From a virus: a DNA stretch of 64,000 nt. Below, in pieces: positions 1 through 64,000 of the stretch. The stretch lies in IMG/VR virus record IMGVR_UViG_3300029813_000275, positions 1-64,000 of that record. One strand, written 5' to 3'. The translations under genes were made by a program, and so were the position numbers. The stretch's first letter is position 1. The number at the start of each line of letters is the position of its first letter. The notes below the pieces were generated by a model that saw nothing but the letters and a program-made list of their open reading frames with translations, had not been told where the DNA came from and searched no databases.

Positions 1-1
1 G

Positions 2-514
2 CAGCTTATTGTAAGTCAGGGGAAAGGTAATTGGCCACAAAATTTTAATAAAGTTTTAGATCAGGCAGAAGGAAAATATATTAAATATCTTCATGAAGAT
101 GATATGTTAACTGAAAATTGTATCGGGGATTCTGTTCAGGCAATGGAGGATCAGGAAGTAGATTTTATACATGGTGATGTAATTGAATTATATGAAAATA
201 CAGGAAGGGAAGTTATCAGGAAACCAAAAATAGAACTACCTACATTGCATGATTTGAAGAAAAGAAATGTTATTCATAGTGCTACTATAATGTATCGACG
301 GGAAGTGTTTGAGAAGATAGGTAGTTTTGATGAAATCCTGACAATATGTGAGGAATATGAATTCAATCTGCGTTGCTTAAATAATGGAATGAAAATAGGG
401 TATTGTCCGACTATTTTGGCATATTACAGAAGGCATCCAGCACAACAAATCAGAACGAAAAGCCGGGCAGCTCATTCAAAAGAAAGAAATATGGTTAATA
501 ATAAATACAAATGA
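2..514 (+). CDS. glycosyltransferase family 2 (GT-A fold), 5' end cut by window edge
   Basis: Frame open from nt 2 (QLIVSQGKGNWPQNFNKVLDQAEGKYIKYLHEDDML...). Acidic EDD (DxD-type) motif, then IHSATIMYRREVFEKIGSFDE and CEEYEFNLR patterns typical of GT2. ATGA overlap with next gene at 511-514. Confidence 0.7.
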   Translation, partial: QLIVSQGKGNWPQNFNKVLDQAEGKYIKYLHEDDMLTENCIGDSVQAMEDQEVDFIHGDVIELYENTGREVIRKPKIELPTLHDLKKRNVIHSATIMYRREVFEKIGSFDEILTICEEYEFNLRCLNNGMKIGYCPTILAYYRRHPAQQIRTKSRAAHSKERNMVNNKYK

Positions 515-1206
515 TTGAACAACATCCAATACTTATTACAGGAGTGCCCCGATCCGGCACAAGTATGATTGCAGCAGCAATAAACTTATGTGGTGGGTTT
601 AGTGGCAGAATGTCAAAACGGGGGATGTTTGGGAATGATAGGATCCGGGAAGAAATAATTAAACCTTATTTTCAAGGTATTGGAGTTGATTTGTCAGGGC
701 AATATCCTTTACCAATTATAAATGATTTAACTATTCCAATGAATTGGCATCAAAAGGTAGAGCAGATAATAATTAATGAGGGGTATAAAAAAGGACATTG
801 GATGTATAAAGATTCCAGATCGGGGTTAATATGGCCTGTATGGAATTTTGCCTTTCCGAATGCTAAGTGGATAATTGTACGGCGTAGAACAGGGGATATA
901 ATACAATCTTGTTTAAAGACAGCATTTATGGATGCTTTTACTTATGCAAATAATCAAAAGGTGATTGGAGTAAATACTGAGCAGGAAGGTTGGTTGTGGT
1001 GGGTGCATCAATATGAAAAGCGATTTGTTGAAATGATAACTGAGGGATTGAATTGTAAAGTGGTATGGCCTGACCGTATGGTGCATGGTGATTACCAGCA
1101 AATGTATGAAACATTAGAATGGCTGGGGTTATCCTGGAATAAGGAAATAGTAAATTTAATTGATCCTTTATTGTGGAATGTAAGACAAAAAGAAAGGAAT
1201 AAATAA
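511..1206 (+). CDS. sulfotransferase-family protein (PAPS-dependent type)
   Basis: N-terminal ILITGVPRSGTSM resembles the 5'-phosphosulfate-binding loop. IIVRRRTGDIIQS resembles the 3'-phosphate-binding RxxxD..S motif. Translationally coupled on both sides. Confidence 0.6.
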   Translation: MIEQHPILITGVPRSGTSMIAAAINLCGGFSGRMSKRGMFGNDRIREEIIKPYFQGIGVDLSGQYPLPIINDLTIPMNWHQKVEQIIINEGYKKGHWMYKDSRSGLIWPVWNFAFPNAKWIIVRRRTGDIIQSCLKTAFMDAFTYANNQKVIGVNTEQEGWLWWVHQYEKRFVEMITEGLNCKVVWPDRMVHGDYQQMYETLEWLGLSWNKEIVNLIDPLLWNVRQKERNK

Positions 1207-1580
1207 TGGCACGAACAACAGCAAGTGAAGTTAAAGAAATAATGGATAATTGCACTTTGGATGATGATATAGTTGATGTTTATATTGTTGGCGCAAATGC
1301 TTTAGTTACGAAAATACTTGGTAGCAACACGACGATTGGAGCTACTTTATTAGAGGAAGTGGAACGATGGTTTGCGGCACATATGATAGCTTCAACCAGA
1401 CATCGTTCTATTATGAAACAAAAAGTGGACGATGCTTCAGTTGAATACACCGGACAATTCCGGGAGAATTTATCGTCTACCCCGTACGGACAAATGGTAA
1501 TGCAATTAGATTCAACAGGGAAAATGGCAAATATTGGTAAAAAAGGGGCAAGTATAAATGCAGTGAAAAGTTTTGACTAA
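1206..1580 (+). CDS. head-tail adaptor (DUF4054-like)
   Basis: 124 aa; ...WFAAHMIAS...DDASVEYTG...TPYGQ pattern resembles DUF4054 connector proteins; first gene of the neck/tail array; TAATG overlap with the preceding gene. Confidence 0.5.
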   Translation: MARTTASEVKEIMDNCTLDDDIVDVYIVGANALVTKILGSNTTIGATLLEEVERWFAAHMIASTRHRSIMKQKVDDASVEYTGQFRENLSSTPYGQMVMQLDSTGKMANIGKKGASINAVKSFD

Positions 1581-1900
1581 TGGGATTAATGAAAGATGAT
1601 ATGATTTTTGAGCCATATTTTGGAGAGCATGCTGTAAATGATGTAATTATGAATGATATAACAGACATTTTTGATATAATGAAAAAGTCAAGAGGGGAGG
1701 ATATGATTTATGATATAGATAGTGGTTATCAGTGTAAAATGAAAGTACAAACAGGTATAATATCAGTTAGATATAAAGGATATGGATTATTTACAAATGA
1801 AAATAAACCTTATGAAGTATGGTATCCAGAAGATAATGCTCCTACAGGATATCAAACAGCAGATAATATTTGGAATTACATTAAGAAAATAAGTAATTAA
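1580..1900 (+). CDS. hypothetical protein (neck module)
   Basis: 106-aa ORF, start overlaps preceding stop, co-directional packed array. Confidence 0.55.
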   Translation: MGLMKDDMIFEPYFGEHAVNDVIMNDITDIFDIMKKSRGEDMIYDIDSGYQCKMKVQTGIISVRYKGYGLFTNENKPYEVWYPEDNAPTGYQTADNIWNYIKKISN

Positions 1901-2265
1901 TGGGAATTGAAAATATAATACAACGAATTTGTGTTCAAACAGCTATCTATTGGGGGGCACCGAAAGGTGATGGATATGGGGGAAAGGATTTTGATTCTAT
2001 TTATCCTATTGAAATTAATTGTCGATGGGAAGAAAAAACAAAAGTGATTAGTAACGCTCAGGGGGAAGAATTAATTTCAAATGCACAAGTAAGAGTAATC
2101 CAAGATGTGGATGAACAAGGATATTTATGTTTAGGGACTTTGGATGATTTGGATAGTGAAGAAGTAAGTCCGGAAACGGTTGATAAAGCATACACTATAA
2201 AGAAATTTGAGAAAATACCAAGTTTAGGATCAACTAATGAATTTGTAAGAAAAGCATATTTATAA
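1900..2265 (+). CDS. putative head-closure / neck protein
   Basis: 121 aa, position between adaptor and gp10-like gene; ...AIYWGAP..DGYGG....I.CRWEE... resembles head-closure proteins; weak. Confidence 0.4.
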   Translation: MGIENIIQRICVQTAIYWGAPKGDGYGGKDFDSIYPIEINCRWEEKTKVISNAQGEELISNAQVRVIQDVDEQGYLCLGTLDDLDSEEVSPETVDKAYTIKKFEKIPSLGSTNEFVRKAYL

Positions 2266-2804
2266 TGGCTTTAATTGGAGGTATACCGAAATCAGTACGC
2301 CCGGGAACGGGAATAAAAGGAATGGATATTGTTATGACCAATCTTCACAAGGAGATTGTTAAAATAAAAGGACGTAGCTTAAAAGGTTTAATTGAAGCAT
2401 CCATAATAGTAAGAAGAAGTATGGATTATAATGCTCCGACTATTCCGATAGATTTAGGTAATTTACGCTTAAGTTGGTTTGTTGTAACAGCCAGTGGAAT
2501 TCAAAAAGGAGAATCACCCAGTTTTAGAGAAGATGAGGGTGGTGAATTAGCATCGGAGCATGCTTCTACTATTAGTGAAGCACAATCATTGGCACAGGCA
2601 GCTTCTGTGCAAGGCCCTGTATTGATGATGGGATTTAGTGCAAATTATGCTATGTGGGTTCATGAAATGGTAGGTGCTAATTTCAGACAACCAAAAAAAG
2701 GTGCAGTGAGAGGATCACCCGGTGCTAAGTTTTTTGAACGTGCTTTGAAAGATAATAAGGCATTAATATTAGAAACAATACGAGATAATGCTTATATAAA
2801 ATGA
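2265..2804 (+). CDS. HK97 gp10-like tail completion protein
   Basis: 179 aa; DLGNLRLSW (DTGxLRxS-like), ANYAMWVHE and GAKFFERAL motifs resemble the HK97 gp10 family; synteny. Confidence 0.55.
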   Translation: MALIGGIPKSVRPGTGIKGMDIVMTNLHKEIVKIKGRSLKGLIEASIIVRRSMDYNAPTIPIDLGNLRLSWFVVTASGIQKGESPSFREDEGGELASEHASTISEAQSLAQAASVQGPVLMMGFSANYAMWVHEMVGANFRQPKKGAVRGSPGAKFFERALKDNKALILETIRDNAYIK

Positions 2805-2841
2805 ATGATAGTGGTATTTATAAAATTATTAATAGGATAAT

Positions 2842-3237
2842 ATGCAATCTTCGAGTGAAGGTATAAAGGAAATGCTTATAGCAGATACTCCATTAGGTTT
2901 AACTTTTGCCACTAATTTATTTATAGGTAGAGAACCGGTAAAACCTAATAATTGTGTTACTATATTTGATACACCAGGTTTTGCGCCGCTGCTTACATTG
3001 GATGGTGGGGGTTATTATTATCCATCTATTCAAATACGGGTACGAAATACAGACTATCAAACAGGATGGAGTTTAGTACATAAAATAATGGTTTCGTTAC
3101 ATGGTCGGGGAAATGAAACATCATCAGATGAGACATTATATACTGGTATTTATTGTTCCAGTGGGCCCGCGTTATTAGATTGGGATGAAAATAATAGGGC
3201 AAGATTCATCGTTAATTTTAATATTCAACGGCGATGA
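2842..3237 (+). CDS. putative tail terminator / minor capsid-like protein
   Basis: 131 aa directly upstream of the tail tube gene; LFIGREPVKPNNCVTIFDTPG...IQIRVRN pattern as in DUF3168/minor-capsid-type tail terminators. Confidence 0.45.
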   Translation: MQSSSEGIKEMLIADTPLGLTFATNLFIGREPVKPNNCVTIFDTPGFAPLLTLDGGGYYYPSIQIRVRNTDYQTGWSLVHKIMVSLHGRGNETSSDETLYTGIYCSSGPALLDWDENNRARFIVNFNIQRR

Positions 3238-3284
3238 ATTATAAAGTTTTAGTATTAATTAAAATAATGAAAAGGAGGTAAATT

Positions 3285-3716
3285 ATGAGTGAAGCAATTT
3301 TAGGTTTAGGTGCATCTTTTCGGAGATGGGATGGAAGTAATTGGGTTCATCTCGCTGAAATTATGAACATTGCCGGGCCGGGTAAAAGTCGGGATACACC
3401 CGAAGTCACTACGCTGGATTCAACAGATGGCTATCGTGAATTTATGAGTGGGCTTCGGGATGGTGGTACTGTTACTTTTACGATGATTTTCAGTCGGACT
3501 ACTTATGGCATAATAGATACTGATTTTGAAGATGATGATCTTCAGAATTATGAGATTTATTTGGTCCAGGATCCTGAAGGTACATCTTTTGAATTTGAAG
3601 GATTGGTGACAGAATTACCATTGACCATCGCACCCGGTGATCCAATGACAGTTGATGTAACTATCAAACTTAGTGGGTCGGTTACTGTGAATACCGGGTC
3701 TGGTAGTAGTGCATAG
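3285..3716 (+). CDS. major tail tube protein
   Basis: 143 aa; strong SD (AAAGGAGG) 7 nt upstream; ...ITGPGKSRDTPEVTTLDS..GYREFMSGLRDGGTVTF... pattern typical of siphovirus tail tube proteins; position before G/T chaperones. Confidence 0.8.
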   Translation: MSEAILGLGASFRRWDGSNWVHLAEIMNIAGPGKSRDTPEVTTLDSTDGYREFMSGLRDGGTVTFTMIFSRTTYGIIDTDFEDDDLQNYEIYLVQDPEGTSFEFEGLVTELPLTIAPGDPMTVDVTIKLSGSVTVNTGSGSSA

Positions 3717-3773
3717 TTAAATCAATTCTAATCAGGAATTGTTTTTAGTTATTAAATTATAAAAAAGTTAATC

Positions 3774-4196
3774 ATGCCAATCTTAGATAGAAAGAAATTA
3801 TTACAGAAAGAAAAATTGGAAATTGTCCAAGTGGACTTGGGCAAAGGTGAAATTACATTTGTTCGTCAAATGACAGGGCGGGAACGGGATCAATTTGAAC
3901 GCAGCCTTATTCGGGAAGTGAAAGATGTTAAGGGAAATCTTGATTACGTAAGGTCTTTGGAGGATTTCCGGGCAAAATTGGCAGTTAATACTCTTTGTGA
4001 TGAAAGTGGCGAAGCGTTATTGTTACCAAATGATGTTTCAACGCTGAGTCAAAACATGAGTGCTTTCAGATTGGAAAAAATTGTAAATGCAGCTCAGAAA
4101 TTAAATGCAATTACTGAAGCGGATAAAGAAGCATTAGTAAAAAACTTAGAAGGCGGCCGGGCCGCCAGTTCCAATTCCGACTCTGCAAAGAATTAG
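3774..4196 (+). CDS. tail assembly chaperone (gpG-like)
   Basis: 140 aa between tail tube and tape measure; contains slippery site near 3' end. Confidence 0.75.
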   Translation: MPILDRKKLLQKEKLEIVQVDLGKGEITFVRQMTGRERDQFERSLIREVKDVKGNLDYVRSLEDFRAKLAVNTLCDESGEALLLPNDVSTLSQNMSAFRLEKIVNAAQKLNAITEADKEALVKNLEGGRAASSNSDSAKN

Positions 4197-4528
4197 GTAT
4201 TGTTCATCCGGATTATTTATTGGATGAATTAACCTCGGTTCAGTTAAGCGAGTGGGAAGCATATGATAGATTGGATCCAATCGGAGAATGGAGAGCAGAT
4301 TTTAGAACAGCATCTTTGATTTCACAAGTTGTCAATATTGCCAGAACAATTTGGGGAAAAAGAAGTGTGGAAATGACTGCACCGTTGGATTATATGCCGG
4401 AATGGGATAGAAGTGAAGAAGAACCTAAAAGACAATCTGTTGAAGAAATGAAACAGATTCTTTTAGGGATAGCAGGAACTCAAAATGTCAGAAAGAAAAG
4501 AAGATTAGATAAACCAAAGAAATTATAA
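3774..4528 (+). CDS. tail assembly chaperone G-T fusion made by programmed -1 frameshift at 4139-4145
   Basis: The -1 frame is open from 4127 to 4528. It encodes ...LDELTSVQLSEWEAYDRLDPIGEWRADFRTASL..., the gpT-type motif (L..W.AY..L.P.G..R.D). A -1 shift from the G frame (mod 0) lands in this frame (mod 2). Confidence 0.75.
4139..4145 (+). promoter_or_regulatory. -1 ribosomal frameshift slippery heptamer A_AAA_AAC
   Basis: gtA AAA AAC in the zero frame of the G gene (X XXY YYZ form). Confidence 0.75.
4152..4166 (+). promoter_or_regulatory. GC-rich stem-loop, putative frameshift stimulator
   Basis: GGCGGC-cgg-GCCGCC perfect 6-bp GC stem, 6 nt downstream of the slippery heptamer, in an otherwise AT-rich genome. 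Confidence 0.6.
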
Positions 4529-7437
4529 TGTTTTTAGGAAGTCTCATAGCAACTTTGGGGGTTAATACAGCAGGACTTATTGCTGCCGAACGTAGTATGA
4601 AACAGTTTGAAGCAAGAATGAATGCTTCTGTCACTCGTATTAATACAAGATTACAAACTACCGGGGCAGCAATGAAGAAGTTTGGGCGGGGCATGTCTAT
4701 GTATATGACCGCTCCATTGGCATTGGTTGGAGGAGCTGCATTTAAAATGCACATGAGTTTTGAATCGTCAATGTCGAAGATTGTAGGTCTGGTTGGGGTT
4801 GCACAAGAACGAGTCGATCAATGGAGTAAGGATATTATTCAGATGGCCCCTAAATTAGGAAAAGCCCCAAAAGAATTGGCAGATGCTATGTTCTTTATTA
4901 CTTCAGCAGGGCTTAGAGGGTCTGAGGCTTTAGAGGTTTTAGAAATGTCGGCAAAAGCGTCTGCATCAGGATTAGGGGAAACCAAAATAGTTGCTGATTT
5001 GGTAACTTCAGCTATGAATGCTTATGGATCAGCTGCATTGAATGCAAAACAAGCTACTGATATTCTTACTGCCACAGTTCGGGAAGGAAAAGCTCAGGCA
5101 GATGTTTTGGCTTCGTCAATGGGTATGATACTTCCGATTGCTTCCAATATGGGAGTTGCATTTAATCAAGTTGGAGCTGCCGTTGCTGGTATGACCAGAA
5201 CAGGTACGAGCGCTCAAACAGCGTCAATGCAATTACGTCAGATTTTAGCTTCTTTATTGAAACCTTCCCAACAAGCAGAAAAAGCTCTTTGGGAAATGGG
5301 GACTTCATCCGAAGCATTGCGTAAAACTATACGGGAAGATGGATTACTCGCAGCATTGACAAAAATAAAAGATTTATCTGAAAAATATGGAGATACTGTT
5401 ATGGCTAAAGTATTTCCAAACATTCGGGCTTTGTCTGGGGTGTTGGATATTATGGGGTCTAATTTAGAAGATAATAAAAAAATATTTGCAGAATTAGAAA
5501 ATGCTGTTGGATCCGCAGAAAGAGCTTTTAAAGTAACTTCAGAAACAGCAGAACACAAATTTAATGTGGCAATGGCTTCGGCAAAAACCGTACTTACTGT
5601 TTTAGGTGGAACTGTGTCAAAAGAAGTTATACCTATTTTAGAACGATTTGCTGAAAAGATGCAAAACATGATAACATGGTTTGAAGGTTTGAATGATACG
5701 CAAAGACGAACAATTGTGCGAATTGCCGGTCTGATTGCGGTAATTGGGCCCTTATCAATGGCGCTTGGATGGTTGGTAGGAAACGTCTTACCAGGTTTGT
5801 TTACAATAGGCACGAAAGTTATAAAAATGCTTAGAATCATGACATTTGTAATGTTGAAAAATCCTATTATGATGCTTGTAACGGGAATAGGTATAGCTAT
5901 TGCTGCACTTATATCACTCAAGAAAAAAACAAAAGAAGCAGCAGATGCCCAATCATTTTTCAATAGTGCATTGGAAGAAGGAAGAGCATTGTTAGAAGAA
6001 TCTCAATCTATCGAAGATCGTATGAAACTGTTGGGTACTTTAAATAAAAGACAATTAACGGAATTCCAACAACGAATAGAAAATCAAATAAAATTAGAAG
6101 AAAATTTTACAACTGATTTATTAACAGAATTTAAAAGAAGATTAAAAACGGATGATAAACTGGCAAGATTAAGAAAAAATCTTATGGAATCAGAAGATGC
6201 CGCACATAGTTGGCATCTACAAAAATTGATTAAATTCAGAAAAGAATTTATCATGGAAGATTTGGAATTGGAAAATCAGGCAAATCAAAAACGAATGAAA
6301 TTATTGAATTCATATTTAATTCAAGTGGAAAAGGCATTAGCCGGAATTAAAGAAGAAGAAGTTAAAGTATTTATTTCTGAAGAAACTGTTGCGGCAATGT
6401 TAGAATTTAGGACTGAATTGAAATATGTTGATAAAATGGTTGAATATTTAGGAAATAAATTTGAGGGAACATCAGGGCAAATTGAAATTTGTAATCGGAC
6501 ACTGCAAACGCTTGCCCGATTAGGACTTGCAAAAACCAGTGAAGAAGTTCAGGAAGTTCTTAAAGAAATGAAAAAATTAGAAGAACAAATGAAAACACCT
6601 GTTGCTTCATCACTTGAAGGATTAATTGGGCTTTTAACAAAGATGACTGAACGTACCAGAATTACTAAAGGCATTGTTAAAGATTATACCGGTGAACTTG
6701 CTAAAATGGCATGGATGAATGCTGCTATTGGAGATACTTATGATAATGCGTCTATACAACTTCAAATATATACTAATGCATTAAATCAATTTTATGATGT
6801 TGGTATAAAAAGTGGTGAAGCGGTGGATTTTCTTATTGCAAAAATAAAAGAATTAAATGCAGCTGAGGAAATAGGGACAAGACTTTTTATGGCAAAAGCA
6901 CAAGTAATGCAAGATGTGATGGGATTAGGGATAACATTGGCTGATCGGCAGGTTGCAAAACTTGATGAACAATACGAAAGAGATATTACTGCGGCAAGCA
7001 ATAATGCCCAACAAAAAATAAAAATTGAAGAAGAATATAATAAAAAGAGAAGTGCCCTTTTGAGAAAAGCAGCTATTGCAGAAAAACTTGCCGGGATATT
7101 TAGTATTGCAATAAATACTGCAAAAGGAGTTATGGATGCTATGAGTAAAGTTGTTACTATACCTCTTGTCCCCTGGATTATTGCTGCCGGAGCTATTCAA
7201 GCAGCCGCAGTACTTGCACAACCTATACCAAAAATGGCAGGAGGCGGTATTATTCCTCCCGGGTATCCAAATGATACTTATCCCGCAATGCTTACTTCTG
7301 GTGAAGAAATCATTCCTGCCGGTAAATTAAATCGTCAACCGGTTGTGGTTAATTTAATTGGTGAATGGGAATTGAAAGGTGAAAATATGCATTATATAGT
7401 AAAAGAAGTTGAACGCAAACATAAAAACAATTTTTAG
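4528..7437 (+). CDS. tail tape measure protein
   Basis: 969 aa; Ala/Gly-rich N-terminal TMP core; internal hydrophobic segments; long coiled-coil region; immediately after G/T chaperones. Confidence 0.9.
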   Translation: MFLGSLIATLGVNTAGLIAAERSMKQFEARMNASVTRINTRLQTTGAAMKKFGRGMSMYMTAPLALVGGAAFKMHMSFESSMSKIVGLVGVAQERVDQWSKDIIQMAPKLGKAPKELADAMFFITSAGLRGSEALEVLEMSAKASASGLGETKIVADLVTSAMNAYGSAALNAKQATDILTATVREGKAQADVLASSMGMILPIASNMGVAFNQVGAAVAGMTRTGTSAQTASMQLRQILASLLKPSQQAEKALWEMGTSSEALRKTIREDGLLAALTKIKDLSEKYGDTVMAKVFPNIRALSGVLDIMGSNLEDNKKIFAELENAVGSAERAFKVTSETAEHKFNVAMASAKTVLTVLGGTVSKEVIPILERFAEKMQNMITWFEGLNDTQRRTIVRIAGLIAVIGPLSMALGWLVGNVLPGLFTIGTKVIKMLRIMTFVMLKNPIMMLVTGIGIAIAALISLKKKTKEAADAQSFFNSALEEGRALLEESQSIEDRMKLLGTLNKRQLTEFQQRIENQIKLEENFTTDLLTEFKRRLKTDDKLARLRKNLMESEDAAHSWHLQKLIKFRKEFIMEDLELENQANQKRMKLLNSYLIQVEKALAGIKEEEVKVFISEETVAAMLEFRTELKYVDKMVEYLGNKFEGTSGQIEICNRTLQTLARLGLAKTSEEVQEVLKEMKKLEEQMKTPVASSLEGLIGLLTKMTERTRITKGIVKDYTGELAKMAWMNAAIGDTYDNASIQLQIYTNALNQFYDVGIKSGEAVDFLIAKIKELNAAEEIGTRLFMAKAQVMQDVMGLGITLADRQVAKLDEQYERDITAASNNAQQKIKIEEEYNKKRSALLRKAAIAEKLAGIFSIAINTAKGVMDAMSKVVTIPLVPWIIAAGAIQAAAVLAQPIPKMAGGGIIPPGYPNDTYPAMLTSGEEIIPAGKLNRQPVVVNLIGEWELKGENMHYIVKEVERKHKNNF

Positions 7438-7439
7438 CA

Positions 7440-10400
7440 ATGGCACATGTACTTGAATATTATCATGAATATTATGACATCGGAGGTACGCTTCACCGGG
7501 TAGAATTATTACAGGATGGTTATTCCGGTGGTTCAACGCATATCAAAAAAAGTGATGCCGTTCCTGTTAGAATGAGACATACAGGATCGAAAACTGATTT
7601 TGAAAAAACAATTATTCAAGGACAGGAACTTGTATTTTCATTTCGTGTAGCACGTGATGATGTAGACACTTTTGATACCCTGTTTGAATCTGATTATAAA
7701 GATTACAAAGTTAAATATTATGTAGGGGAAGAACTTGAATTTGAAGGATATGTTAAACCTGAAAATTTAAGTAAACAATTTTCCAAAAATCCTCCTTATG
7801 TGGAAATCACACTTTCCGCTACTGATGCACTTGCAGATTTGAAAAATATTCTTTTCGGCGATGGTTCAATTATCAATGATAAATTGACAATTCTTGAAAT
7901 CTTAAAATACGCACTCACACCGATAGGAATCACATTAGATTTTCAGATACAACTTGGCACATATGAAAGCACTTACATGGCTGCTACTGAATGTGCTTTG
8001 AAAGAAATTGTTGTTGATGCACGGAGATTTTTCACAGAGAAAACAGGTAAAACTGAAATTTTATCTTGTCATGAAGTTATTGAAGCAGCGCTTAAAGATT
8101 TTTCAATTACTTTTAAACAACGTAAAGGCAAATATCAAATAACCAATCATAATGAATTAAATAGTTATCAATTCATATTTGATTGGTCAACCCTGACACA
8201 ACAAAGCCGCACGGCAACGGGTAATATTGTTGATATGATTGGGTATAAATATGATCCGGGTATTGAACAGCAAAAAATAAGACCATTAAAAACAGTCGCT
8301 ATAACTCATAAAAATAAAGATTTAGGTGAACCTTTAGTAGGCGTTGATAATTGGAATAACTGGGTTATTGATTTTTATTCACATACCGTATTAGCTGGCA
8401 ATGTATTACAATTATATAGTTCAGGAGAATCCTATGATGATTATATTCAATATACGGCAGGTTTTACAAAAATAACAGAAAATGATTATATAAAAATAAC
8501 ATTTGATGAAATACTTCACGCTTTTACTGGTGGTGGAATACCTTCAATAAAAATCAAGATTGAAATAACAAGACCGGACACAAGTACACTTCCACCTGTT
8601 TATTTTCCTTGCTATGGTGAATGGAATACTTGTGAAAGTTATTTAGCACCTGCATTTAAAATAACAGCATCTGGTGATTATATAATAAAAATATCATTTA
8701 TCCCTGATCCATATAATATCTGGGATTGGACTACTGCAACATTTTGGGTTAAAGATATGGTTTTTTCAAAAATTATAAACACAACCGAAGAATACGATCT
8801 TTCAAATATTACTTATGATAAACATTACCGCCAAACTTCCGGTAAAGGAATAGAAATTTTTGAAACAGAAACTTTACTTGCTGATACTTTACAGGTATCT
8901 GAAATAGGAGCTTTATTGGCAAATGGCGGGGCTGCAAATACAGCTTCCTGGAATACTTATGGGCATACTGAAGGTATAAGAATACTTGATATTTACGCAA
9001 GAAATATTCTTAACAACCGGTATAATTACAAAAATTATCTTAGAGCTGAAATTTCTGATCGTAATAATAATATTGATTTTGATAAGATTTTAACGATTTT
9101 AAGTAAAAATTATGTATGTATTTCTTATGATCGGAATTTCAAAGAATGTCTAATAACAGTTGAACTCATTGAACTTTTAACAACCCAGCAAGATTATAGT
9201 TTAATCAGTGAATTTTCTTTGGATTCTGTAGATGGCGTTCCTATCAAAGAAGGAGTTAATATCAATGTGGTAACTTCAACAACAACTCCTTATCATAATG
9301 AACTTGGTGGATTATATGGGGCTTCGCCTTATAATCATTTATCGGCGGCTGCTTATACTAATGTAGGAAATCTGGCTTCAATGGCATATCAGGCAACTGC
9401 TTCATATTACACGGCTGCCCAATTAAATGCCGGACAGTTAAACAATCTTTATTACACAGAAACAGAACTTAATGCCGGTCAGCTTAATAATTTATATTAT
9501 ACCGAAACCGAAATAAATACCTGGAGAGCCGAAGTAACTCAGACCGAAATGGGTTATTTGCATGGGGTGGCTTCAGATGTTCAAACACAAATCACAGCAA
9601 GGGCAATTATTGGAGCAGATGCAGCAAATGATCGGATAGCCACATGGACTGGTGCAACTACAATAAAAGGTGAACCAAATCTTACTTTCGATGGGGCTGT
9701 TTTAACAAACAAGGGACATAGATATCAACAATTCTCAACTGAAGCAGGAAAAACAGATTGGAGATTAACTTTAGCAAATGAAGATGCTGATCTTGCAAAA
9801 ATCTTTAATTATGACGTTGGTGGAGCTGCTTTTAAAAATATGGTTTTAGGAAATACTACTAAGCTTCTTTATTTAGATTTAGCAAACACAAGGATTGGAA
9901 TAAATAGAAGTGATCCTGCATATACTTTTGATATCAATGGAACTGGAAGATTTGTTGGTAATTTATATGGAGATGCAAATGTCCAACATAAAGATTTCAC
10001 TACCGGATTTCAGGGCACAAACTGGCAAATAACTGATGCAGGAAACGGTGAACTTAATAATTTGTTAGTACGTGGTGGATTAACTGTTTATGAATTAATA
10101 CTTAATCGTTTACACTATCAATGTGGCGGATTGATTATTGGCGCTGGTGGTGGAAAAATCAAAACAATTCATGTTGCAACACAAGGATCGGAACAATTGG
10201 AATTTGAGGATCCGGCAGGAAACAGTATTTTGCCTTTCACAGTTGGGGCAATAGTAATGGTTCAGGATTTTGATTTAAACCGGACAACAATTGTTAAAAA
10301 AATAGTCAGGCAGGTTGCTTCAATAACCGGACAGGTACTTACCCTGACAACTACGGCAGGATGGGTAATCGGAGATGATGTAGGTGCATTTGCATACGGT

Positions 10401-11714
10401 GATGAAGTTCTGGCAATCGGGCATGTATCTAATGCTGCATTGGATGCAAGTCTTTATTTCAGTGCAACAGATTCAGATAATCCTTTTTGCAGGGTATTTG
10501 ATGGGGTGGATTCGTATGCAAAATGGAGCTTAGGAGATAAGACTACAATAAAAATGCAGTGGGGCAATCTTGCGAGTTTGGCAGGTTATGATATTGTGCC
10601 GGCGGATCCCGGATATGGATTTTATTCTGATAATGTTTTTTTAAAAGGAAAAATTGTAGCGACTTTAGGCGAAATTGGTGGTTGGACAATTAGTTCGACT
10701 GCTTTAACAGGCGGGGCAAACGCAACAACAATAGCATTAACTCCTGCGACCGGAATCCATATGGGAAACGCTGTTTTTGCAGATGCTCCATTTTCGGTCA
10801 CAAATGCCGGAGTTTTGAAAGCAATAAGCGGCACAATCGGTGGATGGACGCTTGCATCAGATGCTCTATATACAGGAACGAAATATATAGCTGATGATTG
10901 GAGTGCAACAGGAATCACACTTGCAAATGATGGGGCAATACATACACCTAATTTTTATGTTAATACCAATGGCGAAATAGGGTTAAGACAAGTTGAAAGT
11001 GTTTTGTTTAAAACAGACATTAATAATTTAGGGATAAAAATTGCAGGAGGACATATTTGGGAAAATGAAATTAATTCAGATATTGGATATATAACAATTA
11101 ATAATGAAGGTCATAATGGAACTATGGATCATTTTAGACAACTTCAAATATATAATGGGAAAGGGGCAATGTTGGCGGAATTTAGTGGGTATTATAATAA
11201 AGTTAAATCATATGTTCTTTTGGAAAGTTCTGTAAATATTATTGATGGATATGCTGCTTACTTCTTCAATGATGGTAACCAGTCCAGCAGATATGGTATA
11301 GGCATACAATATGGAAAGGATATTCGTGATGGAGTAGCAGATTATCCTATTAGATTTTATGATGGTGATGGTGGTTTATCAGGATATATACTATCAAACG
11401 ACACTGATTTAACTCTCACACATATATCAGATATTTCATTAAAAGAAAACATAAAAGATTATACTATCAATGGGCTTGATATTATTGATCAATTACAGTA
11501 CAGATCATTCAACTTGAAAAAGAATCCAGATAAGGATAGGATAGTCCATGGTTGGATAGCAGATGAAGTTGAAAAGTTTTTACCTGAAATGGTATCAGTG
11601 GATCCTGAAACAGGATTGAAAACGATCAGTCAAACAAGGCTGATTCCTGTTTTAGTAGCTTCTGTAAAGGAATTGAAAAAGAAGATAAAAATATTGGAAG
11701 CTCAAAAAAATTAA
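7440..11714 (+). CDS. distal tail / tail fibre protein with C-terminal S74 intramolecular chaperone domain
   Basis: 1424 aa following the TMP. The C-terminus HISDISLKENIKDY...IVHGWIADEVEKFLPEMV...LIPVLVASVKELKKKI matches the peptidase S74 (endosialidase chaperone) signature. Repeated IGGWT(I/L).S.AL motifs. Confidence 0.85.
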   Translation: MAHVLEYYHEYYDIGGTLHRVELLQDGYSGGSTHIKKSDAVPVRMRHTGSKTDFEKTIIQGQELVFSFRVARDDVDTFDTLFESDYKDYKVKYYVGEELEFEGYVKPENLSKQFSKNPPYVEITLSATDALADLKNILFGDGSIINDKLTILEILKYALTPIGITLDFQIQLGTYESTYMAATECALKEIVVDARRFFTEKTGKTEILSCHEVIEAALKDFSITFKQRKGKYQITNHNELNSYQFIFDWSTLTQQSRTATGNIVDMIGYKYDPGIEQQKIRPLKTVAITHKNKDLGEPLVGVDNWNNWVIDFYSHTVLAGNVLQLYSSGESYDDYIQYTAGFTKITENDYIKITFDEILHAFTGGGIPSIKIKIEITRPDTSTLPPVYFPCYGEWNTCESYLAPAFKITASGDYIIKISFIPDPYNIWDWTTATFWVKDMVFSKIINTTEEYDLSNITYDKHYRQTSGKGIEIFETETLLADTLQVSEIGALLANGGAANTASWNTYGHTEGIRILDIYARNILNNRYNYKNYLRAEISDRNNNIDFDKILTILSKNYVCISYDRNFKECLITVELIELLTTQQDYSLISEFSLDSVDGVPIKEGVNINVVTSTTTPYHNELGGLYGASPYNHLSAAAYTNVGNLASMAYQATASYYTAAQLNAGQLNNLYYTETELNAGQLNNLYYTETEINTWRAEVTQTEMGYLHGVASDVQTQITARAIIGADAANDRIATWTGATTIKGEPNLTFDGAVLTNKGHRYQQFSTEAGKTDWRLTLANEDADLAKIFNYDVGGAAFKNMVLGNTTKLLYLDLANTRIGINRSDPAYTFDINGTGRFVGNLYGDANVQHKDFTTGFQGTNWQITDAGNGELNNLLVRGGLTVYELILNRLHYQCGGLIIGAGGGKIKTIHVATQGSEQLEFEDPAGNSILPFTVGAIVMVQDFDLNRTTIVKKIVRQVASITGQVLTLTTTAGWVIGDDVGAFAYGDEVLAIGHVSNAALDASLYFSATDSDNPFCRVFDGVDSYAKWSLGDKTTIKMQWGNLASLAGYDIVPADPGYGFYSDNVFLKGKIVATLGEIGGWTISSTALTGGANATTIALTPATGIHMGNAVFADAPFSVTNAGVLKAISGTIGGWTLASDALYTGTKYIADDWSATGITLANDGAIHTPNFYVNTNGEIGLRQVESVLFKTDINNLGIKIAGGHIWENEINSDIGYITINNEGHNGTMDHFRQLQIYNGKGAMLAEFSGYYNKVKSYVLLESSVNIIDGYAAYFFNDGNQSSRYGIGIQYGKDIRDGVADYPIRFYDGDGGLSGYILSNDTDLTLTHISDISLKENIKDYTINGLDIIDQLQYRSFNLKKNPDKDRIVHGWIADEVEKFLPEMVSVDPETGLKTISQTRLIPVLVASVKELKKKIKILEAQKN
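9423..9512 (+). repeat. tandem 45-nt (15-aa) repeat LNAGQLNNLYYTETE x2 inside the tail fibre gene
   Basis: Two identical peptide units; the DNA copies differ at 11 of 45 positions, all synonymous. Confidence 0.9.
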
Positions 11715-12097
11715 TGGTAAATCATTTCTCTTGTTGTTAAAACATTAAGATGTCCAAATATGATAGATTCTTTATTATAATGATAAGAATTTCCTGTAAA
11801 CATATCTTTTTCTTTGTTGTATTTTCCATAATATATAATAGAATAAAATTGATTTAGATGTACTTTAAAAGAAATTGTTGAATCATTCTCACTAAATTTA
11901 AAAATTTCCAAATGGTAAGTATAATATTCAATATCATGAATATTGAGAATTTCAAAACAGATGTTTAAACTGTCTGTTCTTTCTTTGTTGGTTGGCATAT
12001 AAGTTGTCCATTCACCTACAAAATAGGGTTTGATTTCATCTCTCTCGCATCCTAAAAATAGGAATATGAACACTAATGTTAATAATAACTTTTTCAT
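11711..12097 (-). CDS. lipoprotein (opposite-strand moron)
   Basis: MKKLLLTLVFIFLFLGC signal peptide with lipobox-like FLGC, followed by ERDE. Only minus-strand gene inside the late plus-strand block. Has its own TTTGTATAAT promoter motif upstream. Confidence 0.7.
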   Translation of the reverse strand: MKKLLLTLVFIFLFLGCERDEIKPYFVGEWTTYMPTNKERTDSLNICFEILNIHDIEYYTYHLEIFKFSENDSTISFKVHLNQFYSIIYYGKYNKEKDMFTGNSYHYNKESIIFGHLNVLTTREMIYH

Positions 12098-12139
12098 AAT
12101 TTTTGATTTTTAGTTTGAATAATGATTTAAATATACTAT

Positions 12140-12149
12140 ATTATACAAA
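12140..12149 (-). promoter_or_regulatory. promoter-like motif TTTGTATAAT (copy 1)
   Basis: Minus strand reads AAAAATTTTTTGTATAATATAG; about 43 nt upstream of the lipoprotein ATG (12097). Confidence 0.5.
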
Positions 12150-12206
12150 AAATTTTTGAAACAACTATATAAAAATAATAAATGTTTAACCAAAACCAAA
12201 AAAATC

Positions 12207-12581
12207 ATGATTGTAAATTTAAAACACGAAATTCTCGGCATTGATGATAAGCCAATTATCAATCCTCAAACGAATCTACCAAGGACTCTGCAAAGTGTCA
12301 TTATCGGAGCATTATTGTTCCCAAAAGGCAGGCGTAATCCACAGACCGGTGCAATAGAACAACCGGAAGACACTGATAAAGAAAAGTTTGAAAAGTATGA
12401 ACTTTACAAAAGAGTGAAAGCTGTTAATGTTGACGTGAAAAATGCAGATACAACAATTGAACTTACAGCTGAAGAAATAAGTAAAATTAAAAAACTGATT
12501 CATGAAATTGAACCCCAGCTTATTATGGGTCAGTGCTGGGATATGTTGGAAATGGGATACACTAAAAAAGACAAGAAATGA
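12207..12581 (+). CDS. hypothetical protein
   Basis: ORF open from TTG at 12156, but ATG at 12207 (MIVNLKHE...) is more plausible; stop overlaps endolysin start. Confidence 0.5.
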   Translation: MIVNLKHEILGIDDKPIINPQTNLPRTLQSVIIGALLFPKGRRNPQTGAIEQPEDTDKEKFEKYELYKRVKAVNVDVKNADTTIELTAEEISKIKKLIHEIEPQLIMGQCWDMLEMGYTKKDKK

Positions 12582-13027
12582 GAATTATCAACATGATAGT
12601 AATACATTGTTCCGCAACAGAAGAAGGGAATGACTATTCGGTTGCGGATATTACCCGTTGGCACAGAAAGCGTGGATTTTTTACTATTGCGTATCATTTC
12701 CTTGTACATCCTAATGGAACGATAGACGGGGCAAAAGAAGGATGTAGACCGATAAGCCGGATCGGAGCGCATGCTAAAGGTAAAAATCTTCATTCAATAG
12801 GTATTTGTTATATTGGCGGTATGAAAGACGGGAAAGCATCAGATACCAGAACTGTGATACAAACACATTCTTTAAGAGGGCTTGTTAAGGCATTACAATC
12901 AATGTTTGTTGGAGCGGAGGCTGTGGGGCATAGAGACCTCAGCGTTGATCTAAATGGTGATGGTGTTATAACAAAAAGTGAATGGATGAAAGAATGTCCT
13001 TCTTTTGATGTAAAAACAGAATTATGA
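12578..13027 (+). CDS. N-acetylmuramoyl-L-alanine amidase (endolysin, Amidase_2/PGRP type)
   Basis: IVIHCSAT....DITRWHRKRGF..IAYHFLV..NG....GR....GAHAKG.N..SIGICYIGG, classic T7-lysozyme-like amidase motifs. Confidence 0.85.
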   Translation: MRIINMIVIHCSATEEGNDYSVADITRWHRKRGFFTIAYHFLVHPNGTIDGAKEGCRPISRIGAHAKGKNLHSIGICYIGGMKDGKASDTRTVIQTHSLRGLVKALQSMFVGAEAVGHRDLSVDLNGDGVITKSEWMKECPSFDVKTEL

Positions 13028-13206
13028 AAATTTCAGTATATTTGACTTTCAGTAAAATTTGTGCCGGTGTAATAATTCTAATGAGTGTACTTTATGGGTT
13101 TATTTATAAAGATTCAACTGTATTTTTAGCCGGTGTAGGAATTGGAGCAGCCGGACTTGGCTGGAGACAACATAATCAAACAATTAGAAATAATGGGAAA
13201 AATTAA
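13024..13206 (+). CDS. holin-like membrane protein
   Basis: 60 aa, two hydrophobic helices, charged C-terminus, overlaps endolysin stop. Confidence 0.5.
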   Translation: MKISVYLTFSKICAGVIILMSVLYGFIYKDSTVFLAGVGIGAAGLGWRQHNQTIRNNGKN

Positions 13207-13417
13207 TGTTTATCGAATACTGTTTTTCATCTTACTTGGTATGTTATTGGGATTTGGGGCAGGCGTTTATGTAACTACAAAAACAATTCTTAATAATATG
13301 CCTCCATCTCAGGAAATTTCAATAGGTAAAATGAAACTTAAAGGGCAGGGGAATGTATTAGATGCTGATTTGTCCAATGAAATGCCAGTGGAAAAAAAGA
13401 AAAGAAGAAAAAAGTAA
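13193..13417 (+). CDS. membrane protein (holin/spanin-like), last gene of late block
   Basis: ATG at 13193 (MGKINVYRILFFILLGMLLGFGAGVYV...) gives one N-terminal TM helix and a KKKRRKK tail; the longer ORF from 13142 lies inside the preceding gene. Confidence 0.4.
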   Translation: MGKINVYRILFFILLGMLLGFGAGVYVTTKTILNNMPPSQEISIGKMKLKGQGNVLDADLSNEMPVEKKKRRKK

Positions 13418-13419
13418 CA

Positions 13420-13599
13420 TTAAATGTCTTTAAAAAAATCATTTAACATACACATCAATAAATACCATTGTTGTTTTGCCCAACCTGTAAATTTTTGCCC
13501 CTGCCGGTGAAATAATTTGCAATGAAGTTTTTGTATATGAAGCCTCATTTCAAGTTCACTGATTTTTGCTTCGAGTTCTTTTATAGTTTTTTTTGCCAT
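13420..13599 (-). CDS. hypothetical 59-aa protein (below ORF-track cutoff)
   Basis: MAKKTIKELEAKISELEMRLHIQKLH...; ATG at 13599 overlaps the 3' end of the upstream gene by 19 nt; ends 2 nt from the converging plus-strand stop. Weak support. Confidence 0.3.
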   Translation of the reverse strand: MAKKTIKELEAKISELEMRLHIQKLHCKLFHRQGQKFTGWAKQQWYLLMCMLNDFFKDI

Positions 13600-13931
13600 C
13601 CGTTTAATATTTTTTTTATTTCTATGGAGTTATCCACATATTTCCAAAGGAATCCACCACATGAATGTCTACGTCCTTTGCAAACAGCATTTATGGCGGT
13701 TTGATCAAAACCGTCGATTTTACCGGCATCTTTCCCACTTTTATATATTTTTATTACCTTTCCATCCTGATCCATTTGAATAACCGGTTTTCTCCCAGCG
13801 CAATATTGTGTCCCTTCTTCCCACCCAGCCACAAAAGCCCAGGCAATTCGATCACGGACAAAATAAGCATCAAAAACTTTTTGATCTGTAATTTCGATGG
13901 TTAATTTCTGAACTATTTTCAGCGCATCCAT
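13581..13931 (-). CDS. DNA-binding protein with NUMOD1-like C-terminal motif
   Basis: ...AGKIDGFDQTAINAVCKGRRHSCGGFLWKYVD resembles the helix-turn-helix module (..I..v..Gk.k.agGf.W.y) found at the C-termini of phage homing endonucleases; no nuclease domain present. Confidence 0.45.
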   Translation of the reverse strand: MDALKIVQKLTIEITDQKVFDAYFVRDRIAWAFVAGWEEGTQYCAGRKPVIQMDQDGKVIKIYKSGKDAGKIDGFDQTAINAVCKGRRHSCGGFLWKYVDNSIEIKKILNGWQKKL

Positions 13932-14147
13932 TTACGATGGTTCAATTTCTTTTAATATATCTTCAATTGTTATTTTTAAGCATTTTAAGAATTCAATATC
14001 AATACTATGAATTGCAAAGAGATTACCTACTTCACATGCTTTGAAACTTATTAATTTCTTATCATGAAATATTGCTTCAAAATTTCCAAAACCTTTGTGA
14101 TCCCATGTTAATGTTTTTATTTCTACTTTTTTTTCTGTTGTTTCCAT
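13932..14147 (-). CDS. hypothetical protein
   Basis: 71-aa ORF abutting neighbours in minus-strand array. Confidence 0.5.
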   Translation of the reverse strand: METTEKKVEIKTLTWDHKGFGNFEAIFHDKKLISFKACEVGNLFAIHSIDIEFLKCLKITIEDILKEIEPS

Positions 14148-14172
14148 AATTTCTTCTTTTATTTCTATAATT

Positions 14173-14796
14173 TTAATTTATTTGAGTGATACCTTTCACT
14201 ATTTTTGTTTCGAAAACTTTGTCGGCAGCTTCAATAATATCTTCCCGTGGTATACGTTCATCACTAACCATGATAATTTGAAAATTAAGTTTTTCAGATA
14301 TTTGTTTTATCATTTCTAAAACACGCTGGTTGGGAATTCGCCCTTTTAAATGTTTAAATGGTTCATCCAATATTATAACATTCCTGGATCGTGGCCTTTG
14401 CATACTCCAGGATGCAATTCTAAGGGCAAAAGCAGCTACATCAACAGCTCCTATTCCTGATGAAGATATAGGATCTACCTGATGATCATTCCGGACAAAA
14501 AATAAATCACATTCAGTTTTATTCCGCCGTTGGACAAATTCTACTTTCAATTCATATGGATTGTCAAATACCGCTGCAAGGGCAAGGGAAGTAATATCAG
14601 AAATATGAAAAGAAAGTTGAGTTTGTGTTTTTATACCAATTACTCGAATAATTTCTCTGGCTTGCTCATGTCGTCGTAAATCTCTGCCTTTTTCTTTTAT
14701 TTCACGATTGGAGGAAATAATGGATCTTTCAATTTCCAACTTTTGCCCTTTTTGCTGTTCTAATCGGTTACGTAGTTGTTGTATTTTATCAAACAT
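14173..14796 (-). CDS. Rad50/SbcC-like ATPase, C-terminal half (signature motif, Walker B, D-loop)
   Basis: N-terminal coiled coil, then ...PISSSGIGAVDVAAFALRIA (ABC signature-like) and RNVIILDEPFKHL (Walker B/D-loop), ...IIMVSDE (H-loop region). Confidence 0.7.
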   Translation of the reverse strand: MFDKIQQLRNRLEQQKGQKLEIERSIISSNREIKEKGRDLRRHEQAREIIRVIGIKTQTQLSFHISDITSLALAAVFDNPYELKVEFVQRRNKTECDLFFVRNDHQVDPISSSGIGAVDVAAFALRIASWSMQRPRSRNVIILDEPFKHLKGRIPNQRVLEMIKQISEKLNFQIIMVSDERIPREDIIEAADKVFETKIVKGITQIN

Positions 14797-15022
14797 TATA
14801 TTTTTCCTCCAGTTCTTCCGAGCCTTTATTTATTCTTTCATTAAACTGCTCAATTTCATTTTTCATTGTTTGTGCTTTTTCTTTCGCTTTTTCAACAGAA
14901 TTGCAATTCCATTGCTCTTTCAATTCTTTCATTACATATTGCTGACGCCCTTTTAATTCAGAGATTTTTGATTTGGCAACATCAATTTCTTCTTTGAGTT
15001 TAAATAATTCTTGTTCATTCAT
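14789..15022 (-). CDS. coiled-coil protein, probable descending coil segment of split Rad50/SbcC
   Basis: 77 aa, heptad-rich (ELFKLKEEIDVAKSKISELKGRQQ...); 8-nt ATGTTTGA overlap with the C-terminal ATPase half. Confidence 0.5.
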   Translation of the reverse strand: MNEQELFKLKEEIDVAKSKISELKGRQQYVMKELKEQWNCNSVEKAKEKAQTMKNEIEQFNERINKGSEELEEKYNV

Positions 15023-15024
15023 AA

Positions 15025-15222
15025 TTATTTATTTTTAAGTTCATTTGTTATCATGATAATAATTTGATCACTTACAAATTTAAGTTTAGTAAGCATAGGT
15101 TTTACTTCTGTGTAATGTGCTTTATTATTACTTATTTTTTTAATCATTTTAATAACATCATTATTGAATTGAAATCCTGATGATATCTTTGTCCTTAAAG
15201 ATTCTTTCGTTTTTCGTATCAT
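15025..15222 (-). CDS. hypothetical protein
   Basis: 65-aa ORF; overlaps upstream ORF by 62 nt, so internal ATG at 15147 may be the true start. Confidence 0.35.
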   Translation of the reverse strand: MIRKTKESLRTKISSGFQFNNDVIKMIKKISNNKAHYTEVKPMLTKLKFVSDQIIIMITNELKNK

Positions 15223-15364
15223 GATTAATGTTTTTAATTTTCATTTTTGCTTTTCTTTCATTCTCTCCTACATTAATTAGTTTGCATAATAAATAAACGA
15301 ATGCCACTCCTGCTCCAGCCAGGCAGGTAAGCATGATTTTCAAAACTTCATTTCCATTTTCCAT
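15161..15364 (-). CDS. small membrane protein
   Basis: 67 aa with one hydrophobic helix (IMLTCLAGAGVAFVYLLC). Confidence 0.45.
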   Translation of the reverse strand: MENGNEVLKIMLTCLAGAGVAFVYLLCKLINVGENERKAKMKIKNINHDTKNERIFKDKDIIRISIQ

Positions 15365-15380
15365 GATTATAATGGTTTAA

Positions 15381-15584
15381 TTATTCAATCAATTTTAGTA
15401 AAATTGTTTGCTCCTTTAACGGACACCAATCTGGGTTAATTGGTAGAAAATTTTTATCTTCTAATATAATTGTATAGGCATCAGAATTCTTTTTTTCTTC
15501 TAAACGACATGTCCATCCATCACAAAAATCATTCTGATCTATTACGGGGCAATTGATACATCCTTCAATATTAATTGTTTTCAT
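15381..15584 (-). CDS. small Cys-rich protein
   Basis: 67 aa; CINCP...CDGWTC...WCP cysteine pattern. Confidence 0.5.
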   Translation of the reverse strand: MKTINIEGCINCPVIDQNDFCDGWTCRLEEKKNSDAYTIILEDKNFLPINPDWCPLKEQTILLKLIE

Positions 15585-15793
15585 AGTATTTTATTGATTA
15601 TAGAATTATAATATTTTGCACTTCTAAGATTTTTATATGGATTATCCTTCTTCTTACCATTAGAAAATTCACAACATAAACTATCATGTCCATTTATAAC
15701 ATCATCATCATGACAACCACATTTACATTCCATTATTGTAGCCCATCTGTATTTATCATAATTTTTACAAAAATGGCAATTACATTTATTCAT
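15581..15793 (-). CDS. small Cys/His-rich protein
   Basis: 70 aa; CNCHFC...CKCGCH...CC pattern, ATGA-type overlap with the next gene. Confidence 0.5.
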   Translation of the reverse strand: MNKCNCHFCKNYDKYRWATIMECKCGCHDDDVINGHDSLCCEFSNGKKKDNPYKNLRSAKYYNSIINKIL

Positions 15794-15838
15794 AATATTT
15801 TAGTGATTAATGTTATCCTTAATTTCTATATTTATCTA

Positions 15839-16054
15839 TTAGTCAATTCTATAACAAGCTATTGCGGCATTTGCAATTAATTTTCCTGTTTTGATACTAA
15901 ATAAACCATATCCACTTTTGCACTTTATATCTTTTTTTATTATACAATCAATCCAATGTTCACAACATTCGTTGTCATGTTTTGTAACAGTAAACTTATC
16001 ACCTACAAATATAGGTTCAGCACTACCACAAATTAATCCTGTATTTTCTTTCAT
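15839..16054 (-). CDS. hypothetical protein
   Basis: 71-aa ORF in minus-strand array. Confidence 0.5.
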   Translation of the reverse strand: MKENTGLICGSAEPIFVGDKFTVTKHDNECCEHWIDCIIKKDIKCKSGYGLFSIKTGKLIANAAIACYRID

Positions 16055-16073
16055 GATTAAGTTATTTTAGTGA

Positions 16074-16430
16074 TTAACTAACTTGTGAATCGCCCAAGTA
16101 TTCTTCTAATATTTCAAATGCTTTTAAAAAGGCTGCTTCTTCAGCTTTTTTACGAGATTTATAACCATGTTGTCTATCCCTTGTTTTATGTTGAATTTCA
16201 TAACCAAACCCTAAAACTTTTGTATGATATTCACCCTTTAATGGAAATATATAAATTTCCTGTTCATCAAAGAAATCATATAAATCACGAATATCACCAC
16301 CATACATGATAATATCATCCATTTCTAAAAATTCCTTTTTAGTCATTGTTGCTTTTGGATCACCTTTAAACCATTTAAAAAATAAATTAAATGATTTAGG
16401 ATATTTTTTATTAATTTCTTTCCAGTTCAT
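16074..16430 (-). CDS. hypothetical protein
   Basis: 118-aa ORF in minus-strand array. Confidence 0.55.
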   Translation of the reverse strand: MNWKEINKKYPKSFNLFFKWFKGDPKATMTKKEFLEMDDIIMYGGDIRDLYDFFDEQEIYIFPLKGEYHTKVLGFGYEIQHKTRDRQHGYKSRKKAEEAAFLKAFEILEEYLGDSQVS

Positions 16431-16432
16431 GA

Positions 16433-16774
16433 TTATAGTATTTTAGTGATTAATGCTTTATTGTTTTCAATTTCAGCTTTGCAATACCGGTTATTTCCGA
16501 CATTGATTGTTTTTGGAAATGATGAATTTTTGTCTTTGACAAATATATTTGCATAACCGTATAAGGGCTTACTTGCATTTTCTATTTTAACCTCTCTTTT
16601 TGAGGCTTCGTATTCTTCAACTAATCTCTCATAACGTATTTTTCCTTCAGGTTCTTCTTCGCCACCAGATTCCCGTATTGAATACATTAAAATATCCCAA
16701 TCTGGCTTTGGTAATTCATGATACACAAAGATAACCTCGTTAGGCGTGAGTTCTATGTAACCTTGCTTTGTCAT
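16433..16774 (-). CDS. hypothetical protein
   Basis: 113-aa ORF in minus-strand array. Confidence 0.55.
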   Translation of the reverse strand: MTKQGYIELTPNEVIFVYHELPKPDWDILMYSIRESGGEEEPEGKIRYERLVEEYEASKREVKIENASKPLYGYANIFVKDKNSSFPKTINVGNNRYCKAEIENNKALITKIL

Positions 16775-16926
16775 TATCTAACTATTTTGGTTAATGGCAG
16801 TCTTATTCGGTCCCACTTATCATGATACCAACGGTTGTTGAATTTCGTTAGTATACATCCTTCGCCTAATCCTGGCAATTCTCTCCTGGTTTTGTATTTT
16901 TTATCCATAATTTTTGTTTGCTTCAT
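16774..16926 (-). CDS. hypothetical 50-aa protein (below ORF-track cutoff)
   Basis: MKQTKIMDKKYKTRRELPGLGEGCILTKFNNRWYHDKWDRIRLPLTKIVR; TAATG overlap with downstream gene fills an otherwise empty gap. Confidence 0.4.
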   Translation of the reverse strand: MKQTKIMDKKYKTRRELPGLGEGCILTKFNNRWYHDKWDRIRLPLTKIVR

Positions 16927-16949
16927 TGAAAAATTTCTATTTTACGTTT

Positions 16950-17183
16950 TTAATATACTTCCTTTTCTCCTACTAATTCTTTTAATTCTTTTTTGGATAA
17001 TTGTTTTTGTTGATATAACTGTTTTGCAAATTCATACAGGTCAAGTGGATGAGTATTTCTCAATAATGTTATATCAGACATTTTATCCACTGCATTTTTC
17101 AAAAAACAATTATGCGCTATCACATTCAATTCCATTTCTTGTCTTATTGTTATTGTCATGGTTTCAATTGCTATTCTTTTCAT
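16950..17183 (-). CDS. hypothetical protein
   Basis: 77-aa ORF, start overlaps stop of the Mre11-like gene. Confidence 0.5.
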   Translation of the reverse strand: MKRIAIETMTITIRQEMELNVIAHNCFLKNAVDKMSDITLLRNTHPLDLYEFAKQLYQQKQLSKKELKELVGEKEVY

Positions 17184-18079
17184 AATTCCATTGCTTTCAA
17201 TACTATATCCATAATCGGTTGACTAACCTGATTAGTCTGTGCAAACCGCTCTAAATTTTTTTCAAACTTTTCTTCTTCATCAATTTCCCATTCATCATCC
17301 AAACGTGAAATGAATGCTTTCATACGTTCATCCTGTTGTTTTTCCTGATCAATATACTCCCGGATAATCACATCTTGCTTAATTGGTAAGTAAACCGGTT
17401 CTACATGATTATTTTCTGCGTACCATAGATATACACAAGGTTTATGATCGATTTGATTTGCTTTATGCCTGGTAAGTGAACCGGGATTAACCAATATCCG
17501 ATCTTTAAATCTTTCAATTATTCGTAATACGAATGATTGATGATTGTGCCCTGTTACAATAAGATCATATTCGGGATATTTTTTAAGTAATTTTGCTGCT
17601 AACGGATCAGTACATCCCGGCCAGGGAAGTTTGCTTTTGTAGGTCATGATATGCCAAACAAGTATTTTTGTATTTGTAATTGGAAAAAATAAACTGGCTT
17701 TGGAAGGTTCAGCCAACCAATGACATCCAGGCAGTATTTCTAATAATCCAGCAGATTTTAAGGTATTAACACCACATTTATAAGCCAAATCCACACTATG
17801 TTGAGGCAAGTCATGATTACCGTATATAGTCCGGAAATTGTTAGGCAAATGCCGAATAGTTTCGGTTAATAGATAAGGGGATGGTTTCCAATGTTCAAAT
17901 AAATCCCCGCTATGAATAACCGGACAATTATATTTTATTTGTAATTGCCGTATAAAATCAACTTTATTCCATTGTGCCTGCCAAAAATCATCTGTTCGAC
18001 AAATCGGTTGGCTTTCCCGCAAATGAAAATCAGCACACAATATTAAGTCAGGATTTTTGCTTTGTTTAGTTCGTTTCAT
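17180..18079 (-). CDS. Mre11/SbcD-like nuclease (calcineurin-like metallophosphoesterase)
   Basis: Motifs LCADFHL (DxH), HSGDLFEH (GD), YGNHD (GNHD), TGHNH (GH.H), in canonical order. Confidence 0.8.
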   Translation of the reverse strand: MKRTKQSKNPDLILCADFHLRESQPICRTDDFWQAQWNKVDFIRQLQIKYNCPVIHSGDLFEHWKPSPYLLTETIRHLPNNFRTIYGNHDLPQHSVDLAYKCGVNTLKSAGLLEILPGCHWLAEPSKASLFFPITNTKILVWHIMTYKSKLPWPGCTDPLAAKLLKKYPEYDLIVTGHNHQSFVLRIIERFKDRILVNPGSLTRHKANQIDHKPCVYLWYAENNHVEPVYLPIKQDVIIREYIDQEKQQDERMKAFISRLDDEWEIDEEEKFEKNLERFAQTNQVSQPIMDIVLKAMEL

Positions 18080-18080
18080 T

Positions 18081-18263
18081 TCATTTCTTTATAGTTCTTT
18101 CTATTTTTATCCATTCGTTAGGATTTGAAATATTTATAGTTCGTATAAGAACTGCATAATATACATTTACTTCATGAACTATATACGCTTTAGAACCACC
18201 AATATTTCTAACAATATCACCTACTTCTAATTCTTCTATTGATTTGATTTTCGTTTCTTTCAT
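18081..18263 (-). CDS. hypothetical protein
   Basis: 60-aa ORF between Rad50 N-half and Mre11. Confidence 0.45.
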   Translation of the reverse strand: MKETKIKSIEELEVGDIVRNIGGSKAYIVHEVNVYYAVLIRTINISNPNEWIKIERTIKK

Positions 18264-18264
18264 T

Positions 18265-19323
18265 TCATTTTATTAAAATTTTATTTACTTTCTGATTGCA
18301 CAATGGACAAATATCTGGGAAAATTTCATTGAATTCCTGTTCTAATCTCTTTGCTGTACTTTCAGCATCTTCCCGTTGTCCTTTAGTATCATTTATAATA
18401 ATAATTAATTCCTTTAATTCATTCAACTTTTCTTTCTTATCTTTTCTACTTTCAAATAAACTTAATAATTGCAAAACAGATTTTTCTGCAGTAATAATAA
18501 TTGATTGTTCTTGCAAATCATCGGATATTTGTTCTGCTTCCTGAATAAGACGATTCAATAATCCTTGTTCATGTCGCTTAGTGTTTCGTCCTCTAATACA
18601 TTCCAAAACATTATTAAGAGTTTTTTCAGCTTTAATTATTTTGGATTTTTCTTTGATTTGTTCTGTTATATCCTGCAAAGAATTAATTGCCTTAATTAGT
18701 TTGTTTTGAGAATTGATTTTGATGATTAATTGATTTTGTATATTTTCCAAAACTTCCACATCTTCTTCAAACATATCTAAATGGGTAAAACTTTTCAATT
18801 TTTCTTCTGATTGCTCCACTTGTTTTTTACCGCTTGTGATATTCTGCTCAATTTCCTTGATCCATTGCTGTACTTTTCGCAATCCATTATCAATTTGATC
18901 TAAATGAGCTACATGATTAAAATGTTGGGCAACTTCCCCAGGACTGGAATCTAATAGAAAAGGACGATCTAATTGCTGTTGTAAATTGATTTCATTTAGA
19001 TTCAAGGCTTGCCGAATTTCATCAGGGACTTCTGTTCCAAAGGCTTTAAATAATTGTTTTCCAAGAACGTATTCATTACCTGCTTGATCTTTTAGACGAA
19101 TAATTTTTTGATTATCTGTTATGATTTCAATTGAAGTACAACCACCCCAAAGAGATCGAAAATCATCTCCTTGAGGACGATTCCAAATTAACCAACGCAA
19201 TGCCCGAATAATAGCAGATTTACCGGAATCCGAAAGTCCTATAATTACATTAACACCATTTACAAATTCTAATTTGGAATGCTTGTGGGATTGAAAATTT
19301 CGTATTTCAAGGGATTGAATCAT
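18265..19323 (-). CDS. Rad50/SbcC-like ATPase, N-terminal half (Walker A, ascending coiled coil, CxxC zinc hook)
   Basis: Start taken at MIQSLEIRNFQSH...VNVIIGLSDSGKSAIIRAL (SMC/RecF-type N-terminus with Walker A). Long coiled coil follows. Ends ...FPDICPLCNQKVNKILIK (CPLC hook motif 12 residues before the stop). Confidence 0.75.
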   Translation of the reverse strand: MIQSLEIRNFQSHKHSKLEFVNGVNVIIGLSDSGKSAIIRALRWLIWNRPQGDDFRSLWGGCTSIEIITDNQKIIRLKDQAGNEYVLGKQLFKAFGTEVPDEIRQALNLNEINLQQQLDRPFLLDSSPGEVAQHFNHVAHLDQIDNGLRKVQQWIKEIEQNITSGKKQVEQSEEKLKSFTHLDMFEEDVEVLENIQNQLIIKINSQNKLIKAINSLQDITEQIKEKSKIIKAEKTLNNVLECIRGRNTKRHEQGLLNRLIQEAEQISDDLQEQSIIITAEKSVLQLLSLFESRKDKKEKLNELKELIIIINDTKGQREDAESTAKRLEQEFNEIFPDICPLCNQKVNKILIK

Positions 19324-19324
19324 A

Positions 19325-19552
19325 TTAGTACATTGATATATGTAAATTATATTCATCACTTGATGTGATATTTCTACCATAAGCATCTTTATACAATTTT
19401 CTAATAGTGTTACTTACAGTTTCCCTCCATTCATTGGAAGTTGATCTATAACCAAATTCCTGCCCTCCAATATCATTACTGGCAGTTTTAATTAATATCT
19501 CCAAAGCCCTTTTTTTAGTAAGTTTTGATTTATTCATTATAATTTTGTTCAA
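19325..19552 (-). CDS. hypothetical protein
   Basis: 75-aa ORF in minus-strand array. Confidence 0.5.
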   Translation of the reverse strand: MNKIIMNKSKLTKKRALEILIKTASNDIGGQEFGYRSTSNEWRETVSNTIRKLYKDAYGRNITSSDEYNLHISMY

Positions 19553-19928
19553 GTATTTTAAAAAACTTCATTGCATCCATTATAATTACCGGAGGTTTTT
19601 GGCTTCGTTTACAAACTAACAACCAATCAGTTTCTTTTGTTTGATTCTTTTTTGCTTGTTCAATCCAACCTGGTATATTCCAAGTCTCCTGAAATTTACA
19701 TTCTACCGAGAATGGAAATAATTTACGGACTTGACTTTCCATTCGTATATCTGTTCCACTTTGTCCCATTGGTCGTGATTCAATAGGTTTATCTTCCCCA
19801 GAACTACCCCATTCATATCCGGTTAATTCGGATACTTTTTTACATACCCATTGCTGTAAATGCCGTCCTTTAGCTTTTGCTGATTGAGGAGTGATTCTTT
19901 TTTTCTTTGTTGGTTTAGTCCGTTTCAT
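19530..19928 (-). CDS. putative PD-(D/E)XK nuclease / Holliday-junction resolvase-like
   Basis: 132 aa; basic N-terminus; ...GTDIRME....FSVECK... fits the D...(D/E)xK arrangement; located in the recombination module. Confidence 0.4.
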   Translation of the reverse strand: MKRTKPTKKKRITPQSAKAKGRHLQQWVCKKVSELTGYEWGSSGEDKPIESRPMGQSGTDIRMESQVRKLFPFSVECKFQETWNIPGWIEQAKKNQTKETDWLLVCKRSQKPPVIIMDAMKFFKILEQNYNE

Positions 19929-20062
19929 TTTTGTTTTATCATCTTCTGATATTTTTCAAAAGTAATTCTTCCTTTAGCATATAATGATACTGCTTGATCC
20001 ACAGCACGTTTGTTACGTCCGTGTTTTTTTGCCCCTCCTGATTTTTTACCTTCTTTTTTCAT
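19925..20062 (-). CDS. small basic protein, 45 aa (below ORF-track cutoff)
   Basis: MKKEGKKSGGAKKHGRNKRAVDQAVSLYAKGRITFEKYQKMIKQK; ATGA overlap with downstream gene; fills the gap exactly. Confidence 0.4.
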   Translation of the reverse strand: MKKEGKKSGGAKKHGRNKRAVDQAVSLYAKGRITFEKYQKMIKQK

Positions 20063-20064
20063 AG

Positions 20065-20370
20065 CTATAATTCCCTAAGTTGTCTTTCTAATGAATCTAA
20101 TTGATTCTTAAGCACTTCATTTGTGCTTTCAATATAACCCCTTGTTAACATCTCTAACTTAGATAAGAATATATCATCATATATTCCACTTGGATTCATA
20201 ATAACGCCATTACTATTAAATCCAATAGATAAATTTACATTTCTACAACCATCTCTTCTTGTACTAATACACACCACATCAATCGGGTCATCAATCATTT
20301 CAATCTTACTTTTAACATCCTTAATTCTTGATGTTAATTTGTTACCTTTTTCTAATTGTTCTTTTGTCAT
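20065..20370 (-). CDS. hypothetical protein
   Basis: 101-aa ORF in minus-strand array. Confidence 0.55.
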   Translation of the reverse strand: MTKEQLEKGNKLTSRIKDVKSKIEMIDDPIDVVCISTRRDGCRNVNLSIGFNSNGVIMNPSGIYDDIFLSKLEMLTRGYIESTNEVLKNQLDSLERQLREL

Positions 20371-20372
20371 GA

Positions 20373-21407
20373 TTACCTTATTTTAGATTTACGTTCAGAT
20401 TCAAATTTTCGTTCAATTCGTTCCCAAAGATCAATAACTTCTTCTTGCAAAACATTCTCTAATTCCCCATCTTCTACCATTTGTATTGCCCCTTCCATAG
20501 ATTTATTTGAAATTCCTCCGCATACATAAACTTCTGTTTTTGTATAATCTTTAATAAATTGTAAGTTTTGCCTAATATCATCTATTCCATAATCAAATAA
20601 GATAGTCAATGGAGCCGTACGATAAGGCTTCCAAACAGAATTTCCAAACACTTCCACTTCAACATTAACACCATTTATACGTTCAACTTCTTTACCTGCA
20701 AATGTTTTTTTTGCTTTAATTTTTTTTATGATAGATGTTTTCAATCGCAAACTGGAATAAAACCCAATGGCTTCTCCACCAGGACTTTTATATTTCGGAC
20801 CGAATTGCTCAAAACTTTGACGGATTTGATTACTACACACCATCAGATAATTTTCTTTAGCAAGTATTCGACAAGTCTTTCGTAATTCTTCACTAAATTC
20901 TTTTGCTCGGCGCGCTCCGTATTGATCTTTGTCTTCCATTTCCATATCAGTAGACAATGCCGCAAGTGAATCAGCAAAGATGCCGTGTATTCCTATTCCT
21001 TCAGGTGCCCATTTTCGTACTGCTTTAAATACTTCAGGAACAGTATCCGGATTACCATAATTCATTTCATTAGTATTCAAATCAAATATTTGTGCAAATT
21101 GTTTGTTTAAACGTGCTTCCGGATCATGAAACATCACTTGTCCGTATTGTCGCTGGATTGCACCGGCTATTTCACACAGTAAAACAGTTTTGCCTGACAT
21201 AGTTGGCCCGAATATTTCAACTAATATACCAGCAGGTATTCCACCACCCCGAACACGGCCGCCGGATATAGCAAGATTTAATAAGGTCGATCCCGTACTG
21301 ATCATAGTAGTTGTATCACCATCATATTCCGGTTTCTTTTTAACATCCCGGGATACTTTACGTTTTACTTGTTCACTAAGGGAGAATGCATGTTTCGTTC
21401 TTTTCAT
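20373..21407 (-). CDS. RecA/UvsX-family recombinase
   Basis: ISTGSTLLNLAISGG...GGIPAGILVEIFGPTMSGKTVLL parallels RecA IPTGS..LD.ALGGG.P.GRIVEI.GPESSGKTTL; 344 aa. Confidence 0.75.
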   Translation of the reverse strand: MKRTKHAFSLSEQVKRKVSRDVKKKPEYDGDTTTMISTGSTLLNLAISGGRVRGGGIPAGILVEIFGPTMSGKTVLLCEIAGAIQRQYGQVMFHDPEARLNKQFAQIFDLNTNEMNYGNPDTVPEVFKAVRKWAPEGIGIHGIFADSLAALSTDMEMEDKDQYGARRAKEFSEELRKTCRILAKENYLMVCSNQIRQSFEQFGPKYKSPGGEAIGFYSSLRLKTSIIKKIKAKKTFAGKEVERINGVNVEVEVFGNSVWKPYRTAPLTILFDYGIDDIRQNLQFIKDYTKTEVYVCGGISNKSMEGAIQMVEDGELENVLQEEVIDLWERIERKFESERKSKIR

Positions 21408-21790
21408 TTCACATGGGATTCAAACGCTGCAAGAATTGTATGAACATAATTATTACTAATCCCTTTATTTTCCAATTCAATTTCCAAGTTCTTTTGAAAA
21501 AGTTCTAAATTCAAATTAGATCCTACAGGACATGAAGGTTTGTTTATTAATCGCCATTGATAAACAGCGTTATCCACAATTACTTCAATAAGCTTTTTTA
21601 CCGGATTTGTAATTTCTTTATTTCTGTACCATTCATCCATTTGATCCTTTACTATTATTGATTTTGTTATCTCTTTGGATAAGGCATAAAGAGATAAATA
21701 AGAACTAACTTGCGGGGTTAAATACGCCCCGACAAGTTTTCCCGGAATAGATACTTTCTTATTTCGTATTTTAAATATTTTTTTCATCAT
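21404..21790 (-). CDS. hypothetical protein
   Basis: 128-aa ORF coupled to both neighbours. Confidence 0.55.
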   Translation of the reverse strand: MMKKIFKIRNKKVSIPGKLVGAYLTPQVSSYLSLYALSKEITKSIIVKDQMDEWYRNKEITNPVKKLIEVIVDNAVYQWRLINKPSCPVGSNLNLELFQKNLEIELENKGISNNYVHTILAAFESHVK

Positions 21791-22806
21791 TCTTGTACTT
21801 CAAGACAATCATCCCATTTATCACATTCATCACAATCATTCGGATGATCCCCGCAATCCTTACCAAACACATGACCATGTGGACATTCATTTTCATTATG
21901 CGGTTCTATTTTTTCTTCATGTTTCTGCCGGGTGAGTTTAGGTGATTTTGGTAAATCCTCTTCTTTTTCTTTTTCTTCATGAAGATTGGTTTTTGGCTTT
22001 CTATATGATGATGTTTTTGGTTTTTCTTCTTTTTCAATTTCCACCACTTTGTCATCCGATTCATCATCTTCTGAATCTTCCATTTCCAGGAATTTGGCTT
22101 CAAGTTCCTTGTAAGAAAGAACATTCAATAATTCATCCAGATTAGGAACTTCATCCAAAATATCTTCAGTGTATTTTTCTTTTCGATCTAAAAATTCTAT
22201 ATCACGTGTTTTTGGAAATAAACTTTTACCAAATTTCTCCCATCTGAATTTGACTTTCAATGTCAATCCTTCTTCCAAATCTGGAAATATACCATTATCT
22301 GTATCTTCTTCAAGTTGATCGTTTAATTCATTTTGGAATAAGAACCAAGACATATCCCACACATAAATACTTTCATCATGATCTTTTGAACCATACGGAA
22401 TAACCGCATACAAATCTCGATCTTTTGCTGCTACATCTTTAAGATCATCCCAATCCGTTCCTTTTCTTCTTTGGTCAGCTACCCATGCACAAACAGGACA
22501 TTTCTTACCAATAGAAGTAGGACAAACAAATGTATCATTGTTGACCCCAATATTGCGGTGAACTTTGAATGGTCGTTTGTACCAATGTGAATCTACAACC
22601 GCACATTCTGTATCAATATCACGATCAGGGTGATTGGAATCAGTAACTACATATGGAATAATGTCCAGGAGAATTTCACGGGTTTTTTCCTTTAAAGTGA
22701 GTGCTTTTACCCCTTCCGGAAGATTAAGATAACCATAAGAAGCCACTTTTTGCCTTTTGGCATCATTGACTGTTTGATTTCTAAAATTACTTTTTCTTTT
22801 TTTCAT
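21787..22806 (-). CDS. gp32-like single-stranded DNA-binding protein with extra C-terminal Cys/His cluster
   Basis: MKKRKS N-terminus, H...C......CPVC zinc pattern (HRNIGVNNDTFVCPTSIGKKCPVCAW), acidic tract EDSEDDESDD. These parallel T4 gp32 architecture. The tail ends CPHGH..C..H...C..C....C. Confidence 0.55.
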   Translation of the reverse strand: MKKRKSNFRNQTVNDAKRQKVASYGYLNLPEGVKALTLKEKTREILLDIIPYVVTDSNHPDRDIDTECAVVDSHWYKRPFKVHRNIGVNNDTFVCPTSIGKKCPVCAWVADQRRKGTDWDDLKDVAAKDRDLYAVIPYGSKDHDESIYVWDMSWFLFQNELNDQLEEDTDNGIFPDLEEGLTLKVKFRWEKFGKSLFPKTRDIEFLDRKEKYTEDILDEVPNLDELLNVLSYKELEAKFLEMEDSEDDESDDKVVEIEKEEKPKTSSYRKPKTNLHEEKEKEEDLPKSPKLTRQKHEEKIEPHNENECPHGHVFGKDCGDHPNDCDECDKWDDCLEVQE

Positions 22807-22945
22807 TTTTTTCAGTTTTTGATTTTTCGTTTAAAAATTTTTCAATAATATTTAACCATGCTTTCATTTGTATTTTACTTAACAAATAAAAAGCTAAAGA
22901 GGCTAAAATTCCATAAGCAATATATGTAATAATAGTAATTATCAT
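22787..22945 (-). CDS. small membrane protein, 52 aa (below ORF-track cutoff)
   Basis: MIITIITYIAYGILASLAFYLLSKIQ... one TM helix, Lys-rich tail; fills the 22807-22948 gap. Confidence 0.35.
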   Translation of the reverse strand: MIITIITYIAYGILASLAFYLLSKIQMKAWLNIIEKFLNEKSKTEKNEKKKK

Positions 22946-22948
22946 TTT

Positions 22949-23185
22949 TTATTTTTTTGTTGTTGGTAATACAAAGCAAAGTTCTTGCACTTTTTGAAAA
23001 GGATTTAAATTTTTTCTTTCTTTCATGATGAATTCTTTATCATTTTTTTGATTTTTTCTTTTCACAATAAGTTCTTCACCATGTTTTAGATAATTTATTT
23101 TATTATATAAGTTAGCAAGTATTCTTTGATCGTTTGCGGTTTCTGCTCGAAATGCACAATAATCTTGTTTTACATCTAATTTCAT
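22949..23185 (-). CDS. hypothetical protein
   Basis: 78-aa ORF in minus-strand array. Confidence 0.5.
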   Translation of the reverse strand: MKLDVKQDYCAFRAETANDQRILANLYNKINYLKHGEELIVKRKNQKNDKEFIMKERKNLNPFQKVQELCFVLPTTKK

Positions 23186-23670
23186 TTTTGCCTCCTCATC
23201 ATTTTTTTACCTACATTTGTATCAACCCGTTTTTGTTTCTGTTTTTGTTCCCACTCATAGGATAAGTCACGGGGAACTTTTGGTCCGGCAAAATATTGTT
23301 GTCCATATAATTTTACAAGATTTTCCAATGCTGTTTTTCTTTGTTCAATAGCAGCAACAGCGCCTTTTGCTATTTCTGCCTCAAACCGGGCTTCAATATA
23401 CTTTGCATTCGCCATTATATATTTTTGTTGCGTGATAATTGTATTAAAAATGGCAGATTCTGTTATTTTAGTAATATCAAACTTTTCAGGATCAAGGCGA
23501 ATTTCTTTATCTAATCCAGCTTTTACCAAATCCAATCTTTCTTTTTCGTTATCTGCTTCCATTCTTGTTTCAGCAGCATGTCTGGTGTATTTCATCATTA
23601 ACCGAGCCTGTGATAACCATTCTATATCCAAAGCATCCGGATCAATTTGTGTGTCTTTTTCGTAATTCAT
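23182..23670 (-). CDS. hypothetical protein, possibly UvsY-like recombination mediator
   Basis: 162 aa, helical; loose resemblance in length and pattern to T4 UvsY, and proximity to SSB and RecA-like genes; weak. Confidence 0.3.
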   Translation of the reverse strand: MNYEKDTQIDPDALDIEWLSQARLMMKYTRHAAETRMEADNEKERLDLVKAGLDKEIRLDPEKFDITKITESAIFNTIITQQKYIMANAKYIEARFEAEIAKGAVAAIEQRKTALENLVKLYGQQYFAGPKVPRDLSYEWEQKQKQKRVDTNVGKKMMRRQK

Positions 23671-23921
23671 GATTTTGTTTTATAATTTTGTTCTATAATT
23701 TCCATTATTTGATTCTTCAATATATGAGCAACTTCGTATTGCTCATTATCAATAGCTTGTTGATATTGAGTTAATAAGTCCGGTTTTGGTTCATGTTCCT
23801 TAGCGAATTTGCGGACAGCTTTATGTAATATTAATGCAGCTTCAACTGGACTTTTATCTGTAAATGTCATTTCAGTAAAACTAAAAGCGAACTCAAATAA
23901 TATGGTTTCTAAATCTTTCAT
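23667..23921 (-). CDS. hypothetical protein
   Basis: 84-aa ORF, overlapping starts/stops. Confidence 0.5.
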   Translation of the reverse strand: MKDLETILFEFAFSFTEMTFTDKSPVEAALILHKAVRKFAKEHEPKPDLLTQYQQAIDNEQYEVAHILKNQIMEIIEQNYKTKS

Positions 23922-24130
23922 TTTATTTTAAAATAAATTGTATCTTTTTTAATTGTTTTATCATAATTTTGAATACCATTCAGAGCATCTATTTGCCCCT
24001 GTCTGTATCCTTTATCAAAATTTCTGCTTTTAGAGCCTTCTGGATTATATGTACTTAATATAATCCAAAAAGATATAAATGCAACTGTGAAAGTAATCCA
24101 CCATAAAATTTTCCAAACATTTGTTTTCAT
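23918..24130 (-). CDS. small membrane protein
   Basis: 70 aa with N-terminal TM helix (WKILWWITFTVAFISFWIILS). Confidence 0.5.
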   Translation of the reverse strand: MKTNVWKILWWITFTVAFISFWIILSTYNPEGSKSRNFDKGYRQGQIDALNGIQNYDKTIKKDTIYFKIK

Positions 24131-24136
24131 AGTTAT

Positions 24137-24331
24137 TTAATTTTCTAATGATGATGGTATTTCAAACCTCAAGAAAAATATTTTTAATACATTAATTTCA
24201 GAATATGCATCATAAACAAATGAAAACAAATCTATGCTTTCATATTTAAACTTTTCATGTTCTATTTCTAAAATGTGAAATCCGAATAGTCCACATTTTC
24301 CTAAACTGATTGATAGTAAATTAATTTTCAT
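24137..24331 (-). CDS. hypothetical protein
   Basis: 64-aa ORF in minus-strand array. Confidence 0.4.
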   Translation of the reverse strand: MKINLLSISLGKCGLFGFHILEIEHEKFKYESIDLFSFVYDAYSEINVLKIFFLRFEIPSSLEN

Positions 24332-24335
24332 ATCA

Positions 24336-25247
24336 TTAATTTTTTACTACTGTGTAGCATGATAGGACAAGCCCCGGAAAGCCCGAATTCCAAAAATTAT
24401 CTACAAATTCCTCTAATACCAGTCCGGCACGTTCATTATCTGACTTTAACACGACAGCCTGAGCATATCCTAATACATGCCGACGAATGCCTTCCGGGTC
24501 TTCCTCTTTCAATCCATTGAGAATATTGCTTATTTTTTTCCATCCATCCCCTGAAATTAACGCCCTACATAATTCAATACTTTGTGATTGCTGTTCAGCA
24601 GACCTCTGGGCTACTTCCAAACGTTTTTCAGGATCAACCCTCAATACCTGGTCTAATATTTGAAGCGCGTTCCGGGGATAACCAAAACTATCCTGAATGA
24701 TTTGTTCATATACAATCTTTGGTAATGTCTCCTCTTCTGCTTTCACCACACTCCGCAGTAATCCGAACATTTGTCGTTCATTCAGAGATTTAACCTGAAA
24801 CTGGATGCAACGCCCTTTTATTGTCGATATCAGCTTTTGTGGTTCAGTAGTGCAAAGAACAAAATAAACATGTTCGGGGGTATCCTCTAATATTTTCAAC
24901 AATGCATTCTGGGCATCATTCGTATTTTTATGCACTTCATCCAATAACCATACCCGACAATCGCCTTCCAGAGGTTTAAAATGTGATTGCTTACGGATTT
25001 CACGAATAGTATCAATTCCCCGGAAATCTGCTGAATCCACTTCCCGGAAATCCTGTCCTTTGCATTCAAGCCGATTAGCTATAATACGTCCAATAGTGGT
25101 TTTACCACAACCGGTCGGGCCGTGTATAAGAAATGAATGAGGACATGTTTTTTTATTACTTAACATTTCATTCAAAGTATCAATCACTTCAAAATTACCA
25201 CGGATTTCATCCAAGGTTGTTGGTCGGTATTTAAGATATAGATTCAT
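24336..25247 (-). CDS. clamp loader AAA+ ATPase (DnaX/RFC-like)
   Basis: KYRPTTLDEIRGN...FLIHGPTGCGKTT (Walker A), WLLDEVH (Walker B), NALLKILEDTPEHVYFVLCTT, KGRC (SRC-like). Confidence 0.85.
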   Translation of the reverse strand: MNLYLKYRPTTLDEIRGNFEVIDTLNEMLSNKKTCPHSFLIHGPTGCGKTTIGRIIANRLECKGQDFREVDSADFRGIDTIREIRKQSHFKPLEGDCRVWLLDEVHKNTNDAQNALLKILEDTPEHVYFVLCTTEPQKLISTIKGRCIQFQVKSLNERQMFGLLRSVVKAEEETLPKIVYEQIIQDSFGYPRNALQILDQVLRVDPEKRLEVAQRSAEQQSQSIELCRALISGDGWKKISNILNGLKEEDPEGIRRHVLGYAQAVVLKSDNERAGLVLEEFVDNFWNSGFPGLVLSCYTVVKN

Positions 25248-25249
25248 TT

Positions 25250-25447
25250 TTAACTATTTTCATCTTCAATAAATTTATCAATATAATAAGCGTACAAAAC
25301 TGCATCCCCCTGGAAATTATTTCTATACCATATTCTGAATTCAATCAATGTTTCTCTTTGATACGCCTTCAGGATTGTTAGTGCATCCTTTTTTTCTCCT
25401 GCTTCAAGTAATTTTTCAATGTCATCTAATATGCTTTTTGCTTTCAT
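25250..25447 (-). CDS. hypothetical protein
   Basis: 65-aa ORF; preceded by TTTGTATAAT motif. Confidence 0.5.
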   Translation of the reverse strand: MKAKSILDDIEKLLEAGEKKDALTILKAYQRETLIEFRIWYRNNFQGDAVLYAYYIDKFIEDENS

Positions 25448-25485
25448 TATTTTATAAATGTTAAATTAATAATTCTTTTATATAT

Positions 25486-25495
25486 ATTATACAAA
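25486..25495 (-). promoter_or_regulatory. promoter-like motif TTTGTATAAT (copy 2)
   Basis: Minus strand AAAATTTTTTGTATAATATATA; 39 nt upstream of ATG at 25447, in the 54-nt gap after the polymerase gene. Confidence 0.5.
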
Positions 25496-25501
25496 AAATT
25501 T

Positions 25502-26896
25502 TTAAATTGAAATACTTTCCTTTTCAGCCCATGACCTATCTACCGGGCAAATCTCAAAATCCACGCTTAACGGAACGCTGATCCACGACCATGCTTTTCG
25601 CAAATCTTCACATGTAACACGTTTTATAACTTTCACAACATGTTGCAATTCAGTAGGGGCAACATCAAAAATTATTGAATCATGTATTTGTCCGATTAAT
25701 TTGGTATCCCATTGTTCTTTAATCATGATTTTATCCAATTCAATGAATGACCATAAAAGGCAATGAAAAGCAGAACCACTGATAGGATAATTAGTAACTT
25801 CTTTTTTATTCATTACCCCGCTGCACCGAAAACCGGTTAATGTATCAATATAACCACGCTTTTGATATATACCCCACCACCGGTTTTTCCATGCCTGATA
25901 ACCGGCAAACCGGTTTTCCCAGAAATCATATTCAATTTGTTCTATATGATCCGTAAAACCGTTAAAGGATTTAATGCCTTTTGATATTAAATGATCTGAT
26001 AAATGCATTTCTTCAGATATTTTAATTCCCTGTCCGTTTTTCCATTTACTTTGCGGTAATCCTCCCCAACGACATGCCAGATTCACACCGCAATTTTTAT
26101 AATAATCACCGTAAAACTCCGGAAATACAAAACCGTTTTTGGCAGCGCCCCTTAATATTTTATGCTCTACTGAAGATTCGTCAAATTTATCAATCATAAA
26201 AATCTGCTTCGCCATATCGGCATGCATATCAGAAGCCGGATTATTTATATATTTTATCATATTTGGATCATTGTGGTAGCAAGCACTTATACAAACTTCC
26301 AATTTTGAATAATCCACTTCCAGTAACTGATGCCCCGGACGGGGATATATTGCCTTACGGCAAGCCTGCATAGCTTCCTCGTCCCTGATTGGTATGTTCT
26401 GAAAATTCGGATGATCCGAACTGCTGCGATAAGTACGAACTAAATGCAAATTGAAAAATGGATGAATATAACCATTGACTTGTTCCCGCATGAATCCTTC
26501 TAGGTAAGTATCCCGTATCTTTTTCAATTTACGAATTCTCAATATATCATTCAATTCCGGTATGTTCAGTTGTGTCAAAGCATCCTCATCAGTTGATCCC
26601 TGCTCACCCACAGTTAATTTCACAGGTTTTAATCCTTTTTCCTTATACAAAAAATATCCTAATTGCATATTGGAATTAATATTTGGTTTATTTTTTGTTG
26701 TATGTCCCCAATGTTGGTAGAATTTACTTCGGTAAAATTTATCTTCTAACAGCTTTATTTTTTGAGTTAAATGTTGTTTTTGCTGTTCAATGTAATCTAT
26801 GTCTACACGGATTCCTTGTCTTTCGGCTCTGGAAAAAGCCAAAATACCAGAATGTAACAAATCATATGCTATTTTAATATTTGGATTAAGATTCAT
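25502..26896 (-). CDS. family A DNA polymerase, polymerase (thumb-palm-fingers) domain only
   Basis: HPNFQNIPIR, LLEVDYSKLEVC (motif A DYSQIELR-like), RGAAKNGFVFPEFYG (motif B), QIHDSIIFDV (motif C HDE-like). Confidence 0.9.
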   Translation of the reverse strand: MNLNPNIKIAYDLLHSGILAFSRAERQGIRVDIDYIEQQKQHLTQKIKLLEDKFYRSKFYQHWGHTTKNKPNINSNMQLGYFLYKEKGLKPVKLTVGEQGSTDEDALTQLNIPELNDILRIRKLKKIRDTYLEGFMREQVNGYIHPFFNLHLVRTYRSSSDHPNFQNIPIRDEEAMQACRKAIYPRPGHQLLEVDYSKLEVCISACYHNDPNMIKYINNPASDMHADMAKQIFMIDKFDESSVEHKILRGAAKNGFVFPEFYGDYYKNCGVNLACRWGGLPQSKWKNGQGIKISEEMHLSDHLISKGIKSFNGFTDHIEQIEYDFWENRFAGYQAWKNRWWGIYQKRGYIDTLTGFRCSGVMNKKEVTNYPISGSAFHCLLWSFIELDKIMIKEQWDTKLIGQIHDSIIFDVAPTELQHVVKVIKRVTCEDLRKAWSWISVPLSVDFEICPVDRSWAEKESISI

Positions 26897-27374
26897 GATT
26901 TTTAAACCATTTGTTTGGTGTTAATATCCTGTTAAAGTTCTTTATTACGCTTAAATCCCATATACAACCTCCTGATACATCCCAGGCACAAAACACCATT
27001 GAAAAAAATGTAAGAAAACTATTGTATTTAATATCAGAATAATTTATTATTTCAATTCCTTTATAATCATTCTTTACTTTTTTCCAATCAATATATGGTA
27101 CATTTTTTATCATACATTTTTCATATCTTTTTTGAAATTCACATAATTCACCATTATCTGATATAACAAATACATCAGTCATATCAATATCTAATTCAAA
27201 TAAATATTTTTTTATCCAATCAGGTTCTTCACCATAACACCAATCAAGCCATTCATTATTAATTCCATACCATAATCCAAGAGGTTTAAAACTTTCAATC
27301 CCTGAATAGCATTTAGAATTAATTAATGTTTTGGAATTCGTATTATGCACTCTTTTCATAATTTTCTTCTCCAA
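26886..27374 (-). CDS. hypothetical protein
   Basis: 162-aa ORF between the two polymerase genes. Confidence 0.55.
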   Translation of the reverse strand: MEKKIMKRVHNTNSKTLINSKCYSGIESFKPLGLWYGINNEWLDWCYGEEPDWIKKYLFELDIDMTDVFVISDNGELCEFQKRYEKCMIKNVPYIDWKKVKNDYKGIEIINYSDIKYNSFLTFFSMVFCAWDVSGGCIWDLSVIKNFNRILTPNKWFKNHES

Positions 27375-27574
27375 TTATATTCTGATGCTGATATTTTGAA
27401 TACTTCACATTTACTACCATCAGGCATCCAAAATTCAAAATCTTCCGGATTATATCCATTTTTTTTCAATTCATTAATCAATAATCCAAGCCAACTTTCC
27501 AGTGGGATATGTTTTTTACCATCAAATGCCGCGCTCACCCCGTTTGGAAAAGTATATACTATTTTTTTATTCAT
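27356..27574 (-). CDS. hypothetical protein
   Basis: 72-aa ORF between the two polymerase genes. Confidence 0.5.
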   Translation of the reverse strand: MNKKIVYTFPNGVSAAFDGKKHIPLESWLGLLINELKKNGYNPEDFEFWMPDGSKCEVFKISASEYNWRRKL

Positions 27575-27591
27575 GATTAAAATTTTTATTT

Positions 27592-27819
27592 CTAAATCTT
27601 AATAAACCACCATTCTCTGCCATCAGTGCAATAATTAAATTCAATCTTAATAATTGCTATACATTTATAATATCCAAGAATGTAATCTTCTATAAATTTA
27701 ATTACTTCCGGATAACAATGCCCTCTAAGCACAATGAAAGATTTACTATTATAAGCTAATCTTAGCTCATGTTTGTAATCATTTTCAATTTTTGTTTTTA
27801 TTTTTGTAAGCTGTTCCAT
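27592..27819 (-). CDS. hypothetical protein
   Basis: 75-aa ORF between the two polymerase genes. Confidence 0.5.
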   Translation of the reverse strand: MEQLTKIKTKIENDYKHELRLAYNSKSFIVLRGHCYPEVIKFIEDYILGYYKCIAIIKIEFNYCTDGREWWFIKI

Positions 27820-27847
27820 GGTTTATAGTTTTAAATAGTTTATAATT

Positions 27848-28756
27848 TTAATAAAAAAGAGGTTTACAAAGCGATCCTCTTAATACTATTTGTAAAGCCC
27901 GTTCATAAGTAATCTCATTATTTTTAATATTCATCATCTGTTCATACCTTTTTGATTCTCTCTTTTTTAATCTTTCAAAACGTGTTTTATCAAACATAAT
28001 ACCGAATGCACAATAAGCACATCCCGTAGATTTTTCTCCTTTATCATAAATATCACAATACTTTAAATTATTCTGCTTTATATATTTCCAAACATCTTCT
28101 TTTGTCCAAATTGATAAAGGCATGCATGTATTTCTTTTGGTATTAATACAACTGGTTTGGAGATAACAAATTCTTCTGATTCTGGAATCAATTGCTTTAT
28201 CACCTATAAACATTCCATCTTTTCGAAATGATTTCATAGGTTTTATCTTTAAAAAATCACAGCATTTATCACTAATATCAAAAGGCGCATTGATTAAATA
28301 TTGATATTTTTTCGGTAATTTGAATGATTTTGTCCTTGTTCCATCTCTTTTGATGCCTGTTAAATATAAATTTCTGGTCGCTTCATTACGGGGATTAGGA
28401 TGACGTAAATCCCATATCATTCGAGCTGTTATTTTACTTATTAAAGGAAATCCATATTTATTTATAACTTCAGTAAAAGTAATATCCGGCTTAACTATTT
28501 TAACATTGTCTGTATTTTTAACAAATTTCAAAATTTCAGAAAATTCATTTGTAGTATTTGAAAATACTGCTTTTTTGTTTTTATTTATCATTCTAATAAG
28601 ATGAAGCATTACAACGCTATCTATCCCTCCAGAGAACGCTATCGTACTATTTGGATACATAGAAAAAAAAGAATCAATAATGTATAAAGAATGATCTATT
28701 TTTTGTGATAATGTCCAATTAATTCTATCATTCAATTCTTTATTTGAAATTTTCAT
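27848..28756 (-). CDS. PAPS reductase-like PP-loop ATP pyrophosphatase
   Basis: STIAFSGGIDSVVMLHL (SGGxDS PP-loop as in the PAPS_reduct/DndC/IbrA family); C-terminal CAYCAFG cysteines; 302 aa. Confidence 0.7.
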   Translation of the reverse strand: MKISNKELNDRINWTLSQKIDHSLYIIDSFFSMYPNSTIAFSGGIDSVVMLHLIRMINKNKKAVFSNTTNEFSEILKFVKNTDNVKIVKPDITFTEVINKYGFPLISKITARMIWDLRHPNPRNEATRNLYLTGIKRDGTRTKSFKLPKKYQYLINAPFDISDKCCDFLKIKPMKSFRKDGMFIGDKAIDSRIRRICYLQTSCINTKRNTCMPLSIWTKEDVWKYIKQNNLKYCDIYDKGEKSTGCAYCAFGIMFDKTRFERLKKRESKRYEQMMNIKNNEITYERALQIVLRGSLCKPLFY

Positions 28757-30051
28757 TAAAAAGGCAAATCATTATAATTCATTAATTCCATTTGAAGCAT
28801 ACTTAACCTGTATGCATAAATTGCATCAAGCCCGCAATATTCTAATAGTTTTTCCTGGCCACCAGGCTGTTTCAATAATTCATAAATCCTATTCATATTA
28901 TTTCCACCCTTTGTTGTGGCCTGTAAATATGAGGTAATTTCACTTGCATAATCTACTATCCCAAAATTTACGTATGTCTGAAATTTTAAACCGGTAATAC
29001 CCGGTCGATTATCCAAAACATGAGCAGCTAACATGCTATCCCATATCCAGTTTTGAATTGGTTGTTGTAATTGTTTAACGCCCCACACCTCCTCAAATTT
29101 TATATTGTGTGCTATTTTACCGATGTTAGGATTAGCAAGTAAATCAATGAAAGGTTGTCGTGCTTTTCGACTTTTCGGCATCATAAACACAAAACATTTA
29201 TTTTCACTGATAGCCACAGCAGCACAAATAATCCGATGTCCTTTACTATGTGGTTTCAACCCGGTTGTTTCATAATCAATAGCAACTTTATCAATTTTAA
29301 TAATATGATCCCCATATTTACCTTGCAAAGCAGATAGAATAGATAAATCTTCAATCGTTTCAATATTTGGTTCTTGATATACTGGAAAATATTGATGTTC
29401 AGGAAAACGTTCATTTGTTTGTCTAATAGCACGTTCCAAATCCTGTATCCATACTGTTTCTACTTCTTTTTCCGAACGGCTTACATAGCTGGAATGAAAC
29501 ATTGGACAAATCCAGGTATTGAAATCCTGATCAGGTATTGCCCATCCCCGCCATTTCATTATCCCTCCTAAGTCTTTTTTCCAACGATGTGCCAATAAGC
29601 AATACAAAGCAGAATTTCCTAACAATACAATCACTTTTGGTCGGTATCGTTCAATTGTTTGTAATATATTTTTCCGGCAACAATCAATTTCATAATTATT
29701 TGGTGTTCGGTTAATTCCTTCCTTATCTATTGGACGGCAATTTACTGCATTAACATTTAAACAATCTTCAAATAAATCTATTCCTAATCTGCGATATGTT
29801 TTCTGAAGTAATCTACCAGTTTTACCTTGCCATGGTTTACCCCGTTTATCTTCAATCTCCCCCGGAGCTTCCCCGATGTTGAGAATGCCTTTTTTGAAAT
29901 TACCAAATGGTTTCATTTTTGGATTTAGTACATTTCTACATAATCCGCATGAAACGCAGGAATAAGTTTTGCCATCCGGGCGGAATTTTGATTCAGTTTG
30001 TTTTGTTGTAAAAAATCCTTGGTTCATAATGCTTTTTTCAAACGATACCAT
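28756..30051 (-). CDS. uracil-DNA glycosylase family-4 domain fused to PolA-type 3'-5' exonuclease domain
   Basis: N-terminus: CVSCGLC and GEAPGEIEDKRGKPWQGKTGRLL (UDG4 motif A), FHSSY (HPS-like motif B). C-terminus: VAIDYETTGL (Exo I DxE) and exonuclease-like remainder. Ends at the exo/pol domain boundary. Confidence 0.8.
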   Translation of the reverse strand: MVSFEKSIMNQGFFTTKQTESKFRPDGKTYSCVSCGLCRNVLNPKMKPFGNFKKGILNIGEAPGEIEDKRGKPWQGKTGRLLQKTYRRLGIDLFEDCLNVNAVNCRPIDKEGINRTPNNYEIDCCRKNILQTIERYRPKVIVLLGNSALYCLLAHRWKKDLGGIMKWRGWAIPDQDFNTWICPMFHSSYVSRSEKEVETVWIQDLERAIRQTNERFPEHQYFPVYQEPNIETIEDLSILSALQGKYGDHIIKIDKVAIDYETTGLKPHSKGHRIICAAVAISENKCFVFMMPKSRKARQPFIDLLANPNIGKIAHNIKFEEVWGVKQLQQPIQNWIWDSMLAAHVLDNRPGITGLKFQTYVNFGIVDYASEITSYLQATTKGGNNMNRIYELLKQPGGQEKLLEYCGLDAIYAYRLSMLQMELMNYNDLPF

Positions 30052-30383
30052 ATTTGTGGCATCATTATAGGTGGAAATCTATAACAAAAATCTTCTCCTG
30101 TAATTTCAATATATTCTAAACTATCTTTTTTATTAACGGAAATATCGTAAAAAGGTAATTTTATTTTATTAATAAGAGAAACATTTTTCTCATTAAAAAT
30201 ACAAGTAATAATTTTGATGCGTCTTTTTTTACTTCCAGGGTACATTAAATAAATAGTTTTATGAGATATTGTTTCTACTGGTTGTAATATAGTATACAAT
30301 TGTTCAAAAATACAGCTAATCTTTTCCTTAAAGGAAAATCGACGAACTTCCCAGTCACTAAAAAATGATTCCATATCAAACAA
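30024..30383 (-). CDS. hypothetical protein
   Basis: 119-aa ORF in minus-strand array. Confidence 0.5.
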   Translation of the reverse strand: MFDMESFFSDWEVRRFSFKEKISCIFEQLYTILQPVETISHKTIYLMYPGSKKRRIKIITCIFNEKNVSLINKIKLPFYDISVNKKDSLEYIEITGEDFCYRFPPIMMPQIWYRLKKAL

Positions 30384-30392
30384 TTTTTATTT

Positions 30393-31394
30393 CTATTCGT
30401 TCCATAACATTGATAAGTATTCCCAATTTTCACCTTCAAACTTCAAACGGTTTTCACCAAGTATACAGGTTAACGTTTCCGCCAAAATATCTTTTAAAAG
30501 ATATGGAGTAATGGAAAATGTTACCGGGTCACCATCATATTTCATATTTATTTCTTCTTCAAACCACCCAGAATCAGATTCACTTCTTACTTTTAATCTT
30601 TTATCTTTTAAAGTGATAATAATATGCTCATCCAAAAAATGATCGCGTTTACTAAATACAGTGGCGCGATCCAACACTTCATTAATAGTTTTCGGAAAGG
30701 TAATCGGAACACCTTCCACATCCATAAGATGAGCGCATTCAGGAAATTTATCTTCAAACACCCGGCAGGATATGATTGTCCCCTCATCAGTTTGAAAATG
30801 CACCCATCCTTCACCCTCAGTAATCATTTCCGGCTCTAATTTAATTAGTTCTGCAACTGATGTGGCCGGGATCAGGAATGTTTTAATAGGCATCTTTTCT
30901 TCTAACTGGCATCGGGTAATACGATAAGCATCCGACGCTTCAATAATATCTTCATTAATATGTACGCAAGTCAACGCCGGTCTACTCATATCGTGAGAAC
31001 ATGCTGCCATAGCAAATTTTATATGCTTAAGAAAATCTTCCGGTAATTTTTCCCATTTATCTTGTCTCCTGATTTCTTCCAGGGGTAATTTGATTTCCTG
31101 CTGAAGTGTTAGTCCGGCTTTTGCCCGGCCGGATTCCAAGATGATTTCATTCTCTTTTGTTGTAATTTCAATTTCATCCTTTTTAATTTTCCCCAGCAAT
31201 TTATATAACTCCTCAGCTTGAATAGCTCCTTCCATTTCCAGCCCTTCAACCGGATGAGAAATACTGATTTCATCATTGTATGTAACAACGCGCCCTTTCA
31301 TAAAGGCAAACGAATTGGATTGTTCAATCATTTCTTTGTTAGCCAACCCTGGCTTAACAATTTCTAATGCTTTTTGTAATTCTGTTTTGTTCAT
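30393..31394 (-). CDS. DNA polymerase sliding clamp (beta/DnaN-like)
   Basis: 333 aa; the N-terminus ELQKALEIVKPGLANKE....SFAFMKG.VVTYNDEISISHPVEG..MEGAIQAEELYKLL follows the DnaN pattern; adjacent to replication genes. Confidence 0.6.
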   Translation of the reverse strand: MNKTELQKALEIVKPGLANKEMIEQSNSFAFMKGRVVTYNDEISISHPVEGLEMEGAIQAEELYKLLGKIKKDEIEITTKENEIILESGRAKAGLTLQQEIKLPLEEIRRQDKWEKLPEDFLKHIKFAMAACSHDMSRPALTCVHINEDIIEASDAYRITRCQLEEKMPIKTFLIPATSVAELIKLEPEMITEGEGWVHFQTDEGTIISCRVFEDKFPECAHLMDVEGVPITFPKTINEVLDRATVFSKRDHFLDEHIIITLKDKRLKVRSESDSGWFEEEINMKYDGDPVTFSITPYLLKDILAETLTCILGENRLKFEGENWEYLSMLWNE

Positions 31395-31400
31395 TTTTTA

Positions 31401-31583
31401 TTATTTTAAATGTTTCTTTCTTGGATCACATCTACCAGTAATACAATATTGAGTTAATAAAACTTTAGTAATTTCTTGTTCCTTCAAAAAATAGAAACTT
31501 ACTAATCTTCTGTTTGCTTTTTTCTTGGTTAAACTTCTTCCAAGACTTCTATCAGTTAACCAAGTTGCCATATAGATTTTCAT
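31401..31583 (-). CDS. hypothetical 60-aa protein resembling the N-terminus of the adjacent DpdA
   Basis: MKIYMA...(18 aa)...RRLVSFYF versus DpdA MIIYFA...(17 aa)...RRLLSYFF. Confidence 0.35.
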   Translation of the reverse strand: MKIYMATWLTDRSLGRSLTKKKANRRLVSFYFLKEQEITKVLLTQYCITGRCDPRKKHLK

Positions 31584-31586
31584 GAT

Positions 31587-32663
31587 TTAAAAAAAACTAC
31601 TAATTTCTTTTCTTTTAAATGCCCAAGGCCATTCTGGCATGGATTTCTCCAAATCCAGAAAGTAAATAATATTCATTTCATCTCTGAGTTGGTATTTATT
31701 TGATATTCCTGGTTCTTTTATGATTTCCAGTTCTCTTTTACTTGTTTTGTTTTTTGGTTTCTTTTCAGCCCAACGTTCATTTATGGCTGGTTTATATGTT
31801 TGATCAACTTTTTTAAAGTCGGAATGTCCCAGTTTGTATCCTTTTTCGTGAATATAGTTGAGAAGAATTTGTTTATTAATTGGAGATAAAGTTTCAATAT
31901 GTTTTCCAGCCTCTTTAATGTTTGGATTTCGATTAGAAACTGTTATTTTCCAAGAATTCTCATCATAAATCCACCGTCCATTTTTGTACCGGGGAATAAA
32001 AATTGATCCCATCCTTCCAGTAATTACCCAAGAAGTACTATCCACACTATACCAGGGATAACGCAACATAATACTTAGAGCAGTTAATCCGAAACCATGC
32101 ACTTTCATTTTTGGGTATCCTTTTTGATCACACAAAAGATTAAGAAAAACAAAATCTAATTGTTTTATGATTTGTGTTTTCGATATTGTACCGCCTGCCA
32201 TTCCTCCCAACGCAATATAATCGTAACCACGGTTTAAATAACGTTTTAACCATTTTGGATCTTCGAAAGTAGTATGAAAAACTGGTAGTGGATGTAATCC
32301 GGCTTTCTCCATTATCATTTGATTTTTCCAAGTTTCTTTAGGACTACTAATCACATCTAAATTAGCATAAATATCAATTACATCCTTATGTTCTTTAATG
32401 AATGAAATGTAATCTTCAATGTTAATTTCTTTTCCTTGTGTCCAAGCAGAAAAAGCTCCTGAGTCAAGAAACAGTTCTACTTTTTTGTTTTTAGGCATGA
32501 TGTAATTGATTGTTCTAATCATTTCTATACTCTCCTTTTGATATCTTGGCATGTTCCACTCTTCAATTATGAAAAAATATGAAAGTAGGCGTCTTTTTCC
32601 TATAAGTAATACTTTTCTTTCTCTCTTATACGTTCCAGTAGCTCCAGCGAAATAAATGATCAT
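31587..32663 (-). CDS. dpdA: DpdA-type DNA transglycosylase (tRNA-guanine transglycosylase superfamily)
   Basis: [12 protein letters not shown] corresponds to the TGT catalytic DSGGFQ loop in its DpdA form; 358 aa; ATGA-coupled to folE and embedded in the que gene cluster. Confidence 0.7.
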
Positions 32664-33214
32664 TTTATCAGTTCCATTAATTCAATTCTGGCTTCAGACT
32701 TTTCCATGAAAGCTCCTTTCAAACTTGAAGTAGTCATTATAGAATGTTGTTTTGAAATTCCTCTCATTCTCATACACATATGAATTGCTTCAATAATACA
32801 GGCTGCTCCTAAAGGTTTCAAATATTTCATAAGAGCATACGTTACTTGTTCCCCGATTCGTTCTTGAATTTGTAAACGCCTTGCATAAATATCAACCAAT
32901 CGTGCCAATTTGGAAATGCCCACTACTTGTTTATCCGGAATGTAAGCAACATGAGCTTTTCCAAAAAATGGTAACATATGATGTTCACACATTGAGAAAA
33001 GTTCAATATCTTTGAGCAGCACAATTTGATCATAACCATCAGAATTGAAAGTTGTGGTTAATACATCTGCTGGACTTTTCTTATAACCGGTGTATAACTC
33101 AGTCCAAGAGCATATTATTCGTTTTGGGGTGTCTAATAAGCCCTCTCTGTTTGGATTCTCTCCAATATACTTTATCTGATTAATAAGATTTTGTTTAATT
33201 TCTTTTTCTTTCAT
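32660..33214 (-). CDS. folE: GTP cyclohydrolase I
   Basis: [21 protein letters not shown]....[24 protein letters not shown] is the FolE signature. Start placed at the ATG that forms an ATGA overlap with the queC stop; the ORF is also open to 33241. Confidence 0.9.
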
Positions 33215-33726
33215 ATCATAAGTTTTTGTCTTTCTCGACAATTAGAACAGTCACAATTATGCCAATTGTCATTATTTTTATAACAATTATAAAAATCAGT
33301 ATTATTTCTATTAAGTAAGAACTGAAAGCATTTTCTTTTAGTCCATCCAACAATTGGTAGTTTAACTTTAATTTTAAGAAGATGTCCATAAATTTTCAAA
33401 GTTAACCAATTTGCATCCCCCCATTTGTCAAACAAAGGAAGAATCCAACGAGTTCCTAAATAGATTTCATCATATCCTCGTATTTGTATTTGATTAATAA
33501 AGTGAAAGTTTCTTCCAGGTATATCATCCCAACCAGGCATTTTAATAGTAAAAAAATTAACTGTTTGGTGTAAACTACAAAGTTTCTTGGCTTTCTCTTG
33601 TTCTTTACTTTTGTAACTTTGATTATAATCCACAAAAAAAGCATCAAAACTTACTCCACGTTCAATTAGCTGACAAAACACAACTGCACTATCAAATCCA
33701 CCAGATAATAAAAGAGCCTTTTTCAT
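33211..33726 (-). CDS. queC: compact QueC-like PP-loop enzyme (7-cyano-7-deazaguanine synthase family; DpdL-type alternative not excluded)
   Basis: [14 protein letters not shown] (SGGxDS), VDYNQ (DYGQ-like), IPGRN, C-terminal NCY...C.C..CRER zinc-type cysteines; only 171 aa versus about 220-230 for typical QueC. Confidence 0.7.
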
Positions 33727-34067
33727 TTCTTTTTTTTAAGTGTAAAAGTAAACAGTGGATATAATGGTTGCCAAGACATTTTACCACTATGTGTGAACAT
33801 ATCAAGTATTACATGTACCAAAACTCCACTTGATAGTTCCGGTTTAACTAACCACAATACAATTATCAATAACATTGAGTGTGACACTCGATACATTATC
33901 AATTCCACTTTGGATAAGGAATTTGCATTAAAAGATTTTCCTGTCTTTCGTATTTTGATTTCATTCCAAACAAGTGGTAAGTCCGGAATAACTGCACCTA
34001 CAAAAAATCCTAAACCAAGTTGAGTAGCTCCTATTACACCGGACAGTAAATGCCATTTAAAATGCAT
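33723..34067 (-). CDS. small polytopic membrane protein, YdjM/DUF457-like putative metal-dependent hydrolase
   Basis: 114 aa; 3 hydrophobic helices; His/Asp positions (HFKWH, PDLP, SHS, HVILDMFTH) resemble the membrane-bound YdjM family; weak. Confidence 0.35.
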   Translation of the reverse strand: MHFKWHLLSGVIGATQLGLGFFVGAVIPDLPLVWNEIKIRKTGKSFNANSLSKVELIMYRVSHSMLLIIVLWLVKPELSSGVLVHVILDMFTHSGKMSWQPLYPLFTFTLKKKK

Positions 34068-34069
34068 CT

Positions 34070-34840
34070 TTATTTACTTTTAGCTATTGCAGGCAGTGCT
34101 TTGCCTTTTGACCATTGGCGTGTCCAACTGATAATAGTTGTTTTCTTTACCCGCCCATCAACTATTTTAAGTAGTTTTTCACAATCAGTTTCTCCATTTT
34201 TCCATGCAAAATAAACCAAAGCTTTATTTGATTTGGAGTAGTCTTTCACATCAGGAGATTTCTCCTTTTCAGTTTTTTCAAACTTTTCTTCTTTGACTTG
34301 TTTCGATTCTTCTCTTAGCACACCCAACATGACCATCCGAAGCTCTTTTGTGGTTTTGTACCTACTCAATTGTCCGCGAATTCCTTTGAACTCATCATTG
34401 CTTTTAGCAATATCCCGCAGGTCTTTCAATCTTTCTGCGGATTTGACTTCAGAAAATAAATCATCTCCTTCCTGTTTTTCTTCCTCTGTTTGGACTTCTT
34501 CAGCTTCTTCAAACTTTCCTTCAGTAGGATCCTCAAGTTCCTCAGAATCTTTCAATATCCCGAGTTCCTGAAAAACCTGGAGTACCGGTATTTTTATTTT
34601 TCCATCCCCGACAATTCCTTTCTTCCCCAACTCATCTTCGGAATTAACAAACAACTCCTGGAGAACTTTAAAGGTTTCATCTGTTAATTCATCATCTGGT
34701 GTAAGAAACAAAGCAGCTTCTTTTACCAACGTCTCCAATTCATCAGGTGGCACTTTTGTATCAACTGCAGGTTCAAATTCACCAATCAATTGAAGTTCTT
34801 CTGCTGCTGTGATTAACAGCGCTGTTTTAATTTTTGTCAT
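34070..34840 (-). CDS. highly acidic protein with basic C-terminal domain
   Basis: 256 aa; the N-terminal two thirds are very rich in D/E; the C-terminus is K/R-rich (...WTRQWSKGKALPAIAKSK); preceded by TTTGTATAAT motif. Confidence 0.55.
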   Translation of the reverse strand: MTKIKTALLITAAEELQLIGEFEPAVDTKVPPDELETLVKEAALFLTPDDELTDETFKVLQELFVNSEDELGKKGIVGDGKIKIPVLQVFQELGILKDSEELEDPTEGKFEEAEEVQTEEEKQEGDDLFSEVKSAERLKDLRDIAKSNDEFKGIRGQLSRYKTTKELRMVMLGVLREESKQVKEEKFEKTEKEKSPDVKDYSKSNKALVYFAWKNGETDCEKLLKIVDGRVKKTTIISWTRQWSKGKALPAIAKSK

Positions 34841-34876
34841 GATTTTTTTGATTTTTGATTAACATTTATTATTATT

Positions 34877-34886
34877 ATTATACAAA
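34877..34886 (-). promoter_or_regulatory. promoter-like motif TTTGTATAAT (copy 3)
   Basis: Minus strand GAAAAATAATTTGTATAATAATAA; 37 nt upstream of ATG at 34840. Confidence 0.5.
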
Positions 34887-34900
34887 TTATTTTTCAATTA

Positions 34901-35665
34901 TTATACTCCAATTTTATTATTCCATAAAACTATGTGTTCTCTAAGACCGAATCGCACATTTTCTTGTACTGCTAATTTAACAATAGCAGGACTATTTTTT
35001 AATATCTCTTTTCTGGTTCTGCCTTGCGGCATCAAAATTATTTGTTCTTTTAAGATATATCCGGGTGCTATAAAATCAGTTTCTATTTCTTTCCAATCTT
35101 TTTTCCAACAAATAACAAACTTGAACCATGCATTATTTTGACAAGATAATAGTTTGAGAACTGCTGGTTTGTATCTTGTAGAATACAAATTTCCAGAGTT
35201 TGAAAGTTTAGGTGAATTGTTCCATTGATCTACCATGCAGAACATATCCCAGTGGGGTAGTATTATACATTCATTTTCAAGTTCAATAAAAGGCTTAAAT
35301 TTATAATATGTAACGAATGCCTGCAAAAATTTAATGAGCCGGGTTTGTTGTTTTAAAGGACTTCCTCCTGTAATAACCAAATGTTGTCCATTATAAAGTT
35401 TTTCTGCTAAACCAACCTGATCCATTAATTCAAATAATTCTGTAAATGTATATGAACTACCATATTTTCTAATAACTTTGGTATCACACCATTTACAGTT
35501 TAAAATACAACCCTGTAATCGTAAGAATGTCGCAGGATATCCAGTAGTTATTCCTTCACCTTGTATTGTATCATAAAAAAGTTCCGAAACATCAAGATAT
35601 AGTTTCTCCCCTTCAGGAATAGTTTTTGTACAAGCTGGATTTGCTTTAATTAATTGTTTCATCAT
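34901..35665 (-). CDS. queE: 7-carboxy-7-deazaguanine synthase (radical SAM)
   Basis: LFYDTIQGEGITTGYPATFLRLQGCILNCKWCDT is the QueE signature (E.F.SiQGEG..G.p..F.R..GC.L.C.wCDT). Confidence 0.85.
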   Translation of the reverse strand: MMKQLIKANPACTKTIPEGEKLYLDVSELFYDTIQGEGITTGYPATFLRLQGCILNCKWCDTKVIRKYGSSYTFTELFELMDQVGLAEKLYNGQHLVITGGSPLKQQTRLIKFLQAFVTYYKFKPFIELENECIILPHWDMFCMVDQWNNSPKLSNSGNLYSTRYKPAVLKLLSCQNNAWFKFVICWKKDWKEIETDFIAPGYILKEQIILMPQGRTRKEILKNSPAIVKLAVQENVRFGLREHIVLWNNKIGV

Positions 35666-36033
35666 TTTCTCGCATCATAAGATGGTTCATATCTTGCTGT
35701 TGTTTTTGGAGTCTCTTTTACAGTAACCGCTATCATTTTTGGATAAGTTTTTGTGAAAGTATTAAATAAAAATTTAGCCAGATTTTCAGCAGTAGGATTA
35801 AAATCAACCACATCATTTAAATGTTTATGATCAAGATTGCTACCAATGAATTGTTTAAAAAGATTCAGGTTTCTGTAATCAATAACAAATCCTTTTTCAT
35901 CAAGAGAGATTGATTCCAGTTCAATTATCACGATATAGTTATGCCCGTGCAAATTTACACATGGATGATCCACAGGTAAATTTTCCAATTTGTGACTGGC
36001 TGAGAATGAAAATTCTTTTGAAATAGTGTACAT
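35662..36033 (-). CDS. queD: 6-carboxy-5,6,7,8-tetrahydropterin synthase
   Basis: FSFSASHKL......C.NLHGHNY.V.IE......GFVIDY..L......LDHKHLN, the PTPS/QueD signature. Confidence 0.85.
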   Translation of the reverse strand: MYTISKEFSFSASHKLENLPVDHPCVNLHGHNYIVIIELESISLDEKGFVIDYRNLNLFKQFIGSNLDHKHLNDVVDFNPTAENLAKFLFNTFTKTYPKMIAVTVKETPKTTARYEPSYDARK

Positions 36034-36038
36034 GATTT

Positions 36039-36239
36039 CTATTTTTTATGATTTAATTCCTTTTGCCATCCTTTTAATTTTTTCCTTTTTGGAAAATAGA
36101 TAGGATTTTGCCCTATCATAAAATGAACCTCACGTTTAGCTGTCTTAAGTTCTTTCTTCTGTTCCGGCAGTGGGTTTTTTATCATTCCTGCAATTGCAGA
36201 AAAAAGAACCAATAATCTGCTTTGGTTAAATGATCTCAT
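36039..36239 (-). CDS. hypothetical protein
   Basis: 66-aa ORF; hydrophobic N-terminus; preceded by TTTGTATAAT motif. Confidence 0.45.
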   Translation of the reverse strand: MRSFNQSRLLVLFSAIAGMIKNPLPEQKKELKTAKREVHFMIGQNPIYFPKRKKLKGWQKELNHKK

Positions 36240-36257
36240 ATATTATCCTTTTACTAT

Positions 36258-36267
36258 ATTATACAAA
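36258..36267 (-). promoter_or_regulatory. promoter-like motif TTTGTATAAT (copy 4)
   Basis: Minus strand AAAATAAAATTTGTATAATATAG; 19 nt upstream of ATG at 36239. Confidence 0.45.
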
Positions 36268-36296
36268 TTTTATTTTTAACATTTACCAAAAACTTC

Positions 36297-37037
36297 CTAA
36301 AAAAATGCTTGAAGTCCATTTTTCTTTTGTTTTATAATTATTTCATGTCTTCTTTTCGAAATTTTTATAGCTTTTTCATTTATATCACATCCAATAAAAT
36401 TTCTATTTAGATCAAAACAAACTTCCGCAGTAGTTCCTGACCCCATATAAAAATCTGCTACTAAATCATCTTCGTTTGAACTTGCTTTTATTATTCGTTC
36501 TAATAATGCTTTTGGTTTCTGTGTACTATATATATGATATTCATCATCTATTTGAAAAATACCACTTTTGTCTTGAATGCCTTTTATATTCCACCAATCT
36601 TGTAAATTACTTCCATAACAATTTTTTTGTTTATTAAAAGTATAAGAATCTGTCTTACTATATAGTAATATATTATCATGGGTTCTTCTAAAAAACTTAC
36701 TATCTCCGCCGCCGGCCCCATACAACCAAACAATTTCATTTAAAAATCTGTCATATCCAAATACGTCATCCATTATACATCGAATCCAATGATTAATTCT
36801 CCAATCCATTTGCAAATAAATACTTCCGGTATTTTTTAAAATACGATACATTTCTTTAATACGTGGGATATAATGTTTTTCAATTATTTTATATTCAGGT
36901 TTCAAATCTTTATATTCTTTATATTTTTTTCCAGTGCCATAAAGAATATCACAATAAATTAAATCAATAGTATTATCCAGTATTTCAACCATCAATTCTA
37001 AATTATCACATTGTCGTATATCCATTGTAATTTTCAT
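36297..37037 (-). CDS. beta-class N6A/N4C-type DNA methyltransferase with atypical motif IV (DILY)
   Basis: IDLIYCDILYG at the position of DPPY; YSTQKPKALLERII; DLVADFYMGSGTTAEV (motif I FxGSGTT); FIGCDINEKA. Confidence 0.75.
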   Translation of the reverse strand: MKITMDIRQCDNLELMVEILDNTIDLIYCDILYGTGKKYKEYKDLKPEYKIIEKHYIPRIKEMYRILKNTGSIYLQMDWRINHWIRCIMDDVFGYDRFLNEIVWLYGAGGGDSKFFRRTHDNILLYSKTDSYTFNKQKNCYGSNLQDWWNIKGIQDKSGIFQIDDEYHIYSTQKPKALLERIIKASSNEDDLVADFYMGSGTTAEVCFDLNRNFIGCDINEKAIKISKRRHEIIIKQKKNGLQAFF

Positions 37038-37040
37038 CTT

Positions 37041-38582
37041 TCACCAAAAACTTCCCAAAAAAGGCTGTCCTCTATGTAAATTCTGTAAAATAGTTACTTC
37101 ATTCAAATTACTGAAATCCCCTTCACGTATTGCCAATTCATTGATTCTCATTAATCCCAATTGTTTTTCCCGGTCTTTTGTATCCCTATTCAAGCCGTAC
37201 ATTGCAGTTACATGATCAATTTTACGGCGATCCTCTGAAAAATTAGTTATTTTTAACCGGTTTTGCTCATAACTTTTCGCATCAGCTTGCGTAGCGGTCA
37301 CCACTAAACGGTGTCCTTTCTGGGATAAGCTACGCAATCCCCTCCAAATTTCATCCTGCTGATGCCGAAATTCCATTTTTGTTTTCGCTATTAATATATC
37401 AGCATAGTCAATTACAATTAAATCAGGAATGAAATCATCCTGTTTTTCCCAAATATCTAAAAGCGATTCTATTTCTTCAACAGATAAAGTTTTATTTACA
37501 TGCGTAGATAATTTGAATCGCCTTTTATTTTTTATAAAAAATTTATCAATGGCATCTTTTGCTTCCACAACTGTTAGCGGCCCCCCTGAATCAATCTGTT
37601 CAATCCAGGGGGTACCTAATTTATCTGTTTTATAACTTTCACAATTGAAACAAGGACAATAATCCGGGTTCTCTTTATATTCCTCTATTAATTCATCCAA
37701 TGTGATTTCCTCACGTAAAGATTCTTTTGTTCTTCCCTCAAATATTCCGAAACCACATTCCCGTTCTTCTTTATTACACATATCCAACTGATTTAAAACA
37801 CAATCCCGGACAGGCTGATACATTTTACCACTATATTTTTTTAAGTTTGATTTTTTTGTTAAATAAGTGCATATACGTTTTAATTGCTGATTTTCTGTCA
37901 TATCACCAGCCTGAAAAAAAGCTACTTTTGCTTTCTGTTTACAACCACGCATTGCTATATCCAATAACCAAAATGTTTTTCCACGTTTGCCAGACCCCAT
38001 CAAAGCAACGAATCCGCCGCGTATCATTTGAGTATTCCAAAATTCTCCCAACTGGCGTGGATATTTAACAACAGGCCGTCCGGCTTCAGCAAATGCTTTA
38101 TCTACCCGTTGTAATGCTGTTTCATTGCTTAAATCCAAATCAATTCCCGAATCTATTGTAAGTGATTTATATTCATGTGCTATTTTTTCAGCTTCCAGTA
38201 ATTCCCCTTTATCAACAAGTGTTAAAATTTCATCACCATGTTGTTTTAAATGCTGCTCTTTTAAATAATCGTATGTTTGGTCAAGTAAGTATTCAAGATT
38301 AAATTTTCCTTCCTGTTCATATTCTTCACTTAAAGCAGGTAGAATTTCCTGCTCAATTTCTTCCGCTATATCTTTTTGAAGCCCCTCTTTTAACTTTTGA
38401 TAATAAATTCCTTCAATATCACGCTCAGGCGCTTTATTATATTTCTCGTAGTATTCCATCACCCACATTGCTAAGCGACGGGCAGTAGACGATTGTAAGA
38501 ATTTAACATCAAAAACATTATGAATTTGTTGAATAAATTCCGTGGATGTGATTAATCCAATTATGATTTTACGTTCAATCAT
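37041..38582 (-). CDS. DnaB-like replicative DNA helicase (RecA-fold)
   Basis: GFVALMGSGKRGKTF (Walker A), DLIVIDYADIL (Walker B), helical N-terminal domain, inserted Cys cluster (C..C...C / CPCFNC). Confidence 0.7.
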   Translation of the reverse strand: MIERKIIIGLITSTEFIQQIHNVFDVKFLQSSTARRLAMWVMEYYEKYNKAPERDIEGIYYQKLKEGLQKDIAEEIEQEILPALSEEYEQEGKFNLEYLLDQTYDYLKEQHLKQHGDEILTLVDKGELLEAEKIAHEYKSLTIDSGIDLDLSNETALQRVDKAFAEAGRPVVKYPRQLGEFWNTQMIRGGFVALMGSGKRGKTFWLLDIAMRGCKQKAKVAFFQAGDMTENQQLKRICTYLTKKSNLKKYSGKMYQPVRDCVLNQLDMCNKEERECGFGIFEGRTKESLREEITLDELIEEYKENPDYCPCFNCESYKTDKLGTPWIEQIDSGGPLTVVEAKDAIDKFFIKNKRRFKLSTHVNKTLSVEEIESLLDIWEKQDDFIPDLIVIDYADILIAKTKMEFRHQQDEIWRGLRSLSQKGHRLVVTATQADAKSYEQNRLKITNFSEDRRKIDHVTAMYGLNRDTKDREKQLGLMRINELAIREGDFSNLNEVTILQNLHRGQPFLGSFW

Positions 38583-38584
38583 GT

Positions 38585-39463
38585 TTATTCTTTCGGAAGT
38601 AATTCTCCTGTTTTGGTTCTATATTTTCCGTCTTCATTTCTATACCAACGTCTCCCATGTGCAATGATTGAATCCGGTTCACTTGGAGTAAACCGCTTTT
38701 GTCTTTCCATAGCAGCTTCCAACTTAAGAAATTTGTTTCGTAAAGATTGCCCGGATTCTATTACCGGGATATATTGCCCACCTATATTTTTTCTGTACCA
38801 TTCCAACATTTGTTGTACTCTTTGATAGGATACTTTATTATTTTCTACAAGCTGCCGAATATCATTTGTCCAGGAGTTGAGCTGAATTGTAGTATGTTCT
38901 ATATTTTTGTTTGTATGAATTGTATCAGATAAATGTTTTGCAAGTGGAAGGTATGTTGCGTTTCTTTCTTTTATGGGAGGATTTTTACTTGGAGGAATAT
39001 TATTTTTATTATTAGAATTTAAAGCATTTATATTATTATAACTTAAAGCATTTATCTTTTGTTTACCAGTTCTGGATTTTACCAGTTCTGGGTTTTGATA
39101 GTTCTGGGTAGTATCTTTTTTCCAAATAAAATTAACTTTTATATACCATCCGGATATTTTACCAAGAGTATCTCTTGTATTTAATTTTTCAATTAGTTTC
39201 AGTTCTATTAATTGTTGTTGCGTTCTGTATAGTTTTTGATACCCCCAACCAAGTCCTTCCATACAATAATTATTTGTAGCTTTAGGTTGGTTGGTTTTTT
39301 GCCATTTGGCAGTATAATAATAAAAGCAATATAAAGCTATCAGGTCAGCAGGATTTGATTTTGATAGAAATGTATCCAATAACGGTTTTGATAAAATGAT
39401 TGGTTCTTGTTCAACCGGATATATTAGTTTTGGATTGTTGTTAGGTTGTCTGGTTCGTTTCAT
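38585..39463 (-). CDS. putative replication initiator / replisome organiser
   Basis: 292 aa immediately upstream of the helicase. Winged-helix-like N-terminal region. Direct repeats (iterons) and an AT-rich tract lie inside the coding sequence, as in lambda O-type initiators. Confidence 0.4.
   Translation of the reverse strand: MKRTRQPNNNPKLIYPVEQEPIILSKPLLDTFLSKSNPADLIALYCFYYYTAKWQKTNQPKATNNYCMEGLGWGYQKLYRTQQQLIELKLIEKLNTRDTLGKISGWYIKVNFIWKKDTTQNYQNPELVKSRTGKQKINALSYNNINALNSNNKNNIPPSKNPPIKERNATYLPLAKHLSDTIHTNKNIEHTTIQLNSWTNDIRQLVENNKVSYQRVQQMLEWYRKNIGGQYIPVIESGQSLRNKFLKLEAAMERQKRFTPSEPDSIIAHGRRWYRNEDGKYRTKTGELLPKE
39011..39054. repeat. AT-rich direct repeat AA(T/C)TTAAAGCATTTA x2 (24-bp spacing)
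   Basis: aatttaaagcattta at 39016-39030 and aacttaaagcattta at 39040-39054; encodes INALSYNN/INALNSNN in the initiator. Confidence 0.7.
39061..39108. repeat. three tandem 16-bp iteron-like direct repeats, candidate replication origin
   Basis: gtttaccagttctgga / ttttaccagttctggg / ttttgatagttctggg, contiguous, core AGTTCTGG conserved. Confidence 0.6.
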
Positions 39464-39464
39464 T

Positions 39465-39716
39465 TTAATAAGTTTTTCCTAAAGAACGCCATTGATCTTC
39501 ATCATAAAACGACCAATCAAACATATCGTCAATATTGAACATCTTTTTTTCTAAGAGATTTAATGTTCCCCATTCAAATAATTGGATAAGATATTTGTTT
39601 TCTGATATTTGCCCAATTATTTCTCCAAGAAATGTAGGGATTCGATGTTGTTCTTTATTTTCAAACGTTATAAAAAATAATCCTATTAAAGGATTTGTAC
39701 CATTTAATTTTTCCAT
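39465..39716 (-). CDS. hypothetical protein
   Basis: 83-aa ORF in minus-strand array. Confidence 0.5.
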   Translation of the reverse strand: MEKLNGTNPLIGLFFITFENKEQHRIPTFLGEIIGQISENKYLIQLFEWGTLNLLEKKMFNIDDMFDWSFYDEDQWRSLGKTY

Positions 39717-39761
39717 TTTGTTTTTAGTTTTAGTTAAATTTATATGGTTTTGTTTGTTTCA

Positions 39762-40307
39762 TTATTCATCTTGGGGTAGACTTTTTTGGATAATTTTTTT
39801 AAATTCTAATTTAACATCATCCGGTAATTTGGAATTTTCTACTCTACCAGCAAGTGCAAATGTATTTTCTTCTATGTTTCTTTCCCAAATCTCATATGCT
39901 TTTACTATTTCTGGATATTTTGTAAAACTGATTTTAGCATCTTTACACGTTTCTATCGTTTTAGTAGATGTATTTATTTGCTTTTTTCCTCTTTTTACCA
40001 AATCTTTAAGTAGAGCTTGTCCATCTGTCATTAATTGTACTCCATATTTATTAACAACATGTAATTTGCATGGACGTCGATTACGTACAAATTCTTTGTT
40101 TATAGCTTCTACCCAAGTGGGTCTAATTCCTCTCCATAAAATATTATCAATTTTTGATTTTGGAAGATAAAATTTCATGTAGTCTTTAGTAAAGTTATTC
40201 CATGTAATTGGGCGGTCAATAAGATCATTTAATTTTTCAAACAAATGATCTGCAGCATCTTTAATTCTTAAAGAGCCTTTTTCTCCTTTAATACTAAATT
40301 TGTTCAT
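39762..40307 (-). CDS. hypothetical protein
   Basis: 181-aa ORF in minus-strand array. Confidence 0.55.
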   Translation of the reverse strand: MNKFSIKGEKGSLRIKDAADHLFEKLNDLIDRPITWNNFTKDYMKFYLPKSKIDNILWRGIRPTWVEAINKEFVRNRRPCKLHVVNKYGVQLMTDGQALLKDLVKRGKKQINTSTKTIETCKDAKISFTKYPEIVKAYEIWERNIEENTFALAGRVENSKLPDDVKLEFKKIIQKSLPQDE

Positions 40308-40309
40308 TG

Positions 40310-41353
40310 TTATTCCTCCTTTATATTAATTTTAGTTCCAAAAAAATTCATTAATCGATTTATTGAACCAATTAGGTCAGAAAATTTATCAAGTGTTGTT
40401 AATTCAAATTGCATGTTCTTTATCCTTTCAACTTTCATGTTGCCTAATCTATCATTGATGGAAGATATGGTTCTGAAAAGTTTCCCAGATTCATATAGGA
40501 TATTTTGAATTTCTAAAAGTATGTTTTCTATTTCCATATCTCGATTACTTTTTCCATCTAATTCTTGTTTGATCATTGTTTTCATGGTTGGTTCAAATGA
40601 TCGACGCATTCCATGCACTTTTTTATCTTTGCTTCTACCTTTAAAAGAATCAATTCTTGTTTTAACTTTTTTAGCAACTTCAAGTTCTTTTTCTTTTGTG
40701 ATATCCCTTCGTGGTTCTTGTTCTTTGATTTCACCTATGGATTTTTTAAAACTTGATCTGACACTGGTATTTCCAAAGGCTTTTGCTATTTTAATGTCTG
40801 TTTCTTCTCCATCCAACACTTCTAATGCTTTTTGTATGCTATATTGTTTCCAGGGCTTTCCAAGAAATTTAAGTATAATTGGCCAACCAACTCCTTGGTT
40901 TTTTAATCTTATCCAATATTCTGGGTCTTTACTAAAATCAATGAAAAGCATATAAAAGGTTTCATTTATATGCTTTAATTCTTTCCAAGAATTATATTTT
41001 CGTATTTCGGTATTGATGAAATCACGGACAGCCCGAATCGTTTCAATCTTTACAGCATCATCAAATTTCCAGTATTCCATATTTTCATTTGCCATTATAC
41101 GTACCATTGTAGAATTATCCAATTTTCTAACTGGAATATCAACTTTCTTAATGTTGAGTTCTTGTAAAGCTATTAGGCGGTGATGCCCATAAGCAATTTG
41201 GTAAGAACCATTTTGTTGTCTTGCTACAATATTATCCCAGAATGTTGTTTCAGAAATTGATGCTTTTAAAGCATCTACTTTCATTCTATCCACAGGATAT
41301 TTATCCATATTACGATATGGATTTGGTTTGAGATCTTTTACTTGTACTTTCAT
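40310..41353 (-). CDS. ParB-like nuclease-domain protein
   Basis: VKDLKPNPYRNMD....D...V.AL..SI........NIVARQ..NGSYQIAYGHHRLIAL is the ParB/Srx N-terminal domain signature; 347 aa. Confidence 0.75.
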   Translation of the reverse strand: MKVQVKDLKPNPYRNMDKYPVDRMKVDALKASISETTFWDNIVARQQNGSYQIAYGHHRLIALQELNIKKVDIPVRKLDNSTMVRIMANENMEYWKFDDAVKIETIRAVRDFINTEIRKYNSWKELKHINETFYMLFIDFSKDPEYWIRLKNQGVGWPIILKFLGKPWKQYSIQKALEVLDGEETDIKIAKAFGNTSVRSSFKKSIGEIKEQEPRRDITKEKELEVAKKVKTRIDSFKGRSKDKKVHGMRRSFEPTMKTMIKQELDGKSNRDMEIENILLEIQNILYESGKLFRTISSINDRLGNMKVERIKNMQFELTTLDKFSDLIGSINRLMNFFGTKINIKEE

Positions 41354-41574
41354 GATTGTTTAAGTTTTTTAATTTGTAATTTTTCTTGTTTTTTAGCTTT
41401 ATATATGGCTTCTATTGCTTCATTGATAGGAGCTAAACTATGTTTTTCATAATCATAGTCCCATTTTACAGGACTATCAATAGTTTGCATATTTTCATGA
41501 TATTTTCTTATATTCTGAATTGAATATTTTAAAGATTGCAAGATTGTATTTGCATATTTAATATCTATTTCCAT
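41350..41574 (-). CDS. hypothetical protein
   Basis: 74-aa ORF, ATGA-type overlap with the ParB-like gene. Confidence 0.5.
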   Translation of the reverse strand: MEIDIKYANTILQSLKYSIQNIRKYHENMQTIDSPVKWDYDYEKHSLAPINEAIEAIYKAKKQEKLQIKKLKQS

Positions 41575-41607
41575 AAAGCAATATATTTTTAAAAGGTAAG
41601 TAAATAA

Positions 41608-41704
41608 AAAAGTCTAAAGGAAAACGCGGGGAAGCATTAACTACCTTTAGACTTTTAACCAGAAAACAAAAGAATATTTTTATCAATCATATTTCTTCCC
41701 CGCA
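41608..41704 (-). other. structured non-coding element: two interleaved perfect inverted repeats
   Basis: 13-bp arms 41608-41620 / 41644-41656 (AAAAGTCTAAAGG / CCTTTAGACTTTT). 9-bp GC-rich arms 41626-41634 / 41695-41703 (GCGGGGAAG / CTTCCCCGC). One arm of each repeat lies between the arms of the other. Confidence 0.5.
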
Positions 41705-41782
41705 AATTTTTTGTAAATATAAAAAGAATATTTAAAATAAAAAAATTTATTTTCATTTATTTTATTTATCATTGATAATCAG

Positions 41783-42016
41783 TTATTTATCATCTAAAAT
41801 TCCTGAAATAAAATCACCATATATATCAATCCATTTATCAAACTTTTCTTTTTTCAGAATGATTGCTCCTGTGAAAAATAGATAAGGCCACATTAAGAAT
41901 AACAGACTAAAAATAACAATTGAATATATAAGCGATATTATCAGGGCTAAAAGTAAGTAAAGTAATATACCAATATTACATTTCCAGATTTTGAAAGATT
42001 TGTGTATTTTTTTCAT
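41783..42016 (-). CDS. small membrane protein
   Basis: 77 aa, two TM helices. Confidence 0.5.
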   Translation of the reverse strand: MKKIHKSFKIWKCNIGILLYLLLALIISLIYSIVIFSLLFLMWPYLFFTGAIILKKEKFDKWIDIYGDFISGILDDK

Positions 42017-42912
42017 TTCAGTATAGTTTTAATTAAATAATCAGCATCTTCTTGTTTCATACCTCCCGGATCCCCTTCAATATCTACACGCCAGGCGCCC
42101 ACCCCTCTAAACAATAATTCAGCCACTAATTTATTAGCTTGTCTTTTAGCTTGTGGATCACTATCAAATACAACAGCAATTCGTTTGAATGTATTAGCCA
42201 TAATACGAATTTGAAAATTGGTGTATTGAATACCAAGTGTTGCAAATGCATTTACACCAAACCGCCACACATCAACTATTCCTTCAACGCAAATCCCAGT
42301 ATTTCCCCAAGCGTTTTGCTTTCCATATAGAATATGTTTATGGTGAATTAATTCCCGGTCTGCGGGACAGGTTAAATATTTAAGTTTATGTTTATTGGTA
42401 ATATCACGCCCTTGGAAACTTACTTGGTCACCGCCCCAGAAAATCGGTGCAATAATCCGGTGCTTATAACTAATATTATCTAAAAAACTGACCGGCCCCG
42501 TTCCTAATAGATTCCATTCCTGGATTAGGTAGGCAGGGTCGAATCCTCTTTGTTCAAGATATTGTTTATGCCTGTTGGTTAAGAAAGTTGCCCCGCTTGG
42601 TAATTTGTGAGCTTTTAAACGAATTTTTCTTTTAATTTCTTTTACCGGTTTGGTTTTTCCTGCATATTGTTTTTGAATCCGTTTAGCTTCTTTTATGTTT
42701 ACTTTCAATAATCTTGCTATTGTTGCTTCTATAGAATGTGATTCACAACGCCAGCAAAAGAAATAATCATTATCCAGATTCCACCCCAAATGCATTCCGG
42801 GATTTCCGCTGCAAAATGGACATTCAGTATTGATCCATCCATATCGGTAATGCCGGTGCCCTTCGGGTGCATAAAGAATATTAAAATCTTCGTAAAATTG
42901 GATGATATTCAT
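42013..42912 (-). CDS. DNA primase (zinc finger + TOPRIM)
   Basis: CPFCSG......FFCWRCESH zinc ribbon; ICVEGIVDVWRF and AVVFDSDPQAKRQ TOPRIM motifs. Confidence 0.8.
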   Translation of the reverse strand: MNIIQFYEDFNILYAPEGHRHYRYGWINTECPFCSGNPGMHLGWNLDNDYFFCWRCESHSIEATIARLLKVNIKEAKRIQKQYAGKTKPVKEIKRKIRLKAHKLPSGATFLTNRHKQYLEQRGFDPAYLIQEWNLLGTGPVSFLDNISYKHRIIAPIFWGGDQVSFQGRDITNKHKLKYLTCPADRELIHHKHILYGKQNAWGNTGICVEGIVDVWRFGVNAFATLGIQYTNFQIRIMANTFKRIAVVFDSDPQAKRQANKLVAELLFRGVGAWRVDIEGDPGGMKQEDADYLIKTILK

Positions 42913-43167
42913 TTATGATTCTTTGTTTTTAAAATCTGATAGTTCTTTAAATTTTTTAAATAAATTGTATTCTTTGATTAATTTTCCTGAACTATTAGGA
43001 TTTTTCAATTGATGTTTTGTCATCCACAGGATTGTACTCATTAAAAGCGATTCTTTACTTTTTTCAGTTTTCAAAAGTAGATATTCATCAAGAGATGTTT
43101 TTAATATATCTAATAACATTTCTTCTGATGCCAATTCTGCCAACATAATCATAAGGTCTGGTTTCAT
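42913..43167 (-). CDS. hypothetical protein
   Basis: 84-aa ORF; preceded by TTTGTATAAT motif. Confidence 0.5.
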   Translation of the reverse strand: MKPDLMIMLAELASEEMLLDILKTSLDEYLLLKTEKSKESLLMSTILWMTKHQLKNPNSSGKLIKEYNLFKKFKELSDFKNKES

Positions 43168-43190
43168 AATTTTAGTTTTTTATTTAATAT

Positions 43191-43200
43191 ATTATACAAA
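43191..43200 (-). promoter_or_regulatory. promoter-like motif TTTGTATAAT (copy 5)
   Basis: Minus strand AATTAAAAAATTTGTATAATATATT; 24 nt upstream of ATG at 43167. Confidence 0.45.
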
Positions 43201-43208
43201 TTTTTTAA

Positions 43209-43664
43209 TTAAGAGAATGCCAATCGCAAATCACGTATTCCAATCCAGACTTTTTGCCATGACCAATGTTTCTTTTCTACCATTTCCCGGGCAATTTTTT
43301 TACGTGCAAGTTCTGGTGTAACAGATGAATATTTAATAGGATTACTAAGAACAACTTCTGCCATTTCTTGTGCATCTTTAGAAAGATTTTCAAAATAAGC
43401 CTTTGAATAAACCGGACGGGCTATATTAATATCTTCTACACCACAAACATGACCGTTTTGTTTTTCTTGTTCTTTCAGATAATTCTTTAAATGTGAAGTT
43501 ATGCAATGCCACATGTAGGTTGAGATTTTTCCTTGCTTTGGATCATAGTTTTTCAGGGCTTCACAATAAGCCAATGCAGCTTCCTGGAATAAGTCATCAC
43601 ATTCAATCCTGGTTGTTGTATGAAACGACCAAGCAATTTTCCTGATTAGATTTATGTTTTCCAT
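43209..43664 (-). CDS. sigma-70-family (ECF-like) RNA polymerase sigma factor
   Basis: 151 aa; CDDLFQEAALAYCEALKNYDPKQGKISTYMWHCITSHLKNYL matches sigma region 2 (DL.QE....l..a...yd...g.fstY....i......). Confidence 0.55.
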   Translation of the reverse strand: MENINLIRKIAWSFHTTTRIECDDLFQEAALAYCEALKNYDPKQGKISTYMWHCITSHLKNYLKEQEKQNGHVCGVEDINIARPVYSKAYFENLSKDAQEMAEVVLSNPIKYSSVTPELARKKIAREMVEKKHWSWQKVWIGIRDLRLAFS

Positions 43665-43665
43665 A

Positions 43666-43851
43666 TTATTTTGCTTTGAGATTTGGTAAACCTAAAACCC
43701 AACATATTCTACAACATCCCCATCCATGTTTATTCATATATTTGAAAGTAGTATCTGTTAAAGGATATTCTTTCTCACAAAAAAGACAATAAAAAGTTTT
43801 AACTTCTTTGAAGAGTTTTATTTTTCTGACTGGATTTATGTTTTTCATCAT
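43666..43851 (-). CDS. small zinc-ribbon protein
   Basis: 61 aa; CLFC....CCRIC cysteine pairs. Confidence 0.5.
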   Translation of the reverse strand: MMKNINPVRKIKLFKEVKTFYCLFCEKEYPLTDTTFKYMNKHGWGCCRICWVLGLPNLKAK

Positions 43852-44051
43852 TCAATAGTATGCATCATTAATGTTATGAGCAAATGATTGTAATCACTGG
43901 TCATGCATTCAGTAATAACTAAATTGATTTCTTTCATTGTCCAGCCTTGAAGTTTAGCTTCCTTTTGGAATGCCCCCATTAATGAAAAAGCATTTCCATT
44001 CAGTCCAACTAAGGTCATTTTAACTTGTTTTCCGTTTACTAAGTTTTCCAT
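43848..44051 (-). CDS. hypothetical protein
   Basis: 67-aa ORF, overlapping stop/start. Confidence 0.5.
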   Translation of the reverse strand: MENLVNGKQVKMTLVGLNGNAFSLMGAFQKEAKLQGWTMKEINLVITECMTSDYNHLLITLMMHTIE

Positions 44052-44077
44052 GATTTCTAAATTTTATTTGATTAAAT

Positions 44078-44254
44078 TTAATAATTAATAATTTCAAATG
44101 AATAGTAATTTTTTTGATAACCAAATCCTTTGTCAAGATTTGAGGCAGTTATTTGCTGAACTAATTTTAATACTTGCCCATCAAATTTTGCAGATGGCCT
44201 AATTACCTGAAAATTTTTCTTGTCTTCTGTGAAGTAAATTATTATTGTTTTCAT
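44078..44254 (-). CDS. hypothetical 58-aa protein (below ORF-track cutoff)
   Basis: MKTIIIYFTEDKKNFQVIRPSAKFDGQVLKLVQQITASNLDKGFGYQKNYYSFEIINY; fills most of the 44052-44257 gap. Confidence 0.4.
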   Translation of the reverse strand: MKTIIIYFTEDKKNFQVIRPSAKFDGQVLKLVQQITASNLDKGFGYQKNYYSFEIINY

Positions 44255-44257
44255 GAT

Positions 44258-44569
44258 TTATGGATTTTTTATGAAATTTCCGATTTCTCGCCTTGTCATA
44301 TAGAAATTTTTTGCAACTAATATTAAGATTATTTCTTTTAATGAATAATCTTTACTGATGTTTACCCATACAAGTTTACCTGTTTCTTCATCTTTACAAT
44401 CAACTTTGAAAGCAGGGAATTCTTTTTGAATAATTAATTTACGATAATACTTTGCATTTCTGATTAATTCATTTTTTTCTGACCAATCAATATACGCATT
44501 ACCTAAACCAATTTTGGATGCCCTTTCGTAAGCATCATCAATATAATTCCTTAATTCTTGCTTTGTCAT
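44258..44569 (-). CDS. hypothetical protein
   Basis: 103-aa ORF in minus-strand array. Confidence 0.55.
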   Translation of the reverse strand: MTKQELRNYIDDAYERASKIGLGNAYIDWSEKNELIRNAKYYRKLIIQKEFPAFKVDCKDEETGKLVWVNISKDYSLKEIILILVAKNFYMTRREIGNFIKNP

Positions 44570-44754
44570 GATTTATGTTCTTCTTTTTTTAACATTTCTT
44601 TTACTTTAAATGCCTGTTCTTTTAAATATAAATGACCGGCAAAATATATTGATTCAGATTGATGACTATCATCCACTAAACAATGATAAATCCCTTGTGC
44701 ATCTCTTAAAGCAATCCAGATGTATTTTCCATCTCTTTTTGTTACTATTTCCAT
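44566..44754 (-). CDS. hypothetical protein
   Basis: 62-aa ORF, ATGA overlap. Confidence 0.5.
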   Translation of the reverse strand: MEIVTKRDGKYIWIALRDAQGIYHCLVDDSHQSESIYFAGHLYLKEQAFKVKEMLKKEEHKS

Positions 44755-44756
44755 GA

Positions 44757-44987
44757 TTAAACTTTTTTTACTTTCATTTGGAAAACATCCGTCACCTCAT
44801 AACAACCATATGGGGTAGTGATACAATATTCGCCGGTTGTGTTGAAATGAGAAATTTTTGCAATTTCGATAAGGGCTTCTTGAATAGTATGAAATATTCC
44901 AGGTTGAAGAATAAATCTTATTCCATTTTTGGGCTTCCAAGAAATTCTAACTATCACGTACCAGGCATTTAATTCTTCTGTTTTCAT
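44757..44987 (-). CDS. hypothetical protein
   Basis: 76-aa ORF in minus-strand array. Confidence 0.5.
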   Translation of the reverse strand: MKTEELNAWYVIVRISWKPKNGIRFILQPGIFHTIQEALIEIAKISHFNTTGEYCITTPYGCYEVTDVFQMKVKKV

Positions 44988-45008
44988 GATTTTTAAATTT
45001 TATTTGAT

Positions 45009-45263
45009 TTACCAAATATAAAATTCCATTTCGTCAGAAGTGATTGTTTTGTCAAGCGTGATTGTCTTTTTATTTTTTAATAATTCTGTAATACTAAAAG
45101 TACTTCCTACATTTGTGAGGGATGCTTTTTTATGCATATACCATGACCATGCCCCTTCTTCCCGTTGCCAATATCCAGCATAAGTTCTATGGAATGAATT
45201 AATATCCAATTCTATATCAAATTTTTCTTTTGCTAATTTTGCAAATTTTTCGATCTTTGTCAT
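45009..45263 (-). CDS. hypothetical protein
   Basis: 84-aa ORF, start overlaps the SNF2 stop. Confidence 0.5.
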   Translation of the reverse strand: MTKIEKFAKLAKEKFDIELDINSFHRTYAGYWQREEGAWSWYMHKKASLTNVGSTFSITELLKNKKTITLDKTITSDEMEFYIW

Positions 45264-47290
45264 GATTCATATTCTTTCATTAATTCACTTAATAATGATT
45301 CACTTTCGGTTACTTTCCCATCTAAGACACTGTCTAACACTTTGCGTTTCTTGTCAATCAATTTGGCAATCTTTTCTTCGATAGTATTAGCGGCTAATAA
45401 ATAATTTATGTTCACACTATTTCGTTGTCCGATACGATGACAGCGATCTTCTGCCTGTGTGACTTCACCAGGGGTCCAAGGGAGTTCTAAAAATACCACA
45501 TTACTGGCAGCGGTCAGGGTGATACCAACCCCGGCAGCTTTAATATTACCAATAAATAATTGAATTTTATCATCATTTTGAAATGTATCAACTGCTTTTT
45601 GACGATTAGCGCCGGTAACTGATCCATCTACTTTCACAGCAATATTTCCAAATTCTTCCATTAAGCTATTAATAACAAACCGGTGAGTGGCAAATATGAT
45701 CAATTTACCATCTACATTAAGAAAATTACGAATCCAATCAATACACTGTGTTAATTTACCTTTAACAGCCAATTGTTTTAATCCTTCGATTTCCGCTAAG
45801 GTTTCTGCGTTTGAAGCTCTTTGTGCAGCTTCCCGTCCTTTTTGTAATTGTACGAATTGGATGAAATTATTTTCAGCAAATGCATATTCCTTTTCATTGT
45901 TTAATTCCATTGGTACATAAGAACGTGTTTTTTCAGGTAAATCAGATAGTACATCTCGTTTCAATCTCCGAAGCATTATTGTATTTATTAATAAACTGTG
46001 GAATTCATTGGTATTAGTTGCCCCATCAAAAGTCCAGCCAAATCCATTATGTCTTGCTCCATAAAATTTACGGGCGGTTTCCCAAAAAGAGGGTAATATT
46101 GTAGGGTCAATTATTCTAATAGCGTTATCTATTTCTCTGGGACGGTTAACAATCGGCGTTCCGGAAAGGGCTATTATATGAGAAATATTTTTACTTAATT
46201 TTTTTATAGCTTTGGTGCGTTTAGCTTTATTATTTTTAAAGTAATGGCACTCGTCAGTTATAAGCACTCGGATGTTGATTGTTTGAAGTTTTTCTATCCA
46301 GGCAAGCAGTATGTCATAATTGATAATAATGAGTTCCCCGAATAAACCCATATCAATATTTGTACCAGATAAGATTTGTATTTTTGGAGAATCCATCCAT
46401 TTTTCAGCTTCTCTTGCCCAATTAAGTTTTAATGATGCAGGCACTACAATAATGACAGGGCGTAATTCAGGATGTATCATTAGCCATGCAAGAGCCTGTA
46501 TTGTCTTTCCTAATCCCATTTCATCTGCTATTAAAGCCCTGCCTTGTTTATGTTCAATAAAGGCAACACCTTTTTTTTGGAAAGGATATAAAGGATATTT
46601 CAATCCAGGGATTTCAATCTCATCAATTTGATCAACGTTTGCTTTTGTGTGTTGGAGATATTCTTCAAGCCTTGGATCCAAAGTGAATCTCCATTCCTTT
46701 AACATTTCAACAGCATCGACGGATAATGGAGCAATCCAATGTTTTTCTTCAGCGTTCCATTTACGGTCAGGGAGAGTACGTACCAAATCCAAATCTTCAC
46801 GGTTGAAAGGAAATTGGATTTTAATAGCAAACTTTTCACTTTTTTGATATTTGACTAAGATTGCCCGCCGGCTTGAATTGTTATTTGAATTGGAATTATT
46901 CAATTTTGGATGGTTTGAAGGAATGATTACCTCTTCATTTGTTTTAAGGGTTTCTGATATAGTGGATTTTGGTATCCACCCATCCACTTTAATATCTTCT
47001 CTGATAATTTGTTTTAACCGTTCAATATTCTCTTTTGAATATCCCCCAACCAGATCCCAATTCCAATAATGTTTTCCACATTCAGGGCCTATGCCTAATT
47101 CAACTGAAACAGGATGTGTTAATGTTCTTCCGCATACACAGCAAACTCCCATGCGGGCAGTTTCAATCGTTCCATGTCCATATAAATAAATTGCTTTGTC
47201 GGTTTCAATAATAGGTTTTCCTACAAAATAAATTGGTATTTTATTTCGTACGGCAAATCCTTTTTTGATTTTATATAGTTTTGTTTTCAT
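45260..47290 (-). CDS. SNF2-family helicase with N-terminal Cys motif
   Basis: LYPFQKKGVAFIE...ALIADEMGLGKTIQALAW (motif I), LITDECHYFKN (DEAH-like), QLFIGNIKAAGVGITLTAA...AEDRCHRIGQ (motifs V/VI). N-terminal CCVCGRTLTHPVSVELGIGPECGKH motif. Confidence 0.9.
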   Translation of the reverse strand: MKTKLYKIKKGFAVRNKIPIYFVGKPIIETDKAIYLYGHGTIETARMGVCCVCGRTLTHPVSVELGIGPECGKHYWNWDLVGGYSKENIERLKQIIREDIKVDGWIPKSTISETLKTNEEVIIPSNHPKLNNSNSNNNSSRRAILVKYQKSEKFAIKIQFPFNREDLDLVRTLPDRKWNAEEKHWIAPLSVDAVEMLKEWRFTLDPRLEEYLQHTKANVDQIDEIEIPGLKYPLYPFQKKGVAFIEHKQGRALIADEMGLGKTIQALAWLMIHPELRPVIIVVPASLKLNWAREAEKWMDSPKIQILSGTNIDMGLFGELIIINYDILLAWIEKLQTINIRVLITDECHYFKNNKAKRTKAIKKLSKNISHIIALSGTPIVNRPREIDNAIRIIDPTILPSFWETARKFYGARHNGFGWTFDGATNTNEFHSLLINTIMLRRLKRDVLSDLPEKTRSYVPMELNNEKEYAFAENNFIQFVQLQKGREAAQRASNAETLAEIEGLKQLAVKGKLTQCIDWIRNFLNVDGKLIIFATHRFVINSLMEEFGNIAVKVDGSVTGANRQKAVDTFQNDDKIQLFIGNIKAAGVGITLTAASNVVFLELPWTPGEVTQAEDRCHRIGQRNSVNINYLLAANTIEEKIAKLIDKKRKVLDSVLDGKVTESESLLSELMKEYES

Positions 47291-47296
47291 GGCTTT

Positions 47297-47554
47297 TTAT
47301 TTACAAATTTCACAATCTATTTGTTTACATTTTTCAGGAAATCCCATTAAATAATCATTCACTAAATCCTGATATGCTTCATTTATATTAGGATACCCAT
47401 TTAATTGCAAGTCTTTGTAATGAATATCATTACCATAAAATACAAAACCATTTGGGGCATCCAAAGAAATAAATCCATAATTTTTAACTGTGCCCCAAAT
47501 TTCATATTTTACATTGTATTTATTACAAATTTCTATAAATTGCTTACGTTTCAT
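47297..47554 (-). CDS. hypothetical protein
   Basis: 85-aa ORF in early array. Confidence 0.5.
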   Translation of the reverse strand: MKRKQFIEICNKYNVKYEIWGTVKNYGFISLDAPNGFVFYGNDIHYKDLQLNGYPNINEAYQDLVNDYLMGFPEKCKQIDCEICK

Positions 47555-47558
47555 GATT

Positions 47559-47891
47559 TTAATATTTTGTTCTTATAAGTTTGATTTCGTTATTCATTTT
47601 CAGTTTTTCATAAGTTTCTTTGTAACGATTTTTCCGTCTATTTAACACAGCATAGAATTCCTTGTTTTCTTTTGCAAGGAATGGGCGGTCTTTAATCATT
47701 CCATTTGGAAATAACAATTTAACGAGTTCTTCAGAAAGACAATGTTCATACCCATCACCAACTTCGTAATATCTGATTTTGTTATTAATTCGGGCTTGTA
47801 TTACAAAATTGATATTATTATGCCAACGGTATTTTTTATTTGGTCGGGCGGTTGCGAGGAGTTTCATGATTTTTTGTTTTTTTGAGAACAT
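47559..47891 (-). CDS. hypothetical protein
   Basis: 110-aa ORF in early array. Confidence 0.5.
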   Translation of the reverse strand: MFSKKQKIMKLLATARPNKKYRWHNNINFVIQARINNKIRYYEVGDGYEHCLSEELVKLLFPNGMIKDRPFLAKENKEFYAVLNRRKNRYKETYEKLKMNNEIKLIRTKY

Positions 47892-48121
47892 GCATATAAT
47901 ACTTCTCCTGAAGAACTAATAATAGAAATAATGTAATCACAACCATCACCATTTACTTCATCTATTTTTTCTATTAATTGTTGTTCACTTAATGATTCAT
48001 CTTCTAAGCCACACAAATGATTTTTATGAATGTCAATTAATGATTGTTTTGTCGTTCCTGTGTATTTTGTGACGCCGCTATTTTTGAAATAGCCTTCAAA
48101 AGATACAAATAATGTTTTCAT
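47864..48121 (-). CDS. hypothetical protein
   Basis: 85-aa ORF in early array. Confidence 0.5.
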   Translation of the reverse strand: MKTLFVSFEGYFKNSGVTKYTGTTKQSLIDIHKNHLCGLEDESLSEQQLIEKIDEVNGDGCDYIISIISSSGEVLYACSQKNKKS

Positions 48122-48132
48122 GGCTTTGTTTT

Positions 48133-48348
48133 TTATAGTTTTATCGACCGAAATGAGTTAAGGAAAATTTCTCTTTCAGTTTTTTCATTGATAAAATATT
48201 TTTCAACTTCATCATCATACCAAAAATCAACTCCGGAAATGAAATTTTCTTTTAGAATTTCGGGATTACCCTTAAATTCTTTCAAAGGATTGCCCATAAA
48301 GGAATTACTTTCTTTCCATTTTTTGTAAGTTTCTTCTGCTGTTTTCAT
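48133..48348 (-). CDS. hypothetical protein
   Basis: 71-aa ORF in early array. Confidence 0.5.
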   Translation of the reverse strand: MKTAEETYKKWKESNSFMGNPLKEFKGNPEILKENFISGVDFWYDDEVEKYFINEKTEREIFLNSFRSIKL

Positions 48349-48383
48349 GGTTTTATAGTTTTAATTAAGAATTTGAACACTGC

Positions 48384-48400
48384 CCCGGAAACGATCCGGG
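48384..48400 (-). other. GC-rich hairpin in intergenic gap
   Basis: CCCGGA-aacga-TCCGGG, 6-bp stem; stands out in AT-rich context; no adjacent U-run. Confidence 0.35.
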
Positions 48401-48417
48401 ACTTGCTCCAAGCAGGA

Positions 48418-48609
48418 TTATTCATCTGGTATATCAAATTCAAGATGAACATTACCACAATAATTTATTTGTGATATTATTCTCTTTTGTTGATCTTTAG
48501 CAAATAAATCAAATATGTCAGGTTCAGATAATTCACAAATCTTATTATTAATATACCACTGATATTTTCCAAATCCGACATCTTTTCGTTCTAATTTTAT
48601 TGTTTTCAT
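48418..48609 (-). CDS. hypothetical protein
   Basis: 63-aa ORF in early array. Confidence 0.5.
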   Translation of the reverse strand: MKTIKLERKDVGFGKYQWYINNKICELSEPDIFDLFAKDQQKRIISQINYCGNVHLEFDIPDE

Positions 48610-48619
48610 GGCTTTTAGT

Positions 48620-48814
48620 TTATCCTAAAATTTTAATTTCTTCGCCTTTTGCTGCAAGATCAATAAGTTCAAAAGCATCTTCATTATCAAGACGTTTTAA
48701 TATTTGCGAAGTTGAAACGGTACTGGTTACATTAGGATAACTTAATAATTCATTTACCTGCTTATATGTAGCAGGAAAGAAAACTTTTTTGAAAGGTAAT
48801 TTTACTGTTTTCAT
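48620..48814 (-). CDS. hypothetical protein, first gene of minus-strand block
   Basis: Start placed at MKTVKLPF (48814). This matches the catggctt start context of neighbouring genes. The longer ORF to 48868 would swallow a TATAAT-like element at 48830-48835. Confidence 0.45.
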   Translation of the reverse strand: MKTVKLPFKKVFFPATYKQVNELLSYPNVTSTVSTSQILKRLDNEDAFELIDLAAKGEEIKILG

Positions 48815-49031
48815 GGCTTTAGGTTTTAAATTATACTGTAAAGATAATAATAATTTTCCGTATTCCAAACTTTTTTAAAGTTATTTTTAATATTTCTTTA
48901 AAAGAATTATAAGGATAAATAGTTAGTAATTAAAGAGTTATGAATATTTTTTAAAAAAAGACGTAATTTATATTGATTATAAATAAAAAATCCATTTTTT
49001 TTATTTAATTTTATGGTATTAATCTTTAATT

Positions 49032-49547
49032 ATGAAAAGAACCAGATTTCAAAAATTTCCGAAGGATTCTGGTGTATATTCAATTACATCTAAGATAAAT
49101 AACAAACGTTATATCGGCAGCGCATTTGATCTCAAAAGAAGAAAACAAGGTCATTTGTATGCCCTGAGAAAAAGGCAACATGAAAATCCTCATTTACAAA
49201 ATCATGTTAATAAATATGGATTGGATGATTTACAATTTTTTATACTTGAATTTTGCCAAAAGGAAAAGTTGATTGAACGAGAACAATATTGGTATGATTT
49301 GATACAACCGGAATTTAATATATGTAAAGAAGCCAGAAGTGTTATGTTTGGAAGGAAACATACAATAGAAGCGAAACGAAAGATAGGTGAAAAAAATAAA
49401 GGTAATATACATTCAGAAGAGGCAAAACGAAGAATGAGTGAATCCCTTAAAGGAAAGAAAGGAAAGAAAGGGCCTAAAGGATTTAGAACAGTAAAACATT
49501 ATGCTTATGTTTATTTCTTTTCTGATTTTAATATTCTTAGAGCATGA
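49032..49547 (+). mobile_element. GIY-YIG homing endonuclease (Seg/I-TevI-like) with NUMOD3-type repeats
   Basis: SGVYSITSKINNKRYIGSA.DLKRR...H (GIY-(10)-YIG), REQYWYDL..PEFNI, then GRKHTIEAKRKIGEKNKG / HSEEAKRRMSESLKGKKG repeats. Sits directly upstream of the terminase genes. Confidence 0.8.
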
Positions 49548-50074
49548 AACGAACAAAATATTCAGATTATCTACTATTAAAAAGAACAAAGCCGGGAAAA
49601 TGGAATAATGACAGATGCCGCCAGGTCTTTGAATTGGCTTTGTTAGGTTTAATAGATAAAAAGATAGCACAGGCAATGGATGTAAGTGTTCAAACTATTG
49701 ATAATTGGAAGCGAAGACACCCTGAATTTTTAGAAGCAATGCGAGCTGGTAAGGATAAGGCTGATGCAAAAGTAGTAAAAGCATTATATGAAGTAGCTAT
49801 CGGATATAGTCATCCAGACGTACATGTTTCAAACTACAAAGGAGAAATAACAATAACCCCAATCACAAAACATTACCCCCCTAATCCTTATGCAGGGTAC
49901 AAATGGTTGACTATACGACAACGCAAAATATGGGCAGAAGTAAATAAATCGATCCCACCACCAGCTAATTTAACCCAAATTAATTTTAATATGTTTACAA
50001 AACAGGAAAAATTGGCATTGGAAAAAATAGGCATGATACAATTAATAGAACAAGGCAATATAAATAATGATTGA
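49544..50074 (+). CDS. terminase small subunit
   Basis: 176 aa immediately upstream of, and overlapping, the large terminase; HTH ...DKKIAQAMDVSVQTIDNWKRRHPEFLEAM typical of TerS. Confidence 0.65.
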   Translation: MKRTKYSDYLLLKRTKPGKWNNDRCRQVFELALLGLIDKKIAQAMDVSVQTIDNWKRRHPEFLEAMRAGKDKADAKVVKALYEVAIGYSHPDVHVSNYKGEITITPITKHYPPNPYAGYKWLTIRQRKIWAEVNKSIPPPANLTQINFNMFTKQEKLALEKIGMIQLIEQGNINND

Positions 50075-51599
50075 ACAACAAACACTGATACATGCTGATA
50101 AATCAAAATTAGAATGGGCGAAGGAAGCAATAAAAGACCCATTTGCGATTAGAAGAAGCATTAATGATGATTCATTATTTGAATTTATAAAGTATTTCTG
50201 GTCAATAGTGTCAACAGATAAATTTGAGACAAATTGGCATATTAATGAAGTTTTATGTAAAGAATTAGAAACAATAATACAACGTGTGGCAATAGACGCC
50301 CCAAAATTATATGATCTTATAATAAATATCCCTCCAGGCACTACTAAAACTATTGTATGTTCAATAATGTTTCCGGTATGGTGTTGGACAAAATGGTATT
50401 GGATGAAATTTATTACCGGTAGTTATTCATCAGATTTATCGTTAGAAAGTGCGGAATATAGCCGGGATATAATAAGAAGTAATAGTTTTAAAGCAATATA
50501 CCCGGAATTAGCTATTAAAGAAGATAAAGATGCAAAAGGAAATTTTAAAGTAGTTAAAAAAGAACAAACATTTCCAGGGCGGGAATTTCGCATAATACAA
50601 GGAGGGAATCGATTCAGTACTTCTGTAGGTGCAAAGGTGACAGGTTTCCATGGACATGTTATAATAATGGATGATCCACTGAATCCGGAACAAGCGGTTA
50701 GTGAAAAAGAATTAGCAACAGCAAATCGGTTTATAGGACAAACATTATCTACCCGAAAAACAAACAAAGCAGTAACGCCTACTATATTAATAATGCAACG
50801 TTTGCATCAGGATGATCCAAGTGGGCACATGTTAAATAAAAAGAAAAAGAAAATTCGTCATATTAGCTTACCGGGTGAAATACGTAATTATCGGGAACAG
50901 GTGTATCCACAAGAATTGATTAAGTATTATAAAAACGACTTATTGGATCCGGTTCGTATGGATTGGAAAGTATTGGAAGACATGGAAGCCGATCTGGGAC
51001 AATACGGTTATGCCGGACAAGTAGGACAGAAACCAACACCACCCGGCGGTGGTATGTTCAAAGTGGATCATTTTAATATAATTAATACTTTACCTGCTCC
51101 AATTAACTTTGTTCAGACTGTTCGGTATTGGGATAAGGCCGGAAGTGAGGGCACAGGAGCATTCACAGTCGGTGTGAAAATAAGTAAACTGCAAAATGGT
51201 CATTATATTATTGAAGATGTTCGGCGGGGGCAATGGGCAACCGAGGAACGGGAACAAATCATAAAACAAACAGCCATTGCAGATGGGGGAAATGTTCAAA
51301 TAGGCATTGAACAGGAACCCGGTTCAGGGGGTAAGGAATCAGCAGAAGGAACAATTCGTAATCTGGCAGGATTCAGTTGTTTTGCTGAACGCCCGACTGG
51401 AGATAAGGAATTCCGGGCTGACCCTTTTTCGGTACAGGTAAATAATGGAAATGTTATGTTGTTACATGGTGATTGGAATCATGAATTTGTGGAAGAATAT
51501 CGTAATTTTCCAGTTAGTACGTATAAGGATCAGGTAGATGCCGGCTCAGGAGCTTTTAACAAACTAACAACAAAACGAATTGCAAGACGGATAACATAA
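50067..51599 (+). CDS. terminase large subunit
   Basis: 510 aa; NIPPGTTKT (Walker A-like), HVIIMDDPLNPE (Walker B), C-terminal RNaseH-like nuclease region (YWDKAGSEG...EQEPGSGGK...). Confidence 0.85.
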   Translation: MIEQQTLIHADKSKLEWAKEAIKDPFAIRRSINDDSLFEFIKYFWSIVSTDKFETNWHINEVLCKELETIIQRVAIDAPKLYDLIINIPPGTTKTIVCSIMFPVWCWTKWYWMKFITGSYSSDLSLESAEYSRDIIRSNSFKAIYPELAIKEDKDAKGNFKVVKKEQTFPGREFRIIQGGNRFSTSVGAKVTGFHGHVIIMDDPLNPEQAVSEKELATANRFIGQTLSTRKTNKAVTPTILIMQRLHQDDPSGHMLNKKKKKIRHISLPGEIRNYREQVYPQELIKYYKNDLLDPVRMDWKVLEDMEADLGQYGYAGQVGQKPTPPGGGMFKVDHFNIINTLPAPINFVQTVRYWDKAGSEGTGAFTVGVKISKLQNGHYIIEDVRRGQWATEEREQIIKQTAIADGGNVQIGIEQEPGSGGKESAEGTIRNLAGFSCFAERPTGDKEFRADPFSVQVNNGNVMLLHGDWNHEFVEEYRNFPVSTYKDQVDAGSGAFNKLTTKRIARRIT

Positions 51600-51754
51600 T
51601 AAGGTACTTTACGAAAGAAAAGTTTAATTAATCGTTCTATTAACAACCCGATTAAGAAAAATTGGGAAGTGGAACTCCGGATTAGCCTTATTTTTAAAAA
51701 TATAAGAATCTTACATGGCAGTATTATTTATTAATCATATAAATATTTATAATT

Positions 51755-51925
51755 ATGAAAACAATTGAATTAGGACAGAAAGTAAAAGGAAAAGTAAATG
51801 AGAAAAATGAATTACCGGAGGATCAATGGATTGATGAACAGCTGTTGGAATGGATGAATGATGGTATTTTGACTGAATCAAAATCAATTGATGGTGGAGG
51901 ATTTAGAAATCATCCGGGATCATGA
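51755..51925 (+). CDS. hypothetical 56-aa protein (below ORF-track cutoff)
   Basis: MKTIELGQKVKGKVNEKNELPEDQWIDEQLLEWMNDGILTESKSIDGGGFRNHPGS; ATGA overlap with next ORF. Confidence 0.4.
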   Translation: MKTIELGQKVKGKVNEKNELPEDQWIDEQLLEWMNDGILTESKSIDGGGFRNHPGS

Positions 51926-52149
51926 CAGTATTTGAATTTCGATATAATTGGTGTATTTATGAATGTGGAATGATAACTGTCAGTTTGCATAAAACAAGTA
52001 AAGGAGCTATTAAAGCAATGGAGAAACATAAAACGCAAAAGAAAAAAGAATGGGAGAAAACGTATTCTGATGAACCGGGGATGAAAAAAGATTTTCCATT
52101 TGCTATGCATGAATATTGGGATGTAATTGAAACTGAAGTATTGGAATAA
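51922..52149 (+). CDS. hypothetical protein
   Basis: 75-aa ORF in late array. Confidence 0.5.
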   Translation: MTVFEFRYNWCIYECGMITVSLHKTSKGAIKAMEKHKTQKKKEWEKTYSDEPGMKKDFPFAMHEYWDVIETEVLE

Positions 52150-52158
52150 ATTTGTAAT

Positions 52159-53307
52159 ATGGCTATAACTTTAACAGGCACTCGCATAACCGTAGAATTT
52201 CAGGATGGTGATCCCAAAGGGGATTCATGGGATGATCCCTTTACTTTAGATGATGTTGTTACGGATATTGCAAACGTAACAAAACAGGGCAATCAGATTT
52301 ATATTCCTTATTCATTATACATAATTGATGCAGATACTTACTTTTTAGCTGAAAATATGCAGGTTTATTTCCCCGTTGAGACACAAGACGATTATTATAA
52401 GTTATATGTAAGCGATTGCCATTTTAGAAGTCAGGGAACAGAAGGAATGTATTGGTATTGTAAATATAATAGTAGTTATTCAAGGATTAGTATTTTAAAT
52501 GGTTTCTTTGATATTAAAAATACCGTTTTCTCAAACTTTAGATATTGTTATTTTGGTGGAAGTGCAAATAAGAATATGATAATTGAAGATAGTGCATTTT
52601 ATAAAATGACATATTTATTTCTTCCTTATAATAATAATGTTGAAGTTAGTGATATAATGATTGCAGGAAATTCTGAATTTAGTCCTTGTGCAGATTTTGC
52701 TGATGTAGAAGGAATAAAAATATTAAATAATTTAATTGGTGTGTATTTATATGTTTTTAGTGGTGCAATAAATTGTGAATTAAGAATTAAAAATTGTACT
52801 AACAATATTAAATTCCGCCCATTGTATAGTGATCAGATTGCGAATTTAACGAATTCAAAAATAAATGTTGATTCTTATAATATTAATTCATATGGAATAG
52901 GGGATATAACATTGAATCTAATTTCAACATTCAAAATTAATATTGAAAATGGAGACGGGGGAACAGCAAAACTATATGACAAAGATGATAACCTGATATG
53001 GACTGAAGCACTATCAGGTGAACTTGAAAAAGCTGTTACATACTATAAACATTATGTTGAAACGGATGGAATGTTGGTAGCAGACGAAAAAACAACCTAT
53101 GAACCTTTCAAACTTGTCGTTTCAAAAGCTAATTATCTGGATTTGACGATTCCGAATATTACAATAGAACCTGGAGAGGAAACTCATATAACAGGAAAAA
53201 TTGTAAAACCGACTTATTATCATCAGGCAATTAGCGGTAAGGTAGAAGTTTCGGAAGTCACGGGCAAAGTAACTGTTGAAGATGAAATATCAGGAACTGT
53301 AAATTAA
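52159..53307 (+). CDS. hypothetical protein, possibly beta-helix/fibre-like
   Basis: 382 aa; N/I/V-rich repeating strand-like segments in the middle; C-terminal short repeats ISGKVEVSEVTGKVTVEDEISGTV. Confidence 0.5.
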   Translation: MAITLTGTRITVEFQDGDPKGDSWDDPFTLDDVVTDIANVTKQGNQIYIPYSLYIIDADTYFLAENMQVYFPVETQDDYYKLYVSDCHFRSQGTEGMYWYCKYNSSYSRISILNGFFDIKNTVFSNFRYCYFGGSANKNMIIEDSAFYKMTYLFLPYNNNVEVSDIMIAGNSEFSPCADFADVEGIKILNNLIGVYLYVFSGAINCELRIKNCTNNIKFRPLYSDQIANLTNSKINVDSYNINSYGIGDITLNLISTFKINIENGDGGTAKLYDKDDNLIWTEALSGELEKAVTYYKHYVETDGMLVADEKTTYEPFKLVVSKANYLDLTIPNITIEPGEETHITGKIVKPTYYHQAISGKVEVSEVTGKVTVEDEISGTVN

Positions 53308-53313
53308 GAGATC

Positions 53314-53613
53314 ATGGGAGCAAATGCAATTACATTATACCATGAAAATACCCGGACAATTACATGTACGGTAACGGGATTATCTGACTTGAGTGGTTAT
53401 ACAGCAACACTAACAGTACAAAAGAAGCCTGAAGATATGACAGCGGTAATTACAAAAGCAGGATCAATTTCAGATTTGGTAATAACATTTGTTTTAACAG
53501 CAATAGAAACAAATATTGATCCATATGAATATCTTTATTACATTACAATAAGTAATGCAACAAATAAATATACAATCGTTGATGATTTATTTAAGATTAG
53601 ATACAGGCCATAA
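53314..53613 (+). CDS. hypothetical protein (beta-sandwich-like)
   Basis: 99 aa, alternating T/V/I pattern suggestive of an Ig-like fold; weak. Confidence 0.45.
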   Translation: MGANAITLYHENTRTITCTVTGLSDLSGYTATLTVQKKPEDMTAVITKAGSISDLVITFVLTAIETNIDPYEYLYYITISNATNKYTIVDDLFKIRYRP

Positions 53614-53625
53614 ACTTTCAACATA

Positions 53626-53871
53626 ATGAACAAAAATATTGAAGTCAACGAGGAAAGTTTTATTGATCTTGTTAAGAACATAAGAGAGATAAGAACTTGT
53701 CTTCTGGGGGACGAATATCATCCGGACGGATTAGTTCATCAAGTAAAACAGAATACTGATTGTATTAATAAAGTAAAAAGAAAACAAATGGGATTCTTCG
53801 CTATTATAGGTGGAGCATGGACTGCATTTACGATTGGAATTTCTTTATTGATTAGTCACATGAAAAATTAA
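53626..53871 (+). CDS. small protein with C-terminal TM helix
   Basis: 81 aa; ...KRKQMGFFAIIGGAWTAFTIGISLLISHMKN. Confidence 0.5.
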   Translation: MNKNIEVNEESFIDLVKNIREIRTCLLGDEYHPDGLVHQVKQNTDCINKVKRKQMGFFAIIGGAWTAFTIGISLLISHMKN

Positions 53872-53880
53872 AAGAAACGA

Positions 53881-55278
53881 ATGCCTGATAAAAACAAAAT
53901 AAGTGGAAATACAATACAAGTATTGAGCGCATTGGTATCACGTGCTGTACTTGCAGGGAGACTTGGACAACAATTTGGCGGTGACCGGGATATGTATCAG
54001 GCACTGGGTTATCCGCTTATAATTGAGTATAAAGATTATTTTGCACGGTATACCCGGCAGGATATAGCAAAGGCAATTATTGACCGCCCTGTAAAAGTTA
54101 CATGGCGGGGGGATGTGGAAATTATTGAATCGGATGATGATAAAGAAACAGCTTTGGAAAAGGCATGGAAAGAATTGGATGAGGCATTGGGATTGAAATC
54201 ACGATTTGTACGATTGGATAAATTATCAGGTATTGGTACATATGGGATATTGTTATTGGGATTGGATGATGTAAAAAATAAAGAAGATTTTATAAAGCCA
54301 GTGTTTGGAGGCCAAAGGAAATTATTATATGTAAAACCGTTCGGGCAGGATAATGCAACAATCACTGCATGGGAATCCGATACAAATAATCCACGGTATG
54401 CACAACCTGTTAAATATGATATTGTGATAACTGATTCAGGTTCTAATGTCAGTTCCCAGATTAGCGTACATCATAGCAGGGTTATTCATGTGGCAGATGA
54501 GATATTGGAAAATGAAACAGAAGGAGCCCCCCGATTAGAATGTGTGTATAATCGTTTAATGGATTTGGAAAAAGTGGTTGGTGGTGATGCTGAAATGTTT
54601 TGGCGAAGTGCGCGTCCGGGATTTGAAGGAAAAGTAGATAAGGATTTTCAGATGACCCCGAAGATGATAGAAGATTTAAAAGAACAATTGGATGAGTATG
54701 AACATAATCTTCGCCGGTTTCTCATAAATGAAGGGGTTGATATAAACGCATTGATACAACAAATTGCCGATCCGAAAAATCATGTTGATATACAAATACA
54801 AATGATTGCAGCAGTAAAAGGTATTCCGAAACGGATACTTACAGGCAGTGAGCGTGGAGAATTGTCAAGCAGTCAGGATAAAGAGGAGTGGATGTCGTTT
54901 GTTCAATTACGGCGTGAGGAGTATGCTGAACCAAAAATAATACGGCCGTTTGTTGACCGTTGTATTGAATATAAGGTATTACCAAAGCCTGCGGAATCAT
55001 ATTCGGTCAAATGGCAGGATTTGTTTGCACCAAGTGAGAAAGAACGTGTTGAAATTGGTAAAGGGCGTTCTACGGCGTTGAAGGAATATTCGATGAATCC
55101 GATGGCAGAATCCATTGTACCACCTGAAGCATTCCTGAAATGGTTTCTTGGCCTGGATAAAGATGTCGTTAAAATGATAGAAAAAATGAGGGATGCAGTC
55201 ATGTTGGAAGAACAACAACAACAGGCAACAGAAGAAGAAGAACAAATAATTGAAGAAGAACAAATAGAACAAGGATAA
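53881..55278 (+). CDS. portal protein (DUF1073-like)
   Basis: 465 aa; size, position before the Mu-F-like gene, N-terminal ...LGYPLIIEYKDYFARYTRQDIAKAIIDRPV... pattern, and acidic Q/E-rich C-terminus. Confidence 0.8.
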   Translation: MPDKNKISGNTIQVLSALVSRAVLAGRLGQQFGGDRDMYQALGYPLIIEYKDYFARYTRQDIAKAIIDRPVKVTWRGDVEIIESDDDKETALEKAWKELDEALGLKSRFVRLDKLSGIGTYGILLLGLDDVKNKEDFIKPVFGGQRKLLYVKPFGQDNATITAWESDTNNPRYAQPVKYDIVITDSGSNVSSQISVHHSRVIHVADEILENETEGAPRLECVYNRLMDLEKVVGGDAEMFWRSARPGFEGKVDKDFQMTPKMIEDLKEQLDEYEHNLRRFLINEGVDINALIQQIADPKNHVDIQIQMIAAVKGIPKRILTGSERGELSSSQDKEEWMSFVQLRREEYAEPKIIRPFVDRCIEYKVLPKPAESYSVKWQDLFAPSEKERVEIGKGRSTALKEYSMNPMAESIVPPEAFLKWFLGLDKDVVKMIEKMRDAVMLEEQQQQATEEEEQIIEEEQIEQG

Positions 55279-55280
55279 TT

Positions 55281-56237
55281 ATGTTTCATAGTTTATTAAA
55301 TAGTAGAGTAATATCAATTCATGATCATTCAATTACGGTTTACAATAACTATGATCCAACCCGGACAACTGTATTACGAAATGCTTTTGCAAGGGAAATG
55401 AATCGTAGATTCCGGCAATTGACGCAGGTGATACGTCGGGCGGTGGTTGAGGAGGATTGTTTTGGATTGCAACCGGGTTTTTATCAGTTGGCTTCACCCG
55501 GCAGGCAGGCATTTGCTTTTCCACGTAGTGCAGATAAAGTAAGTGGATTTATGACATGGCTACAAGGACAAGTTGATCGTGGTATTCTGGAAATACGGGA
55601 ATTGGCACAGGTTGGTGTTGGTGTAGAAGGGGCATGGACAAATAAATATGTGTTTGATTCGTATAAACGGGGCGTAATCCGGGCACGTTATGAGTTGCAG
55701 AAAGCCGGGTTTGATGTACCAACAATTCAACAGACTGGTGGAATAGAAATTAGTATGTCCACGCCGTTTCATCTGGATCGGTTGGGATTATTATATACAC
55801 GGGTTTATAGCGGGTTAAAAGGTATAACAGCAGCAATGGATACTCAAATCAGCCGGATATTGGCGCAAGGGATTGCTGATGGTGATGGCCCACGGTTACT
55901 TGCCCGGAAAATGATCGGCACTATTAATGGAGCGGGGATGGGTGATTTAGCCATTACTGATACATTGGGTAGATTCATACCGGCCCAACGGCGTGCTACA
56001 ATGCTGGCACGCACAGAAATAATTCGGGCACATCACCAAGCTACTATTCAGGAATATCGTAACTGGGCTGTTGAAGAAGTGATAGTAAAAGCAGAATGGA
56101 TGTCAGCGGGTGACGACCGGGCGTGTAATCGTTGTTTGGATAGGGATGGAAGTAAATTTACATTAGATCAGATTGAAAAAGAAATACCGTTGCATCCAAA
56201 TTGCCGGTGTTGTGCTTTGCCTTATAAAATGAAATAA
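55281..56237 (+). CDS. Mu F-like / SPP1 gp7-like minor head (head morphogenesis) protein
   Basis: ...RTEIIRAHHQATIQEY...WMSAGDDRACNRC..DG......PLHPNCRCC, canonical Phage_Mu_F C-terminal signature. Confidence 0.85.
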   Translation: MFHSLLNSRVISIHDHSITVYNNYDPTRTTVLRNAFAREMNRRFRQLTQVIRRAVVEEDCFGLQPGFYQLASPGRQAFAFPRSADKVSGFMTWLQGQVDRGILEIRELAQVGVGVEGAWTNKYVFDSYKRGVIRARYELQKAGFDVPTIQQTGGIEISMSTPFHLDRLGLLYTRVYSGLKGITAAMDTQISRILAQGIADGDGPRLLARKMIGTINGAGMGDLAITDTLGRFIPAQRRATMLARTEIIRAHHQATIQEYRNWAVEEVIVKAEWMSAGDDRACNRCLDRDGSKFTLDQIEKEIPLHPNCRCCALPYKMK

Positions 56238-56254
56238 AATAGGAGGATAATGTA

Positions 56255-56380
56255 ATGAAAAAATTTTGGAATAAATTTGGAGATGATTGGTTTATGATTA
56301 AACTATATCTCAGTTCTTGTTTTGTATTTGGAGTTATATTATTGAGTATAGCAGTTTTGGTAATATTAAAAATATTGTAA
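56255..56380 (+). CDS. 41-aa membrane peptide (below ORF-track cutoff)
   Basis: Strong SD AGGAGG 5 nt (ataat) upstream of the ATG; MKKFWNKFGDDWFMIKLYLSSCFVFGVILLSIAVLVILKIL. Confidence 0.5.
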   Translation: MKKFWNKFGDDWFMIKLYLSSCFVFGVILLSIAVLVILKIL

Positions 56381-56382
56381 AA

Positions 56383-56868
56383 ATGCCTTGGACAATAACA
56401 GATGTGGAGCGTCATAAGCATGGATTAACCGATGCTCAAAAGCGACAATGGGTACGAATAGCCAATTCAGCACTTGCAAAATGTCAAAGAGAAGGAGGAC
56501 GTAATTGTGAGGCTTCCGCTATCCGGCAGGCTAATGGAGTTGTGGGACATAGTATTTCTTTTGAGAATACACAGAAAACAATTGAAAAATTAATTACTTA
56601 TGTAGATGCCGGACATGGAGAACCCATTGAAGATTGGGAATATTTAATTCATCATGTTGAAGTGGTTGAGGGTGAGGAAGAATTGCATCATTGTTTTTTA
56701 TTAGATCATCTTGGAAACAAATATGAAATTGATCATATAACAGATGAAGAAGGCGATCAACGGCATTATATTGTGGGATTAGTAGAGGATCAGGATGTAT
56801 ATTGGAGTGATCAGGAGGCAATTGAAGATGGGCAAGATGTTCCTTGTCCAGCAAGACAATTAGGATAA
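56383..56868 (+). CDS. ChaB-like N-terminal domain protein with acidic C-terminus
   Basis: Start at MPWTITDVERHKHGLTDAQKRQWVRIANSALAKC....EASAIRQANGVV, resembling the ChaB fold pattern; the upstream part of the 56317 ORF overlaps the small peptide gene. Confidence 0.4.
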   Translation: MPWTITDVERHKHGLTDAQKRQWVRIANSALAKCQREGGRNCEASAIRQANGVVGHSISFENTQKTIEKLITYVDAGHGEPIEDWEYLIHHVEVVEGEEELHHCFLLDHLGNKYEIDHITDEEGDQRHYIVGLVEDQDVYWSDQEAIEDGQDVPCPARQLG

Positions 56869-56869
56869 A

Positions 56870-57631
56870 ATGAGAACACCAGCAAAAATAGGATCGTTTT
56901 ATTTCACAATAGGTAGAGAATCAGAATTCTCTAAAAAGGATTTTTTACAGATTCTTAATTCTGCTATTGAGGATATAGTAAATAGTTGTACGCATCCTGG
57001 AATTTTATTATCAGGTGGGGTAGATAGTTCATTATTAGCAATAATTGCTACAAAATATTGTCTTAATATTCCTTGTTTTGTTGTAGGGGACAATATTATG
57101 AATCCGGATGTGCAGGCTGCAATGCAATTGGCAGAGGAAAAAAAATTGAATTTATATGTTCATCTTCTTAATCCGACAGAAATATCACGTATTCAAAAGG
57201 AAACAAAAGCAATTTATTCTAATATTTATGAAGGAGATGATTGTGTATTTGCTGCTTTAGAATTTGCTTCCCCATTTGTTACCGATTTAATTGCCACGGA
57301 TGGAATTGATGAATTGATGGGCGGATACTGGGGGCATCGGGACAGAAAAAGGTTTCCTGATATAAAAGATGCTTTTAAACATTTTTGGGATGAATTGGAA
57401 GAAAAACATTTAACTCCGATGAATAGATCAGCTGAATGCCACGGCTTGGATCTTATTTTTATATACTTACTGCCTGAAATTATTGAACAGCTTTCAAGAA
57501 TCTCATTAAAAAATCGAATCAGAGAAAATGTTAGTAAAGCCGTTTGGAAAGAGATTGCTCTGATGGCAGGAGTGCCTTCATGGATTATAGAAAGAAAAAA
57601 ACAAGGATTTGTTGATGCTTTTAAAGAATAA
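56870..57631 (+). CDS. asparagine synthase-like PP-loop ATP pyrophosphatase lacking a glutaminase domain
   Basis: HPGILLSGGVDSSLLAIIA (AsnB SGGLDSS signature) and TDGIDELMGGYW (AsnB GEG.DE.fgGY motif); only 253 aa, no N-terminal Ntn Cys. Confidence 0.7.
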   Translation: MRTPAKIGSFYFTIGRESEFSKKDFLQILNSAIEDIVNSCTHPGILLSGGVDSSLLAIIATKYCLNIPCFVVGDNIMNPDVQAAMQLAEEKKLNLYVHLLNPTEISRIQKETKAIYSNIYEGDDCVFAALEFASPFVTDLIATDGIDELMGGYWGHRDRKRFPDIKDAFKHFWDELEEKHLTPMNRSAECHGLDLIFIYLLPEIIEQLSRISLKNRIRENVSKAVWKEIALMAGVPSWIIERKKQGFVDAFKE

Positions 57632-57636
57632 ATAAT

Positions 57637-59178
57637 ATGTCATATTTGGAAAAAGTACTTTTTGGGATTAATAAAAGGAAAAAAGGAGAATCTTGTATTT
57701 TCATCAGAGAAGTACAAATCAACGAGAATTATACTATTCGTAATGAAATGCATCAAGGCAGGAAACATATCGTAGTACCCGTTGTAATGATGGTAGAAGG
57801 TGTGCATAAAGGAAGTGCAGGGCATTTACTACATTTAGCAGAAGATTTAGGGCGATTTCCAGAAGCATGGAATGGTATTCCGGTTACTATTCAGCACCCG
57901 GAAGAGGATGGACATAATGTTTCCGCTAATTCACCTGATTTGATTGACGCCCAAACAATAGGACGAATTTATAACACTCATATGGATGAAGGGAAGTTGA
58001 AGGCTGAAGCATGGTTAGATGAAGAACGATTGCGGGAGCAAAGCGCTATTGCATTAGCAGCAATACAACAACAACGTGTGTTGGAAGTGAGTGTTGGGGT
58101 GTTTACTGAGGAAGAAAACGTTCCAGGCATTTGGAATGGAGAGCAATATGAAGCCATAGCTAGAAACCATCGCCCAGATCATTTGGCATTATTGCCTGGT
58201 GGGAAAGGGGCTTGTTCATGGGAAGATGGTTGTGGAATTCGATTAAATAAGAAAGGAGGTAACAGTGTGAAAAAGACAGATGATGAATTAATTATTGATG
58301 ATAAGAAATTATCAGAGATAATGAAAAGTCTGAATAATGAAAATTTGGCAGTTATTCCAATTAATGTAAATGAACAGGGATTGAGATCACTTGTCAGTAC
58401 TATTCAGGCAAAACTTGATGTCATGGATTCAGATACTAAAGTACATTTCTTACAGGAGGTGTATGAAGATTTTTTTGTCTATGAAATCAGGGGAAGAAGT
58501 GAAGGTTCTGTATTATATAAACGAACATATCAGGTAAATACTGATGAGTCTGTTGAATTTACTGGAGAACCGGTTGAAGTCAGACGTAAAATAGAATACG
58601 TCACAATGGAAAGTTCTGGATTGACCAGAACGAAATTTAATAATTTAAAGAAAGGAGTAGTAACAATGAGTGAAAAAAAAGAAGGCGCTCCCTGTAAAGT
58701 AACTGAACTTATCAATCACAAGTTGACAAAGTTCACTGAAGATAACAGAGAGTGGCTGGAAACTTTGGAAGAAGGTCAATTGGATACATTATTTCCAAAT
58801 GAACCGGAAGCCAAAAAAGAGGATCCTCCGCAAATAAATGCGGAGCAAGTAAAACAGGTGGTAAGGGAATTATTTTCCAAACAGGAAGAATATATTGACC
58901 TGATGCCTGAAAATATGCGAGATTCAACGCGTGCTGGATTAAAACTTCATAAAGAACAGCGCGAAAAGATGATTAAGGGAGTTCTTGATAACGTAAAAGA
59001 CGTTTGGACTGAGGATGAACTGAAATCAATGGATGCAAATACTTTAAATAAAGTATTTAATTCAATAAAAAAAGAGGAAATAACTGATTATTCCTTACTT
59101 GGTACGGGTGTTTCGGGCGGAAAAGGACAAACACCTTTATATCCGGGCGGAATAGAAATTGAAGAAACTAAAAAATAA
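57637..59178 (+). CDS. DUF2213-type prohead protease/scaffold fusion protein
   Basis: N-terminal HIVVPVVMM.EGV....LH.AE.L.....WNGIPVTIQHP...SVGVF.....PG.WNGEQYEAIARNHRPDHLALLP.GKGACS matches DUF2213; C-terminal half is charged/coiled (scaffold-like); directly upstream of decoration and capsid genes. Confidence 0.65.
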   Translation: MSYLEKVLFGINKRKKGESCIFIREVQINENYTIRNEMHQGRKHIVVPVVMMVEGVHKGSAGHLLHLAEDLGRFPEAWNGIPVTIQHPEEDGHNVSANSPDLIDAQTIGRIYNTHMDEGKLKAEAWLDEERLREQSAIALAAIQQQRVLEVSVGVFTEEENVPGIWNGEQYEAIARNHRPDHLALLPGGKGACSWEDGCGIRLNKKGGNSVKKTDDELIIDDKKLSEIMKSLNNENLAVIPINVNEQGLRSLVSTIQAKLDVMDSDTKVHFLQEVYEDFFVYEIRGRSEGSVLYKRTYQVNTDESVEFTGEPVEVRRKIEYVTMESSGLTRTKFNNLKKGVVTMSEKKEGAPCKVTELINHKLTKFTEDNREWLETLEEGQLDTLFPNEPEAKKEDPPQINAEQVKQVVRELFSKQEEYIDLMPENMRDSTRAGLKLHKEQREKMIKGVLDNVKDVWTEDELKSMDANTLNKVFNSIKKEEITDYSLLGTGVSGGKGQTPLYPGGIEIEETKK

Positions 59179-59195
59179 GAAAGGAGGAAAAAATA

Positions 59196-59705
59196 ATGGC
59201 TAATACAATTAAGTTAAAAAAATACTTGGATATTATTGAAGAATATGGTGCTGAAGCCGCAATAACTCCAGGTATGTTGCTTGAACTTAACAGTAGTGGT
59301 AATGTTCAAGTACATTCAACAGCGGGAGGTAATGTCCTTCCGATGTTTGCTCTTGAAGATGAGCTCCAAGGCAATGATATTGATGATGCTTATGTTGCCG
59401 ATGATAAAGTACAGGTGTGGGTTGCTGTTCGGGGGGAATGGGTGTATGCTATTTTAGCAGATGGACAAAATGTCAGCGTCGGTGATTTTCTTGAATCGGC
59501 AGGCAGCGGTCTTCTCCAAAAACATGAACCTGATGAATATAATGAGAGCGCATCAATCGGAGGTATTTATACTAACCAGATCGTTGGTGTTGCACTTGAA
59601 GCTATGGATTTATCTACTTCGAGTGGAGAAGAGTCCAGTTTAGGGCTTGGATCAAGTATCGAAACCGTTGGATATAACAGACGTATTAAAATAAGAATTA
59701 AATAA
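59196..59705 (+). CDS. head decoration protein (DUF2190-like)
   Basis: 169 aa; strong SD AAGGAGG; ...ITPGMLLELNSSGNVQVHS....P.FALED.......V.VWVA.RGEWVYAIL...VSVGDFLESAGSG pattern; position just before the MCP. Confidence 0.55.
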   Translation: MANTIKLKKYLDIIEEYGAEAAITPGMLLELNSSGNVQVHSTAGGNVLPMFALEDELQGNDIDDAYVADDKVQVWVAVRGEWVYAILADGQNVSVGDFLESAGSGLLQKHEPDEYNESASIGGIYTNQIVGVALEAMDLSTSSGEESSLGLGSSIETVGYNRRIKIRIK

Positions 59706-59727
59706 AAAAGAAAGGAGGAAAAATAAA

Positions 59728-60828
59728 ATGGAAAATGTACAAGTTGATTTATTAGGAATAAACGGACAAGTTCAGGGTGATGTGGCAGCCCAGTTATTGG
59801 GTAATGAAATAAGCCTTGGTACTATGCGCCCATTTATAGGGGATGATGGTAGGGCTTATGTTACTATATACAATGGGGGTGATCAAAAAAACCCAGCCAG
59901 TTATGTGACAAATCCTATCAATACTAATGCAACACTTCGCAGGGATGAATGGAAATTGTTGGATGATGCTTTATTGGAAGTTTCCCGGCAAAGACTCGGT
60001 GGAGTTCAGGATTTGATTGATAAAGGTTTAGTTTATAATCTTGGCAATGCAATGGGAACGACCGTACTCGAATGGCATGATGTGAGTGATGCAATGGAAG
60101 CTGTTGTTACAATGGATGGAGTGACAAGGGCTGCGGGTGACCGCCCGGTATTTAAACATAATTATTTGCCGATTCCAATTATCCATAGTGATTATGAGAT
60201 TAATGCACGTGTATTGGCTGCAAGCCGGAGTTTAGGGAATCCTTTGGATACGACTTCTGCTGAAAGAGCTGCCCGTAGGGTAAATGAAAAACTGGAAGCC
60301 ATGTTATTTACTAACACGACTTACAGTTTTGGTGAAAAAGATGATCGTAATCTTAACACTATTTATAGTTATATTAATCATCCGGATCGTAGCCAGGTTG
60401 CTTTAACCGGGGCATGGACAGGATTAACAGGTGCACAAATAGTTGCGGATGTTTTGACTAATATGGTACAAACAAGTATTGATGCGCTTCATTATGGGCC
60501 TTGGATGTTGTATATTCCAACAGCTTATCAAACAGTGATAGATGCAGATTATGTTGTTGCAGCTCCGCAAAATACGATTCGTGAACGTATTTTGAAGATT
60601 GCTGGTATTACCGGGATTAAAACAATAGATACATTGCCTGATGGTAATGTTTTATTGGTTCAAATGACCAGTGACGTTGTTCGTTTGGTACGTGGTATGG
60701 GTCTTCAGAGTGTTGAATGGCAAACTGAAGGAAAATTCATAACCAAATATAAGGTACTTACTATTCAGGTTCCTCAGATTCGTTCTGATCAGAATTTAAA
60801 AAGTGGTATTGTTCATGGTTCTGCTTAA
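59728..60828 (+). CDS. major capsid protein (HK97 fold, encapsulin/linocin-M18-like family)
   Basis: 366 aa; strong SD AAAGGAGG; ...NATLRRDEWKLLDDALLEVSRQRLGGVQDLIDKGLVYNLGNAMGTTVLEW..VSD... pattern of encapsulin-like capsid proteins. Confidence 0.85.
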   Translation: MENVQVDLLGINGQVQGDVAAQLLGNEISLGTMRPFIGDDGRAYVTIYNGGDQKNPASYVTNPINTNATLRRDEWKLLDDALLEVSRQRLGGVQDLIDKGLVYNLGNAMGTTVLEWHDVSDAMEAVVTMDGVTRAAGDRPVFKHNYLPIPIIHSDYEINARVLAASRSLGNPLDTTSAERAARRVNEKLEAMLFTNTTYSFGEKDDRNLNTIYSYINHPDRSQVALTGAWTGLTGAQIVADVLTNMVQTSIDALHYGPWMLYIPTAYQTVIDADYVVAAPQNTIRERILKIAGITGIKTIDTLPDGNVLLVQMTSDVVRLVRGMGLQSVEWQTEGKFITKYKVLTIQVPQIRSDQNLKSGIVHGSA

Positions 60829-60834
60829 TCTAAG

Positions 60835-60857
60835 AGTCACTAATCAGGTGATTTTTT
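60835..60857 (+). terminator. weak intrinsic terminator candidate after the capsid gene
   Basis: AGTCAC-taatcag-GTGATT (6 bp including one G-U) followed by TTTTT. Confidence 0.3.
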
Positions 60858-60872
60858 AAAAAAATTATAATT

Positions 60873-61235
60873 ATGGAACGTACAAAAACAACTGATAATA
60901 CAGTATCTGAAAAAATCAGATGGAAAAAAATTGGTGGCGGATCCCTTCGGTTATTAATCGATGGAAAACGGCGTATAATTAAGCCTAATGAGAAGTTCAC
61001 GGCCACCCCAGATGAAGTGCCACAGGCATTTCGGGATGTAGTTGTGCCTTTGGATACTATTCCCGGAACTCCACCAACCCCTGTAATAACAACGGGAGTT
61101 CAAACTGTTTATGTAGCAAAGCCACGAGGAAAAAGTGGAGATTGGGACGTAGTGGATCCAAATGGAAAAGTTCTTAACGAAAAAGCTCTTAAAAAAGAAG
61201 TAGCTGATAAGTTGATTGAAGATTTAGCAAAGTGA
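60873..61235 (+). CDS. hypothetical protein
   Basis: 120-aa ORF; overlaps start of next gene. Confidence 0.55.
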   Translation: MERTKTTDNTVSEKIRWKKIGGGSLRLLIDGKRRIIKPNEKFTATPDEVPQAFRDVVVPLDTIPGTPPTPVITTGVQTVYVAKPRGKSGDWDVVDPNGKVLNEKALKKEVADKLIEDLAK

Positions 61236-61930
61236 TTTGGAAGGTCCCTCGCATATGGGAAGGGGGAGATGTATGGATAATGGGAGGAGGGCCCTCAGTA
61301 CCAAAGCAGTTCGATATTCCCGATCGGGTTGTTCAGAATGTAGTTAAAGGCGCTTTTTCTCCTGCTGCATACTCTCCTTATATGTCTGCACTTCATGATA
61401 AGCATGTAATTGGTATTAATGTAGCTTATTTGATTGGGGATTGGATAGATATGGTATTTTTTGGTGATAAAGGATTCTTTTTGAAGCACCAACTTGCGTT
61501 ATCTAAATTTCCAGGATTAAAAGTTTCCTGCTATCCCGGAGCAAATGACTTGAATTGGGTTAAATACGTTGTACGGGATAAAAAGCATTCACGGGGTATA
61601 AGTTCAGATTCAAGAACAGTCAGTTGGAATGGTAATTCAGGAGCTGCTGCAATCAGTGTAGCTGCACATGCCGGGGCGAAGCGGATTATATTGTTGGGAT
61701 TTGATATGAAAGTGGGTGAAAAGGATATACAACACTGGCATGATTTATATGGACGTTTTGCAGCTAAAGATCCAAGGAAAAGAAAACGCATGGCATTTTA
61801 CAAGCATCTGGCGGGTTTTCCACAAATTGCTAAAGATGCAAAACACATGGGTATTGAAATTTTGAATGCCTGCTCTGATAGTGCAATTGAATGTTTAAGA
61901 AAAGTAACTGTTAAAGAAATTTTACAATGA
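61232..61930 (+). CDS. MptE/DUF115-like protein (putative nucleotide-sugar transferase of the Maf/sialyltransferase-like class)
   Basis: GTG start; VWIMGGGPSV....VIGINVAY.......D....NGNSGAAAISVAAHAGAKRIILLGFDM......HW pattern resembles DUF115. Confidence 0.4.
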   Translation: MIWKVPRIWEGGDVWIMGGGPSVPKQFDIPDRVVQNVVKGAFSPAAYSPYMSALHDKHVIGINVAYLIGDWIDMVFFGDKGFFLKHQLALSKFPGLKVSCYPGANDLNWVKYVVRDKKHSRGISSDSRTVSWNGNSGAAAISVAAHAGAKRIILLGFDMKVGEKDIQHWHDLYGRFAAKDPRKRKRMAFYKHLAGFPQIAKDAKHMGIEILNACSDSAIECLRKVTVKEILQ

Positions 61931-63096
61931 AACAAATAGGAGTTGGGGAATTAATTTTAGGTAAAGAAGAAAAGAAATTGCTAAATCAGGTGATTAATAG
62001 TAATCGACTGTCCTATGGAAAATTTACAAAGAAATTTGAGGAATTATTTGCTAATGAACATGATTCAAAATACGGCGTTTTTTGCAATAGTGGAACTTCT
62101 GCTTTATATATGGCTTTAGCTGCATTGAAAGAAAAATATCAGTGGAAAAGACATGATGAAATTATTGTTCCTGCCACTACTTTTGTTGCTACAATTAATA
62201 TAATATTGCTCAATGATTTAATTCCAGTATTGGTGGATGTGGATAAAGAAACATATAATATTAATACAAAATTAATTGAGAATAAGATAACAAAAAGAAC
62301 AAAAGGAATTATTCCAGTTCATTTATTTGGATTACCAGCGGATATGGATTCAATTCTTGAAATTGCAAAATGTAATAATCTGAAAGTAATTGAAGATTCT
62401 TGTGAATGCATGTTTGCAAAATATAAGAATAAAAAAGTAGGTTCATTTGGCGAGATAGGATGTTTTTCTACTTATGTTGCCCATTTTTTGGTAACTGGGA
62501 TTGGAGGATTTTGTATTTCTGATGATGAGGAAATTATAAAAATACTTAGGAGTCTGATGAATCATGGAAGAGATTCAATATATATTACAATTGATGACGA
62601 TAAAAATATTCCTATTAAGAAACTGCAAGAAGTAATTGCCAAACGATTTAATTTTACTCGCGTCGGATTTAATTTTAAAGCAACTGAATTGGAGGCAGCA
62701 ATTGGTTTAGGACAATTCAAACAAAGAAATAAAATAATCAGTCGCCGTAAGGAAATAGCACATAAATTTATACAAGGATTGAAAAGATTAAATGTTCATA
62801 TGCAATCACCTTGTATCCCAAATGATCGAGATCATAATTTTATGATGTTTCCAATTGTATTGAAAACAATATGTAAAGAAAATTTAATAAGATTTCTTGA
62901 AAAAAATGATATTGAAACCAGGGATATGCTACCTCTTCTTGATCAACCTGCATATAAAGGGATGTTTAATATTGAAGATTTTCCTGTTTCACAATGGATT
63001 AAGAAATATGGGTTTTATATAGGTTGTCATCAATATATTACAGACGGTGAGGTGAAATATATCATTGAAAAATTTTATGAATTTTTTAGAAAATGA
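61927..63096 (+). CDS. DegT/DnrJ/EryC1-family PLP/PMP enzyme with His in place of the Schiff-base Lys (ColD-type sugar 3-dehydratase signature)
   Basis: 389 aa; NSGTSALYMAL, IPVHLFG, DSCE. At the F-S-x-x-x-x-K position the sequence is CFSTYVAHFLVTGIGG (His186). Downstream ...DDEEIIKILRSLMNHGR. Confidence 0.7.
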   Translation: MKQIGVGELILGKEEKKLLNQVINSNRLSYGKFTKKFEELFANEHDSKYGVFCNSGTSALYMALAALKEKYQWKRHDEIIVPATTFVATINIILLNDLIPVLVDVDKETYNINTKLIENKITKRTKGIIPVHLFGLPADMDSILEIAKCNNLKVIEDSCECMFAKYKNKKVGSFGEIGCFSTYVAHFLVTGIGGFCISDDEEIIKILRSLMNHGRDSIYITIDDDKNIPIKKLQEVIAKRFNFTRVGFNFKATELEAAIGLGQFKQRNKIISRRKEIAHKFIQGLKRLNVHMQSPCIPNDRDHNFMMFPIVLKTICKENLIRFLEKNDIETRDMLPLLDQPAYKGMFNIEDFPVSQWIKKYGFYIGCHQYITDGEVKYIIEKFYEFFRK

Positions 63097-64000
63097 AGAA
63101 AGCATTAATTACGGGTATTACAGGGCAAGATGGATCATATCTTGCTGAACTTTTGTTGAAAAAAGAATATGAAGTTCATGGATTAGTAAGAAGAACTTCT
63201 CAGGATAATCATCATAATATTAGGCATTTTGAAAATGATGTAAAATTTCATTGTGGAGATATGACAGATTCAGTAAGTATTAATAATATTGTTGCAAAAG
63301 TTATGCCTGATGAAATCTACAATTTTGCAGCCATGAGTCAAGTGAGAGTTTCATATGATTCTCCTGTTTCTACATTTGATATTAATACTTTAGGGTTTCT
63401 AAGAGTGATAGAAGCGGTGAGAAGAATAAAACCTGATACTAAATTGTACCAAGCCTGTTCTTCTGAAATGTTCGGTAAAGTACAGGAGACGCCTCAAACT
63501 GAAATAACCTCATTTTATCCACGATCGCCGTATGGAGCCAGTAAAGCTGCCGCCTTTTATTTAGGGCGCGCTTATCGTGAAGGATACGGGTTAAAAATTT
63601 ATAATGGAATTTTATTTAATCATGAATCACCTCGCAGAGGAGATACTTTTTTAAGTCAAAAAGTTGTAAAAGCCGCTGTAAAAATTAAAAAAGGTTTACA
63701 AGATAAATTAACACTTGGGAATCTTGATGCTAAACGGGATTGGGGGTATGCTAAAGAATACATGGAATGGGTTTATAAAATTGTACAGGAAGAACCAAAT
63801 GATTATTTGATTTGCACAGGAGAAACACATTCAGTAAGAGAATGGGTTGAATTAACTTTTAAACTTTTAGGATTAGACTGGAAAAAATATGTGGATTTTG
63901 ATGAAAATTTAAAACGACCGGCAGAAGTTGATATTTTGTTGGGGGATTTTTCCAAGTCAAAAAATGATTTAGGATTTAATCCACAAGTGAAATTTAAAGA
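63093..64000 (+). CDS. gmd: GDP-mannose 4,6-dehydratase (3' end cut by window edge)
   Basis: Not in ORF track (no stop in window). Translation: MKKALITGITGQDGSYLAELLLKKEYEVHGLVRRTS...YNFAAMSQV...CSSEMFGKVQETPQTE...PRSPYGASKAAAFY...ILFNHESPRRG, classic Gmd motifs. ATGA overlap with the preceding gene. Confidence 0.92.
   Translation, partial: MKKALITGITGQDGSYLAELLLKKEYEVHGLVRRTSQDNHHNIRHFENDVKFHCGDMTDSVSINNIVAKVMPDEIYNFAAMSQVRVSYDSPVSTFDINTLGFLRVIEAVRRIKPDTKLYQACSSEMFGKVQETPQTEITSFYPRSPYGASKAAAFYLGRAYREGYGLKIYNGILFNHESPRRGDTFLSQKVVKAAVKIKKGLQDKLTLGNLDAKRDWGYAKEYMEWVYKIVQEEPNDYLICTGETHSVREWVELTFKLLGLDWKKYVDFDENLKRPAEVDILLGDFSKSKNDLGFNPQVKFK

Follow-up and report, generated by a model that had tools for sequence, protein, structure and literature searches.

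The genes lying between the major capsid gene and the head-tail adaptor gene of this phage form a glycan-tailoring island whose architecture is clade-wide in a large group of uncultivated tailed phages, and is not a peculiarity of one genome. Three conserved members, the small protein orf120, a DUF115/MptE-like putative glycosyltransferase and a PAPS-type sulfotransferase, frame an interior that is exchanged between relatives. In our judgement, there is an even chance that this phage-encoded island in the head/tail operon serves the late, cytoplasmic O-glycosylation of virion proteins.

Borders and gene order of the island

In the window, i.e. the whole stretch of 64,000 nt that was analysed, the 5' border of the island is the gene of the major capsid protein (MCP; 59728..60828, on the + strand like all features given below; DUF6260, 7e-18; phrog_771, 2e-23), which by tblastn matches annotated MCPs and is 38% identical to that of Brevundimonas phage MaInes, the nearest cultured relative. 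The 3' border is the gene of a DUF4054 head-tail adaptor-like protein (1206..1580; DUF4054, 1.5e-4; phrog_302, 5e-5), 32% identical to the product of the MaInes gene that, at the same site, follows the MCP gene and one unrelated small ORF. The original prediction had placed a 120-aa ORF, an MptE/DUF115-like gene, a ColD-like gene and Gmd after the capsid gene, and a family 2 glycosyltransferase (GT2) and a sulfotransferase at 1-1206, running into the head-tail adaptor gene. Both orders are borne out: the positions match, the family matches, which lie far beyond chance, agree with the enzyme identities then called, and the GT2 and sulfotransferase genes are followed by the DUF4054 gene. The same holds for the claimed co-orientation and coupling, all island genes being on the late strand with start/stop overlaps of 1-4 nt; from the coordinates, these are 4 nt at 61232/61235, 61927/61930, 63093/63096 and 511/514, and 1 nt at 1206 between the sulfotransferase and DUF4054 genes. 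In a weak scan, no terminator-like site was found between the island and the structural genes, and the operon structure suggests that the island is transcribed late, with the structural genes.

It had also been claimed that the genes at both window ends belong to one cluster. Exact-match look-ups for a bridge across the gap between positions 64000 and 1 gave no match. Synteny nevertheless argues for a single cluster, since related contigs are contiguous across the gap: the path from the MCP to the DUF4054 gene is unbroken in 41 of them, and in L082 and L083 Gmd is followed directly by a GT2 gene and then by the sulfotransferase gene.

Conserved members of the island

In 64 of 65 related loci (MCP 60-73% identical), orf120 and the DUF115 gene come directly after the MCP gene, the median distance from the MCP to the DUF115 gene being 451 nt. 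orf120 (60873..61235) encodes a small conserved protein with no assigned function and no Pfam, PHROG or NCBIfam match; judging by its 104 database homologues and its recurrence in these loci, it is a real gene, though outside known families. In the alignment, it is laid out as two small domains with a hypervariable Pro/Thr/Glu-rich linker between them, and a fold search with its AF2 model (pLDDT 73) gave no match.

The DUF115/MptE-like protein (61232..61930; phrog_4603, 8e-28) is predicted from AF2 and Foldseek to be a glycosyltransferase with the sialyltransferase (GT42/Maf) fold. Against the Pfam profile PF01973 (MptE-like), it scores a sub-threshold 19.3 bits (E 1e-3; gathering threshold 34.6 bits), and the best clade member tried, from L050, also stays below this cut-off at 29.9 bits; among the database homologues, which number 1051, a few carry a precomputed PF01973 match. 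With the AF2 model (pLDDT 89.5, pTM 0.88), the best Foldseek match in the PDB is Campylobacter CstII (GT42; PDB 1ro7, 1ro8; 1.5e-4, TM ~0.5), the MptE HPPK 8sd5 (2e-3) and Maf 5mu5 (5e-3, TMq 0.59) are also matched, and among the BFVD matches are proteins called MptE-like or DUF115. The model thus points to the fold common to Maf, MptE-HPPK and GT42 sialyltransferases. GGGPS, WNxNSG and GFDM are the invariant motifs of the protein, and GGGPS and LLGFDM (the GxGPS turn and the central 'G..D' strand motif) vary little or not at all across 46 sequences; presumably, CstII too begins with such an N-terminal G-x-G-P-S nucleotide-binding turn. A profile comparison pairs GGGPS and LLGFDM with IFGAGPSI and LGGMDF of 8sd5 at a non-significant E of 0.47, and no mapping of CstII or Maf catalytic residues onto the protein was obtained. 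In L010 and L050, DUF115 occurs as a fusion with SAM methyltransferase domains. In addition, Pseudomonas phage PAJU2 has a distant homologue with the annotation 'structural protein', given which a non-enzymatic, virion-associated role of the DUF115-like protein is conceivable. Because the islands showed neither a nonulosonic-acid synthase nor a CMP-sugar synthetase, a Maf-like enzyme would have to obtain its donor from the host.

The conserved 3' member is the PAPS-type sulfotransferase (511..1206; Sulfotransfer_3, 1.6e-6), which scores 29.0 bits against PF13469 (Sulfotransfer_3), above the cut-off of 27. It was found in 34 of the first 41 loci with both borders and, where present, ends a median of 14 nt before the DUF4054 gene (n = 41 in the enlarged locus set). 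The motifs TGxxRSG (T10, G11, R14, S15, G16) and RRxxxDxxxS (R124, R125, D129, S133) are invariant in 29 sequences, and we take them to be the 5'-PSB and 3'-PB PAPS-binding motifs known from sulfotransferase structural work. An APS kinase gene adjoins the sulfotransferase gene in L010 and L061.

The exchangeable interior

The interior is 12 bp to 8 kb long and comprises 50 protein clusters that are swapped between relatives, interior similarity falling to a Jaccard index of ~0.1 once MCP identity is below 85%; in the minimal form, L011, only 12 bp separate the DUF115 and adaptor genes. It provides transferases (GT2, GT10, GT11, GT29-like, GT32, GT47-like and GT92), methyltransferases (FkbM, TylF and others), nucleotide-sugar enzymes (4,6-dehydratases, UDP-glucose dehydrogenase, 2-epimerase, formyltransferase and cupin isomerase) and sulfation genes (extra sulfotransferases and APS kinase). 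Among 202 interior proteins from 41 loci, none is polytopic, i.e. has more than one hydrophobic 19-residue segment, and therefore none is a Wzx, Wzy, WecA or Gtr-type protein. A lysogenic O-antigen conversion cassette of the Gtr or Wzy/Wzx type was rejected, no interior protein being polytopic and no such Pfam family having turned up among the scanned cluster representatives; the unlikeness to classic seroconversion cassettes, noted in the original prediction, is in keeping with the lack of a flippase, polymerase or Gtr-type membrane protein.

The dideoxyhexose genes represent just the version of the interior that this phage happens to carry. The gene at 61927..63096 encodes a ColD/E1-type PLP/PMP-dependent sugar 3-dehydratase of the DegT family (DegT_DnrJ_EryC1, 4e-89), in which, by alignment, the His in STYVAHFLVTGIGG takes the place of the Schiff-base Lys of the perosamine synthase 3bn1 (segment cfstyvaHflvtgigg against tfsffgnKiittgegg) and is also found in the L002 orthologue; a His replacing the catalytic Lys is the hallmark of ColD/E1. 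Full-length PDB matches include E1 (3bcx) and ColD (2gms, 3gr9), with 174 bits for perosamine synthase, 161 for E1 and 150 for ColD, and in NCBIfam the top match, RfbH (E1), scores 232 bits against a cut-off of 423. The exact product is uncertain, as the overall scores are as near to perosamine synthase and E1/RfbH as to ColD. The GC content of this gene is 0.29, versus 0.40 in the flanking structural genes.

Its stop codon is overlapped by the start of the gene of GDP-mannose 4,6-dehydratase (Gmd; 63093..64000; GDP_Man_Dehyd, 1e-113; TIGR01472, 5e-111), whose 3' end is cut by the window edge, with at least about 14 codons missing according to the alignment to the Gmd of L082. The protein, cut at residue 302, reaches 371 bits against TIGR01472 (equivalog cut-off 415) and covers positions 1-326 of the 332 of the Pfam GDP_Man_Dehyd profile; its L038 orthologue, of 316 aa, is 83% identical. 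The translation contains YxxxK and NHESPRRG, which we take to be Gmd motifs. No ColC-type reductase (ColC-like SDR), the last step to colitose, was found in the sequenced part of the window, and its gene may sit in the unsequenced gap between 64000 and 1. The full set is present in L002, where a GFS/ColC-like SDR gene lies directly upstream of the ColD-like gene, together with genes for Gmd and a GT11 transferase. The GT2 gene, whose 5' end is cut by the window edge (1..514; Glyco_trans_2_3, 4e-8; Glycos_transf_2, 2e-7), encodes a fragment 55% identical to residues 247-416 of the 417-aa GT2 preceding the sulfotransferase in L082; stand-alone homologues of about 200 aa exist too.

A second variable site of the head module (56317..57631) is flanked by the MuF-like and protease genes and holds a 183-aa ORF and a gene for an asparagine-synthase-like PP-loop enzyme (Asn_synthase, 4e-18). 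In relatives, this interval spans 31 bp to 5.9 kb; L044 carries there GT2, GT11, two DegT, GNAT and split transketolase genes, and L002 has the AsnB-like gene (65% identity). This site may share the glycan system of the island.

Candidate glycan acceptors

Two virion proteins carry segments whose composition makes them candidate acceptors. The head decoration-like protein of 169 aa (59196..59705; phrog_766 'head decoration', 5e-12) has a Ser-rich acidic loop, DLSTSSGEESSLGLGSS, at about residues 137-153, which is retained across 31 homologues as D(L/M)SxSSGxxSS and is the sole strongly Ser-rich segment among the 99 window ORFs. The major tail (tube) protein (3285..3716; phrog_158 'major tail protein', 3e-15) has a Ser/Gly-rich C-terminal tail (…VNTGSGSSA), and in 37 homologues the last 10 residues are 57% S+G+T, versus 30% elsewhere. 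On these grounds, the loop and the tail could each be glycosylated; Ser/Gly-rich tails are also common linkers.

Proposed mechanism and alternative explanations

The proposal of virion proteins as the acceptor is built on where the genes lie, on the conserved status of orf120 and DUF115, on the missing export machinery and on the two Ser-rich virion segments. Transcribed together with the structural genes, the island genes would give enzymes that work in the cytoplasm and need no lipid carrier. The DUF115 enzyme would attach the first sugar, from a host-made donor, to Ser/Thr of virion proteins, with the decoration loop and the tail tube C-terminal tail as candidate sites. In the window phage, the interior would yield a GDP-activated 3,6-dideoxyhexose via Gmd and the ColD-type dehydratase, plus a GT2; variable transferases would lengthen the first sugar, and methyl and sulfate groups would be the caps. 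The identities of the genes, the island architecture and its conservation, the interior turnover and the missing export machinery were observed; the acceptor, the reaction order, the DUF115 donor and the expression timing are the parts that we infer. If true, the particle would bear a strain-specific glycan coat. The match of the DUF115 fold to CstII and to the flagellin O-glycosyltransferase Maf supports glycosylation of the virion, as does the mycobacteriophage precedent discussed below. The proposal is weakened by the choice of acceptor sites from composition, given how common such tails are as linkers, by the dependence of a Maf-like enzyme on a host donor, by the sub-threshold Pfam score of DUF115 and its catalytic residues unmapped on CstII/Maf, by orf120 having no recognisable fold, by the absence of a ColC-type reductase from the window, and by the PAJU2 annotation.

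It seems unlikely to us that the island instead remodels the host envelope late (LPS, capsule or S-layer glycans), with host flippases and ligases handling export, so as to block superinfection or keep progeny particles off debris. Phage sugar genes are classically tied to serotype conversion and DNA glucosylation, according to a review as cited in PMC12619734. Cyanophages commonly carry Gmd as an auxiliary gene, and it alone in the region has DNA-level matches there; the interior varies like O-antigen loci. Besides, O-antigens and capsules typically contain colitose, fucose, O-methyl and sulfate groups, which also counts for an envelope target. However, the interior is devoid of polytopic proteins, and no lipid-carrier initiating enzyme occurs among the Pfam-scanned cluster representatives. 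Moreover, 64 of 65 loci have the conserved members between MCP and adaptor, with overlaps into structural genes, an arrangement that would be unusual for a host-directed moron, and no lysogeny context was seen, the related contigs all being phage-sized and none lying inside a bacterial chromosome.

The mosaic interior, exchanged even among fairly close relatives, the second variable site between the MuF-like gene and the protease, and the low GC of the ColD gene compared to its structural neighbours could also reflect a permissive insertion hot spot, where unrelated sugar genes accumulate with no common acceptor or particle role. We consider this improbable, since orf120, DUF115 and the sulfotransferase keep both their place and their sequence, including invariant motifs of catalytic type, nearly all annotatable insertions share the single theme of glycan synthesis and tailoring, and DUF115-methyltransferase domain fusions occur in two phages. 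As for hypermodification, phage glycosyltransferases can put diverse glycans on DNA (Pyle et al. 2024, as cited in PMC12619734), but it is very hard to believe that the island enzymes glycosylate phage DNA and not proteins: their genes lie in the head operon, outside the replication module, the DNA-modification genes seen in the early region belong to the 7-deazaguanine type (GTP cyclohydrolase I, PTPS/QueD and QueC), and no thymidylate-synthase-like hydroxymethylase is among the families listed (25 of 37).

Comparison with known systems

Virion glycan coating by phage-encoded enzymes has so far been documented only in mycobacteriophages, and the kind of system is therefore not new; if the glycosylation of virion proteins proposed here is true, the new elements are the enzymes, the sulfation and the island architecture. 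In the work of Freeman et al. 2023 (Cell Host Microbe 31:1216; phages Che8, Corndog/cluster O and Myrna), as cited in PMC11256854, PMC11600133 and PMC12619734, the glycans are on capsid and tail tube C-termini and, as cited in the latter two, are made by phage-encoded transferases and an O-methyltransferase. Going by these citing accounts, phage glycosyltransferases with an O-methyltransferase would act on virion proteins in both cases, as demonstrated there and proposed here, and the C-terminal acceptors are paralleled here by the conserved Ser/Gly-rich tail of the tail tube protein. On the other hand, phage lineage and host differ, and glycosylation is a prediction for the present phages. 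The conserved transferase here has the predicted DUF115/sialyltransferase fold; a PAPS sulfotransferase is near-constant, sometimes with APS kinase; and the island is hypervariable, with its own nucleotide-sugar pathways. It occupies the MCP-adaptor interval, whereas the transferases of Che8-type F1 phages are near the right genome end (PMC11256854).

Maf enzymes O-glycosylate surface Ser/Thr residues of flagellin (PMC11339370), and in flagellin glycosylation islands Maf is paired with variable transferases (PMC7874193). As in these islands, a DUF115-fold transferase gene adjoins the gene of a polymerising structural protein (PMC11339370, PMC7874193), with strain-variable sugar-synthesis genes and extending transferases alongside. 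A cytoplasmic reaction on surface Ser/Thr with no lipid carrier would also be shared, as proposed for the phage. Unlike Maf (about 630 aa), the phage protein is only a 232-aa catalytic core whose Pfam score is sub-threshold; the phage islands showed no genes for nonulosonic-acid synthesis, and the acceptor would be a virion protein. To our knowledge, sulfation is not a feature of flagellin islands. CstII, despite being the best structural match, shares 15% sequence identity with the DUF115-like protein and acts on lipooligosaccharide, not on protein. As in the GDP-colitose pathway (Gmd, ColD, ColC) of Gram-negative O-antigens, Gmd adjoins a DegT enzyme with a His for the PLP lysine, and the relative L002 has the full gene set; in contrast to that pathway, the sequenced window holds no ColC, and the genes are in a phage head operon, not in an O-antigen locus.

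Chloroviruses and mimiviruses glycosylate their capsid or fibril proteins with their own cytoplasmic sugar-nucleotide enzymes and transferases. Unlike the present phages, these giant viruses infect eukaryotes, with other enzymes and acceptors, and we know of no island architecture in common. DUF115-fold proteins also occur in Mimiviridae sp. ChoanoV1.

Genome layout and the sugar-tailoring genes

The ORF map and the skew profile show that the window corresponds to a nearly complete phage genome cut within its late operon, the late genes lying on the plus strand at 49-64 kb and 1-13 kb and the early genes on the minus strand in between. Towards the 3' end, the plus strand carries the large terminase (50067-51599), the portal (53881-55278), a MuF-like head morphogenesis protein (55281-56237), a DUF2213 protease/scaffold (57637-59178), a decoration-like protein (59196-59705) and the major capsid protein, MCP (59728-60828). 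At the window start, the same strand continues with the head-tail adaptor DUF4054 (1206-1580), the neck proteins, the major tail protein (3285-3716), the chaperones and the tape measure (4528-7437), and a 1424-aa distal tail protein (7440-11714) with a C-terminal Peptidase_S74 domain, which serves as intramolecular chaperone in endosialidase-type tail spikes; an Amidase_2 endolysin follows at 12578-13027. Besides, a GIY-YIG/NUMOD3 homing-endonuclease-like gene (49032-49547) is located just upstream of the large terminase and of an HTH protein that is possibly the small terminase. The early region (approximately 13.5-48 kb, minus strand) encodes GTP cyclohydrolase I, a QueD-like 6-pyruvoyl-tetrahydropterin synthase and QueC, whose combined presence suggests a putative 7-deazaguanine DNA modification pathway, together with a PAPS-reductase-domain protein, a ParB_N domain, an N6/N4 DNA methylase, a family A DNA polymerase, RecA, a SNF2 helicase and a sigma-70 region 2 protein. 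Among GenBank phages, no DNA-level relative of the window was detected, the Gmd segment alone matching cyanophages.

All the sugar-tailoring genes that the original prediction had listed between the capsid gene and the adaptor are present, and all are encoded on the plus strand. The first one, orf120 (60873-61235), belongs to no known family, has no structural neighbour at E<0.2 and shows no detectable relatedness to the 120-aa ORF found at the same site in the Brevundimonas phage MaInes. It is followed by a DUF115-like transferase (61232-61930), which matches phrog_4603 (8e-28) and reaches the Pfam MptE-like/DUF115 family only below threshold. While its sequence profile retrieved nothing significant from the PDB, comparison of its AF2 model (pLDDT 89.5) gave as closest solved neighbours the CstII sialyltransferase, the archaeal MptE and the flagellin glycosyltransferase Maf, a fold common to many uncharacterised viral proteins annotated as MptE-like/DUF115. 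The next gene (61927-63096) encodes a DegT-family protein in which, according to an alignment with perosamine synthase, a His replaces the Schiff-base Lys of aminotransferases. Such a replacement characterises the 3-dehydratases ColD and E1, the exact identity of the sugar that this ColD-like enzyme would produce being uncertain. Its stop codon is overlapped by the start of Gmd (63093 onward). On the other side of the window, a GT2 fragment (2-514) runs 4 nt into a sulfotransferase gene (511-1206) whose two PAPS-binding motifs are invariant across 29 homologues, and this gene in turn shares one base with the adaptor gene.

That the genes at the two window ends form one cluster follows from the synteny of related contigs. 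An IMG/VR search with the capsid protein yielded 80 loci with capsid proteins 60-73% identical, 41 of which have both borders on a single contig, arranged as MCP, orf120, DUF115, variable interior genes, in some cases GT2, then sulfotransferase, DUF4054 and tail genes. In the related contigs L082 and L083, Gmd is directly followed by a 417-aa GT2 and then by the sulfotransferase, and the GT2 fragment of the window aligns with residues 247-416 of this protein, indicating that the unsequenced gap between the two ends holds at least the last 14 Gmd codons and the GT2 N-terminus. The minimum length of the gap would be about 0.15-0.8 kb, according to the type of the GT2 (200 aa or 417 aa), the closest homologue of the fragment being only 65% identical. 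It may also contain further genes, for instance a ColC-type reductase, the gene of which adjoins the ColD-like gene in the related locus L002. The last 60 bases of the window had no exact match in IMG/VR or the JGI metagenomes, and no exact-protein match was found for the ColD-like protein.

Constant frame and hypervariable content of the island

Comparison of the related loci reveals an island composed of a frame (orf120, DUF115 and sulfotransferase) and of an interior that lies between DUF115 and the adaptor. In 64 of the 65 loci that extend 1.5 kb or more beyond the capsid gene, orf120 and DUF115 follow this gene directly, the remaining locus having DUF115 only. Of the first 41 loci in which both borders are found, 34 encode the sulfotransferase. 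Where present, this gene ends at a median of 14 nt upstream of the adaptor gene (n=41, enlarged locus set). The span from DUF115 to the adaptor ranges from 12 bp, in the locus L011 where the interior is absent, to 8 kb. Clustering of the 202 interior proteins gave 50 groups, the annotatable proteins comprising glycosyltransferases (GT2, GT10, GT11, GT29-like, GT32, GT47-like, GT92 and GT9-like), SAM methyltransferases (FkbM, TylF and others), extra sulfotransferases and nucleotide-sugar enzymes (Gmd, GFS-like reductases, PseB/CapD-type dehydratases, DegT enzymes, UDP-glucose dehydrogenase, UDP-GlcNAc 2-epimerase, formyltransferase and cupin isomerases). In two phages (L010, 8671-9093, and L061; cluster C16), the neighbour of the sulfotransferase is an APS-kinase-like protein (APS_kinase 7e-16), which would provide PAPS locally. 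DUF115 itself is lengthened to 425-448 aa in three loci, the extension being a SAM methyltransferase domain in L010 (2295-3569) and L050 (11699-12988) and having no family match in L076 (9531-10874).

The interior content is almost uncorrelated with the capsid phylogeny: below 85% capsid identity, interior content gives a mean Jaccard index of about 0.1, and half or more of the pairs have none of it in common. As this variable interior occupies a general slot, the dideoxyhexose genes are merely the filling of the window phage. In MaInes, which is the closest cultured relative by capsid protein (38%), one unrelated small ORF and no sugar gene separates MCP from the homologous adaptor. In terms of base composition, the ColD-like gene has a GC content of 0.29, against about 0.40 for orf120, DUF115, MCP and the decoration gene and a genome average of 0.33; this offset (61927-63096 versus 59196-61930) is consistent with separate histories for interior and frame.

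With 1051 homologues of the DUF115 transferase in metagenomes, the island is widespread. A scan of genome collections recovered it only on phage-sized contigs (GTDB genome contigs L084-L093), whose MAG bins represent at least nine unrelated lineages, one of them archaeal, labelled Bacteroidales, Mariniphaga, Omnitrophota, Hyphomicrobiales, Spirochaetota, Paceibacterota, Deltaproteobacteria, Izemoplasma and Bathyarchaeia. These labels were rejected as a host assignment because they are mutually inconsistent, and look like binning artefacts. A distant DUF115 homologue (22.5% identity, E 5e-7) is found in Pseudomonas phage PAJU2 (AP009624.1, 7780-8349, ORF010), directly after a putative head-tail adaptor and annotated as 'structural protein', and comparable ones exist in Caulobacter and Brevundimonas jumbo phages. 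The PAJU2 homologue is compatible with a virion-tied role of DUF115, a non-catalytic role being also possible.

Predicted glycosylation of the virion

Taken together, these data are best described as a predicted phage-encoded virion glycosylation system. Most likely, its enzymes act directly, in the cytoplasm, on virion proteins, which would provide a soluble acceptor synthesised concurrently, rather than building an envelope polysaccharide. Virion proteins are the predicted acceptor in view of four lines of evidence: the lack of polytopic membrane proteins in the interior and of lipid-carrier initiating enzymes among the scanned cluster representatives, the operon position, the Maf fold and Ser-rich virion segments. 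The conserved members of the island form part of the head-tail operon, with reading frames that overlap those of structural genes, a structure that points to late expression; promoter and terminator scans gave counts at chance and are uninformative on timing. As reported in PMC11339370, Maf, with which the phage transferase shares its fold, O-glycosylates flagellin at surface Ser/Thr residues, and in Aeromonas it is found in islands alongside strain-variable extending transferases (PMC7874193). As for acceptors, two abundant virion proteins possess conserved, probably flexible Ser-rich segments: the decoration protein has a D(L/M)SxSSGxxSS loop, the sole such segment among the 99 window ORFs taken as genes, and the tail tube protein has a Ser/Gly-rich C-terminal tail in 37/37 homologues (57% S+G+T versus 30% elsewhere). 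No link between the decoration loop and the presence of the sulfotransferase was visible in the alignment. Since DUF115 is kept in L011, where the interior is empty, its donor would have to come from the host. A CMP-ulosonic acid, for instance CMP-Kdo, would be a reasonable though speculative guess, one Maf enzyme accepting CMP-Kdo according to PMC11339370.

Three other readings have to be weighed. The island could remodel the host envelope late in infection with the help of the host export machinery; this is rather unlikely, as no polytopic membrane protein was found among the interior proteins and no lipid-carrier initiating enzyme among the scanned cluster representatives. That the slot is a functionless insertion hot spot is still less likely, given the conservation of the frame and the single functional theme of the inserted genes. 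Finally, glycosylation of DNA is highly improbable, considering that the early region carries genes of the 7-deazaguanine type and that no hydroxymethylase occurs among the families listed.

In a bolder form of this reading, to which we give somewhat less than even confidence, a whole environmental siphovirus-like clade would build a programmable, strain-specific glycan coat on capsid and tail through Maf-like O-glycosylation encoded in the head operon, with O-methylated and sulfated sugars and an interior exchanged as in O-antigen loci. The original interpretation, a late cassette for virion glycosylation and sulfation, is upheld in part, and is considerably broadened from the cassette of one genome to a clade-wide conserved frame with a variable interior. 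Mycobacteriophages offer, to our knowledge, the sole documented case of phage particle glycosylation, which alters antibody recognition. In these phages, phage transferases and an O-methyltransferase glycosylate capsid and tail tube subunits at their C-termini (Freeman 2023, as relayed in PMC11600133 and PMC12619734), whereas the present, predicted system differs by its conserved transferase, its sulfotransferase and its O-antigen-like cassette architecture. The literature search returned nothing relevant on DUF115 in phages or on a sulfotransferase associated with a capsid.

If this reading holds, virion glycosylation, including sulfation, would be widespread among environmental phages (more than 1000 metagenomic homologues of the transferase), would rely on a transferase fold hitherto tied to flagellin and to lipooligosaccharide sialylation, and would evolve through the exchange of cassettes, a mode implying that the particle surface is under strong selection. 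Phage 'serotypes' would then be under diversifying selection, possibly driven by adhesion to matrix or mucus, by escape from grazers, proteases or host surface defences, or by particle stability, and the sulfated glycans would be the first on any phage particle. Besides, the uncharacterised viral DUF115/MptE-like proteins would gain a predicted function, and the island would constitute a natural toolbox of soluble enzymes for the glyco-engineering of phage particles.

A second variable slot in the head module

The MuF-like gene and the protease are likewise separated by a stretch that differs in length among relatives, from 31 bp to 5.9 kb. In the window, this second slot (56317-57631) is occupied by a 183-aa ORF followed by the gene of an asparagine-synthase-like PP-loop enzyme (56870-57631). 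Asparagine-synthase-like amidotransferases occur in sugar-tailoring pathways, as exemplified by PseA and WbpG, and by analogy with this precedent the second slot could possibly serve the same glycan system as the island. The slot extends over 4124-5331 in L002 and, in the related locus L044 (2304-7912), contains a GT2, a GT11, two DegT enzymes, a GNAT and a split transketolase.

Follow-up and report, generated by a model that had tools for sequence, protein, structure and literature searches.

A candidate PMP-dependent sugar 3-dehydratase of the DegT family, encoded beside Gmd in a phage glycan cassette

The DNA analyzed here, a 64-kb stretch that we refer to as the window, carries both borders of a glycan cassette that sits between the capsid gene and head-tail connector genes of a phage. 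The left border is the gene for a major capsid protein (DUF6260/HK97-like; 59728..60828, plus strand, as are the cassette features below), which matches PF19774 (7e-18), phrog_771 and phrog_264. Between this gene and the cassette lies an ORF for a 120-aa protein with a variable Pro-rich linker (60873..61235); this protein is conserved in eight related contigs, and Pfam and PHROG profile searches found no family match for it. The first cassette gene (61232..61930) encodes a putative 232-aa glycosyltransferase that matches phrog_4603 ("alpha-2,3-sialyltransferase", 7.7e-28) and, weakly, an MptE-like Pfam family, and its orthologues in related phages (64-71% identity) occupy the same position. 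The next gene encodes a 389-aa His-type DegT/DnrJ/EryC1 protein (61927..63096) and is followed by a gene for GDP-mannose 4,6-dehydratase (Gmd; 63093..64000), which is cut by the window end after the first 302 of 316 codons. The initial annotation described these last two genes as ATGA-coupled, and they are: the stop codon TGA (63094-63096) shares two bases with the start codon ATG (63093-63095). An overlap of this kind at 61927-61930 also links the 232-aa ORF to the DegT gene.

The cassette reappears at the window start, where a frame that contains no stop codon (2..514) encodes the final 170 aa of a protein that GT2 Pfam matches identify as a GT2 glycosyltransferase. No further glycosyltransferase gene follows in the cassette, and the encoded sequence shares 63-79% identity with the C-terminal end encoded by the final cassette gene of three related loci (L019, L017 and L003). 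The right border is a 231-aa sulfotransferase-like protein (511..1206; PF13469, 1.6e-6) that has an orthologue in L019 (71% identity) and whose equivalent in L045-L047 is a sulfotransferase together with an APS kinase. A DUF4054 head-tail connector gene follows (1206-1580). A further part of the cassette, about 5 kb, is beyond the window. Searches of the window by tblastn with Fcl, ColC, GT11 and one further SDR found only the known Gmd. A promoter scan of positions 59000-64000 gave matches no better than those in shuffled sequences, and terminator-like matches were inside ORFs; these scans thus give no indication that the cassette is transcribed separately. DNA hypermodification by glycosylation was also considered as a possible target of the cassette and is tentatively set aside: a scan of 20 replication-module ORFs revealed no 5-hydroxymethyl-pyrimidine enzymes. 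Some Pfam matches in these ORFs represent what we take to be 7-deazaguanine synthesis genes.

The initial annotation called the ORF downstream of the DegT gene an unmistakable Gmd. Profile matches (PF16363, 1.4e-113; TIGR01472, 4.8e-111) agree with this identification, as do the retained motifs GxxGxxG, [ST]-S-E (here S-S-E), YxxxK, NHESPRRG and NGILFNHESPRRG. The protein is 44-52% identical to bona fide Gmds and aligns end to end with E. coli Gmd. However, a full-length Gmd whose sequence agrees with all 302 in-window residues (P0271, 316 aa) scores 387.9 bits with TIGR01472, below the cut-off of 415, so the word "unmistakable" is somewhat too strong. P0271 differs from E. coli Gmd by three loop deletions and a short C-terminus, and we attribute its shortfall of 27 bits from the NCBIfam equivalog cut-off to the three deletions. 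The second-best family for this protein scores 115 bits. Judged from its sequence, the downstream ORF is a compact, complete-looking Gmd.

Residues 12-383 of the 389-aa protein match Pfam DegT_DnrJ_EryC1 (PF01041) with E = 4.3e-89. The protein contains CFSTYVAHFLVTGIGG, in which, as had been proposed, a histidine occupies the position of the Schiff-base lysine of aminotransferases. This residue, His186 (codon CAT, 62482..62484), is placed there by two types of alignment. With phmmer, "fstyvaHflvtgigg" of the window protein aligns over "fsffgnKiittgegg" of the Caulobacter GDP-perosamine synthase (Per; PDB 3BN1), and in the chain of the K186A mutant (3DR4) the same column holds the mutated Ala. 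In a MAFFT alignment, the column contains His188 of E. coli O55 ColD as well as the corresponding histidine of Salmonella RfbH/E1, which is His220 when numbered as in Y. pseudotuberculosis. The lysines closest to His186 are K169/K170 and K205, and none is within 15 residues. Because the K169/K170 pair is present also in Per, which still uses K186, we find no lysine within one or two residues that could take over the Schiff-base role.

These alignments bear on a simpler reading, namely that the protein is a working aminotransferase resembling GDP-perosamine synthase, in which His or a distant Lys replaces Lys186, and that the phage makes GDP-perosamine. The best PDB match of the window protein, by sequence (E = 5.8e-50) and by fold (TM 0.88/0.92), is GDP-perosamine synthase; its N-terminal motif NSGTSALH is Per-like; and the His-type enzyme SpnQ can transaminate in vitro (reviewed in PMC8987622). 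The source annotations and PHROG likewise say aminotransferase, and close homologues are named "aminotransferase" or "perosamine synthetase" by NCBI and JGI. Even the authentic ColD of E. coli is listed by PGAP as a "DegT/DnrJ/EryC1/StrS family aminotransferase". Fold is a poor guide here. The AF2 model (pLDDT 89.3) matches Per, E1 and ColD alike in a Foldseek search of the PDB (TM 0.83-0.92), and we therefore rejected this search as a discriminator of function. Besides the missing lysine, several lines of evidence described below argue against a transaminase: the histidine is invariant in a large clade, a dense tree groups the protein, with low bootstrap support, with ColD and E1, and some bacterial loci encode a separate Lys-type DegT beside the His-type protein. 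Moreover, the window protein, ColD and E1 share an ED-x-C-[ED] motif and a dehydratase-type loop insertion of 20-30 aa that is absent from Per. We consider it quite improbable that this phage makes GDP-perosamine with the His-type enzyme.

Histidine is present at this position in all 120 of the closest homologues (57-97% identity), and so neither chance nor a sequencing error can account for His186. Among the 150 nearest 50%-cluster representatives, 134 likewise have the histidine. The best match in viral and metagenome scans is 71% identical. In a neighbor-joining tree of 146 sequences, 120 His-type sequences, together with one Cys and one Gln variant, form a single clade (bootstrap 47) that includes ColD, E1, a cyanophage E1-like protein and the window protein, and every Lys-type sequence falls outside it. 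If it holds, this topology would fit the proposal that the protein is of the 3-dehydratase type. A smaller tree of 23 sequences had placed the His clade beside Per-like Lys enzymes, as if the Lys-to-His change had occurred independently; that interpretation was rejected as a sampling artefact after the 150 representatives were added, although the topology that replaced it is itself weakly supported at a bootstrap of 47. Within the dense tree, the window protein belongs to a subclade of 106 leaves, and ColD and E1 are in a separate group of 16. Because its identity to both is also only about 30% (29.6% to ColD, 29.9% to E1), the window protein is not a ColD orthologue.

The 106-leaf subclade is characterized by the motif FSTYxAHxxxTG[VI]GG, in which Val or Ile replaces the Glu of the family's GEGG, and by Phe in place of the Gly in ED..E..G. 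This lineage is common in uncultivated anaerobes, CPR bacteria and archaea. The PDB search returned no close solved-structure match for it, and we know of no characterized member. Natural fusions of a His-type DegT with an N-terminal SDR also exist (P0129, P0138 and P0140).

Loss of the catalytic lysine could also be expected of a decaying enzyme, that is, of an aminotransferase relic that is carried along with Gmd. Conservation makes this extremely improbable: across 121 sequences, 87 positions show conservation of at least 98%, the ORF is full-length and overlap-coupled on both sides, and the model pLDDT is 89. The cofactor-binding residues D157, S181, S55-G56-T57 and E160 all align with counterparts in ColD, and in a 40-sequence alignment of the His clade they are invariant except E160, which is nearly so. 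They include D157 as the Asp to the pyridine nitrogen and Ser/Thr residues to the phosphate. The residue roles for ColD and E1 were taken from a review (PMC8987622) and a preprint (10.1101/2021.09.04.459008).

If the protein were instead a dehydrase of the E1 type (RfbH/DdhC-like), it would be expected to have a [2Fe-2S] cluster, an E3-type reductase and a CDP-hexose substrate. Its top NCBIfam match is indeed the RfbH model, and it shares with E1 an Ala-His dyad as well as a Tyr that corresponds to Tyr217 of E1. However, the RfbH score of 232 bits is far below the cut-off of 423 and only 8 bits above that of PseC. The cluster site of E1 is formed by C193, C251, C253 and C261, numbers that fit the cysteine positions seen in the MAFFT alignment. 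The only conserved cysteines in the clade of the window protein are C159 and C179; C159 corresponds to C193, and the other three are missing clade-wide (S217, Y219 and no cysteine, respectively, in the window protein). In addition, the neighboring gene encodes Gmd, not CDP-glucose dehydratase, and neither the cassette nor the other ORFs that we scanned showed an E3-like reductase. An E1-type function is thus highly improbable.

Related loci provide information on the pathway. In at least ten related phage contigs, a Fcl/ColC-like SDR, the His-type DegT, sometimes Gmd, and then GT11 are encoded directly after the capsid gene. GT11 is the family of the O55 colitosyltransferase WbgN. All 10 of the phage relatives for which upstream sequence is available pair the orthologue with a Fcl-family SDR and GT11 rather than with a second DegT. 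This SDR has 47-50% identity to Fcl (448 bits) and 35-36% to ColC (ColC itself scores 304 bits); being nearer to true Fcl than to ColC, it may merely make GDP-fucose. Among bacterial and archaeal relatives, gmd is within a few genes in all eight loci. In IMG/VR, 423 contig stretches encode Gmd relatives, and a Fcl-like SDR is also encoded in 22 of the best 80 loci; three contigs (L121, L123 and L126) have Gmd, the Fcl-like SDR and the His-type DegT in a row. We searched the literature for colitose or 3-dehydratase pathways encoded by phages, and nothing specific emerged.

With histidine at the lysine position and Gmd adjoining, the protein most likely removes the 3-OH of a GDP-sugar in a route to a colitose-type dideoxy sugar. 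We assign a probability of roughly 70% to its being a ColD-like, PMP-dependent nucleotide-sugar 3-dehydratase. The assignment is credible and not unprecedented. The interpretation in the initial annotation, which took ColD as a model, is supported: the His column, the lack of a nearby lysine and the coupling to gmd all bear it out, although the enzyme is not a ColD orthologue. Points against the assignment are the identity of only about 30% to ColD and E1, the low bootstrap value, the altered motifs of the subclade, the score of Gmd below its cut-off, the affinity of the SDR in relatives to true Fcl, and the lack of a 4-reductase/epimerase or GT11 gene in the window. The fold, the His position, its conservation and the gene linkage are observations; the chemistry, substrate and end product we infer, the mechanism by analogy with ColD. 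Gmd would convert GDP-mannose to GDP-4-keto-6-deoxymannose, and the PMP form of the His-type enzyme would react with C4 of this product to yield a ketimine. His186 would then take the C4' proton as the 3-OH is expelled, and hydrolysis of the resulting enamine would release GDP-4-keto-3,6-dideoxymannose and ammonia. An amino-acid donor would regenerate PMP from PLP, with neither an Fe-S cluster nor a partner reductase. Finally, a 5-epimerase/4-reductase of the Fcl/ColC type, which in this phage is probably encoded in the 5 kb beyond the window, could produce a colitose-type 3,6-dideoxyhexose for use by a GT11-type transferase.

The end product may be colitose, another 3,6-dideoxy sugar or a 4-amino-3,4,6-trideoxy sugar. 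One alternative retains C3 deoxygenation and substitutes a different ending, in which the product is a 4-amino-3,4,6-trideoxyhexose or, via a plain 4-reductase, a D-series 3,6-dideoxyhexose. Three of the related loci (L005, L006 and L026) encode Gmd, the His-type DegT and a separate Lys-type DegT, which argues that the His-type enzyme is not the transaminase of that pathway; L005 also encodes RmlC-like and ATP-grasp proteins, and L006 has genes for an SDR and an acetyltransferase. Per can accept GDP-3-deoxyperosamine, as PDB 3DR7 shows. The gene order in the window also differs from that of the phage relatives, in that no Fcl-like gene separates the 232-aa glycosyltransferase from DegT, and its Gmd is of another lineage than that of L003 (48% identity, as compared with 78-86% to the Gmds of L045-L049). 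On the other hand, the SDR-GT11 pairing in the phage relatives counts against this alternative, and no second DegT is found in the 64-kb window. We regard such a non-colitose product as unlikely.

If the ColD-like assignment is right, replacement of Lys by His in a single column means that a dideoxy sugar, not an amino sugar, is the product to be predicted. Because the window protein is as near to GDP-perosamine synthase as it is to ColD, it is a natural test case for the switch from transamination to dehydration, in a subclade whose conserved motifs are altered relative to those of the family. The more notable part, in our view, is the variable, capsid-linked glycan cassette inside the head-gene block of an environmental phage family. 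If the glycan ends on the virion or on the surface of the infected cell, the cassette would constitute a surface-antigen system based on rare sugars and controlled by the phage. A broader and more speculative proposal, which we find possible but doubtful, is that the pair of His-type DegT and Gmd is one allele of a hypervariable phage "serotype" cassette. The phage would then build its own oligosaccharide, containing a 3,6-dideoxyhexose and possibly sulfate, onto its own virion (the capsid, a decoration protein or the 120-aa protein), and the enzyme would offer initial access to a fourth, very large lineage among the His-type sugar dehydratases.

Among the closest known systems is ColD (WbdK) of E. 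coli O55:H7 (PDB 2GMS, 3B8X and 3GR9). This enzyme and that of the window have the same fold, His at the lysine position, an ED-x-C-E motif, an extra loop after the HG(R/W) turn, no Fe-S cysteine motif, and linkage to gmd; relatives of the window enzyme are linked to a Fcl-family SDR and GT11, as in the O55 cluster (colD, colC, wbgN and gmd). They differ in that the window enzyme is phage-encoded, has GIGG where ColD has MEGG, and has Ala185-His186-Phe where ColD has Ser187-His188-His. The likeness to ColD His188 claimed originally therefore extends to the histidine, whereas the dyad is of the Ala-His type found in E1 and not the Ser-His of ColD. According to work cited in a preprint, conversion of ColD to a transaminase requires a change at Ser187 as a second residue; the preprint notes that Ser187 is not conserved among dehydratases (10.1101/2021.09.04.459008).

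Likeness to E1 (RfbH/DdhC, the CDP-6-deoxy-L-threo-D-glycero-4-hexulose 3-dehydrase; PDB 3BCX) consists of the histidine, the Ala-His dyad, the Tyr and the long loop insertion. In contrast to E1, the window protein is encoded next to Gmd, with no E3 reductase or CDP-glucose genes beside it. Per of Caulobacter crescentus (PDB 3BN1 and 3DR4), the best structural match (rmsd 2.3 A), presumably acts on the same substrate, GDP-4-keto-6-deoxymannose. However, its internal aldimine pair Asn185-Lys186 corresponds to Ala185-His186 in the window protein, whose 217-238 loop is also longer by about 20 residues.

Among viruses, chlorovirus PBCV-1 encodes Gmd and GDP-fucose synthase. Cyanophage S-H68 (MK016663) carries a His-type DegT gene, annotated as "CDP-4-dehydro-6-deoxy-D-glucose 3-dehydratase", beside a GT11 gene; its product is E1-like, has the Cys motif and is 26.5% identical to the window protein. 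The enzymes of L121-type contigs are of the ColD-like GEGG type, whereas the enzyme described here belongs to the GVGG/GIGG subclade and is encoded in a capsid-linked cassette.

The 389-aa DegT/DnrJ/EryC1-type protein encoded on the plus strand at 61927-63096 matches the Pfam family DegT_DnrJ_EryC1 from end to end (E = 4.3e-89), and we put at roughly 70% the probability that it is a PMP-dependent, cluster-free GDP-4-keto-6-deoxymannose 3-dehydratase. The initial annotation had read it as a His-type 3-dehydratase encoded beside Gmd, and the computations reported here support that interpretation. The decisive residue is His186 (codon CAT, 62482-62484), in the stretch CFSTYVAHFLVTGIGG. A phmmer alignment places 'fstyvaHflvtgigg' of the query over 'fsffgnKiittgegg' of 3BN1, the Caulobacter GDP-perosamine synthase (Per), and in alignment to Per, His186 falls in the column of the Ala in the K186A mutant chain 3DR4. 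For comparison with known His-type enzymes, authentic ColD, ColC, WbgN and Gmd sequences were obtained for E. coli O55:H7 CB9615, where the O-antigen cluster encodes them, and an E1 sequence was obtained from Salmonella (RfbH/E1). MAFFT places ColD His188, E1 His220 and His186 in one column. The protein thus carries a His at the position of the Schiff-base lysine, Per K186, as originally proposed. The initial annotation would have been refuted by a substitute lysine at a distance of one or two residues, but none lies within 15 residues of His186. K169 and K170 are common to Per and the window protein, and Per nonetheless uses K186; this check therefore does not refute the assignment.

The His is strongly conserved. 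The sequence FSTY[IV]AHF[LI]VTG[VI]GG, or a near variant, occurs in all 120 of the best homologues (57-97% identical), the few with a named source being bacterial MAGs (Omnitrophica, KSB1, Desulfobacula and Patescibacteria). A full HMMER scan covered 1.84 billion cluster representatives, from which the best 150 matches were taken, down to about 28% identity; the site is His in 134 of these, Lys in 13, Cys in one and Gln in one, and is uncovered in one. In a comparison of 121 sequences, conservation reaches at least 98% at 87 positions. The cofactor ligands are among them: S55-G56-T57, D157 and S181 do not vary, and E160 is near-invariant. Judged by its sequences, the group is a functional enzyme family and not a decayed aminotransferase, because both the His and these many positions have been kept. 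The same strong conservation speaks against the idea that the window protein is a dead relic, which we disfavor.

The gene belongs to a chain of overlapping, co-oriented ORFs that extends from 60873 to the window end, as judged from their starts and stops. Its TGA stop (63094-63096) is overlapped by the ATG of the next ORF (63093-63095), which bears out the ATGA coupling to Gmd that had been described; another ATGA joins it to a 232-aa ORF upstream, which is in turn overlapped by a 120-aa ORF. The downstream ORF matches Gmd models (PF16363, 1.4e-113; TIGR01472, 4.8e-111), and all 302 of its residues in the window are identical to those of P0271, a full-length Gmd of 316 aa encoded on a 69,105-bp JGI contig. 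The alignment with E. coli Gmd runs end to end, with GxxGxxG, S-S-E, YxxxK and NGILFNHESPRRG all kept. To call this gene an unmistakable Gmd was slightly too strong, because full-length P0271 scores 387.9 bits against TIGR01472, below the NCBI equivalog cut-off of 415. The deficit is explained by a short C-terminus together with three deletions in loops, and we accept the ORF as a predicted compact Gmd.

The genomic context is the part of this finding most worth following. Among related contigs drawn from IMG/VR, JGI, ENA and Logan, at least 10 distinct phage contigs carry the head genes of the window (L001/L012/L013, L003, L014-L020 and L022), with capsid proteins 63-71% identical, a 232-aa glycosyltransferase (GT) 64-71% identical and a His-type DegT protein 67-72% identical to those of the window. 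The gene order in these relatives is capsid, a protein of about 120 aa, the GT of about 232 aa, an Fcl-like SDR and the His-type DegT, followed by Gmd or directly by a GT11 gene; methyltransferases and GT2 and GT47-like transferases come next. In the O55 colitose cluster, the enzyme annotated as alpha-1,2-fucosyltransferase is of the GT11 family. Gmd is absent from six of the at least 10 phages, which presumably rely on the Gmd of their hosts. Against the NCBIfam Fcl model (cut-off, 500; ColC itself, 304) the Fcl-like SDR reaches 448 bits, and its identity is 47-50% with E. coli Fcl and 35-36% with ColC; it cannot be called as either Fcl or ColC by sequence alone. If the window protein is a 3-dehydratase, the odds are roughly even between a colitose-type sugar and another 3-deoxy derivative as the final product in this phage.

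In bacteria and archaea, a Gmd-type gene lies within a few genes of the His-type DegT in all relatives (L005, L006, L021, L026, L029 and L042-L044), and an Fcl-family SDR adjoins it in five of them. Acyl- or ATP-grasp enzymes are additionally encoded in L005 and L006. A transaminase that uses His in place of Lys would be one way to read the window protein. However, L005, L006 and L026 each encode a separate Lys-type DegT, which would be hard to understand unless transamination fell to an enzyme other than the His-type one, and we therefore disfavor this possibility and retain the 3-dehydratase assignment.

No Fcl-like or GT11 gene was found within the whole 64-kb window. The beginning of the window, though, matches the right end of the cassette of glycan-synthesis genes that relatives carry between the major capsid gene and the head-tail connector (DUF4054) gene. 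A frame open at the window start (2-514, plus strand) codes for the last 170 aa of a GT2 glycosyltransferase homologous to the last cassette gene in L019, L017 and L003; a sulfotransferase-like ORF (511-1206, plus strand) and a DUF4054 gene (1206-1580) match those that follow the cassette in L019. Both cassette ends thus lie inside the window. If the source genome, represented by the 69,105-bp contig, has a circular or permuted form, as is probable, about 5.1 kb of the cassette middle lies outside the window. That a reductase may be encoded just beyond the window end, as first suggested, is a reasonable conjecture.

Cassette content differs widely among phages with capsid proteins 63-71% identical (L001, L003, L014-L020 and L045-L049, compared with window 60873-64000). 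The window Gmd is of a different lineage from that of the L001 and L003 phages (48% identity) and is 78-86% identical to the Gmds of related phages L045-L049, whose cassettes are free of DegT and contain methyltransferases, GT47-like transferases, GT11 and, in some, a sulfotransferase and APS kinase. Together, the Gmd lineages and differing gene content indicate a mosaic, highly variable cassette within one phage family. At 31-39% GC, the cassette does not stand out from the rest of the genome (about 33%), so it was not recently inserted from a foreign source. Its constant position among the head genes hints that the virion may be what carries the glycan, the most novel of the readings but one of low probability. 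Directly after the capsid gene, the conserved 120-aa protein (60873-61235, plus strand) has no family match; its N- and C-terminal parts are conserved, and the linker between them is Pro/Thr-rich and variable in length. That it might be the glycan acceptor is speculation.

Among the best 80 IMG/VR loci found via Gmd, 22 have an Fcl-like neighbor. Three IMG/VR loci (L121, L123 and L126) encode Gmd, an Fcl-like SDR and a ColD-like His-type DegT (SFYFGHHMSTVEGG) consecutively, and GT11 genes also occur in L121. The three loci represent a second phage-borne gene set of colitose type, independent of the one in the window, and such sets therefore recur in metagenomes. A literature search for a description of phage-borne colitose-type gene sets found none.

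The window itself, with a GC content of about 33%, derives from a tailed phage and contains genes for terminase, portal, a Mu-F-like protein, protease, decoration protein, HK97-like capsid, tape measure and tail fibre. The 1424-aa tail fibre (7440-11714, plus strand) ends in a Peptidase_S74 (endosialidase chaperone) domain, typically found on fibres for binding or cleaving the surface polysaccharide of hosts. GTP cyclohydrolase I (32660-33241, minus strand; E = 1e-69), a radical-SAM/4Fe-4S protein (34901-35665, minus strand), a PAPS-reductase-domain protein (27848-28756, minus strand) and an Asn-synthase/PP-loop protein encoded amid the head genes (56870-57631, plus strand) form a set that we take to be reminiscent of 7-deazaguanine (preQ0-type) DNA modification pathways. 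At 28756-30051 and 25502-26896, both on the minus strand, a 3'-5' exonuclease domain is joined in one protein to a uracil-DNA-glycosylase-superfamily domain, and the family A polymerase domain has a gene of its own, which suggests a split PolA.

The proposed chemistry is modeled on the reaction steps of ColD as summarized in PMC8987622. By analogy, the PMP enzyme would form a ketimine, His186 would abstract a proton, the 3-OH would be lost, the enamine would be hydrolyzed, and an amino acid would regenerate PMP.

RefSeq/PGAP labels authentic ColD (L009, E. coli O55:H7 CB9615, 23701-24867) only as 'DegT/DnrJ/EryC1/StrS family aminotransferase', and NCBIfam has no ColD model, the top match of ColD being the RfbH model, below the RfbH cut-off. 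Natural fusions of His-type DegT domains also occur, in representative proteins P0129, P0138, P0140, P0123, P0135 and P0208, with an N-terminal SDR (epimerase/reductase) or with GT1/GT2 glycosyltransferase and methyltransferase domains.

The best PDB sequence match of the window protein is GDP-perosamine synthase (5.8e-50), followed by E1 (4e-46) and ColD (1.3e-42), and its AlphaFold2 model (pLDDT 89.3) has its best Foldseek match in Per (TM 0.88/0.92), with E1 (0.89/0.83) and ColD (0.85/0.86) essentially equal. In pairwise comparison, the window protein shares 29.6% identity with ColD and 29.9% with Salmonella E1; those two share 31%. A first, sparse neighbor-joining (NJ) tree put the His clade beside Per-like Lys enzymes. 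A dense NJ tree of 146 sequences has one clade of 120 His-type sequences with one Cys and one Gln variant, at a node with a bootstrap of only 47; this clade contains ColD, E1, a cyanophage E1-like protein and the window protein, and all Lys-type sequences fall outside it. It divides into a 16-leaf group with ColD and E1, mostly GEGG, and a 106-leaf group with the window protein, mostly G[VI]GG. We regard the window protein as a new, phage-borne candidate of a known kind, the His-type sugar 3-dehydratases, in an uncharacterized subclade; this reading is supported, and the surprise is modest.

ColD, E1 and the window protein are alike in the ED-x-C-[ED] motif and in a loop insertion of 20-30 aa after HGRD, which Per lacks, whereas Phe163 for the motif's Gly and Val/Ile for the Glu of GEGG are specific to the subclade. 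An E1-type enzyme is disfavored because the cluster cysteines are missing: of the four that bind the [2Fe-2S] cluster in E1, the equivalent of C193 is kept as C159, and those of C251, C253 and C261 are Ser, Tyr and absent. Sites listed as governing dehydratase versus transaminase activity (E1 D194, Y217, H220 and F345; ColD S187; 10.1101/2021.09.04.459008) correspond to E160, Y183, H186, M306 and A185. Given the cysteine losses and these correspondences, the window protein resembles ColD in being cluster-free and shares the Ala-His dyad with E1, but is an orthologue of neither.
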